A DNA stretch of 29,184 nt from Promethearchaeota archaeon. Lineage in GTDB: Archaea > Asgardarchaeota > Hermodarchaeia > Hermodarchaeales > Hermodarchaeaceae. Positions 1 to 29,184 of this stretch are shown here, piece after piece (position 1 is the stretch's first letter; every line of letters begins with the position of its first letter). Below the pieces are notes generated by a model that saw nothing but the letters and a program-made list of their open reading frames with translations, ran no database searches and had not been told where the DNA came from. The position numbers and the translations under genes are program-made. The stretch lies in assembly GCA_048939625.1 (NCBI GenBank), contig JBHLPH010000022.1:1-29184 (forward strand). Direction: 5' to 3'.

Positions 1-48
1 CAGTTCCGTTTCCAACGAAATCATACTCATGTAATTCCAAGAACGAAT

Positions 49-62
49 GAAAGGCTTTTATC
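49..62 (+). promoter_or_regulatory. Putative archaeal BRE/TATA promoter for the isomerase gene
   Basis: GAAAGGCTTTTATC about 50 nt upstream of ATG 111; same purine-rich BRE + CTTT(T)AT pattern as other promoters in the window. Confidence 0.45.
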
Positions 63-110
63 AGAACGGGTCCACGATTAGCATTAACCTGATTTCACTG
101 AGGGAAATAA

Positions 111-1439
111 ATGGATAGGCCCAAAGTAGGACTCATCACACTCTCCCTTGCTCGGGAACGAACAGATATCGCCAAACAAGCCCATAAGGAACTACAAAAA
201 GCTTTGAAAACGCAACCTCTTGAAATAAGTCCTCATGATGAACTCGTTCTAACGATGGAAGATTCGGTTCGGATTTCTGAAGATATGGTGCATGACCATA
301 TTCAGTGTATCATCTATAACATCGGCTCTTGGGTGTATGCCCCGATGGTTGTCTCAGCAGTCCAAGCCACAGGATTACCGAGTATCGTTTATGGATATCG
401 CAGCCCTGCAGCCTTTAGCCTCGTTGGTGCCGCGATTACGCATGGCAGTCTTGATGAATTGAATCTACTGCATCGGTTTGTTTATGGAGAACCCGATTCG
501 CCAGATGTGTTGGATGCAATTACCAGTTATTGCCGAGCCGCGATGACCTTTGATGACCTCAGTCGAAGCAAAGCTGTTGTCATTGGTGGAAAAACCATGG
601 GGATGGTGACCTCAGCTGTGGACTTTAGTCAGATGAAAGATATCTTCGGGACCGAGATTGAGCATGTAGATATGCTGCGATTATACCTGAATGCACAGAA
701 AATATCTGTGAAGAAAGTAAAGGAGAAAATCGCCTGGGTAAAGAAGACCTATGGATCGGTTAATGTTTCTGACGAGATTCTCGAAAAAAGTGTTCGATTA
801 TATTTTGCCATGAAAGAGCTGATGGAGACTGACGGGTATGCCTTTGGTGGATTCAAGTGTCAACCTGAATTCATTGACAACTATGTCAGTGGTTGTATGC
901 CAATTTCTTGGTTGATTAACGAAGGCATCATGATTTCTTGTGAAGCGGATATGAATGCAGCCTTCACGATGCGAATCTTGCACCTATTGAGTGGACAACC
1001 CGTGTTATTTGCTGATGTTAATGATCTAGATATGAATACTGGAATTTTACGCCTCGTCAATTGTGGGACAATTGCAACCGATATGGCTACCTCACCGAAG
1101 GATGTCGATTGGAATCCCCAATACGAGTATATGGGTGAAGCCGGAGGAGCGTGTCCAACATTCAGTTGTAAGGAAGGTCATGTCACCTTAGCAAGACTGG
1201 CTCGAGTAGGAGGAGAGTATGTAATGCAAATCGCAAATGGTGAAGTTGTAGTCCAAGACAAAGAAACCTTCAAGGAAGCACGCGATCGCTGGCCACATGC
1301 CTTTATCAACCTCGAAGGCGATCCAGACCTATTCGTTCAGCACTTACGATCTAACCATCTACACATGGTCTACGGTGACGTCGTTGATGAGCTCTATGAT
1401 TTCTGTGAAATTTTAGGAATTGAACCAATTTACACCTAA
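111..1439 (+). CDS. L-fucose/L-arabinose isomerase family protein
   Basis: 442 aa; motifs KCQPE, SCEAD, VNCG and C-terminal SNHLHMVYGD typical of FucI/AraA-like isomerases; stop overlaps the menA stop (convergent). Confidence 0.8.
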   Translation: MDRPKVGLITLSLARERTDIAKQAHKELQKALKTQPLEISPHDELVLTMEDSVRISEDMVHDHIQCIIYNIGSWVYAPMVVSAVQATGLPSIVYGYRSPAAFSLVGAAITHGSLDELNLLHRFVYGEPDSPDVLDAITSYCRAAMTFDDLSRSKAVVIGGKTMGMVTSAVDFSQMKDIFGTEIEHVDMLRLYLNAQKISVKKVKEKIAWVKKTYGSVNVSDEILEKSVRLYFAMKELMETDGYAFGGFKCQPEFIDNYVSGCMPISWLINEGIMISCEADMNAAFTMRILHLLSGQPVLFADVNDLDMNTGILRLVNCGTIATDMATSPKDVDWNPQYEYMGEAGGACPTFSCKEGHVTLARLARVGGEYVMQIANGEVVVQDKETFKEARDRWPHAFINLEGDPDLFVQHLRSNHLHMVYGDVVDELYDFCEILGIEPIYT

Positions 1440-2497
1440 CTTGCTTGCATCATTGCTTGGGCTTGTTTGTGAAGACGCTGAGAAAACAAAGCTGTGAAAA
1501 GAAATACAATTACCATTGTTGTGATAACAGCAAGTAGAATCAGTTCAAAGGCGAAAATCATGCTGAGACCAAGATATAGGTATGCGAGTGATAGTGTGAT
1601 ACCTGTCAGAAGATGATTAAGGATTGTTGAAACATTAGCAGGTATCATCGCCTTAGGTTGCTCATAGAATTTCAGAGTATATCGTGCACCAATAAGGCTT
1701 AGCGGGATGGTTGACAAAACGAGGATCGAGTACCAAGTAGTAATATTGAAAAGAATCGCAAAGATGACAACAAGGTAGACTAGCAATAGAATGGCAACGT
1801 AGAGAATAGCTGCGCGTTGTCGCCCTAACCGAACAACTAGGGTCCCTTTTCCGGAGTCTCTGTCAGCTTTGAAATCAGCAAACTCGTTGATATACAGAAT
1901 CGCTGACACAAGGAAGGCAACAGGCAAAGCCATAATTATCGGTTCCCAGGTAAAAAACTGAGTCTGAGTAAAGAATGCTCCAAGAGTGAGAAAGATACCA
2001 AAACAGATACCTATGACAATCTCACCTATTCCACGGCTAACGAATTTAAATGGCGGAGCAGTGTAGAAGAACCCAAGAAAAACACCAAGAAATCCCAGAA
2101 CCAATACGAGAAGCCCACGAGTGATGGTCAGATACAGACCGATTATTGCTCCGATACTAGAGAGCACAATTGAACCGGCTAGGACTGCTTTGGGAGAGAG
2201 GAGACCTTTTTGGATCATACGACTTCCACCAGTAAAAGGTCGAATGTATTCGATGTTGATGTTATCTGATCCCAGTCGATAATCCCAGTAGTCATTTGCC
2301 ACATTCGCACCAAGGTGTATGAACACCCCGCCGATAAGAGTAAGGATAAAAACATCCCAGAGGAAAATCCCCGTGACTCCCCACGCGATTGCAGTTCCCA
2401 AAAGGATCGGTACGACTGAAGCAGTAGCAAATGGAAGACGAAGCTCTCCCAACCATATTTTGGTTTTACTTGGCTCTTCTTCTTGAAATTCAGACAT
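1436..2497 (-). CDS. menA: 1,4-dihydroxy-2-naphthoate polyprenyltransferase (MenA/UBIAD1 family)
   Basis: UbiA-fold membrane protein with ANDYWD, GGSR, YTAPP and INEFADFKADRDSGKGTLVVRLG motifs; start moved to ATG 2497 (MSEFQ) to avoid overlap with the upstream gene. Confidence 0.88.
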   Translation of the reverse strand: MSEFQEEEPSKTKIWLGELRLPFATASVVPILLGTAIAWGVTGIFLWDVFILTLIGGVFIHLGANVANDYWDYRLGSDNINIEYIRPFTGGSRMIQKGLLSPKAVLAGSIVLSSIGAIIGLYLTITRGLLVLVLGFLGVFLGFFYTAPPFKFVSRGIGEIVIGICFGIFLTLGAFFTQTQFFTWEPIIMALPVAFLVSAILYINEFADFKADRDSGKGTLVVRLGRQRAAILYVAILLLVYLVVIFAILFNITTWYSILVLSTIPLSLIGARYTLKFYEQPKAMIPANVSTILNHLLTGITLSLAYLYLGLSMIFAFELILLAVITTMVIVFLFTALFSQRLHKQAQAMMQAS

Positions 2498-2528
2498 AGT
2501 ATTTGCCTCTATTCTTGAACGGTAAGAA

Positions 2529-3587
2529 TCAATATTCGCGGTGCACTGTAAAGTCAGCAAGTTGTTCGAGAGCCGAATGGTTTAGGAAATTGTATTCTTG
2601 AAGCAATGCTTTGGCTCGATCAGCATAATCTTGGGCTAGTTCCATAGTATGTTCATAGGCTTTGCATTGATCAATTAGTGAGAGAATTGTGTTCCATTGA
2701 TGTTTATTGATTGCGTCGATGCATGTTTTTCGATCAGCTGCTGAGCAGTTTTCGAGAGTATAAAGAAGGGGATAATTCCCTCGTTTCATTCGAAAATCAG
2801 AGAATGTAGATTTCTGCAGTTTTTGTTGTGTAGCTTGAATATCAAGCACATCATCTCGGAGTTGAAATGAGAATCCAATACAAGAACCAAATTGTGCCAA
2901 CACCTCACGTTCCTTTTTAGTAGCTTCGCCAACAATAGCACCTGTTCTTGCAGCTTCTTCAAGAAACACTGCAGTTTTTCGTTCAATCATTTTCAGATAT
3001 TCTTCCGTTGTATAAGCTGCTTCTTTCTCAGGAGTGATGTAGAGATCAAGAACTTCACCTTCACACATACGAACACCCCCAGCACCAATATTAGCCACCA
3101 ACTCTGGAGAACCATGGGTGCCTATAATTTTGAAAGCCTGGGCAATGAGAAAATCTCCAGCAAGAAGGGCAATGTCGTGTCCGTATTTCTTGTGTACGGT
3201 TGGAACTCCTCTTCGCAGATCATCTTGATCGATAATATCATCATGGATGAGACTTGCAGTCTGTAGAAGCTCAGCGGCAACAGTTATTGGAAGAACTTTG
3301 GCAATTGATCCACCAACAGCTTCACAGCTGAGTAGGGTTACTAGTGACCGAAACCGCTTGCCGCCAGTAATTATAAGATGATGAGCAGCATGATAGAGAA
3401 TTTCTGGTTCACCTTTTTGTTTTTTAAGATAATCTAAAATGGCGGAATTGATGAGTACAATTCGAGCCTGGATGTACTCGCTATCTAGAAAAGTTGTGGG
3501 TCCACCTTTTGTAGTGCTAATGCTTGAAGCTTGAATTGAAGACACGGGCTGATTGCTATTAGTTGATGTTGAATCGCGATTAGGCAT
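2529..3587 (-). CDS. trans-polyprenyl diphosphate synthase, probably medium/long-chain (quinone side chain)
   Basis: GGKRFR, FARM ASLIHDDIIDQDDLRRG, KT motif, SARM FQLRDDVLD; Ala/Ser at FARM -5/-4; low-complexity N-terminus makes the start uncertain. Confidence 0.88.
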   Translation of the reverse strand: MPNRDSTSTNSNQPVSSIQASSISTTKGGPTTFLDSEYIQARIVLINSAILDYLKKQKGEPEILYHAAHHLIITGGKRFRSLVTLLSCEAVGGSIAKVLPITVAAELLQTASLIHDDIIDQDDLRRGVPTVHKKYGHDIALLAGDFLIAQAFKIIGTHGSPELVANIGAGGVRMCEGEVLDLYITPEKEAAYTTEEYLKMIERKTAVFLEEAARTGAIVGEATKKEREVLAQFGSCIGFSFQLRDDVLDIQATQQKLQKSTFSDFRMKRGNYPLLYTLENCSAADRKTCIDAINKHQWNTILSLIDQCKAYEHTMELAQDYADRAKALLQEYNFLNHSALEQLADFTVHREY

Positions 3588-3733
3588 TCACTGAAAACTC
3601 CTTTGCAATCGTTTCCTATTATTTACTGGTATTATTTGAAGGTACGTTTTGACCATTGAATCTAAACAACACGTCCCTAAGAAGATATGGAACTTCGTAT
3701 ACGTAAAAGGAAATAGACATGATTGACTTTCGA

Positions 3734-4936
3734 TCATTTGGATACCAACGCTAATATCTTTACGAGTGTTTTTGAAGCTATTTTAACTGAAAAGGGAAGC
3801 CTACAGCGAATTAAATGTTGCAAGTATCGAGGACCAGCTAGTTGCATGCAACGGTTTGTTAAGTTATCTGAAGTCAGTATTCGATCCGCAATTCGCAAAA
3901 TATCTAAAGCAGAACCTAACTCCTGTCCGAATTCTTTTTTCCATGTCTCTTCATACCAGCATAGTGGCATGTTTTCCTGAATGTGCTTAGCAGCTGCAAT
4001 TCCGGCTACTTCTCCCCCACCCAAGGCAGTTGGAATTCCACCTCCATTTGAGGCCATTACATGTCCAGCAGCATCACCAACCAGAAGAACTGAATTAAAA
4101 TAAGTTCGTGTTACTGGGCCACCTACAGGTACAATGGCACCGGTTTTTCGTAGGATTTTTCCATTTTTCATTCGATCTGCGTTTGCCGGATGTGAATTAA
4201 TAAATCGATGGAGATAGGAAAGTGCAGTGTCAGAATTTTTTAAAAATGCTGGGCGAAAACCAAGTCCAATATTAACTGTTGCTTCATCTTTCGGGATTAC
4301 CCAAGCATAACCACCAGGAGCAATCTGGCTACCAAAGTACATCTCAGTTGTATTTGGGTCACAGTCAATATTTGTCATGACAAACTGAATAGTTGGAGAT
4401 AAATCGCGCGACCTATTCTCATAGCGTACTCCTATTGACCGGGCTATCCGTGATTGGGTTCCATCAGCTCCGATAATAATTTTTGCGTTGATTGTTTGAC
4501 GACCAGATTTATTTTTAACAACGAGCTGATTTGCGTTTGTTCGTTTCAATACAGTACTCTGCAACTGTATTTGGGCACCTGCAGCTATTGCTTGATTTGC
4601 GAGATGTTGATCAAACTTTGCACGGTCAATAATATTTGATACTAGCCGAAATTCATAAGCACGATTATTTGGCGAGACAAGTAAAAGACGTGAACTGCGA
4701 TTGGTAATTACAGCCGAGGGAACGTCTACGAGACGTGCTACTCGTGGAGAATTGGGGAGGAGATCTTGCATTTCCTCCGGCACTGGTAGATATTCTCCAC
4801 ATTGCACAGGGATACCGATTTGTTTTCGACTATCGAAAACGATGGTCTTTAGTCCAAGTTTAGCCGCTGTCTTTGCGGCCGTGCAACCGGCAGGTCCTGC
4901 TCCTACTATTGCAACATCAAAGGAGGATGCAGACAT
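3734..4936 (-). CDS. Geranylgeranyl reductase family FAD-dependent oxidoreductase (DGGGPL reductase/MenJ-like)
   Basis: GAGPAG FAD motif, QCGE, IDRAKFD, GADG, PGGYAWVIP, GDAAG..NGGGI, YEETW. Confidence 0.88.
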   Translation of the reverse strand: MSASSFDVAIVGAGPAGCTAAKTAAKLGLKTIVFDSRKQIGIPVQCGEYLPVPEEMQDLLPNSPRVARLVDVPSAVITNRSSRLLLVSPNNRAYEFRLVSNIIDRAKFDQHLANQAIAAGAQIQLQSTVLKRTNANQLVVKNKSGRQTINAKIIIGADGTQSRIARSIGVRYENRSRDLSPTIQFVMTNIDCDPNTTEMYFGSQIAPGGYAWVIPKDEATVNIGLGFRPAFLKNSDTALSYLHRFINSHPANADRMKNGKILRKTGAIVPVGGPVTRTYFNSVLLVGDAAGHVMASNGGGIPTALGGGEVAGIAAAKHIQENMPLCWYEETWKKEFGQELGSALDILRIADRILTSDNLTNRCMQLAGPRYLQHLIRCRLPFSVKIASKTLVKILALVSK

Positions 4937-5044
4937 TTTGTTCAGTCCATCTTACTTGATAGGAGATGGAGATAGCGAGGGCTTCTACTTTAGGCTAGCG
5001 ATATTTCATTTTGTCAACCAAATTCATGTTTGGCAGTATGACTA

Positions 5045-6262
5045 TTATGTAGTTTCGATTGGTTCTTCGTAGAAGCAATCACGGGCATCTTCACCGAAGA
5101 ACATGTCCATGAGCCATTCCATTGATCCTTTTACGGTTTGCCAATATAACATTCCAAATCCCTTCTTCATCATCATATTGAAGCGTGAGGGTTGGACATC
5201 TTTTGCATTGCGACCATACGCTGTGATTACGAATAATCCTTTGCCGTATCCAACATCCATGGGGCAATGTGTTCGCCCAGTGAAGTGACAAGTTTCACCT
5301 GTCTGTTTTATATCCGCAACGATGTTCTTTGCAACCACAACAGCCTCAAGATGTGCTGTGACCCCTGATTTGGATGTTGGCAAATCGGCGACATCACCAA
5401 GCGCATAAACATTTTCATGGTCTTTGACAAGCATAGTATGTTTATCAACAGGAATCCAACCATCTTCATCTCCGATGTTGGAATCGATTATTCCTTGTGG
5501 CGCTTTATGTGGTGGTACAACAAACATCGCTTCATAATCTAATTCTCCACCCTCCATCGAATAGATAATTTTCTTTTTCGGATCAACTCGATCGATATTG
5601 AAGAAAGGATGAATGATAATTCCTCTCTCTACAAATCGCTTCTCAACGGTCTTACTTATCGTCGCATCTGGATAAGGTCGAGGAAGGGGTGTTATAAAGT
5701 GAACCTCAACCTTGTCTTTCAATTTCTTCTTTTTCAGGAACTGCTCAACAAGGAATGCTGCTTCCACAGGTGAGGGAGGACATTTGTGTGGTAGAGTACT
5801 TATTCCGACGACTATCTTTCCAGTTTTGACTTTATTGATTCGTTCCCATATTGCTAAGGCATTTTCTTGAGTTGAATGAAAGTCGAGATTGGCTTCATTG
5901 AATCCTGGAATCTCTTCCCGAGTGATTGAAGCACCGGTTGCGATGACTAGAAAGTCGTACTGATAGGTATTGTTGTTTGCTGTCGTGACTGTCTTCTTTT
6001 TGTAATCAATTTTCGCTACAGGATCAACGTGAAAGTTTACATGTTTATGCAGGAGTTTTTCCTCTTTGCGTTCGATTTTCTTTGGGTTCATTCCTTTGAA
6101 TGCAATATAGAGGAAGTTTGGTTGGAAGAGATGTTTCCCATCAGCGTCTAAGAGGGTGATTTCAACCTCACCCTTCTTGATTTCTTTTCCAAGTTCCTTT
6201 GCCATTAAATTAGCGGCAAGTGTACCTGCGGTACCTCCGCCAAGGACGAGGATTTTTTGCAT
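5045..6262 (-). CDS. sqr: Sulfide:quinone oxidoreductase-like flavoprotein (type III/SqrC-like)
   Basis: GGGTAG FAD motif, HLFQP, IATG, CPPSPVE active-site Cys, VPPH, LGD, second Cys in THCPMDVG; adjacent to tusA and dsrE2. Confidence 0.8.
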   Translation of the reverse strand: MQKILVLGGGTAGTLAANLMAKELGKEIKKGEVEITLLDADGKHLFQPNFLYIAFKGMNPKKIERKEEKLLHKHVNFHVDPVAKIDYKKKTVTTANNNTYQYDFLVIATGASITREEIPGFNEANLDFHSTQENALAIWERINKVKTGKIVVGISTLPHKCPPSPVEAAFLVEQFLKKKKLKDKVEVHFITPLPRPYPDATISKTVEKRFVERGIIIHPFFNIDRVDPKKKIIYSMEGGELDYEAMFVVPPHKAPQGIIDSNIGDEDGWIPVDKHTMLVKDHENVYALGDVADLPTSKSGVTAHLEAVVVAKNIVADIKQTGETCHFTGRTHCPMDVGYGKGLFVITAYGRNAKDVQPSRFNMMMKKGFGMLYWQTVKGSMEWLMDMFFGEDARDCFYEEPIETT

Positions 6263-6275
6263 TGTATATTCCCAA

Positions 6276-6518
6276 CTATTGTTTTGCAGTTATTTTTACT
6301 AAAGCGCGGATGACACCATCGTTCTCCTCAATGTTGAGGAGCTCGTTGTTGGTTGCAGAAGCCCAGCCAGTGATATCTGGTGTAAAACCCGGATCCGTTG
6401 CTAGGATTTCAAGGATATCTCCATTCTGAGCTTTTCGATAAGCCCGTGCTACTTCGGTGATTGGACCAGGGCAGGCCATACCACGGCAGTCAACTGTCTT
6501 TGTTGGAGTTTCAGCCAT
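6276..6518 (-). CDS. tusA: TusA family sulfur carrier
   Basis: 80 aa; DCRGMACPGP motif and LEILATDPGF..DI..W. Confidence 0.92.
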   Translation of the reverse strand: MAETPTKTVDCRGMACPGPITEVARAYRKAQNGDILEILATDPGFTPDITGWASATNNELLNIEENDGVIRALVKITAKQ

Positions 6519-6593
6519 TTTACCATCTCCATAGGTTCAGTAGCTATTACTTGAATCGGATTGATTCTGAGGTTCCATTTCGACTAGCGCAGC

Positions 6594-7019
6594 CTAAATG
6601 AACAATGTGATATCCGCGTCCTTAGCAAAATTGAGGAATGCCGCAGCGCCGAGGACATCATCGACTTCATCTATCAAATCTTCGCGTTTGATATTCATGA
6701 CGTCCATGGTCATTTGGCAGGCGTAAAGCTTTGCACCAAGTTCTTTGGCATCGCGGATCATGTCTGGAAGCCCCTTAGCTCCAGCTTTTTTCATTCGACC
6801 TTTCATCATTCCGGTGCCGATTCGCATCATACCACCTAGTTTGGCTTTTTCAGCACCTCCCTTCTTGAGAAGGTTCAGACCCCAGAAGGTGAAGAATACG
6901 CTTACATCCATATCCATGGAAGCACCTGTTACGCCAAGAATAAAGGGCGGATAGGCCATATCCATGGTGTTCTTTGAGACGATTATCGCCATACTTTTTT
7001 TACCATTTTTTTCAGGCAT
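6594..7019 (-). CDS. dsrE2: DsrE2-type (DsrE/DsrF/DrsH family) sulfur relay protein
   Basis: DMAYPPFIL, FFTFWGL, YACQMTMDVM, GAAAFL..A..ADITLFI; start set at ATG 7019 (GGAG upstream) because the ORF-track start at 7070 lies inside the operator. Confidence 0.85.
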   Translation of the reverse strand: MPEKNGKKSMAIIVSKNTMDMAYPPFILGVTGASMDMDVSVFFTFWGLNLLKKGGAEKAKLGGMMRIGTGMMKGRMKKAGAKGLPDMIRDAKELGAKLYACQMTMDVMNIKREDLIDEVDDVLGAAAFLNFAKDADITLFI

Positions 7020-7061
7020 CTCATGCAACTCCATGCTACTAGCAGTTGCTAATATTAGAAC

Positions 7062-7077
7062 ATTCGACAATTTGAAT
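7062..7077. promoter_or_regulatory. Palindromic operator ATTC-N8-GAAT (ArsR/SqrR-type)
   Basis: ATTCGACAATTTGAAT, flanked by the inverted repeat TAGAACAT..ATGTTCTA (7056-7085), immediately downstream of the leftward TATA box. Confidence 0.6.
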
Positions 7078-7083
7078 ATGTTC

Positions 7084-7099
7084 TACATAAAAGCTTTTC
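7084..7099 (-). promoter_or_regulatory. BRE/TATA promoter of the dsrE2-tusA-sqr operon
   Basis: Minus strand reads GAAAAGC TTTTATGTA, nearly identical to the rightward promoter. Confidence 0.6.
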
Positions 7100-7211
7100 C
7101 ATTATCATACAGACTTGAAAGATAATCAACGAAATGCTTATAAAATCTGTCAAGAAGCCTTCTTGAGCGTACAACGTCTTTGTTACACTGGACGATGAAC
7201 ATTCAATTTCC

Positions 7212-7240
7212 AAAAGCTTTATGTATTAGAATATTTGAAT
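7212..7240 (+). promoter_or_regulatory. BRE/TATA promoter of the nuo-like operon with abutting operator-like site
   Basis: AAAAGCTTTATGTA (7212-7225) followed by ATTA-GAATATTT-GAAT (7225-7240), one mismatch to ATTC-N8-GAAT. Confidence 0.55.
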
Positions 7241-7286
7241 ATGTCGGATTGACTTGTGGTAGCAACAAGGTCACCAAGAGGACGGT

Positions 7287-7664
7287 TTGACAATGCAACT
7301 TGTAGAATTTGGCCTCATCCTTGTTTTCATTGCACTGATCTTCTCATCATTTCTTGCTTCCATCATTCTCTCTAGACTTGTAAGTCCCAGAAATCCATCC
7401 AAGGAAAAGACAACAAGTTTTGAATGTGGCGAAGAACCAAGCGGAGCTGGACGGGAGCAGTTCGTTTTTCGGTATTATCCCTACTTGTTGATGTTCTTAG
7501 TGTTTGATGTTTCAGCGATGTTCCTTTTTGCTTGGGCGGGGGCTTTCTCTTCGTTAGGCTTCGAACTTCATCTGGTAGTGTTAGCCTTCCTTTTGATTGT
7601 TTTACCTCCGATCGCGTATGCAGTGAATGTAGCAGCGAGGGCCGAAAGGTGGCGGGAAAAATGA
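7287..7664 (+). CDS. nuoA: Complex I-like subunit A
   Basis: 3 TM; FECGEEP loop; [11 protein letters not shown]; start is TTG 7287 or ATG 7293. Confidence 0.93.
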
Positions 7665-8176
7665 CGGCAATCGGTTCAGCCTTTGTTGGTTCACTTCGCA
7701 GTGCCTTGAATCGTGTGGTAAATGTCAAACCATTTCGATATTTGGTGAATTGGTCACGGTTGTATTCTCTCTGGCCTGTCCATTTGACTACTGCATGTTG
7801 TAGTGTGGAATTCGGAGCAACGATGGGTTCAGGCTTTGATGCAGAACGACTTGGCGTTCTTCCTCTCGGATCTTTGCGACAATGCGATCTCTTGATCATT
7901 GAGGGAACTGTAACGAAAAAAATGGCTGAGCGGATTGTTCGGATTTACCACCAGATGGCTTCTCCTCGTTATGTAATTGCCATGGGGGCTTGTGCAATAA
8001 CAGGCGGCGTTTTTCGAGGCTCTTACAGCATAGTTCCAGGCGTTGATAAGATACTCCCTGTCGATGTGTATGTCCCTGGATGTCCACCTAGACCGGAAAT
8101 GCTCATAGATGCAATTTTAGAGCTTCAACAAAAAATCAGGGAATCTAAGGTGAGTTTAGTTGATGATACAAAGTGA
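7661..8176 (+). CDS. nuoB: Complex I-like subunit B (N2 cluster)
   Basis: [19 protein letters not shown]; start ATG 7661 in ATGA overlap with the nuoA stop. Confidence 0.95.
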
Positions 8177-8468
8177 TGTGTTTGAATTGCAGGCAGAAAT
8201 CTGTAAGGTGTTAGCGAATCCAAAACGTATCCGCATTATTCACATTCTAAAAGATACTGAAAAAACAGTAACTGAAATTTCCCAGGAGCTAGGGATTACC
8301 CAATCAAATACCTCACAACACCTAATGAAAATGAAAACAAAAGGTGTCCTTAAATCGCGAAGAGACGGACGCGAGATATATTACAGCATTGCAGTTCCTG
8401 AGCTCTCCATTGCCTGTGAGTTCGTTGGACGCGCCTTGGAGAAAATCGTTGCTAGACCGATAACTTGA
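8160..8468 (+). CDS. ArsR/SmtB family repressor with two Cys, inside the nuo operon
   Basis: [13 protein letters not shown], w[31 protein letters not shown] wing, C-terminal IACEF; RBS AGGTGA at 8148 inside nuoB; start 8160 (TTG) or 8163 (ATG). Confidence 0.92.
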
Positions 8469-8481
8469 ACATAGGAGAAAG

Positions 8482-8955
8482 ATGAATTTGTCGAAGTATC
8501 TTAAAGACATGGAATCCACTTTCACAGAAACAGCAATTAAGATTAGCGACAGGCATCCAAACCAACCTGTCATTCGCACTGACCGTGAATTCCTTCAATC
8601 CATCGCGCAGTATCTAAAAGACACCGTAGGGTTCGATCATGTAATATCGGTCACGGTCATTGATGACATAGAGAATGACCAGTTTCTGATTGCGTATCAT
8701 CTTTCCTCAGTCCAAATTGTCAAACTTCATGGAATCGTCTTAACCCTAGAATTAACTGTTCCAAGAAAAAGTCCACACGTACCTTCATTGATTTCAATCT
8801 GGTCCAGTGTTGAGTTTCACGAACGCGAGGGGTGGGAGATGTTTGGTGTAGAGTTTGAAGGGCATCCTAGGCTTGAACGTCTGCTTTTACCAGAATCCTG
8901 GGAGGGGGGCAATCCACTTCGAAAAGACTTCAGATTACAGGAGGACCCACAATGA
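8482..8955 (+). CDS. nuoC: Complex I-like subunit C
   Basis: PSLISIW...FHEREGWEMFGVEFEGHPRLERLLLP..W.G.PLRKDF signature. Confidence 0.95.
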   Translation: MNLSKYLKDMESTFTETAIKISDRHPNQPVIRTDREFLQSIAQYLKDTVGFDHVISVTVIDDIENDQFLIAYHLSSVQIVKLHGIVLTLELTVPRKSPHVPSLISIWSSVEFHEREGWEMFGVEFEGHPRLERLLLPESWEGGNPLRKDFRLQEDPQ

Positions 8956-10031
8956 ATGAAATCGAGTATAGCATGGGTCCTCAACATGCAGGTACAGGCC
9001 ATATGCGGCTGAAGATCCATCTATCTGGTGACCATGTAATCCAAGCACTTCCAGATCCGGGTTATGTGCATCGGGGAGCAGAAAAGCTCTGTGAGACAAA
9101 AGAATTCCTTTGGAATATTCCCCTTCTTGAACGCGTATGTCTCCCGGATACTACATCTGCTGCATGGGGATACGTCCTCGCACTTGAGCGGCTATTGGGG
9201 GTAGAACCCACTGAGTCTGCTCGGTATATGCGTGCTTTATTCGCAGAGATGAATCGGATTGTGAGCCACCTATATTGGCTTGCAATCTTTGGTATTTTTC
9301 TTGGTCACTCAACGATGTTCATGTGGCCCTTCGCTGATCGGGAACCCTTCATTGAGCTTGCTGAAGCAATCTCCGGGGCTCGATTGACATACACTGATAT
9401 ATACCCAACTGGCGTGCGTCATGGGCTCCCGGATAATTTTGTGCCACGAATGATGAAGGTAACCAAAAATTTCCGTAGTCGTCTCGTCGATTATGAGCGG
9501 ATCTTCTTCACGACCGACATTTTCAAACAGCGAACCAAAGAGGTTGGAGTTCTCACAAAAGAGGAGGCTATTCGATTGGGAACCACAGGACCCGTTCTCA
9601 GAGGATCTGGTGTGAATTACGACCTTCGGAAAATTGATCCTTATGGACCCTATTCTAAATTAGATTTCAAAACTGCTGTTATGGATGGGGGGGATAGCTA
9701 CTCCAGAGCAATGGTTCGGTTAGAGGAAATGCGGACAAGCACCTCATTGATTGAGCAAATATTGGAGAAAATGCCTTCAGGAGAGGTCGGGTTAAGAACG
9801 CCGAAGAAAGTTCCTGCTGGCACCGCTTATACACGAGTAGAATCTGCCCGAGGCGAATTAGGGTACCTTGTTGTAAGCAATGGTGAAAAACAGCCAAGTC
9901 GCGTAAAAATTAGCACTCCGTGCTTCCGTCACCTCCCAGCTCTTGAATTCTTGCTTAAAGACATTGATCTGGCAGACGTTCCAACCATTTACTGGAGTCT
10001 TGATTACTGGCCACCAAATGCGGATAGGTAG
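8952..10031 (+). CDS. nuoD: Complex I-like subunit D (no NiFe site)
   Basis: GPQH, GYVHRGAEK, GPVLRGSG.YDLRK, ESARGE, ends SLDYWPPNADR; lacks both complete CxxC NiFe motifs. Confidence 0.93.
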   Translation: MNEIEYSMGPQHAGTGHMRLKIHLSGDHVIQALPDPGYVHRGAEKLCETKEFLWNIPLLERVCLPDTTSAAWGYVLALERLLGVEPTESARYMRALFAEMNRIVSHLYWLAIFGIFLGHSTMFMWPFADREPFIELAEAISGARLTYTDIYPTGVRHGLPDNFVPRMMKVTKNFRSRLVDYERIFFTTDIFKQRTKEVGVLTKEEAIRLGTTGPVLRGSGVNYDLRKIDPYGPYSKLDFKTAVMDGGDSYSRAMVRLEEMRTSTSLIEQILEKMPSGEVGLRTPKKVPAGTAYTRVESARGELGYLVVSNGEKQPSRVKISTPCFRHLPALEFLLKDIDLADVPTIYWSLDYWPPNADR

Positions 10032-10037
10032 TGCGTA

Positions 10038-11087
10038 ATGATGCAAGTTTTTGAAACGATTAATATGTTCATTCTGCAGATAATTGTTTTTCTTCAAGTG
10101 AATTTCACAACCATTTTTCTTATAACCGTCTTCCCCGGTTTTCTCACTATTGTTCTCGCCGCAGCAGCAATAATCTGGTTTGAACGCAAATTTCTGGCAA
10201 AAATGCAATTACGCGTAGGACCTCAATATGCAGGACGGATTGGTGGTATATTCCAACCCATCGCCGATTTTTTGAAACTCATCTTCAAAGAAGGAATAAT
10301 TCCTAAACGTGCAGATAGCTTCTTCTATCAATTGGCACCATTACTCATTGTTACCCTTGCAGCTGTTACTGCAACTGTTATTCCCGTAGGGCCCAATGCA
10401 GTGATAGCTAATCTTCAATTTGGGCTGCTATTTATTTTCGCAATTGGAGCGATTTTCCCAGTTCTAGCCTTCTTGACTGCTTGGGCGAGTAATAGTGTTT
10501 ATCCGTTTCTAGGAGGTTTACGTGCCCTTCTCCAAATGATCGCCTATGAGGTGCCCTTGTGGCTATCGGCTTTAGGAGTAGTTATTCTAGCAGGCTCTTT
10601 CAACCTCGTTGAGATTGTCTTGGCACAAAATTGGCTTTGGTTTGCAATTCTCATGCCTCTTGGTGCCATAATCTTTTTCATAGCGCTCCTAGTTGAAATT
10701 GAGCGTCTCCCCTTTGACTTGCCTGAAGCAGAACCAGAGATTGTGACAGGTTATATGAGCGAATATTCGGGGATGAACTTTGGCCTTATGATGATGTCAC
10801 AATACCTCAAGTTATACCTGGGGGCACTACTTTTCACAACTCTCTTCTTAGGGGGATGGTTAATGCCTCCGTTCATCACGAACATGTTTCCATTTATTCC
10901 GCCATTTGTATGGACCTTACTCAAAACGGCTTTTGTCGTTGTTCTCTTCCTCATTCCACGAGGAATCTATCCACGCGTGAAAATCTCGTTACTCCTTCGT
11001 TTGGGATGGAACCGTTTGTTCCTTCTTGCGATTGTGAACCTCTTCCTTGTTGTCGGAATAATGATTTTCTTCGGAGGGATTCCCTAA
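10038..11087 (+). CDS. nuoH: Complex I-like subunit H
   Basis: ERKFLAKMQLRVGP, QPIADFLKL, QMIAYEVP, RLPFDLPEAE.E..GY.SEYSG. Confidence 0.96.
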   Translation: MMQVFETINMFILQIIVFLQVNFTTIFLITVFPGFLTIVLAAAAIIWFERKFLAKMQLRVGPQYAGRIGGIFQPIADFLKLIFKEGIIPKRADSFFYQLAPLLIVTLAAVTATVIPVGPNAVIANLQFGLLFIFAIGAIFPVLAFLTAWASNSVYPFLGGLRALLQMIAYEVPLWLSALGVVILAGSFNLVEIVLAQNWLWFAILMPLGAIIFFIALLVEIERLPFDLPEAEPEIVTGYMSEYSGMNFGLMMMSQYLKLYLGALLFTTLFLGGWLMPPFITNMFPFIPPFVWTLLKTAFVVVLFLIPRGIYPRVKISLLLRLGWNRLFLLAIVNLFLVVGIMIFFGGIP

Positions 11088-11515
11088 TGCCAATTAGAGC
11101 GTCATGGGCGGGACTCAAACAACTCTTCAAGCGTCGTGTCACAATCAAATATCCAAGTAAAGAATTAGAACTGCCAAAGAGTGAAAGGGCGCGGCATGTC
11201 TTCTATTTCAATCGGTGTATTAGTTGTTCTTTATGTGCACGGAGTTGCCCAACAGCAGCTATTACTATGATTGATTATCCAGGAGAGGGAAAACCGAAAA
11301 AACACCCACAAATTGATTATGGTCGTTGCATATTTTGTGGATATTGTGTTGATGTCTGCCCAAAGCATGCCTTAGTTCATTCTCGCTATTTTCACCTCGC
11401 AGCTCGCGAAACGGACCCATTGATCTATAGCCCAGATCAACTCGCTGAGATTCCTGAAGGAGAAAAGCATCTCCTCCCCTCTGAAGAAGAATTGAAGAAG
11501 GAGGAAGAACCATGA
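11087..11515 (+). CDS. nuoI: Complex I-like subunit I (2x[4Fe-4S])
   Basis: CISCSLCARSCP and CIFCGYCVDVCP; true start ATG 11087 (TAATG overlap with the nuoH stop), not 10856. Confidence 0.94.
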   Translation: MPIRASWAGLKQLFKRRVTIKYPSKELELPKSERARHVFYFNRCISCSLCARSCPTAAITMIDYPGEGKPKKHPQIDYGRCIFCGYCVDVCPKHALVHSRYFHLAARETDPLIYSPDQLAEIPEGEKHLLPSEEELKKEEEP

Positions 11516-12030
11516 TTGATCCATTCTTCTTACCAGATCTTGGATTGCTTATAATTGGAGTGCTAACAGTCGGTGCAGCGATTGCAGCTATCGAATCTAG
11601 AGAAATCGTGTATGGAGCCATTTCATTAGCAGGTATGATCCTAGGGATTGCGGGACTTTACATCTTATTGGATGCAACTTATGCCGCAATGTTTCAAATC
11701 TCTGTGTATATAGGCGCAGTGGTAGTTCTCATTTTCTTCACTATCATGGTCGTCCCGTATGAACATTGGAAGCACCGACTCAAACGACCGTGGCGTGAAT
11801 GGCTGATTCCACTGGTTATCAATAGTTTTCTTCTCGGTGTGCTTCTCTATATTTTTTACACACCTGCCATTGTCTCAGCGTCTCCTGATCCGGCTTTCAG
11901 TTGGAATCTGACAGAACTGGCATTAGTCCTTCTACAGGATTATGGTGTGGTTCTACTAGTTCTCGGACTCGTACTCGTCTCAGCACTCCTAGGAGCGCTA
12001 ACTCTAACCAAAAAGGAGGGCGAATCCTAA
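11512..12030 (+). CDS. nuoJ: Complex I-like subunit J
   Basis: 5 TM; AMFQISVYIGAVVVLIFFTIM motif. Confidence 0.93.
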   Translation: MIDPFFLPDLGLLIIGVLTVGAAIAAIESREIVYGAISLAGMILGIAGLYILLDATYAAMFQISVYIGAVVVLIFFTIMVVPYEHWKHRLKRPWREWLIPLVINSFLLGVLLYIFYTPAIVSASPDPAFSWNLTELALVLLQDYGVVLLVLGLVLVSALLGALTLTKKEGES

Positions 12031-12350
12031 TGGCATCCCTTTACATATATCTGATTATCGTCGCTGCTCTCGCTGTTATTGGGCTCTATGGACTGACAAG
12101 TAAACGGAACGTTATGCGGTTATTCTTCAGTATTGAAATTCTCATGAATGGGGCGAACTTGAGTATTGTTGTATTTGCTCGATACGTCCTCTGGGGAACC
12201 GCAGCACTCGCAATTAATGGGCAAGCCATTGTACTTTTTGCAATTGCCCTTGAGGCTGCTGAAGCTGTCATGGCGCTTGCGATTATTCTACTAGTTTCAC
12301 GTGTGCGTGGTTCAGTTGACATCCATGAACTACATGACTTGGAGGGCTAA
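12030..12350 (+). CDS. nuoK: Complex I-like subunit K
   Basis: IGLYG...RN..RLFFSIEILMNGANL, AAEAV; start ATG 12030 overlapping the nuoJ stop. Confidence 0.93.
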   Translation: MASLYIYLIIVAALAVIGLYGLTSKRNVMRLFFSIEILMNGANLSIVVFARYVLWGTAALAINGQAIVLFAIALEAAEAVMALAIILLVSRVRGSVDIHELHDLEG

Positions 12351-12355
12351 CACCG

Positions 12356-13888
12356 ATGCAGACAATATTCGACTCGATCATATTATTCCTGCAAACGTAC
12401 CCACTAACCCTTGGTGTATTCCTTCCAATTCTCTTTGCTGGGTTAATCCTCTTCTTCGCCCGTTACAGAGAGCGTCTAGCAGTCTGGTTAGGTGTTCTGG
12501 CGATTTTCCTTTCTACTGCCCTGGTTTTTTTCCGAGGCTTTGATTTATTTCCATTCTCAGCTACCTCACCCGCTATTGTTACTGAGACATTTCTCTGGAT
12601 TCCTACGCTTAATGTCACTCTCAGTTTCATGCTTGATGGTCTCAATTTCCCCATCGTTCTTATCACAGCTATTGTAACCACGCTTATACTTCTTTTTAGT
12701 AGACATTTCTTTGAAGGTGAGAAGAATAGTGGAACCTACATCGCAACCATCATCATGATGTATATCGGAATGCTTGGTGTATTTGTTGCAGCAGATATTT
12801 TCTTATTCTATCTTTTTTGGGAAATCACAATAATCCCAGCATATGCATTGGTCATCTATTGGCGAGAAGCAGGAGTCTCTAAGGAAGAGGCTCGAAGGAC
12901 CGGTTTGAAGTTCTTCCTTTGGACCCATGTCGGGTCGCTTGTCATGCTCATGGGCTTAATCCTCGTTTTCATCCTAACTGGTACAACAAATATGGTCGAT
13001 ATCCCTATAGCGCTAACAACTGTGCCAATAACAAGCATCCACATAATGCAATTTGCGGCAGCAGCACTGATTTTTGGATTCATCGTCAAACTCGGTATCT
13101 TCCCCGTCCATAGCTGGCTCCCAGATACTTACGTTCAAGTGTCCTCACCTGCTACAGCCTTGTTTGGTGGACTTCTTGCTAACATTGGAGCTTATGGTTT
13201 AATTCGTATTGCCGCAAGTTGGTTTCCATTCATTTTGGCCACTTGGTCACTTCCGCTAGGATTGATAGCTGTAGTCTCAATCATCTATGGTGGCTATATC
13301 GCGTTAGGTCAAGGAGAGTTCAAACGACGATGGGCATATTCCAGTGTGAGTCAAGGCGGATACATTCTCCTTGGAGTCGCCTCAGTGACCTCCCTTGGAT
13401 TAGCTGGTGCAGCCTTTCATGTAATCAATTCCGCAATCATTAAATCGGGACTATTTCTCACCGCTGGCGCTTATCTCATGGTTCTAAAAACTACTGACAT
13501 TGAGTCCCTTCGAGGTATGGGCACAAAGATACCAATAACTGGTATTGCCTTCCTTCTTGCGGCCTTGGCAATGGCAGGAATTCCTCCCCTAAGTGGATTC
13601 ATTAGCGAAGTCCTCATCTTCTTGGGGATTTTCACTATTTCAAGTGCCCTTATTATAGCACTAATTGGTGCAGCCGCGATTCTGGTGACTTTTGTATACG
13701 TGCTGGGTCCCATCTACAAACTTTTCGTGGCACCGCCCAAAACCGAACAACCTCAATTCAAAGATCCAAGCATATGGCAAACGATTCCAATCATCCTCTT
13801 GACAATCTTTGTGTTCATTCTCGGGATTTGGCCTAATCTGGTGTTGACACCAATTGAACATTGGCTACAGAGTATAGGAGGACTCTAA
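12356..13888 (+). CDS. Extra antiporter-like subunit M' (NuoM/MrpD-like)
   Basis: 510 aa; FWE (TM5 Glu), VKLGIFPVHSWLPD (TM7 Lys), AYSSVSQ, FH...IKSGLF, PPLSGFISE (TM12 Glu). Confidence 0.9.
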   Translation: MQTIFDSIILFLQTYPLTLGVFLPILFAGLILFFARYRERLAVWLGVLAIFLSTALVFFRGFDLFPFSATSPAIVTETFLWIPTLNVTLSFMLDGLNFPIVLITAIVTTLILLFSRHFFEGEKNSGTYIATIIMMYIGMLGVFVAADIFLFYLFWEITIIPAYALVIYWREAGVSKEEARRTGLKFFLWTHVGSLVMLMGLILVFILTGTTNMVDIPIALTTVPITSIHIMQFAAAALIFGFIVKLGIFPVHSWLPDTYVQVSSPATALFGGLLANIGAYGLIRIAASWFPFILATWSLPLGLIAVVSIIYGGYIALGQGEFKRRWAYSSVSQGGYILLGVASVTSLGLAGAAFHVINSAIIKSGLFLTAGAYLMVLKTTDIESLRGMGTKIPITGIAFLLAALAMAGIPPLSGFISEVLIFLGIFTISSALIIALIGAAAILVTFVYVLGPIYKLFVAPPKTEQPQFKDPSIWQTIPIILLTIFVFILGIWPNLVLTPIEHWLQSIGGL

Positions 13889-13898
13889 CAATGCTTCC
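13874..13898 (+). repeat. Imperfect direct repeat, copy 1 (M'/M'' junction)
   Basis: ATAGGAGGACTCTAACAATGCTTCC. Confidence 0.7.
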
Positions 13899-15516
13899 TG
13901 GAATTGCCCTTCCATTCCCATTCTTACTTCTATCCCTTCTCATTCCAGTTATCGCAGGGATTATTATCTTACTCTCCCTTTTAGTAGGAAAACCCCTTGG
14001 ACGAAAAGGTTCCGGAATCATTGCCTCGATTGCCCTGGCAATTTCATTCATCACTCTTCTTTATGTTCTTAGTATTGTACTCACTTTGGGACAACCAGTC
14101 TACGAAGAACATTATTGGTTCTCAATAGGAACAGTGATCGTCGAATTTTCACTCCTCGCAGATTTCCTAAGTCTTCCCCTTTCATTGGCGATTGTTGGAT
14201 TGTGTACTGCATCAGCAGTATACAGCATCGAATACATCAAAGACAAACACGATTTTGCCATGTACTATGTTCTGTTACTCCTCTTTGCAGTCGGCATGTT
14301 AGGAGTGACCTTGGCAACGAACCTTCTCGTATTTTTCATCTTCTTTGAAGGCATGAACATTCCCGCATACTTCCTTGTCTCTAACTGGGGTACGAAGAAA
14401 GCAAAAATCATTGGTGTGAAATATATCCTCTATGTTTTTATCGGTGCTATTTGTATTCTTGCTGCAATTTTTTGGGTCTTCGGTATCACTAGCGCTTTGG
14501 GTACTCCGACACTAAATATCTATGAGATCCCTGCATTACTTAGTCCTCTTGCTTCAACGAGCCTACTTATCATGCAAAGCCTTGCCCTCCTTTTTTCCAT
14601 CGGATTCTTTGTGAAAATGGCAATATTTCCCCTTCATTCTTGGCTCCCTGATTTTCATGGAGAAGCCCCCGTGCCCATTCATGCTTTATTGAGCGCTGTT
14701 ATGATTAAAACAGGTGCTTATGGCTTCATCCGTATTACCTACTTCTTCTTCCCGCTTGTCGTATTACAAGCCTCAATTCTCCTAGCCGTTCTTGCTATTA
14801 TCACGATGATTTGGGGAGCAGGTATGGCCTTGGTTCAAACGGATTACAAACGTGTACTCGCCTATAGCTCAGTCAATCAGATCGGTTACATCCTTCTAGG
14901 CTTTAGTACAATGAACATTTTCGGAATCACGGGAGCCCTCTTTCATATCCTGACTCATGGCCTGTCGAAAGGCGTCTTACTCTATACTGCAGGCTCCGTC
15001 GTCCATTCTGCAGGAACAAAACTCATCAACAAGATGGGAGGTTTAGCTTCGAAGATGCCTCTGACAGCAACTTTGAGCACCATAGGCGCATTAGCTATCG
15101 CAGGAACACCACCACTTGCCACATTTGTCAGTGAGGCCCTAATCTTCATCGGTGTCTTCACTGTAGGTGTCAACTATCCGATATTTACTGTCATAGGGGT
15201 AATTGGCATCATTTCCACAGCGCTTACTGCAGCATATTATTTGTGGACTGTGCGTCGGATGTTCCTCGGTCCGCCATCCACGGAAATGGGCAAAACATAC
15301 GAAGAATATCTCGCTGGCAGATACATTTCACCAGAGGGTATTCCACGTCGATTCGAGGATGTCCACGAATCACCGCCTTTGATGACCATTCCGATGTTGA
15401 TTGTCGCGTTACTCATAATTCTCCTTGGTGTGTTTGCAGGCTTTATTCTCCCAATCATTTACCCTGCAGCTGAATCGGTCATTGCAATTCTAATAGCTGC
15501 AATAGGAGGACTCTGA
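13891..15516 (+). CDS. Extra antiporter-like subunit M'' (NuoM/MrpD/HyfB-like)
   Basis: FFE, VKMAIFPLHSWLPDFH, HALLSAVMIKTGAYG, FHILTHGLSKG, FVSE; start ATG 13891 after GGAGG. Confidence 0.9.
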   Translation: MLPGIALPFPFLLLSLLIPVIAGIIILLSLLVGKPLGRKGSGIIASIALAISFITLLYVLSIVLTLGQPVYEEHYWFSIGTVIVEFSLLADFLSLPLSLAIVGLCTASAVYSIEYIKDKHDFAMYYVLLLLFAVGMLGVTLATNLLVFFIFFEGMNIPAYFLVSNWGTKKAKIIGVKYILYVFIGAICILAAIFWVFGITSALGTPTLNIYEIPALLSPLASTSLLIMQSLALLFSIGFFVKMAIFPLHSWLPDFHGEAPVPIHALLSAVMIKTGAYGFIRITYFFFPLVVLQASILLAVLAIITMIWGAGMALVQTDYKRVLAYSSVNQIGYILLGFSTMNIFGITGALFHILTHGLSKGVLLYTAGSVVHSAGTKLINKMGGLASKMPLTATLSTIGALAIAGTPPLATFVSEALIFIGVFTVGVNYPIFTVIGVIGIISTALTAAYYLWTVRRMFLGPPSTEMGKTYEEYLAGRYISPEGIPRRFEDVHESPPLMTIPMLIVALLIILLGVFAGFILPIIYPAAESVIAILIAAIGGL

Positions 15517-15525
15517 AATGCTTCC
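15502..15525 (+). repeat. Imperfect direct repeat, copy 2 (M''/nuoL junction)
   Basis: ATAGGAGGACTCTGAAATGCTTCC. Confidence 0.7.
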
Positions 15526-17551
15526 ATATGCACAATGGCTCACTTGGATCCTCCCACTACTGGGTGCGGTTCTTATTGCTCTGATTGGATGGTTCGACAA
15601 ACGGATTCCTAAGTACATTGCAGTTATAATCGGTGCAATTGCGGGTGTATTCGCTAGTTCCATGATTCCAGATATTCTAGCCCTACCCTCCTTGGGATTA
15701 CCACATATTGAGTTCAACATACCGTGGGTTGTTCTTCCAGGAGTTACAATTTATGTTGGCGTTCTCCTAGACCCACTCAGCGTCTTTATGGCGAACATTG
15801 CCGTCTTAATCGGCTTCTTAATCGTTGTTTATTCTATGAGCTATATGGGAGAAGATAAAAGCCAAACCCGATATTATGCTCTGATTTTACTTTTCATAGG
15901 CGCTATGGCAGGATTAGTTCTTGCCAACAACTTTCTCCAGCTATTCATCTTCTGGGAAGTTGTAGGCGTCTGCTCTTATGCCTTAATTGGGTTCTGGTAT
16001 GAGAAACCCGAAGCCGCAAGAGCAGGAATGAAAGCCTTCGTTGTCACCCGGGTAGGGGATGTGTTTCTCCTAGTTGGAATCATCTTTCTCTTTACACAAG
16101 TAGGATCATTCAATTACATCGTTATTCAGGACGCTGTGGAACTTGGATTGATTAGCCTATCTGCGCTTACTATGATCTCACTCTTCACCTTTGGAGGTGC
16201 CATGGGTAAATCAGCTCAGGTTCCCTTCCACGTCTGGCTTCCAGATGCAATGCAAGGCCCAACACCTGTTAGTGCTCTCATCCACGCGGCAACAATGGTG
16301 AAGGCAGGAATTTACCTTGTTGGTCGAACCTTCTTCCTCTTTGGATCTGTGACCCTCTGGCTAAACACGGTCATAATAATTGGCTCAATCACCGCTATAT
16401 TGGCAGCCACTATTGCCTTAGTTTCAACAGATCTCAAGGGCGTTCTCGCGTATTCGACCATAAGTCAACTTGGCCTCATTATGGCGGCTCTAGGAGTTGG
16501 TACAACTCTGGGTTGGTTTGCAGGGCAAGCACATGTAATGAGCCACGCCATCTTCAAAGCTCTGCTTTTCCTTTGTGCTGGTTCAATTCTACATGCAGTA
16601 ATGACCATTGACATTAACCAGATGGGTGGTCTTCGTCAGAAAATGCCAATTACTTTTGCAGCCAGTATAATTGGTGTTCTAGCGCTAGCGGGTATTTTCC
16701 CATTTAATGGATTCTGGAGTAAGGACCTCATTTTTGCAGCAACATTGCACTCAGGTGCACTCATATCTCTAACCCTTCTTTGGGCTGCTTCCGTGCTCAC
16801 GGTTGCTTATAGTTTTCGCTGGATCATCTTGATTTTCATGGGTAAACCACGTAATGAAGAAATTGCTACTCACGCCCATGAAAGTCCTAAATTGCTTACC
16901 GTTCCACTCATGATCTTAGCTATTGGAGTCATCCTCTCTGCCTTTCTAATTCCCACAGGATTACTTGCCACATACTTCGATGCCCATATCCATTTCGAAA
17001 TTGAACTAATTCCGCTCTTACTTTCTCTGTCCACCCTTGTAATCGGCGGTATTCCTGCGATTCTCATCTATAAATACCGAAAACCCGCGCCGGAATTCTT
17101 CAGTCAGAATCGCATCACTCGTGCAATTCAAACCGTATTAAGTAATGGCTACTATTTCGATAAGATTTATGACTGGATATTTGTACGCGGTATTCTTCGT
17201 ATCTTCAACTTCATTCTTTCACGGATTGAACTTGGAACTCTCGACCGATTCCACTACGTCTTTGCGCCTAAGGTTGAAGCGGGAAGTAGAATCTTGGATC
17301 GGGTGGTCGAATCAAGAGGAGTTGAGGGTGTAAATTACAAGTTTGCACGATTTATGGTGAAAACCTCGAACGCCAGCAACTACGTTGATGCCAACATAGT
17401 TGACGGAGCAGTAAATGGCATCGCCAAAGTAGGAGAAAAGGCTTCTAGAAGCTTACGTAGAGTGCAAACAGGCATTACCATGAATTATGTCCTGGCCTTT
17501 GTTATTGGTATAATTCTATTGATCCTCTTTCTTGTGCTATTGGGTTGGTGA
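15518..17551 (+). CDS. nuoL: Complex I-like subunit L with extended lateral helix
   Basis: 677 aa; FWEVVG, KAFVVTRVGD, GKSAQVPFHVWLPDAM.GPTPVSALIHAATMV, HAIFKALLF, WSKD; YYFD...QTG segment is 108 aa. Confidence 0.96.
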   Translation: MLPYAQWLTWILPLLGAVLIALIGWFDKRIPKYIAVIIGAIAGVFASSMIPDILALPSLGLPHIEFNIPWVVLPGVTIYVGVLLDPLSVFMANIAVLIGFLIVVYSMSYMGEDKSQTRYYALILLFIGAMAGLVLANNFLQLFIFWEVVGVCSYALIGFWYEKPEAARAGMKAFVVTRVGDVFLLVGIIFLFTQVGSFNYIVIQDAVELGLISLSALTMISLFTFGGAMGKSAQVPFHVWLPDAMQGPTPVSALIHAATMVKAGIYLVGRTFFLFGSVTLWLNTVIIIGSITAILAATIALVSTDLKGVLAYSTISQLGLIMAALGVGTTLGWFAGQAHVMSHAIFKALLFLCAGSILHAVMTIDINQMGGLRQKMPITFAASIIGVLALAGIFPFNGFWSKDLIFAATLHSGALISLTLLWAASVLTVAYSFRWIILIFMGKPRNEEIATHAHESPKLLTVPLMILAIGVILSAFLIPTGLLATYFDAHIHFEIELIPLLLSLSTLVIGGIPAILIYKYRKPAPEFFSQNRITRAIQTVLSNGYYFDKIYDWIFVRGILRIFNFILSRIELGTLDRFHYVFAPKVEAGSRILDRVVESRGVEGVNYKFARFMVKTSNASNYVDANIVDGAVNGIAKVGEKASRSLRRVQTGITMNYVLAFVIGIILLILFLVLLGW

Positions 17552-17557
17552 GTCAAA

Positions 17558-19018
17558 ATGGTTCTATGGGAATATGCGTTACTCATATTGATTGGTGGAG
17601 CACTCCTTGGCTCCCTCATCTCATACCTGCTTGGGCGGTTAGGTTCAATGATTGTCAAAGGCTTTGCTGTAGCCTGGACAACTCTATTGTTCCTCTTCAC
17701 AGGATTATTATGGTTAGGATTCAACCCAAGCACACCAGGATTCTCCTACCTAATTGATATTCCTTGGATACCAACTCTTGGAGTTACTTTCAAACTTGGT
17801 GTTGACGGAATCAGTTTTCCACTTCTGCTAGCAACAACACTTCTTACCCTAGCTGCGGCGATTGGGTCCATCACGCTAATCAAAGAACGCGTTGCCATAT
17901 ACTTCGGTACCCTCTTGCTATTGGAAGCAGCTCTCATGGGAGTTTTTATGTCATTGAACCTTCTCGTCTTTTTCATCTTCTGGGAACTCGTTCTAATCCC
18001 CATGTTCATCTTAATCGGTGTATGGGGTGGTGCAAACCGCCGTTATGCCGCAATGAAATTCCTCATCTTTACCCATGTCGGAAGCATCCTGATGCTTCTA
18101 GGATTTATCATGCTCTTCCTCTTTGCAGGCACCTGGGATTTAACGTACTTCCTCACATCACCCATCCCCTTTGCTGTGGCACTGCCGATAATGATCATCA
18201 CCTTCATTGGATTTGCAGTGAAGTTACCCGTCGTTCCCCTTCACACCTGGCTCCCAGATGCACACGTAGAAGCCCCAGCACCTATCAGCATTATTCTTGC
18301 TGGAGTTTTACTAAAAATGGGAGGATATGGATTCATTCGAATTTCAATCGGCGTATTTCCACAGATCGCAGCGCTCCTTGCCCCAATCATTATGAGCCTC
18401 GGTATTATCACGATCTTCTATGGGGCCCTCGTCGCATTGAACCAACGGGATATGAAACGCATGATTGCTTTGACCAGTATCAATCATATGGGACTGGTCT
18501 TACTCGGAGCGTTTACCCTAACAACAATCGGAGTGACTGGAGCTGTTTTTATGATGTTTAATCATGCATGTGCAATTGGATTGATGTTTTTACTCACTGG
18601 TGTTATCCAGAAACGTGCTGGAACCCGAAACATCGATGAGCTTTCAGGCATGGGCGAATTGATGCCACGAACAGCTCTATTCTTTGTCTTAGGGGCACTC
18701 GCGTCAATGGGTATACCATTCTTCGCGCCCTTTGTCAGCGAATTCATGATCTTTTCAGGAACCCTTTCAATTCTGCCTCTTCTAGTTTTTGTGATCCTCG
18801 CCCCTGGGATTGTCGTTGCCTACTTCTTATGGACGATTGATCGAATAATTATTTCAGATCCCCATCCCGGAACTCGCATGCGACGAGCCCGTCTTACTGA
18901 ACTTATCGCGCTATCGTTACTTCTACTTCCCATCATTCTCCTTGGACTCTTTCCAGCTATGATGGTTGACCGAATTTTACCTGCTATACAGCTCTTATTA
19001 AGTGGTGGAGGTTCGTAA
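17558..19018 (+). CDS. nuoM: Complex I-like subunit M (canonical)
   Basis: FWELVLIP, VKLPVVPLHTWLPDAHVEAP, LAGVLLKMGGYG, NHMG, FVSEF. Confidence 0.95.
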   Translation: MVLWEYALLILIGGALLGSLISYLLGRLGSMIVKGFAVAWTTLLFLFTGLLWLGFNPSTPGFSYLIDIPWIPTLGVTFKLGVDGISFPLLLATTLLTLAAAIGSITLIKERVAIYFGTLLLLEAALMGVFMSLNLLVFFIFWELVLIPMFILIGVWGGANRRYAAMKFLIFTHVGSILMLLGFIMLFLFAGTWDLTYFLTSPIPFAVALPIMIITFIGFAVKLPVVPLHTWLPDAHVEAPAPISIILAGVLLKMGGYGFIRISIGVFPQIAALLAPIIMSLGIITIFYGALVALNQRDMKRMIALTSINHMGLVLLGAFTLTTIGVTGAVFMMFNHACAIGLMFLLTGVIQKRAGTRNIDELSGMGELMPRTALFFVLGALASMGIPFFAPFVSEFMIFSGTLSILPLLVFVILAPGIVVAYFLWTIDRIIISDPHPGTRMRRARLTELIALSLLLLPIILLGLFPAMMVDRILPAIQLLLSGGGS

Positions 19019-20488
19019 ATGCAACTTGCTGAATTAATCACTTTGTTCAATGCTCTACTTGCAAGCCCCTTCTTCCCATTCATCGTATTTGCCATTCTCG
19101 GATTGCTTACACCTGTTATTAATCGGATTTTTCGAGGGAAAGTTACGCCTTACTGGCCTTTAGTCAGCCTAGGTATATTTGCGGTGCTGGTTTTGCCAAG
19201 ATGGGCAACTGTGGTCACTTCCCCAATTGTGACCCCGAGCCTCCTCTTTGATGGTATTAGCCTTTTCTTTGTTACCCTGTTCATTGTTGTTGGTTTTGCT
19301 GTAATCATTGCGTCAATAGATTACTTCAAGGAAAATCCCAATCAAGAAATCTTCTACACTTTGTTGCAGTTGGCGCTTCTTGGCATGATGCTGATTTCCA
19401 TGGCCGTTGATTTAATTGTCATGTTCGCCGGATGGATTCTCGTCGCCGTTACCAGCTACACTCTTGTGGTAATTCGCAAAGAGGATGCTAAGGGTGCTGA
19501 GGCAGGTGTGAAATACTTCATAATGGGTGCATCATCCTCAGCTATTCTCTTTCTCGGCATCTCAATAATATTCGGACTCACCGGAAGCACCCAACTAACA
19601 GAAATTTCTACAGCTTTGGCTACACTCGATTCGAACCTTATTCCTCTTGCATTACTAGGCATAATGTTGATTCTCGTAGGATTTGGATTCAAAATAGGCA
19701 TCGTCCCATTTCACATGTGGTTACCTGACACATACGAAGGGGCCCCACAGCCAGTTTCCGCATTTCTCGGCGGAGGCTCAAACAAAGCTGCATTCGCTGC
19801 TGCTATCCGTGTCTTCATTCTGGGATTTCTAGTTTTCCGCTTCCAATGGACCGTAGCCTTTGCTTTTCTAGCCCTAATTACTATGACGTGGGGAAACATT
19901 GCTGCTCTTTCCCAGAAAACCCTTCCAAGGTTGCTTGCATACTCAGCTATTGCTCAAGCAGGATACACAATCATCGGTCTAGCCGTGCCAACAGCCTTAG
20001 GATTATCTGGTTTTATGTTTCATGCATTGAATGACGCGTTAGCCAAGACAGGAGCTTTCATTGCAGCAGCAGCCGTTGCATTTACTCTTTCGAAAACCAG
20101 CCTTTCAGATTATAAAGGCCTGGGCAAGCGAATGCCAATCACAGCGTTCAGCCTAACGATTCTGTTATTAGCCCTAGCAGGTATTCCTCCGCTAAGCGGT
20201 TTCTTCAGCAAATTGATCTTGTTTACAGCAGCCGTTGAGGTTGGATTAATTTGGTTAGCTCTTGCGGGAGTTCTTAACAGTGCATTTTCTCTCGCATATT
20301 ATGGATGGATAATCAAACGAATGTACATGGATGAACCTGATGAACCAAGCGCTGATCAAACGGTCAAAGAATCGCGTAAATTCCAATTCGCACTCATTGC
20401 ACTTGCTGCTATCACAATCCTCATTGGGCTATTTAGCGGCATAATTATCGGATACATCGAAACCATAGTAATTGGATTCTACCCCTAA
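19019..20488 (+). CDS. nuoN: Complex I-like subunit N
   Basis: EAGVKYFIMGA.SS, GFKIGIVPFHMWLPDTYEGAP, RLLAYSAI, GIPPLSGFFSK, AYY. Confidence 0.94.
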   Translation: MQLAELITLFNALLASPFFPFIVFAILGLLTPVINRIFRGKVTPYWPLVSLGIFAVLVLPRWATVVTSPIVTPSLLFDGISLFFVTLFIVVGFAVIIASIDYFKENPNQEIFYTLLQLALLGMMLISMAVDLIVMFAGWILVAVTSYTLVVIRKEDAKGAEAGVKYFIMGASSSAILFLGISIIFGLTGSTQLTEISTALATLDSNLIPLALLGIMLILVGFGFKIGIVPFHMWLPDTYEGAPQPVSAFLGGGSNKAAFAAAIRVFILGFLVFRFQWTVAFAFLALITMTWGNIAALSQKTLPRLLAYSAIAQAGYTIIGLAVPTALGLSGFMFHALNDALAKTGAFIAAAAVAFTLSKTSLSDYKGLGKRMPITAFSLTILLLALAGIPPLSGFFSKLILFTAAVEVGLIWLALAGVLNSAFSLAYYGWIIKRMYMDEPDEPSADQTVKESRKFQFALIALAAITILIGLFSGIIIGYIETIVIGFYP

Positions 20489-20507
20489 ACAAGAAGTAAT
20501 AATCAAC

Positions 20508-21869
20508 TCACTCATTTGGTGAATTTATTTGTAAGAACCGTCCAACGAGGGTGACAATATCGAGCACGGGAATTTCCAAGCCAAGCTTTTGCATCCCATG
20601 TGTGAGATTAAGCACACAGAAGGGACATGCTGAGACAACCATGGTTGCTCCCACATCTACGATTTCACCAACGCGTTCCCACGCCATACGATCTTCTAAC
20701 GGCATCACAGCCTTCTCTTCTTCGGAAAGTTCACGATACCCCTTTGTAAGCTTTTTTGCAGCCGCCTTTACTTGAGCAGGTGAACTCCTTGGTTCAGTAT
20801 CATAGATTCGCTTTGCAGCAATTTCCAAAGCAAGCTCGGGAATACCGGCTTTGACTCCACCTCCCGCTCCACAGCATCGCGAGTATTCTCGGGTGCGACT
20901 CATTTCAACCAGTGTTATGTTGGGTAAAAGATCGAGGATTCGCCGTGGAGCATCATACACGCCAACATGTCGACCAAGATGGCAAGGATCATGGTAGGCG
21001 ACACGTTCTCTGACACCTGGAAGGGGTTTAATGTCAATATGCTCTAGAGCCTTGGCGAGTAATTGAGTGATGTGTTGTACTTTGAATGGTAGTTTTCCGT
21101 AGTATCGGGGCCAATCGAATACGGATGTTCGGAAACAACCGGAGCAGGAATAGACGACGAGTTTGACACCTTTTTCTTTGATAGTGTCCACATTGTGTTG
21201 GACTAAATCCTTAACAACCTCAATTTGCCCAGTTCGGATGAGAGGGGAACCACAACATCGTTCATCATTCCCTGGTAGTACAAAATCAATATCAAGTTTA
21301 TTTAAAATCCGAGCCGTGGTGATAGCAAGATGTTGCATTTTATATGAAGAGGTGCATCCAACGAAGTAGGCGACATCAGCAGTCTCAGCAACCCTAACGT
21401 CCGCAGGGAGCCAATCTGTGCGGGAGAGATGATCTTCGCCATACGGGTTAAATCTAGTTTTTACGTTGTTCGGCCAGTCCCGCTGACGTTCCAGTGGACC
21501 AAAACCCTGTTTCACCATATCAGCGCGTATCGTTTCCCATAAATCGCAACTCTTTATCCGTGATTCACACACCGTTTGACATTGTCCACAAACAGTACAA
21601 AGATACAGGTCTTCAACGAACTTGTCAATCTTATTCCTATCAATGACACTTCCCCCGCGAGCACGTCCCAAGATTCCATAAATATGTTTGACCATTTGTC
21701 GCAGATTTCGGATTTTTCCACGTGCTGTTACACCTTCACGTTGTAACTGATCAAAGACTGGGCAGAACTTAACACATTCACCACAATCAACACAGGCATC
21801 CAGTTCCATTGTTTGCTTCCGCGTTAATTGTGGGAAACTAATCTTTTCCTTATTCGTCGTCACTTTCAT
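20508..21869 (-). CDS. HdrD/GlpC-like Fe-S oxidoreductase (2x[4Fe-4S] + two CCG domains)
   Basis: CVDCGECVKFCP, CTVCGQCQTVC; YFVGC..RCCG..CSGC; YHDPCHLGR..RCCGAGGG..ACPFC; start ATG 21869 (GGGAG upstream) overlapping the end of the cytochrome b gene. Confidence 0.88.
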   Translation of the reverse strand: MKVTTNKEKISFPQLTRKQTMELDACVDCGECVKFCPVFDQLQREGVTARGKIRNLRQMVKHIYGILGRARGGSVIDRNKIDKFVEDLYLCTVCGQCQTVCESRIKSCDLWETIRADMVKQGFGPLERQRDWPNNVKTRFNPYGEDHLSRTDWLPADVRVAETADVAYFVGCTSSYKMQHLAITTARILNKLDIDFVLPGNDERCCGSPLIRTGQIEVVKDLVQHNVDTIKEKGVKLVVYSCSGCFRTSVFDWPRYYGKLPFKVQHITQLLAKALEHIDIKPLPGVRERVAYHDPCHLGRHVGVYDAPRRILDLLPNITLVEMSRTREYSRCCGAGGGVKAGIPELALEIAAKRIYDTEPRSSPAQVKAAAKKLTKGYRELSEEEKAVMPLEDRMAWERVGEIVDVGATMVVSACPFCVLNLTHGMQKLGLEIPVLDIVTLVGRFLQINSPNE

Positions 21870-22578
21870 CAACTCCCGTAACTTCCCGGATATATTCCTC
21901 CTCCCACTTTTCTTCAATAGTACTGCGAACCATAATGATAGGGGCTGCGATGATATGCTGGAATTTTGAATAGAATAAAACTGCGATCATCGTCCAAATA
22001 ATGAATCCGTGAATGATTCCATACAATCCTCTGATACCAATCACGTATTCATATGAGAAAGCCATATGCCCTGATAATGCAATGGAAAGTAGTAGAATCA
22101 GTGGCAGGTAATTATGGAGGTTAGTAACCGCTCGCCCCTCTTTCGAACCAATGCGACTCCCAAAAGCCATTATTACACCGAGTACAAGCAATATAGTCAA
22201 TACATCGTGAGCAATTATTCGCATTTCCAGTGTAGCCCAAGGAAAGAGAATGGTTTCATTAAGTAAAATGAGCCGAGGGATCCCATGGAAGAGAAGGAGA
22301 CCTACAAATCCCACTATAATGAATCCGTGTTTCACCCACCGATACACAGACTGACGTCTTATCGTTCCACCAAAAGTCCAATCAGAGATTACCGTCTTAA
22401 CAAAAGCTACAAATTTTGTTCGAAAAGGCACCTCAATGAGCCAACCAGCTGTATACTCAGCAGGTTCTTTGTGTGGTTTCGTCCAGCGGACGAGAATCCG
22501 AATGAAACCAATCGTAAACAGGGCTAACGCAATCCAACGATAGAAAAATAAAATTTGATACGCTAGCTCTTGTTCCAT
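21850..22578 (-). CDS. HdrE/NarI-like di-heme cytochrome b membrane anchor
   Basis: About 5 TM; His pairs WVKHG..LFHG and IIHG..KFQH (18 apart) as in the NarI family; overlaps the HdrD-like gene. Confidence 0.8.
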   Translation of the reverse strand: MEQELAYQILFFYRWIALALFTIGFIRILVRWTKPHKEPAEYTAGWLIEVPFRTKFVAFVKTVISDWTFGGTIRRQSVYRWVKHGFIIVGFVGLLLFHGIPRLILLNETILFPWATLEMRIIAHDVLTILLVLGVIMAFGSRIGSKEGRAVTNLHNYLPLILLLSIALSGHMAFSYEYVIGIRGLYGIIHGFIIWTMIAVLFYSKFQHIIAAPIIMVRSTIEEKWEEEYIREVTGVDESDDE

Positions 22579-22671
22579 AAGATCGCACCTTTAACCTCTA
22601 TTCAAATGCCCCAGATTTTCATCAAAAGGCTTCCCAATTTACTATTCGTACCTCTTTTCAAAGAGAACATA

Positions 22672-22734
22672 CAATGAAAAAAGAAAGGGGGAAAATTGGA
22701 GGGCTAATGATCTTGGGGTCACGCCCTCCAATTT
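22672..22734 (-). terminator. Hairpin plus pyrimidine/U tract downstream of the doxX-like gene
   Basis: Perfect 12-bp stem AAATTGGAGGGC (22693-22704)/GCCCTCCAATTT (22723-22734), followed on the minus strand by TCCCCCTTTCTTTTTT. Confidence 0.65.
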
Positions 22735-22752
22735 GGTTTTCGTTATGTAAAT

Positions 22753-23451
22753 CTATGTCCATAATCCTAAAAATCGTAGGAATGCGGTCTTGGATTCCTC
22801 GAGCTTAGGACCGAGCCATTGGTCCACACCAAGGTATCTACCGGCTTGATACATTCCTACAGCGAAGAATGCAATTGAGCCAAGGAAGTTGACACCAAAA
22901 GTGGAGACACTCAACCACCCAAGTAAGAAGAGGAATGTCCATTGCATTAGTACACCACCGAATGAGCCTAGCCGAGTAAAGAATCCGAAGGTTAAAGACA
23001 GCCCGATGAGAAGTTCACCGGCGGCAATAAGTAGCAAAAAGAACGATGGATTCAATAGGATTACTGTGTTGAAAAACCCTTGAATATATGGGCTGGGAGC
23101 TGAAGATGCTGCAAGCGTCAGAAGCCCATAGTCTGTGGAATAGGCAGGATTGAGGAGCTTTTCTAAACCGCCATGAAGAAATTCATAGCCTAACGCTAAT
23201 CGCAATGGGAGTAAGATTGCTAGAATTGGGAATTTTTCAGGCCAAACCCATCGCAAGAAGAATATAGTTGGTACCAGAATAATCGCTAGAATAATGAGAG
23301 GTGATAAGGCTAAGCTAAGCAAGGGAAAGAGAATTGCTGGATCAGGAACCACCCATTGTGGTCCTAAACTAAGCAGGATAATGGCTAGTAGAATCACATC
23401 TACGATCACTAGAAAGATAAGGCCAATCCATTGATTTCGATTTAATTCCAT
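22753..23451 (-). CDS. DoxX/DoxD (thiosulfate:quinone oxidoreductase small subunit-like) membrane protein
   Basis: LRLALGYEFLHGGLEKL, GELLIGLSL.FG.FTR, AGRYLGVD motifs; two extra N-terminal TMs. Confidence 0.78.
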   Translation of the reverse strand: MELNRNQWIGLIFLVIVDVILLAIILLSLGPQWVVPDPAILFPLLSLALSPLIILAIILVPTIFFLRWVWPEKFPILAILLPLRLALGYEFLHGGLEKLLNPAYSTDYGLLTLAASSAPSPYIQGFFNTVILLNPSFFLLLIAAGELLIGLSLTFGFFTRLGSFGGVLMQWTFLFLLGWLSVSTFGVNFLGSIAFFAVGMYQAGRYLGVDQWLGPKLEESKTAFLRFLGLWT

Positions 23452-23600
23452 GGTTATCTCTCCTAATGAGATGTTAAAACGAAAAATCGGGATTCCTTTT
23501 TATATATTATACTATTGTATTTGTGTTAAATTAAATAAATAGATAAGCGACCATACAGCGCTACGTTTTGGTTTTCATCGTCTTTTTGCATTAATATAAG

Positions 23601-24317
23601 TTAGAGCCGAATTTCAAGTTGGCACCCTTCATCTCCATGCGACCTACAACTCACGCGCTCGATATTTCGAACTGGTTGTTTGCACATTATTGTAAAAAGC
23701 GTTGGGTAGTAGCTATTGTGAAAGTGGCACATCAACCCTTCATATTTGAAACTAACTTCTTGGAATAAGCAATTATAGGTACGGATTACAAGTGTTTTAT
23801 CCCGAAGTTGAACACTGGCATTGTAACCAAGCTGATTTAGGGATTCACCGAGTTTTTTTCGAAAGGTAACAATACTCATGGGAACTCGGTGACTTCGTCG
23901 CCATACCTGTGCAGTGTCGTTTGCTGCTTGTTTACCCATGTCTTGGAATAGCTCAGTTGTGGCTTCCCTCCCGAATTTTCTTAGAAAAGTAGAAATCAAC
24001 ATATCCGCAAGTTGCCAATACCGACGAGGAGGTGTTGTGATGATTAGCGCTTTTTGGAGACAATATCGTTGGGCTGGCCTTCCTCGTGAACGCGGTTCAT
24101 CTTTGCTAACTTGACTTTCGGCAATGACTCTCAAGGCGAGAAGATCAATGAGAGTATATCGGATAGCTGATTCACTGAGATTTGTTCCCTTAGCAATATC
24201 ACTAATTGTAGAATTTGGATGTGTGGAGATGAATTCAATAATCCGAGTAGCCGCGCGCCTACTATGTATAGGAATTCGTGAGAGTGTTTCATTATCTACT
24301 ATTAATTGATTTGTCAT
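23601..24317 (-). CDS. HTH transcriptional regulator with Cys-rich C-terminal sensor (SufR/MetOD1/V4R-like)
   Basis: N-terminal wHTH (TISDIAKGTNLSESAIRYTL..L; RGRPAQRY); C-terminal NCLF...CHFH...CRSHGDEGC. Confidence 0.78.
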   Translation of the reverse strand: MTNQLIVDNETLSRIPIHSRRAATRIIEFISTHPNSTISDIAKGTNLSESAIRYTLIDLLALRVIAESQVSKDEPRSRGRPAQRYCLQKALIITTPPRRYWQLADMLISTFLRKFGREATTELFQDMGKQAANDTAQVWRRSHRVPMSIVTFRKKLGESLNQLGYNASVQLRDKTLVIRTYNCLFQEVSFKYEGLMCHFHNSYYPTLFTIMCKQPVRNIERVSCRSHGDEGCQLEIRL

Positions 24318-24611
24318 TATTGATTCCCTTTACGCTTCTTTAGAAGGTTGCATCTATTGAAATAAATATCCTCGAATCTAGCCATATTGAAATGCTACTC
24401 CCTCATTGCCGATAAGATTGAACCGTTCTTCAATGACATCCCGTGGAAGCGCATAGACTTCTTTACAAATATGTGCATAAAAAATGAAAATATTATAACA
24501 ATCATCGACTTCTTTACTGAGATTTCGTAAAAATGTTAAAAGACGAGTGCGAGAAGACATTGGTGATTCAACAACGCTTTATACTGAACGGGGAATTGGA
24601 AATGTGATTAG

Positions 24612-24986
24612 ATGACCGTTGATCAATTAGACCCTAACTTTAGGGATGAAGCAGCAAAAATGCGAACATTACTAGCAGCACTTCGTACACTTGAAGCTAT
24701 TCGAAGGAGCAAGCTAGCGGTGTTACGAACGGGCATTAGTGTTTTAGCAATTTCAATAACGATTATCACTGTCCTAATCTCCACCTCATCATTTTGGGAC
24801 CCATCAACCGTAATCATCTTGTTATGGTTTGTCGCAATCCTCCTTGCTACACTCATGATAATTGGAGTTTTTCTTTTTTGGCAGGGATTACGAGGCATGC
24901 GTGAAATAGACCAGAAACGGTACAAGCTAGCTTTAGAGGTTGATGCGGCAGATCCAACTTATAAAGATATTTTTCATGTACGCTAG
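24612..24986 (+). CDS. DUF202/YidH-like small membrane protein
   Basis: RTLEAIRRSKLAVLRTGIS followed by two TMs; promoter-like AACGCTTTATAC at about 24573. Confidence 0.55.
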   Translation: MTVDQLDPNFRDEAAKMRTLLAALRTLEAIRRSKLAVLRTGISVLAISITIITVLISTSSFWDPSTVIILLWFVAILLATLMIIGVFLFWQGLRGMREIDQKRYKLALEVDAADPTYKDIFHVR

Positions 24987-25006
24987 CGATATGTCTGCAA
25001 AGCGAA

Positions 25007-26293
25007 TTAGACCGTGTCAGCTCTGAATGCAAGTAAGGGCGTAAATAATTCATCCTTTGTTAAGGAACCATGGCTACTAAGTAATCCTGGCCATGGAAGA
25101 AGCCCAATGGACTCGGTGGCAGAGTCTTTTCGTTCTACCCGAAGACTCACTCCGCTCCGCCCAATGAGTAGAAGGTCGCCTAGTCTTTGGATAACTCTGC
25201 GGGTTACTGGTTTTGGTAGCAATTTGCTCTGGTTGAGTTCTTTGGGATTGAGAAGAATGGCTTTATCTTCAATTCGCTCGAGTAGCCAGTTTCTGAGTTG
25301 GCGACGTTTAGATGCAGAACGGCAGTAAAAATGAGTCACTCGACCTGAATGGCCAGGTGGGATCTTGAGTGTTCCTTTTATTTCGTTAAGTTCTTCTTGG
25401 GTGATGATGATTGATCGCCCATCTTGAAGTGGATTTTGTCCATGGTCTGAACAAAGGAAAATTGTGGTTGTCTTTACTACGGAGCTTGGGAGCTGTTCAA
25501 TAAAAGTACGAAGCTGTTGATAGAAAGCGTTGCACCCAGCTCTATATTCAATTGAGAAGGCCCCATACTTATGAGCAAGTGTGTCGATGAGTGGGAAGTA
25601 TAGGGTTGCAAAGAGTGGAGAGGAGGGGTATTCATTCAGTACTCGATGTACCATTCCAAAAGCGTCGATGAACCCGTTATAAGTGAAGATGTTCTCTTTC
25701 AGAATGTAGAATCGTCCAAGACCTGTGCCAGGAATTTCCCGAGGAAGTCCTACGGCTTGAATTAGTCCAGGATGCTGTCTGGTTAGTAGGTCTGGGATTC
25801 CAGGGGCCCAAAGTAGGGTCTTGACATCAATTCCAGCAGCTGCAATTGCATCGCGCCAGCGTGTATTGGCACCCGACATTTTCAGGGTATCGATGAGCGC
25901 ATTATATTCTTTGAAATAGATAACGTGCCCAAGAATGCCATGTTCACTCGGAGGAAGCCCAAAGTTAATACTAGGGATTGCGGATGAGGTGATTGAAGGA
26001 AAGGTACTACTAAGTGTTATTCCATTTAGATCTTCGAAGAAAGCTGAAAGTTCAGTCCCCCGAAAGTTTTGCACACCCAAGCTGTCTACAATGCAGACAA
26101 TAACACGCTTAGTATTTAGTGCGTTATTTGATTTGAGATGTTTTAAAACACAAGGAATATCAAAGAGATCATCGCGTGGAATTGGTGCCTTAATACAACG
26201 AAGCGCGGTGGGTAATACACGGTAAATGTTTTGGAAAAAGTCGGGTACAAATAAGTCATCGGTGTCGAGTAAAGGTGATAGGTTCAAAGACAA
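25007..26293 (-). CDS. Alkaline phosphatase superfamily (nucleotide pyrophosphatase/phosphodiesterase-like) protein
   Basis: IVDSLG, STFPSITSSA, DTLAHKYG, SDHG, HGSLT.DE metal-binding motifs; TTG start. Confidence 0.82.
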   Translation of the reverse strand: MSLNLSPLLDTDDLFVPDFFQNIYRVLPTALRCIKAPIPRDDLFDIPCVLKHLKSNNALNTKRVIVCIVDSLGVQNFRGTELSAFFEDLNGITLSSTFPSITSSAIPSINFGLPPSEHGILGHVIYFKEYNALIDTLKMSGANTRWRDAIAAAGIDVKTLLWAPGIPDLLTRQHPGLIQAVGLPREIPGTGLGRFYILKENIFTYNGFIDAFGMVHRVLNEYPSSPLFATLYFPLIDTLAHKYGAFSIEYRAGCNAFYQQLRTFIEQLPSSVVKTTTIFLCSDHGQNPLQDGRSIIITQEELNEIKGTLKIPPGHSGRVTHFYCRSASKRRQLRNWLLERIEDKAILLNPKELNQSKLLPKPVTRRVIQRLGDLLLIGRSGVSLRVERKDSATESIGLLPWPGLLSSHGSLTKDELFTPLLAFRADTV

Positions 26294-26491
26294 AGTAAAC
26301 CCTCATTGGAGATAACTAATGATGTGAAGCAACAGCGTGGATTAATTTAAATCTGTACCACATCTAAAATCTCAAGGATTAGCGGAAAAATGGGTATCAA
26401 TCTGTATCTGATGGGGGGGGACGAAAGACTCTTTATTAGTTTGAGTATAAGTGTTTAGAGTAGGAGTTAACGGCACAGGGGAATACTGACC

Positions 26492-27397
26492 GTGATAAAA
26501 GGATTCGCAGTCTTTCTCATGGATCCCAAGATTGGACCCCAACATGTGTACCAGAGTGAAACCATCGAGATTATATCACATCAGGAAGTCCTAGCCATTT
26601 TTGCAACACATAATCTATTCCGCGAAGGCTTTCGTGGTGTTCATGTCAGCAATCGAACCTGGGCAACCTACGTCTTTCCCCCGTGGATTATTGCGCTACT
26701 CCTTGGGCCGGATGAACCGATTGGGCCCCTGCGAGAGCCAATGAAGAAGATCCTCGCTACCAGCAAATTAGATGAGACTCCAAAACCAGAAGACTGGAAG
26801 AATTTGTACCACGAGCTGCTGGTTGAAATTCAAAGCTCACCGGTTGCGGATCTACTTACCTCTAAGAAAACCACGAGCTTTCTTAAAGAAATGATGGGGC
26901 TCGATATTCAGTACTTTGATCCTTATTTCAATTTTGAGATTGGCACCACTTATCCCGCAGCTGATCATCTCACAGGGCTCAATAGTTATGATACACGATT
27001 ATTCTTAGAAAAATTAACCTTGGCTGGAATCTTCACTAGTGAACCCGTGGTAGGCGTTACACATTGCCCCATCTGTCTGGGTTTCAAAGTGGTGAGCCGG
27101 CTAGCCTGCCCCCAATGTAGTGTGACGGCGTTAGATGTGGTTCGGTTTCCTGCATCAAAGGATTCTGATTCAAAAGGGTCTGGTTCCACAGGCAAGCCTA
27201 TGGAACTTTTCTATTCGTGCCTGACTTGCCAGCACACAACCAGCGAACCAGTTGTAACCCTGTTATGTACTGAATGTGGATCACAGTTTCAACCTGATGA
27301 AGCAGCATACCGAAATATGGATCGCTTAGCCCTTAATCGACCTATTGCTGAGTCACTAATCAAGAAGGTTGAAGAATCGGAGTCTGAACAGGATTAA
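26492..27397 (+). CDS. Hypothetical protein: longin/uDENN-like N-terminus + Zn-ribbon (TackOD1-like) C-terminus
   Basis: N-terminal FAVFLMDPKIGP hairpin; C-terminal YP..LEKL..GIF then four CxxC (CPIC, CPQC, CLTC, CTEC); GTG start. Confidence 0.55.
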   Translation: MIKGFAVFLMDPKIGPQHVYQSETIEIISHQEVLAIFATHNLFREGFRGVHVSNRTWATYVFPPWIIALLLGPDEPIGPLREPMKKILATSKLDETPKPEDWKNLYHELLVEIQSSPVADLLTSKKTTSFLKEMMGLDIQYFDPYFNFEIGTTYPAADHLTGLNSYDTRLFLEKLTLAGIFTSEPVVGVTHCPICLGFKVVSRLACPQCSVTALDVVRFPASKDSDSKGSGSTGKPMELFYSCLTCQHTTSEPVVTLLCTECGSQFQPDEAAYRNMDRLALNRPIAESLIKKVEESESEQD

Positions 27398-27405
27398 GCA
27401 AGGAG

Positions 27406-27957
27406 TTATATCTTATCCCAAGGCTTTCCAGATTTTTCATACGAAGAATAGATTTTCTTGGCAAGTGATTCAAAGACATCATTAACATGGAAATCGTCTT
27501 TCGCACTACTTTCAATAAATTCCATCTTCAACTGCTTAGCAGAATTTTTGCCATCCACTTCTGAAATTACGCGCTGATCTTTCAAATCAGATTTACAGCC
27601 AACAAGCACCAATGGAATTCCTTCACATCGTTGATAGACTTGCTGGATCCAATGGTCGACTCGGTCGAAGGACTGCTGATCTGTAACGTCATAAGCAACA
27701 ATTGCTCCAGCAGCACCTTCGAAATACAAGCCCCTAATGAAATCAAAGCGCTCTTGTCCGCCAGTGTCATAGATGACTAGCTTGATATTTGTGTCATCCA
27801 TTAATTTGATTTGTTTGGTAAAGAAGTCGACACCTAATGTAAAGAGGTAACTTTCATCGAATTGACCCGTTGTATAACGGCGTGCAAGAGAGGTTTTACC
27901 GACTCCAGCATCGCCAACAACTATGACTTTGTAGACAACTTCGGCGAGTTCTTCCAT
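27406..27957 (-). CDS. Rab-like small GTPase (Ras superfamily)
   Basis: G1 GDAGVGKT, G2/RabF1 TLGVDF, G3 DTGGQERF, RabF4 YFEGA, RabF5 YDVT, G4 CKSD, G5 SAK; no C-terminal Cys. Confidence 0.92.
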   Translation of the reverse strand: MEELAEVVYKVIVVGDAGVGKTSLARRYTTGQFDESYLFTLGVDFFTKQIKLMDDTNIKLVIYDTGGQERFDFIRGLYFEGAAGAIVAYDVTDQQSFDRVDHWIQQVYQRCEGIPLVLVGCKSDLKDQRVISEVDGKNSAKQLKMEFIESSAKDDFHVNDVFESLAKKIYSSYEKSGKPWDKI

Positions 27958-28174
27958 TCAGTGTTCACCCTCTGGATTCCTAAGTTACCACTCACTGACA
28001 TGCCTTTAAGTGCTTCGTGTTGATTTCCAGGTGTAGGTTGAGGTTTAGGGTATCTACAACAATTTACGTGCAACTTTGATATAGAATGTGATTTCTCGTC
28101 GGAAGCGAAAGTCCTTTTGGGAGTAAGAATGAAGTAAGGGGTCTATATATGACTAGTTTGAGTAGGCGTTAACA

Positions 28175-29184
28175 ATGCCCGAAAAGAATAACCAATTCAA
28201 TTTATCAGTTGACCAACTGCCTCGGCGATGGTATAATCTAGCTGCGGATTTACCGGAGCCATTACCTCCACCTATGGATCCTGAAGAAGGCCCATCGCGA
28301 TTGGAGATGCTCCCGAAATTCCTGTTGAAATCAGTTCTGGAACAAGAAAATGCCACAGCCCGATGGATTGACATTCCGGAAGGAATCCGAGAACTCTTTA
28401 TTCAAGCCGGTCGTCCACGCCCGTTGATGCGCGCTTTACGATTAGAAAAGGCCTTGAAGCTTCCAGAGTCAGTTCGCCTATACTACAAGCGTGAGGATCT
28501 GTCCCCAACAGGATCTCACAAAGTGAATACCGCTTTAGCTCAGACTTATTATGCAGCAAAAGAAGGTTATGAAGAAGTCACCACTGAGACCGGAGCTGGT
28601 CAATGGGGTTCAGCGCTCTCTTATGCTGCTTCGCTTAATGAACTTAAATGTCGGGTCTTTTGGGTGCGTGCGGCTTATCGTTGGAAACCAGGACGACGAA
28701 CCTTAATGAATCTCTTCGGCACAAATGTCTTCGCCTCACCAAGCAAAGAAACCGAGTTTGGTCAGAAACTCCTTAAAGAAAACCCCAAGCACGTAGGTAG
28801 TCTAGGGATAGCAATCAGTGAAGGAATTGAAGACGCGCTACAACGTGATGGTAGCATCTATTGTCTAGGTAGTGTGCTTAGCCACGTTTTACTCCATCAA
28901 ACTGTAATTGGTCTTGAAACCATAGAGCAATTCAAAATAGCTGAAGACAACCCAACTTTACTCATCGGCTGCTTTGGAGGCGGAAGTAATTTCGGTGGTT
29001 TTAGCTTACCATTCATTGGTGAGGTTCTACAGGGCAAACGTGAATGTGGCTTCTTAGCCGCACAGAGTGAAGCATCCCCCAATCTCGTGAAAGGTAAATA
29101 CACCTATGATCATGGAGATCATGCTGGACTAACTCCGTTACTGAAAATGTATTCACTTGGTCATGATGTTGAAATGCCAGAAAT
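28175..29184 (+). CDS. trpB2: TrpB2 (tryptophan synthase beta type 2, PLP enzyme), truncated at window end
   Basis: Not in the ORF track (no stop in window); my translation gives MPEKNNQF..LPRRWYNL..YYKREDLSPTGSHKVNTALAQ..TTETGAGQWG..GSLGIAISEG..GGGSNF. Confidence 0.93.
   Translation, partial: MPEKNNQFNLSVDQLPRRWYNLAADLPEPLPPPMDPEEGPSRLEMLPKFLLKSVLEQENATARWIDIPEGIRELFIQAGRPRPLMRALRLEKALKLPESVRLYYKREDLSPTGSHKVNTALAQTYYAAKEGYEEVTTETGAGQWGSALSYAASLNELKCRVFWVRAAYRWKPGRRTLMNLFGTNVFASPSKETEFGQKLLKENPKHVGSLGIAISEGIEDALQRDGSIYCLGSVLSHVLLHQTVIGLETIEQFKIAEDNPTLLIGCFGGGSNFGGFSLPFIGEVLQGKRECGFLAAQSEASPNLVKGKYTYDHGDHAGLTPLLKMYSLGHDVEMPE

What the first reader, a model, noticed from the sequence alone, without database searches (positions are those of the whole stretch)
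12356..20488. Candidate '3M' complex I: five antiporter-like proton-pump subunits in one operon
Seen: after nuoK come five consecutive, tightly coupled (0-6 nt gaps) antiporter-family genes: M' (510 aa), M'' (541 aa), L (677), M (486) and N (489). All are intact and mutually divergent, and each keeps the TM7 Lys/HxWLPD motif and a TM12 Glu/Lys. Known: canonical complex I has three such subunits (L, M, N), and described '2M' variants have four. Inference: this is a complex with two extra pumps, potentially about 6 H+/2e- versus 4. No Mrp B/C/E/F/G genes are present, so M'/M'' do not look like a separate Mrp antiporter. I do not know of a described 3M complex I, but could not search.
Basis: partly seen in the sequence, partly recalled or inferred. 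Interest (0 to 1): 0.95.

Follow-up and report, generated by a model that had tools for sequence, protein, structure and literature searches.

The report
Five-pump complex I in Asgard archaeon
This sediment Asgard archaeon encodes a respiratory complex I-like enzyme with five proton-pump-type membrane subunits instead of three and a clamp helix lengthened by exactly two subunit-sized modules; five-pump enzymes have been described only once, in manganese-oxidising bacteria, and with a different make-up.

Summary
After nuoK come five intact PF00361 genes with 0-6 nt gaps: M' (510 aa), M'' (541), NuoL (677), NuoM (486) and NuoN (489). They are 28-37% identical to each other.

It is not a misassembly. 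Non-source contigs from two further studies span nuoK-M'-M''-L in one piece. The same operon recurs in several species of the genus and in a second Asgard family. A membrane-arm cluster with the same gene order occurs in Ca. Geothermarchaeales.

M' and M'' are NuoM-type, not Mrp or Hyf. They fall in the NuoM clade (99/99), pass TIGR01972 and carry the NuoM TM12 Glu. No MnhG was found in the MAG.

The NuoL lateral helix is 105 aa, against 48-52 in ordinary NuoL and 78 in a 2M-type NuoL. This is two extra ~26-aa modules.

Best reading (0.68): one 11-core-subunit, NuoEFG-less complex I with the arm N-[M x3]-L. The acceptor is probably menaquinone and the donor probably ferredoxin. Six H+/2e- is an upper bound, because M' and N have lost axis residues.

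Helix length does not always track pump number: a sister cluster has 4 genes and a 105-aa helix.

A five-pump complex I is already published (Manganitrophaceae, PMC9040806), with a different make-up. This scan already followed up the same layout in other Asgard genomes (e1-5395722, e1-1500182, e1-5483765).

The parts
7287..7664 (+). nuoA (125 aa)
   Evidence: NCBIfam NuoA models, E 1e-19
7661..8176 (+). nuoB (171 aa), N2-cluster cysteines C46/C47, C111, C141 present
   Evidence: NF005012 207.7 bits, over its cut-off. Start and cysteines.
8160..8468 (+). ArsR/SmtB-type HTH regulator gene lodged between nuoB and nuoC, overlapping the end of nuoB
   Evidence: NF033788 84.9 bits. Also present in L005; an 84-aa ORF sits at the same place in L003; absent in the second Asgard family.
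8482..8955 (+). nuoC (157 aa)
   Evidence: NuoC/FpoC models
8952..10031 (+). nuoD (359 aa). No NiFe cysteine set; the quinone-ligand Tyr position reads Leu (ERVCLPD).
   Evidence: NF004739 403.8 bits. Best PDB matches are 49-kDa subunits at E 1e-71. Alignments.
10038..11087 (+). nuoH (349 aa)
   Evidence: NF004741 319.7 bits, over its cut-off
11087..11515 (+). nuoI (142 aa), two CxxCxxCxxxCP motifs
11512..12030 (+). nuoJ (172 aa)
12030..12350 (+). nuoK (106 aa)
12356..13888 (+). M': first extra NuoM-type antiporter-like subunit (510 aa). Axis residues E156, K245, N276 (TM8 Lys lost), S359, E418.
   Evidence: PF00361 and TIGR01972 at 320.6 bits. Inside the NuoM clade at 99/99. Residues. Only about 10 close clusters exist in 5.8 billion proteins, all from Asgard archaea.
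13891..15516 (+). M'': second extra NuoM-type subunit (541 aa). Axis residues E153, K242, K273, H356, E415.
   Evidence: TIGR01972 298.5 bits. Orthologous to the gene just upstream of nuoL in Geothermarchaeales and in GCA_976009845 (the M''+Geothermarchaeales node 99/87; the five-row clade that adds GCA_976009845 has SH-aLRT 99). Nearest to archaeal-type NuoM.
15518..17551 (+). nuoL (677 aa). Axis residues E147, K231, K262, H343, K402-D403.
   Evidence: NF005141 569 bits, over its cut-off; residues
17150..17473 (+). NuoL lateral helix HL, residues 545-652. It spans 105 aa from YYFD to QTG, with three tandem ~26-aa modules (motif at residues 575, 602 and 628).
   Evidence: A 53-55-aa insertion relative to solved NuoL/NdhF chains. 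Alignment, motif count, span table. AF2 helices at 548-600 and 608-645.
17558..19018 (+). nuoM (486 aa). Axis residues E143, K222, K253, H310, H336, E395.
   Evidence: TIGR01972 458 bits. Groups with bacterial-type NuoM.
19019..20488 (+). nuoN (489 aa). Axis residues I140 (TM5 Glu lost), K225, K256, K398.
   Evidence: TIGR01770 335.8 bits; residues
1436..4936 (-). Divergent quinone-tail cluster: menA-like prenyltransferase (1436-2560), polyprenyl diphosphate synthase (2529-3587) and a geranylgeranyl-reductase family gene (3734-4936)
   Evidence: TIGR00751 menA 123.6 bits against a cut-off of 102.15. Synteny kept in L003 and L005.
5045..7070 (-). Type III sulfide:quinone reductase-like gene (5045-6262), TusA (6276-6518) and DsrE-like gene (6594-7070)
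20508..23451 (-). HdrD/TfrB-like CCG iron-sulfur protein (20508-21917), QmoC/HdrE-like membrane protein (21850-22578) and DoxD-like gene (22753-23451)
   Evidence: conserved downstream in L005

Best explanation
The operon encodes one complex I-type enzyme. It has the 11 core subunits, NuoA, B, C, D, H, I, J, K, L, M and N, and no NADH module NuoEFG. Its membrane arm holds five antiporter-like modules in a line, most likely N, then three NuoM-type modules (M, M', M'' in an undetermined order), then L at the far end.

The NuoL lateral helix has been lengthened by two tandem ~26-aa modules, about 80 Å. This lets it still reach from the distal L across all modules to its TM16 anchor.

Electrons probably enter from ferredoxin at NuoI. 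They pass the two NuoI clusters and the NuoB N2 cluster to an acceptor site at NuoD/B/H, probably menaquinone. The redox energy is transmitted along the chain of charged residues and moves up to six H+ per 2e-.

The same machine run backwards would use the proton-motive force to drive quinol (for example from the neighbouring sulfide:quinone reductase) to reduce ferredoxin.

Shown here: the gene content, its conservation, the family assignment and the helix extension. Inferred: co-assembly, subunit order, donor, acceptor, direction and stoichiometry.
For: (1) Fourteen consecutive same-strand genes (the 11 core subunits, M', M'' and a small HTH regulator gene lodged between nuoB and nuoC) with 0-6 nt gaps or small overlaps, except 13 nt before nuoC; most ATGs examined, including those of M', M'', L and N, are preceded by a GGAGG-like site.

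(2) The order A-B-C-D-H-I-J-K-M'-M''-L-M-N is kept in independent assemblies. These include GCA_964347045 (162-kb contig, M' only 47% identical), a Logan 58-kb contig, JBHLMI010000022 and G003. In the second Asgard family, G311 has M'-M''-L-M-N in a row (its M' with one in-frame TAA), and G312 and G310 show A-B-C-D-H-I-J-K-M' (G312 also M'') up to a contig end. Ca. Geothermarchaeales has the membrane-arm part (A-H-JK-M-M-L-M-N) in the same order.

(3) Non-source contigs of 15.9 and 14.9 kb span positions 11900-17700 in one piece, with no joints or indels.

(4) M' and M'' lie inside the NuoM clade (UFBoot/SH-aLRT 99/99), apart from MrpA/D, HyfB/D/F, NuoL and NuoN. Both exceed the TIGR01972 cut-off. 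Like NuoM, both have Glu at the TM12 position where N, L, MrpA and MrpD have Lys.

(5) The helix span comes in steps: 48-52 aa in E. coli and five archaeal NuoL, 78 in a Thaumarchaeota 2M-type NuoL, and 103-105 in every NuoL of a five-gene cluster. The module motif occurs three times (residues 575, 602, 628) against once. The published signature of one extra pump is a single 26-aa insertion (PMC9040806).

(6) No MnhG, NuoF, COX1 or cytochrome bd was found in the MAG.

(7) A MenA equivalog, a prenyl synthase, an SQR-like gene, DoxD and an HdrDE-like pair flank the operon, which points to a quinone pool.

(8) Energetics (inference from standard potentials): ferredoxin at about -450 mV to menaquinone at -74 mV gives about 0.75 eV per 2e-. 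That is enough for 5-6 H+ at a proton-motive force of 130-150 mV, whereas NADH to menaquinone would pay for only about 3-4.
Against: No protein-level evidence exists.

The AF2 model of NuoL has pLDDT below 50 over the lateral helix, so only its helical secondary structure is usable.

Helix length is not a strict ruler. The cluster K-M*-L(766)-M-N in the same genus has four pump genes but the same 105-aa span, and no orphan fifth gene was found in G012. Earlier scan notes report lengthened helices with only three pumps in Anaerolineae and Hodarchaeales. The Manganitrophaceae paper reports helix insertions in complexes without extra pumps.

M' here lacks the TM8 Lys (Asn276) and a TM11 His (Ser359), and NuoN lacks the TM5 Glu (Ile140). 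Some modules may therefore not pump.

NuoD lacks the canonical quinone-ligand Tyr (ERVCLPD in place of DRxDY), so the acceptor is uncertain.

No MqnA was found.
Confidence: 0.68

Rival explanations
1. M' and M'' are made but are not both stably in line. The enzyme would carry three or four pumps. The extra NuoM paralogues would be alternative or substoichiometric modules, or degenerate non-pumping spacers, and the long helix would be a surplus strap.
For: A 105-aa helix coexists with only four pump genes in G014:C2, G012:C5 and G011:C25. Published helix insertions exist without extra pumps. Earlier scan notes report the same (e1-5159066, e1-5115837, e1-5454954). M' has lost the TM8 Lys and a TM11 His in this species.
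Against: M' and M'' sit in the middle of the operon, each with its own ribosome-binding site, and keep the TM5 Glu, TM7 Lys and TM12 Glu. M'' has the full NuoM residue set. The M' of G014 keeps Lys and His. The gene pair and the 105-aa helix co-occur in two Asgard families and in Geothermarchaeales. Alternative isoforms would be expected to be regulated separately.
Confidence: 0.2
2. M' and M'' form a separate cation/proton antiporter (Mrp-like), or belong to a hydrogenase-type complex whose other subunits lie elsewhere.
For: The Pfam family is shared with MrpA/D and HyfB/D/F. Weaker NCBIfam hits to MrpD models score 226 bits. The MAG also holds a group 4 NiFe hydrogenase large subunit on C34.
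Against: In the tree both fall in the NuoM clade (99/99), away from MrpD, MrpA and Hyf. TM12 is Glu as in NuoM, not Lys as in MrpD. No MnhG was found in the MAG and there are no small Mrp genes in the window. The position between nuoK and nuoL is conserved across phyla.
Confidence: 0.05
3. The five-gene run is an assembly or binning artefact, a chimeric join of two nuo loci.
For: The source is a MAG with 6.3% estimated contamination, and it holds a second complex I-like locus on C9.
Against: Single contigs from non-source runs of two further studies bridge the whole stretch without joints. The same order is found in at least six other assemblies, down to 39-47% M' identity. G+C content is uniform.
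Confidence: 0.01

Closest known systems
Complex_I_3 of Ca. Manganitrophaceae (Yu, Chadwick, Lingappa & Leadbetter 2022, mBio; PMC9040806)
   Same: A complex I operon with five ion-pumping subunits and a lengthened amphipathic lateral helix. It is proposed to move up to 6 H+ and to serve ferredoxin-level redox chemistry, possibly in reverse.
   Different: It is bacterial (Nitrospirota). There NuoL is replaced by two MrpD-like subunits, and a single 26-aa insert sits in MrpD2; the rest is two NuoM plus NuoN. Here NuoL is intact and carries two extra modules, and the extras are NuoM-type (three M-type subunits). The host is archaeal and the origin independent. The paper called its complex unique in the known biological world.
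'2M' complex I (Chadwick, Hemp, Fischer & Orphan 2018, ISME J 12:2668). The paper is not held; it was read only through PMC9040806 and PMC7300363.
   Same: An extra NuoM-type gene inside a nuo operon that often lacks NuoEFG, and a ~26-aa insertion in the NuoL lateral helix per added pump. Archaeal examples exist (Thaumarchaeota 'clade 2'). The Thaumarchaeota NuoL in this data set has a 78-aa span, one module more than usual.
   Different: That complex has one extra pump and one extra module. Here there are two of each: five pump genes and a 105-aa span.
Canonical 11-subunit, NuoEFG-less complex I / NDH-1 / Fpo of archaea and cyanobacteria
   Same: The core gene set A, B, C, D, H, I, J, K, L, M, N is present, with the FeS motifs of NuoB and NuoI and no NADH module. 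The best PDB match to NuoL is cyanobacterial NdhF1 (6hum_F).
   Different: That enzyme has three pumps and a 48-52-aa helix span. The same MAG has such a three-pump locus on C9, beside an FrhB/FpoF-like gene.
Mrp antiporter and Mbh/Mbs-type complexes
   Same: They share the antiporter-like fold. The full-length one-stretch match of NuoD to MbsL (6u8y_L, E 1e-70) reflects the short archaeal NuoD form.
   Different: There are no small Mrp subunits, the membrane subunits are Nuo-type (A, H, J, K), and the extras are not MrpD-type.

Membership tests
Complex I / NDH-1 core (11-subunit form) | All 11 core genes nuoA, B, C, D, H, I, J, K, L, M, N present | tested here: met
   NCBIfam and Pfam hits for every gene in one operon
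Complex I / NDH-1 core (11-subunit form) | NuoB N2 cluster cysteines and two 4Fe-4S motifs in NuoI | tested here: met
   NuoB has CCxxE (C46/C47), C111 and C141 (GCPPRP). NuoI has two CxxCxxCxxxCP motifs.
Complex I / NDH-1 core (11-subunit form) | NuoD without the four NiFe-ligand cysteines | tested here: met
   The N-terminus reads GPQHAGTGHMRL and the C-terminus DYWPPNADR. Only the first Cys of the RxCGxC motif is kept (ERVCLPD, against ERICGIC in the MAG's own hydrogenase).
Complex I / NDH-1 core (11-subunit form) | Quinone-ligand Tyr in NuoD (DRxDY; T. thermophilus Nqo4 Tyr87) and the His of the beta1-beta2 loop | tested here: not met
   The Tyr position is Leu in all four five-pump-operon NuoD sequences aligned (window, L003, L005, L027). 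The His is present but shifted by one residue. The acceptor chemistry is therefore uncertain.
Complex I / NDH-1 core (11-subunit form) | NuoL with a C-terminal lateral helix and a TM16 anchor | tested here: met
   The YYFD...QTG segment followed by a hydrophobic TM16. AF2 helices at 548-645 and 649-674.
2M-type complex I (extra NuoM) | Additional NuoM-family gene inside the nuo operon | tested here: met
   There are two such genes, both in the NuoM clade at 99/99 and both over the TIGR01972 cut-off
2M-type complex I (extra NuoM) | ~26-aa insertion in the NuoL lateral helix for each added pump | tested here: met
   A 53-aa extension made of two modules; spans run 52, 78 and 105 aa
Manganitrophaceae Complex_I_3 (five pumps) | [quoted passage not shown] | tested here: not met
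   NuoL is intact (NF005141 569 bits), and the extras are NuoM-type with a TM12 Glu. No Manganitrophaceae or rhizobial sequences were put in the tree.
Mrp antiporter | MrpA and MrpD together with the small subunits B, C, E, F, G | tested here: not met
   None are in the window. No PF03334 match in the MAG, which is 87.6% complete. The other small-subunit families were not searched.
Group 4 [NiFe] hydrogenase (Mbh/Hyf/Ech) | Large subunit with RxCGxC and DPCxxC nickel-iron ligands | tested here: not met
Five-module complex I (all five subunits in one enzyme) | Physical co-assembly of M', M'', L, M and N | not testable with these tools
   The arm exceeds the 1000-residue limit of complex prediction. 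No proteomic or structural data are available.

The most novel reading that the evidence does not exclude
Archaea of at least two phyla, Asgard (two families) and Thermoproteota (Geothermarchaeales), possess a '3M' complex I. It would have five in-line antiporter modules (N, three NuoM-type, L) held by a lateral helix built from three tandem 26-aa docking modules, and would work as a roughly 6 H+/2e- ferredoxin:menaquinone oxidoreductase or its reverse. It would be the longest known natural coupling chain in the complex I family. It would also show that the arm grows by whole-module insertion with the helix acting as a modular ruler.
Probability: 0.5. Interest if true: 0.8.

Novelty: new variant of a known kind. 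Interest (0 to 1): 0.66.

Why it matters
How a redox reaction at one end of complex I drives pumps up to 200 Å away is still debated. A natural enzyme with five modules in line, about 80 Å longer than usual, tests any 'domino' or electrostatic-wave model. It also tests the idea that the lateral helix is a stator or clamp whose length is set in 26-aa units.

In bioenergetic terms, a NuoEFG-less five-pump enzyme would match the larger free-energy span between ferredoxin and menaquinone. That would let an anaerobic Asgard archaeon conserve about 50% more energy per electron pair. Run in reverse, it would let the cell make reduced ferredoxin from quinol, for example quinol derived from sulfide.

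The finding also qualifies the published statement that five-pump complex I is unique to Ca. Manganitrophaceae, and extends the '2M' series to '3M'. Finding it in relatives of the eukaryotic ancestor bears on models of Asgard energy metabolism.

Tried and rejected
The Chadwick 2018 paper could not be read by DOI or PMC id. Its content was taken only from citing papers.

Six literature searches found no description of a complex I with three NuoM. Only the Manganitrophaceae five-pump case turned up.

The search for related loci in genome contigs gave one close relative only.

tblastn of M'' against plasmids gave only 25-36% matches to a mix of NuoL, MrpA, MrpD and HyfB, so no close reference was found. 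Rhizobial green complex I and Manganitrophaceae sequences were therefore not included in the tree.

The AF2 model of NuoL has low confidence (pLDDT below 50) over the lateral helix, so its geometry was not used.

An hmmsearch with a single-module profile recovered only two of the three modules in win_L. The regular-expression count and the span measure were used instead.

The period-scan self-comparison gave only a weak peak at 26.

No RNA holder was listed for the stretch, so nothing can be said on expression.

Complex prediction was not run. The membrane arm is far over the 1000-residue limit, M'+M'' alone is 1051 aa, and a pass for any two paralogous antiporter-like subunits would come from likeness to solved complex I and would not settle order or co-assembly.

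Misassembly was considered and rejected. A separate Mrp antiporter was considered and rejected.

Full report
**What is there.** The window is the start of contig C1 of a 2.31-Mb MAG, 87.6% complete with 6.3% contamination. Close relatives are labelled Promethearchaeota or Ca. Thorarchaeota, that is Asgard archaea. An earlier scan note calls the genome Hermodarchaeia; I did not test the class.

On the + strand lies one operon: nuoA (7287-7664), nuoB (7661-8176), a small ArsR-type HTH gene (8160-8468), nuoC, nuoD, nuoH, nuoI, nuoJ and nuoK (12030-12350). Five PF00361 genes follow:
- M' 12356-13888 (510 aa)
- M'' 13891-15516 (541 aa)
- L 15518-17551 (677 aa)
- M 17558-19018 (486 aa)
- N 19019-20488 (489 aa)

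. Gaps between these genes are 0-6 nt, and M', M'', L and N have a GGAGG-like site before the ATG (upstream of M only GGTTGGTGAG is seen). The five are 28-37% identical to each other, so they are old paralogues. All keep HxWLPD and the TM7 Lys. There is no nuoEFG in the window, and no PF01512 match in the MAG.

**Not an artefact.** Contigs of 15.9 and 14.9 kb from runs not marked as a possible source, in two different studies, cover positions 11900-17700 in one piece. They show 12 base differences and no joints or indels.

The same gene order is found in:
- JBHLMI010000022 (M' 92% identical);
- G003;
- a 58-kb Logan contig;
- the 162-kb contig of GCA_964347045 (M' only 47% identical);
- a second Asgard family, where G311 has M'-M''-L-M-N in a row (its M' carrying one in-frame TAA) and G312 and G310 show the start of the operon (A-B-C-D-H-I-J-K-M', in G312 also M'') up to a contig end.

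. Among 400 Asgard species genomes, M' orthologues occur in 9, spread over two genera of two families.

**What M' and M'' are.** Both pass NCBI's NuoM subfamily model: TIGR01972 scores 320.6 and 298.5 bits against a cut-off of 263.8, and MrpD models score lower.

I built a 71-row maximum-likelihood tree (LG+C20+F+G4). References were E. coli NuoL/M/N and HyfB/D/F, Priestia MrpA/D, Bacillus NuoL/M/N and several named NuoM, MrpA, MrpD and HyfB sequences. Both extras fall inside the NuoM clade (UFBoot/SH-aLRT 99/99), away from MrpA, MrpD, Hyf, NuoL and NuoN.
- M'' belongs with archaeal-type NuoM. It is orthologous to the gene immediately upstream of nuoL in Geothermarchaeales (M''+Geothermarchaeales node 99/87) and in GCA_976009845 (five-row clade, SH-aLRT 99).
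- M' is a long-branched, rare lineage. Only about 10 clusters at 90% identity exist in 5.8 billion proteins, and the next hit is at 33% identity.
- M and N of this operon group with bacterial-type NuoM and NuoN.

At the central-axis positions:
- M'' has the full NuoM set (E153, K242, K273, H356, E415).
- M' has E156, K245 and E418, but Asn276 for the TM8 Lys and Ser359 for a TM11 His. The G014 orthologue keeps Lys and His. The first extra subunit of Geothermarchaeales also has Asn.
- L has E147, K231, K262, H343 and K402-D403.
- M has the full set.
- N has K225, K256 and K398, but Ile140 where the TM5 Glu should be.

. Three subunits therefore carry the TM12 Glu that otherwise marks NuoM, the middle module, while the ends are N-type and L-type. 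This fits an arm N-[M]3-L, which is an inference.

**The lateral helix.** Against solved NuoL/NdhF chains, the query has a 53-55-aa insertion exactly in helix HL: query residues 567-623 correspond to residues 602-604 of 6hum_F. I measured the span from the conserved start motif (YYFD/WYIN-type) to the QTG before TM16:

| NuoL | Span (aa) |
|---|---|
| E. coli | 48 |
| Five ordinary archaeal NuoL, including the MAG's own C9 copy | 51-52 |
| Thaumarchaeota NuoL of the 2M type | 78 |
| This NuoL and its orthologues, G311 (second Asgard family), Geothermarchaeales, GCA_976009845, one unplaced contig | 103-105 |

The docking motif (hydrophobic-D/E-G/R-x-N/H-Y-x-x-A) occurs at residues 575, 602 and 628. 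Ordinary archaeal NuoL have it once.

The published signature of one added pump is a single 26-aa insertion at this position (PMC9040806 quoting Chadwick 2018). At 1.5 Å per residue, 53 aa is about 80 Å, roughly two antiporter-module widths; the module width is from my recollection of solved structures. AF2 predicts helices at 548-600 and 608-645 and TM16 at 649-674, but with pLDDT below 50, so only the secondary structure is used.

**Limits of that argument.** In the same genus a second cluster, K-M*-L(766 aa)-M-N (G014:C2, G011:C25, G012:C5), has four pump genes but the same 105-aa span. G012 has no orphan fifth PF00361 gene.

The Manganitrophaceae paper also notes helix insertions in complexes without extra pumps. 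Earlier notes of this scan report two to seven modules with a single nuoM in Anaerolineae, and a doubled helix with three pumps in Hodarchaeales. The helix is therefore supportive, not decisive. Here, however, five genes and a 105-aa span co-occur in three lineages.

**Wider distribution.** I ran a full HMMER search with the helix-plus-TM16 fragment against 1.84 billion representative proteins. A few full-length NuoL matched over the whole fragment.

One, P0255, is from Ca. Geothermarchaeales (named through cluster members MFQ5870750-52). Its contigs read nuoA, nuoH, a fused nuoJK, two NuoM-type genes (464 and 501 aa), nuoL (657 aa, span 104), nuoM and nuoN. This is the same K-M-M-L-M-N order in a TACK lineage, without nuoB/C/D/I in the cluster.

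**Context and likely function.**
- Upstream and divergent lie a MenA equivalog (TIGR00751 123.6 bits against a cut-off of 102.15), a polyprenyl diphosphate synthase, a geranylgeranyl-reductase family gene, a type III SQR-like gene, TusA and DsrE.
- Downstream lie an HdrD/TfrB-like CCG protein, a QmoC/HdrE-like membrane protein and DoxD.
- The flanks recur in relatives: the MenA, prenyl-synthase and GGR genes in both L003 and L005, and the SQR, TusA, DsrE and downstream genes in L005.

This looks like a quinone-centred island, so menaquinone is the likely acceptor.

NuoD has no NiFe site and matches 49-kDa subunits best. The canonical quinone-ligand Tyr is Leu, and the first Cys of the hydrogenase RxCGxC motif is retained (ERVCLPD against ERICGIC in the MAG's own group 4 hydrogenase). 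This holds in all four five-pump-operon NuoD sequences aligned. The acceptor site is therefore atypical.

NuoB and NuoI keep their FeS ligands. With no NuoF in the MAG, the donor is probably ferredoxin. An FrhB/FpoF-like gene lies beside the other, three-pump locus on C9. No COX1, cytochrome bd or MqnA was found.

From standard potentials, ferredoxin to menaquinone releases about 0.75 eV per 2e-. That would pay for 5-6 H+ at a proton-motive force of 130-150 mV. Conversely, six H+ flowing in could drive quinol to ferredoxin. The direction is not determined.

**Comparison with the known.** The nearest published case is Complex_I_3 of Ca. Manganitrophaceae. It has five pumps, but there two MrpD-like subunits replace NuoL, alongside two NuoM and NuoN, and one 26-aa insert sits in MrpD2. 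It was called unique in the known biological world.

The present enzyme differs in three ways: it keeps NuoL, it has three NuoM-type subunits, and it carries two extra helix modules. It is best seen as the next step of the '2M' series.

Six full-text searches found no paper describing such a '3M' complex. The 2024 survey of Asgard complex I does not mention it.

Within this scan the same layout has already been followed up on other Asgard genomes, with the same conclusion (e1-5395722, e1-1500182, e1-5483765). New here are:
- the Geothermarchaeales and second-family occurrences;
- the orthology of M'' across phyla;
- the 52/78/105 span series;
- the bridging contigs;
- the four-gene exception;
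- the NuoD site.

**Verdict.** This is a new variant of a known kind, with interest 0.66.

Noticed in passing
window 8160-8468 (+): An ArsR/SmtB-type HTH regulator gene sits inside the operon between nuoB and nuoC and overlaps the end of nuoB. It is conserved in L005. An unnamed 84-aa ORF occupies the same slot in L003. It is absent from the second Asgard family (G312, G310).
   Followed up: partly
window 19019-20488 (NuoN residue 140): NuoN has Ile where the conserved TM5 Glu (E. coli E133) should be. The same holds in the Logan relative, while related NuoN of sister clusters have Glu or Asp. This is the module next to the E-channel.
   Followed up: partly
window 8952-10031 (NuoD residues ~60-66): NuoD reads ERVCLPD where complex I has DRxDY (the quinone-ligand Tyr) and group 4 hydrogenases have ERICGIC. 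It keeps one of the four NiFe cysteines and lacks the Tyr, in all four five-pump-operon NuoD sequences aligned.
   Followed up: partly
L013 (G014:C2:1-12000), 3016-9776; also G011:C25 and G012:C5: A sister cluster in the same genus, H-I-J-K-M*(510)-L(766)-M(490)-N(483). It has four pump genes, but its NuoL has the same 105-aa, three-module lateral helix. No orphan fifth PF00361 gene was found in G012. This is unexplained.
   Followed up: partly
L024 1771-11522 and L026 4714-14271 (Ca. Geothermarchaeales): A membrane-arm-only cluster: nuoA, nuoH, a fused nuoJ-nuoK gene (277 aa), two NuoM-type genes, nuoL (span 104), nuoM and nuoN. No nuoB/C/D/I lies between nuoA and nuoH.
   Followed up: partly
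L029 247-2259 (G000:C51): A 670-aa single protein that fuses NuoI-like (two 4Fe-4S motifs), NuoB-like and NuoD-like parts. Its NuoD part also keeps single remnants of the NiFe motifs (PRICVLD; DQCPADHDR).
   Followed up: no
L001 8674-15120 (-) and L021 (G000:C9): A second complex I-like locus in the same MAG has three pumps (L 721, M 523, N 539 aa). Its nuoA-B-C lie on the other strand nearby, and an FrhB/FpoF-like gene lies at C9:173611-174063. It may be an Fpo-like F420H2 dehydrogenase.
   Followed up: partly
L031 1138-2343 (G000:C34): A bona fide group 4 [NiFe] hydrogenase large subunit (ERICGICSQSH ... DPCFSCTDR) is present in the same MAG.
   Followed up: no
window 13866-13902 and 15494-15529: The ribosome-binding regions and first three codons of M'' and nuoL are nearly identical (taggaggactct.a.aATGCTTCC).
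   Followed up: no
L023 73-3543 (Logan ERR13950634 contig): A NuoL that groups with bacterial NuoL has three very clean 26-aa modules (IVDGLVN / AVDRLVN / VIDGAVA; span 103). It is followed directly by a NuoN-type gene rather than nuoM. The 4-kb contig starts at nuoL.
   Followed up: no
window 1436-7070 and 20508-23451: The operon sits in a quinone/sulfur island that recurs in relatives (the MenA-like, prenyl-synthase and GGR genes in L003 and L005; the rest in L005). Members are a MenA-like gene, a prenyl synthase, a GGR-family gene, a type III SQR-like gene, TusA, DsrE, an HdrD/TfrB-like gene, a QmoC/HdrE-like gene and DoxD.
   Followed up: partly

What the first reader, a model, noticed from the sequence alone, without database searches (positions are those of the whole stretch)
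17150..17473. NuoL lateral helix doubled: four ~27-aa repeat units, matching two additional subunits
Seen: the YYFD...QTG segment (aa 545-652) is 108 aa and splits into four units anchored on hydrophobic-D/E positions spaced 28, 27 and 26 aa apart. The units are YYFDKIYDWIFVRGILRIFNFILSRIEL / GTLDRFHYVFAPKVEAGSRILDRVVES / RGVEGVNYKFARFMVKTSNASNYVDA / NIVDGAVNGIAKVGEKASRSLRRVQTG. Recalled knowledge: this segment is about 53-55 aa (two units, spanning M and N) in standard NuoL/Nqo12, and 2M complexes carry an insertion of about 26 aa. Inference: an extra ~54 aa equals two more subunit widths. This is independent structural evidence that M' and M'' are both built into the same membrane arm.
Basis: partly seen in the sequence, partly recalled or inferred. 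Interest (0 to 1): 0.92.

Follow-up and report, generated by a model that had tools for sequence, protein, structure and literature searches.

The report
Double-length clamp helix in five-pump complex I
The NuoL subunit of an Asgard archaeon's complex I-like enzyme has a membrane-surface clamp helix twice the usual length (four 26-28-residue units instead of two), long enough to strap five proton-pump subunits into one arm, although related enzymes show that a long helix alone does not prove extra subunits are attached.

Summary
NuoL (15518-17551, 677 aa) carries a 108-aa lateral helix (HL, aa 545-652). It has four amphipathic units, each with a conserved acidic pair, and is 52-55 aa longer than in solved NuoL/NdhF structures. 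AlphaFold2 models it as helix 544-599 plus 603-650, followed by TM16.

Across about 150 related loci, HL length falls into discrete classes of about 27, 55, 80, 108 and 131 aa (1-5 units).

The operon is nuoA-B-(ArsR)-C-D-H-I-J-K-M'-M''-L-M-N. It has five antiporter-like genes, and no nuoF was found in the genome.

No gene cluster has more pump genes than HL units + 1. All 14 four-pump clusters have at least 3 units. All three five-pump lineages have 4 units.

However, long helices also occur without extra pumps. About 20 three-unit helices sit in three-pump clusters. A complete Asgard genome (G067) has a 4-unit HL but only three pump genes. Two 5-unit helices also sit in three-pump clusters.

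So the helix is long enough for a five-pump arm and fits one, but it is not independent proof.

This is a new "3M" variant of the known 2M-type complex I.

The parts
15518..17551 (+). nuoL (677 aa), the distal antiporter-like subunit that carries the lateral helix
   Evidence: NF005141 569 bits and TIGR01974 544 bits, both above cutoff. Pfam Proton_antipo_N, Proton_antipo_M and NADH5_C. The AF2 model matches NuoL/NdhF/ND5 chains with TM-score 0.74-0.79.
17006..17074 (+). TM15 (aa 497-519), the last core-side helix before HL
   Evidence: AF2 helix 497-519; hydropathy.
17150..17473 (+). Lateral helix HL, aa 545-652. Four units of 26-28 aa: U1 545-572, U2 573-599, U3 600-625, U4 626-652.
17219..17383 (+). 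Excess over the canonical HL (aa 568-622, 55 aa, about two units). Boundaries come from the alignment gap against NdhF 6hum_F.
   Evidence: Class lengths of 55 versus 108 aa.
17477..17545 (+). TM16 (aa 654-676), the C-terminal membrane anchor after the conserved RRxQTG motif
   Evidence: AF2 helix 654-676. G652 is invariant and Q650/T651 are conserved.
12030..12350 (+). nuoK (106 aa)
   Evidence: Pfam Oxidored_q2; translation; gene call in relatives.
12356..13888 (+). M' (510 aa), an extra NuoM-like antiporter subunit. It keeps the TM5 Glu, TM7 Lys and TM12 Glu. The TM8 Lys is replaced by Asn.
   Evidence: TIGR01972 321 bits; alignment A3.
13891..15516 (+). M'' (541 aa), an extra NuoM-like antiporter subunit. 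It keeps the TM5 Glu, TM7 Lys, TM8 Lys and TM12 Glu. Its stop codon lies 1 nt before the nuoL start.
   Evidence: TIGR01972 298 bits; A3. It is orthologous to the gene just upstream of L in L104, L015 and L105.
17558..19018 (+). nuoM (486 aa), the canonical M
   Evidence: TIGR01972 458 bits.
19019..20488 (+). nuoN (489 aa), with a TM12 Lys. The TM5 Glu position reads Ile.
   Evidence: TIGR01770 336 bits; A3.
7287..12030 (+). nuoA, nuoB, an ArsR-type HTH gene, then nuoC, nuoD, nuoH, nuoI, nuoJ. This is the redox and connecting module. There is no nuoEFG.
   Evidence: Pfam; operon in relatives. No PF01512 (NuoF) was found in the 87.6%-complete genome.

Best explanation
aa 545-652 of NuoL is the amphipathic lateral helix HL, the strap that leaves the distal pump subunit, runs along the membrane arm and ends in the anchor helix TM16.

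Here HL has four 26-28-aa units where canonical complex I has two. Each unit has the pattern acidic-x4-acidic, then hydrophobic/aromatic-x-hydrophobic-Ala. One unit of alpha-helix is about 39 A (26 x 1.5 A), roughly the width of one 14-helix antiporter-like subunit.

The most likely arrangement is a '3M' complex I-like enzyme. NuoL sits at the tip, and its roughly 160-A HL passes over M'', M', M and N (order inferred) before TM16 docks near the proximal end. This would clamp five pump modules into one arm.

Shown here: the length, the helicity in a model, the amphipathicity, the periodicity, the conservation, the operon with five intact pump genes, and the one-sided rule that pump number never exceeds units + 1.

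Inferred: physical contact of HL with M' and M'', the subunit order, and a stoichiometry of up to 6 H+ per 2 e-.
For: 1. The insertion of 53-55 aa maps inside HL.
2. AF2 models it as helix 544-599 plus 603-650, followed by TM16. It is amphipathic at z 3.2 and periodic at 26-27 aa at z 3.7, with conserved acidic pairs in each unit.
3. HL length is quantised in homologs at 27, 55, 80, 108 and 131 aa.
4. Cross-tabulation of about 150 loci:
- 1 unit: always 2 pumps (11 loci).
- 2 units: 3 pumps (58 loci).
- All 14 four-pump clusters have 3 units; the three loci of a fourth-pump paralogous complex (L105-107) have 4.
- All five-pump clusters have 4 units.
- There is no case of n > units + 1.
5. The three five-pump lineages are the window's genus (L001, L002, L101, L097), G305 (L104, a different family) and the P0030 lineage (L162).
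6. Independent pairs on a tree built from the L core only: 6-7 contrasts between clusters with at least 4 pumps and those with fewer. On average 5.2 have a longer HL, 0.8 show no difference and none go the opposite way (median p 0.06).
7. The closest relative with a standard HL (P0026, 49-52% identity) has K-N'-M''-L. That is three pumps with a 55-aa HL, and its M'' is orthologous to the window's M''. M'' is therefore a genuine arm partner of L in that relative.
8. M' and M'' keep the channel residues TM5 Glu, TM7 Lys and TM12 Glu. Their genes sit between nuoK and nuoL with gaps of 1-6 nt.
9. From the literature: truncating HL in E. coli gives a fragile, inactive complex, and a 6-7-aa insertion between L and M lowers pumping efficiency (PMC3274701). 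A 26-aa HL insertion accompanies one extra NuoM in 2M complexes (as quoted in PMC9040806).
Against: A long HL is not sufficient to show extra pumps.
- G067 is one contig and 96% complete. It has a 4-unit HL (107 aa) but only three antiporter-like genes in the genome.
- L105-107, a paralogous complex in the same genus, have 4 units with four pumps.
- L012 (Fpo-like) and L013 (hydrogenase-like) have 5 units with three pumps.
- About 20 clusters have 3 units with three pumps.

Within the small clade that holds the window's NuoL, HL varies from 2 to 5 units while all other members have three pumps. Length is therefore labile.

pLDDT in HL is only 60-69, and no multi-subunit model or structure exists. 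The phylogenetically corrected association is only borderline (p about 0.06).
Confidence: 0.7

Rival explanations
1. The four-unit HL is a lineage trait unrelated to M'/M''. HL length drifts in 26-aa steps by unit duplication and loss. The extra length may cover other parts of the arm (the K/J/A/H region or accessory proteins) or may simply be tolerated. On this reading its match to five pumps is coincidence or a leftover, and it says nothing about whether M'/M'' are assembled.
For: G067 has 4 units with three pumps in a complete genome. L105-107 have 4 units with four pumps. L012 and L013 have 5 units with three pumps. About 20 clusters have 3 units with three pumps. Unit number varies from 2 to 5 in the window's own NuoL clade. 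Recent tandem unit duplications are visible in P0037 and P0049. Yu et al. also found HL insertions in complexes with the standard pump number (PMC9040806).
Against: No cluster in about 150 has n > units + 1. All three five-pump lineages have exactly 4 units, and every four-pump cluster has at least 3 units. Independent contrasts never go the opposite way.
Confidence: 0.2
2. The five pump genes are not all in one arm. The operon may encode alternative or separate assemblies, for example K-M'-M''-L as in the P0026-type enzyme and L-M-N as in canonical complex I, or M'/M'' may form an Mrp-like side module.
For: The relative P0026 builds a complete three-pump arm from K-N'-M''-L alone. M' lacks the TM8 Lys and N lacks the TM5 Glu, so not all modules are canonical.
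Against: There is a single nuoL and a single copy each of nuoA, H, J and K. All five genes are tightly coupled in one operon that is conserved in three lineages. An HL of 4 units would be unnecessary for three-pump assemblies of the P0026 type, which use 2 units.
Confidence: 0.07
3. The 55-aa insertion is a loop or small globular element rather than a continuation of the amphipathic helix.
For: pLDDT is 60-69 in this stretch. It contains one Pro (P584) and several Gly, and there is a predicted 3-residue break at 600-602.
Against: DSSP on the model is helical throughout apart from that 3-residue break. The stretch has a significant helical hydrophobic moment and a lag-4 signal. The inserted units repeat the sequence pattern of the canonical units.
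Confidence: 0.03

Closest known systems
Canonical NuoL / Nqo12 / ND5 / NdhF lateral helix HL (E. coli 3RKO, T. thermophilus 4HE8, T. elongatus 6HUM)
   Same: It has the same protein family, the same TM15-HL-TM16 architecture, the same start motif (G-Y-Y-F-D-x-x-Y) and the same end motif (R-R-x-Q-T-G). The HL is amphipathic.
   Different: The HL here is 108 aa (4 units) against about 55 aa (2 units). No solved chain covers aa 568-622.
2M-type complex I of Nitrospira and others (Chadwick et al. 2018, ISME J; known here only through citing papers PMC9040806 and PMC7419157)
   Same: It has a supernumerary NuoM-like subunit and no nuoEFG. The HL is lengthened in a 26-aa step. Nitrospira loci in my survey (L036, L081) have 3 units and four pumps.
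   Different: There are two extra M-type genes rather than one, and two extra HL units rather than one. The host is archaeal (Asgard), and its NuoL does not group with the bacterial 2M NuoLs, so the resemblance is convergent.
Complex_I_3 of 'Ca. Manganitrophaceae' (Yu et al. 2022, PMC9040806)
   Same: It has five ion-pumping subunits in one gene cluster and an HL extension. A role in reverse electron transport has been proposed for it.
   Different: In that complex two MrpD-like subunits replace NuoL and the HL carries a single 26-aa insertion. Here there is one bona fide NuoL with a double insertion plus three M-type subunits and N.
Asgard complex I-like group 4 [NiFe]-hydrogenase complexes with a full-length HL (Valentin-Alvarado et al. 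2024, PMC11291895); P0026-type loci L015 and L016
   Same: Closest NuoL relatives (49-52% identity), with an orthologous M'' immediately upstream of L.
   Different: Those complexes have a NiFe large subunit, three pumps and a 2-unit HL. The window's NuoD lacks the NiFe cysteine motifs, and the enzyme has five pumps and a 4-unit HL.

Membership tests
NuoL (NADH-quinone oxidoreductase subunit L / ND5) | Score above the curated cutoff of the NuoL models | tested here: met
   NF005141 scores 569.1 against 556. TIGR01974 scores 544.3 against 407.5.
NuoL (NADH-quinone oxidoreductase subunit L / ND5) | C-terminal extension of TM15, lateral helix and TM16 | tested here: met
   AF2 gives helix 497-519, helices 544-599 and 603-650, and helix 654-676. 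The C-terminus aligns to NdhF and Paracoccus NuoL.
NuoL (NADH-quinone oxidoreductase subunit L / ND5) | Channel residues: TM5 Glu, TM7 Lys, TM12 Lys | tested here: met
   E147, K231 and K402 are invariant in 150 homologs.
2M-type complex I (Chadwick 2018) | Extra NuoM-like gene in the nuo operon | tested here: met
   There are two, M' and M''. Both pass TIGR01972 and both have the NuoM-type TM12 Glu.
2M-type complex I (Chadwick 2018) | A single insertion of about 26 aa in HL (3 units) | tested here: not met
   The insertion is 53-55 aa, giving 4 units.
2M-type complex I (Chadwick 2018) | No nuoEFG (N-module) in the cluster | tested here: met
   The operon runs A-B-ArsR-C-D-H-I-J-K-M'-M''-L-M-N. 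No PF01512 hit was found in the 87.6%-complete genome.
2M-type complex I (Chadwick 2018) | NuoL belongs to the bacterial 2M clades | tested here: not met
   On the FastTree of the L core, the window groups with Asgard and metagenome NuoLs (L015-17, L128-129, L012). It does not group with Nitrospira L036/L081.
Manganitrophaceae Complex_I_3 | Two MrpD-like subunits in place of NuoL | tested here: not met
   There is a single NuoL above the equivalog cutoff, and the extra subunits score best as NuoM.
Group 4 [NiFe]-hydrogenase / MBH-type complex | NiFe-binding CxxC motifs in the large subunit | tested here: not met
   NuoD has only three Cys (47, 63, 324). There is no N-terminal RxCGxC motif and no C-terminal DPCxxC motif.
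MBS-type sulfane-sulfur reductase (P. furiosus 6U8Y) | Large subunit of MbsL type | tested here: inconclusive
   NuoD scores 241.9 bits over its full length to 6u8y_L and 243 bits to complex I 49-kDa subunits. The catalytic-site residues were not analysed.

The most novel reading that the evidence does not exclude
HL may be a modular ruler made of 26-aa repeats (1 to 5 units seen). It would grow by tandem unit duplication, and its unit number would cap how many pump modules a complex I-like enzyme can hold.

At least three Asgard or related lineages may have used a 4-unit ruler to build a single-arm, five-pump '3M' enzyme moving up to 6 H+ per 2 e-. This enzyme may link ferredoxin to a quinone or sulfur acceptor. 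It could run in reverse to make low-potential reductant from sulfur-derived quinol, given the neighbouring SQR, DsrE, DoxD and HdrD-like genes.
Probability: 0.35. Interest if true: 0.8.

Novelty: new variant of a known kind. Interest (0 to 1): 0.6.

Why it matters
Complex I normally has three antiporter-like pumps. Four-pump (2M) versions were a surprise in 2018. A five-pump bacterial hybrid was called unique in 2022.

A five-pump arm held by one roughly 160-A helix, found in archaea related to the eukaryotic host lineage, would be the longest complex I membrane arm proposed so far. It would imply a very high H+/e- ratio or strong reverse electron transport.

The quantised HL length, with the rule that pump number never exceeds units + 1, gives a simple sequence-only screen for unusual pump numbers. 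It also offers a natural test of whether HL is a passive clamp. The exceptions (long HL, few pumps) are open questions in their own right.

Tried and rejected
- Complex prediction, NuoL aa 497-677 with M'': no verdict. This is not evidence either way. The 1000-residue limit rules out modelling the whole arm.
- The Chadwick 2018 paper is not held, so its content is taken only from citing papers.
- DNA-level tandem or direct repeats in 17000-17600: none found.
- Automatic HL measurement gave some artefacts. L084:551 is not an L subunit. L125, L120, L117, L027, L133 and L136 were misclassified through TM15 detection. All were resolved by reading the sequences. None is a real case of n > units + 1.
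- The independent-pairs test for two or fewer pumps against one or fewer units was uninformative, because partial or split clusters also count as two or fewer.
- Several 4-unit representatives lie on contigs too short to count pumps: P0027, P0036, P0047, P0041 and P0033.
- The literature searches found no prior description of a 3M enzyme, a double HL insertion or an Asgard five-pump complex. This covers only the held library.
Full report
WHAT IS THERE

The window carries a nuo-type operon on the + strand: nuoA, nuoB, an ArsR-type HTH gene, nuoC, D, H, I, J, K, and then five antiporter-like genes. These are M' (12356-13888), M'' (13891-15516), nuoL (15518-17551), nuoM (17558-19018) and nuoN (19019-20488).

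The same operon occurs in closely related MAGs labelled Promethearchaeota, that is, Asgard archaea. No nuoEFG lies in the cluster. No NuoF domain was found in the 87.6%-complete genome.

NuoD lacks the NiFe cysteine motifs, and NuoB keeps the four N2-cluster cysteines. The finding's coordinates are exactly aa 545-652 of NuoL.

CHECKING THE OBSERVATION

NuoL passes the curated NuoL models. Against solved structures the C-terminus aligns in two pieces that leave aa 568-622 unmatched. The excess is 55 aa relative to NdhF 6HUM and 53 aa relative to Paracoccus NuoL 8QBY.

AlphaFold2, run with 150 homologs (mean pLDDT 91), models aa 544-599 and 603-650 as two long helices with a 3-residue break, followed by TM16 at 654-676. 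Confidence inside HL is modest, at pLDDT 60-69. The model matches NuoL/NdhF/ND5 chains with TM-score 0.74-0.79, and no solved chain contains the extra stretch.

The segment is amphipathic. Its mean hydrophobic moment is 1.06 against 0.69 +/- 0.11 for shuffles, peaking at 90-100 degrees.

A profile autocorrelation over 15 homologs at 35-84% identity peaks at lag 4 (z 4.1), lags 26-27 (z 2.5 and 3.7) and lag 53 (z 2.7). Each unit carries a conserved acidic anchor (D548, D576, E603, D629). In units 2-4 a second acidic residue lies five positions upstream (E571, E598, D624).

The four-unit description is therefore real. The units are old quasi-repeats, because no repeat is visible in the DNA.

HL LENGTH IS QUANTISED

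Among 173 NuoL homologs, the distance from the HL start motif to TM16 falls into discrete classes. Measured from the start motif to the QTG motif, the classes are about 27, 55, 80, 108 and 131 aa, which is 1 to 5 units of 26 aa.

Cut in 26-aa steps from QTG, every class shows the same repeated pattern of hydrophobic-hydrophobic-Asp. Two homologs show recent tandem duplication of a unit: LKHGYFFD twice in P0037 and GLDRLCY two to three times in P0049, both at 26-aa spacing.

One unit of alpha-helix is 26 x 1.5 A = 39 A. From general knowledge of complex I structures, this is about the width of one antiporter-like subunit.

DOES LENGTH TRACK PUMP NUMBER?

I collected gene contexts from three sources:
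- 80 GTDB species representatives.
- 60 loci from 400 genomes of the window's phylum.
- Contigs that encode representative proteins.

I then counted antiporter-like ORFs in each same-strand cluster. The results were:
- 1 unit: always two pumps (11 Asgard loci).
- 2 units: three pumps (58 loci). A few isolated ndhF-type genes are the exceptions.
- 3 units: three pumps (20 loci) or four pumps (14 loci, counting L056 and L060). Every other four-pump cluster has this class; the exception is the L105-107 group below.
- 4 units: five pumps in the window's genus (L001, L002, L101, L097/L103), in G305 (L104, another family) and in the P0030 lineage (L162). At least four pumps in L161. Four pumps in L105-107, a paralogous complex in the window's own genus. 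Three pumps in G067 (L153).
- 5 units: three pumps (L012, an Fpo-like cluster, and L013, a hydrogenase-like cluster).

No real case has more pumps than units + 1.

On a tree built only from the NuoL core, with HL excluded, there are 6-7 independent contrasts between clusters with at least four pumps and clusters with fewer. On average about 5.2 of them have a longer HL, 0.8 show no difference, and none go the other way (median sign-test p 0.06).

THE COUNTER-EXAMPLES MATTER

G067 is a single-contig genome, 96% complete, with only three PF00361 genes in total. Its NuoL nevertheless has a clear 4-unit, 107-aa HL.

Within the clade that holds the window's NuoL, HL ranges from 2 to 5 units, while every member other than the window's lineage has three pumps. 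Yu et al. made the same point for one-unit insertions in Manganitrophaceae (PMC9040806).

It is not a count of them.

ARE M' AND M'' REAL ARM COMPONENTS?

Both score as NuoM. Both keep the TM5 Glu, the TM7 Lys and the NuoM-type TM12 Glu. M' has Asn at the TM8 Lys position.

On a tree of antiporter-like subunits, each of M', M'', M and N is closest to the gene at the same operon position in G305's five-pump operon. M'' is also orthologous to the gene directly upstream of L in the P0026-type enzyme (K-N'-M''-L, three pumps, 2-unit HL) and in the four-pump paralog L105.

M'' is thus an arm partner of L wherever it occurs. The Asgard series K-L-M-N, K-M''-L-M-N and K-M'-M''-L-M-N is accompanied by HL of at least 2, at least 3 and 4 units respectively.

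MECHANISM

The best reading is a '3M' complex I-like enzyme. The 4-unit HL would strap M'', M', M and N to the distal NuoL, with TM16 as the anchor.

E. coli mutagenesis shows that HL is needed for a stable, active complex and that its geometry between L and M affects pumping efficiency (PMC3274701).

Five pumps plus the E-channel would allow up to 6 H+ per 2 e- (inference). That requires a large redox span, or reverse operation.

The neighbouring genes suggest a link to sulfur/quinone metabolism but were not analysed further. They include an SQR-like flavoprotein, DsrE, DoxD/DoxX, an HdrD-like CCG protein and prenyltransferases. In addition, NuoD is as similar to the MBS large subunit as to complex I 49-kDa subunits.

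WHAT IS KNOWN

The held literature has three relevant precedents:
- Four-pump 2M complexes with a 26-aa HL insertion (Chadwick 2018, cited in PMC7419157 and PMC9040806).
- A five-pump bacterial hybrid with MrpD-like subunits and one 26-aa insertion, described as unique (PMC9040806).
- Asgard hydrogenase complexes with a full-length HL (PMC11291895).

My searches found no description of a double HL insertion, a 3M complex or a five-pump Asgard enzyme. This covers only the held library. The Asgard oxygen-metabolism preprint mentions only shorter arms.

VERDICT

The helix is long enough for a five-pump arm, three independent five-pump lineages show the same length, and the rule that pump number never exceeds units + 1 holds throughout. 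Several relatives with surplus helix show that length alone does not prove M' and M'' are attached.

A complex prediction of the HL fragment with M'' gave no verdict.

This is a new variant of a known kind, of moderate to high interest.

Noticed in passing
window 8160-8468 (+): An ArsR/HTH_5 regulator gene sits between nuoB and nuoC. It is conserved at the same place in relatives (L001, L002).
   Followed up: partly
window 19019-20488 (+), NuoN, TM5: In the five-subunit alignment NuoN has Ile (GWILVA) where L, M, M' and M'' have the conserved TM5 Glu (FWE/FFE). This was not checked in orthologs.
   Followed up: no
window 12356-13888 (+), M', TM8: M' has Asn (LLANIGAYG) at the position of the TM8 Lys, which is kept in M'', M, N and L.
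   Followed up: partly
window 8952-10031 (+), NuoD: NuoD has no NiFe cysteine motifs. It scores equally to complex I 49-kDa subunits (243 bits) and, over its full length, to the P. furiosus MBS large subunit 6u8y_L (242 bits). The acceptor could be a quinone or a sulfur species.
   Followed up: partly
window 1436-7070 (-) and 20508-23451 (-): The operon is flanked by a UbiA prenyltransferase, a polyprenyl synthetase, a geranylgeranyl-reductase-like gene, an SQR-like flavoprotein, DsrE, an HdrD-like CCG/4Fe-4S protein and DoxD/DoxX. This is a quinone/sulfur redox neighbourhood.
   Followed up: no
G000:C9:163889-169057 (-); G104 contigs C5, C2, C4: The window's genome has a second cluster with three antiporter-like genes (724-aa L-like). 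A genome of the same genus (G104) carries three Nuo-like clusters with 5, 4 and 3 pump genes.
   Followed up: partly
L153 (G067:C1:4873100-4892400): This complete Asgard genome has only three antiporter-like genes, but its 757-aa NuoL has a 4-unit, 107-aa HL. What the surplus helix covers is unexplained.
   Followed up: partly
L012 3615-5753 and L013 10001-12040: These NuoL-like proteins have 5-unit HLs (131-133 aa) in three-pump clusters. One has an FrhB/FpoF-like gene. The other is a group-4 hydrogenase-like cluster with hyp genes.
   Followed up: partly
L121 (G075:C50:1747-6601): Two NuoL-like genes lie in tandem (722 and 749 aa), with 3-unit and 4-unit HLs respectively.
   Followed up: no
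L162 1771-11522: This is a five-pump cluster from a metagenome with the order nuoA, nuoH, a fused nuoJ-K gene (277 aa), then five antiporter-like genes. No nuoB/C/D/I lie between A and H.
   Followed up: no
P0037 aa 541-580; P0049 aa 600-660: Near-exact tandem duplications of a 26-aa HL unit are present (LKHGYFFD twice; GLDRLCY two to three times). HL therefore appears to grow by unit duplication.
   Followed up: partly
window 26492-27957: A Ras/Rab-like small GTPase gene (27406-27957, -) converges on a gene for a protein with a TackOD1 output domain (26492-27397, +). This is typical Asgard content.
   Followed up: no
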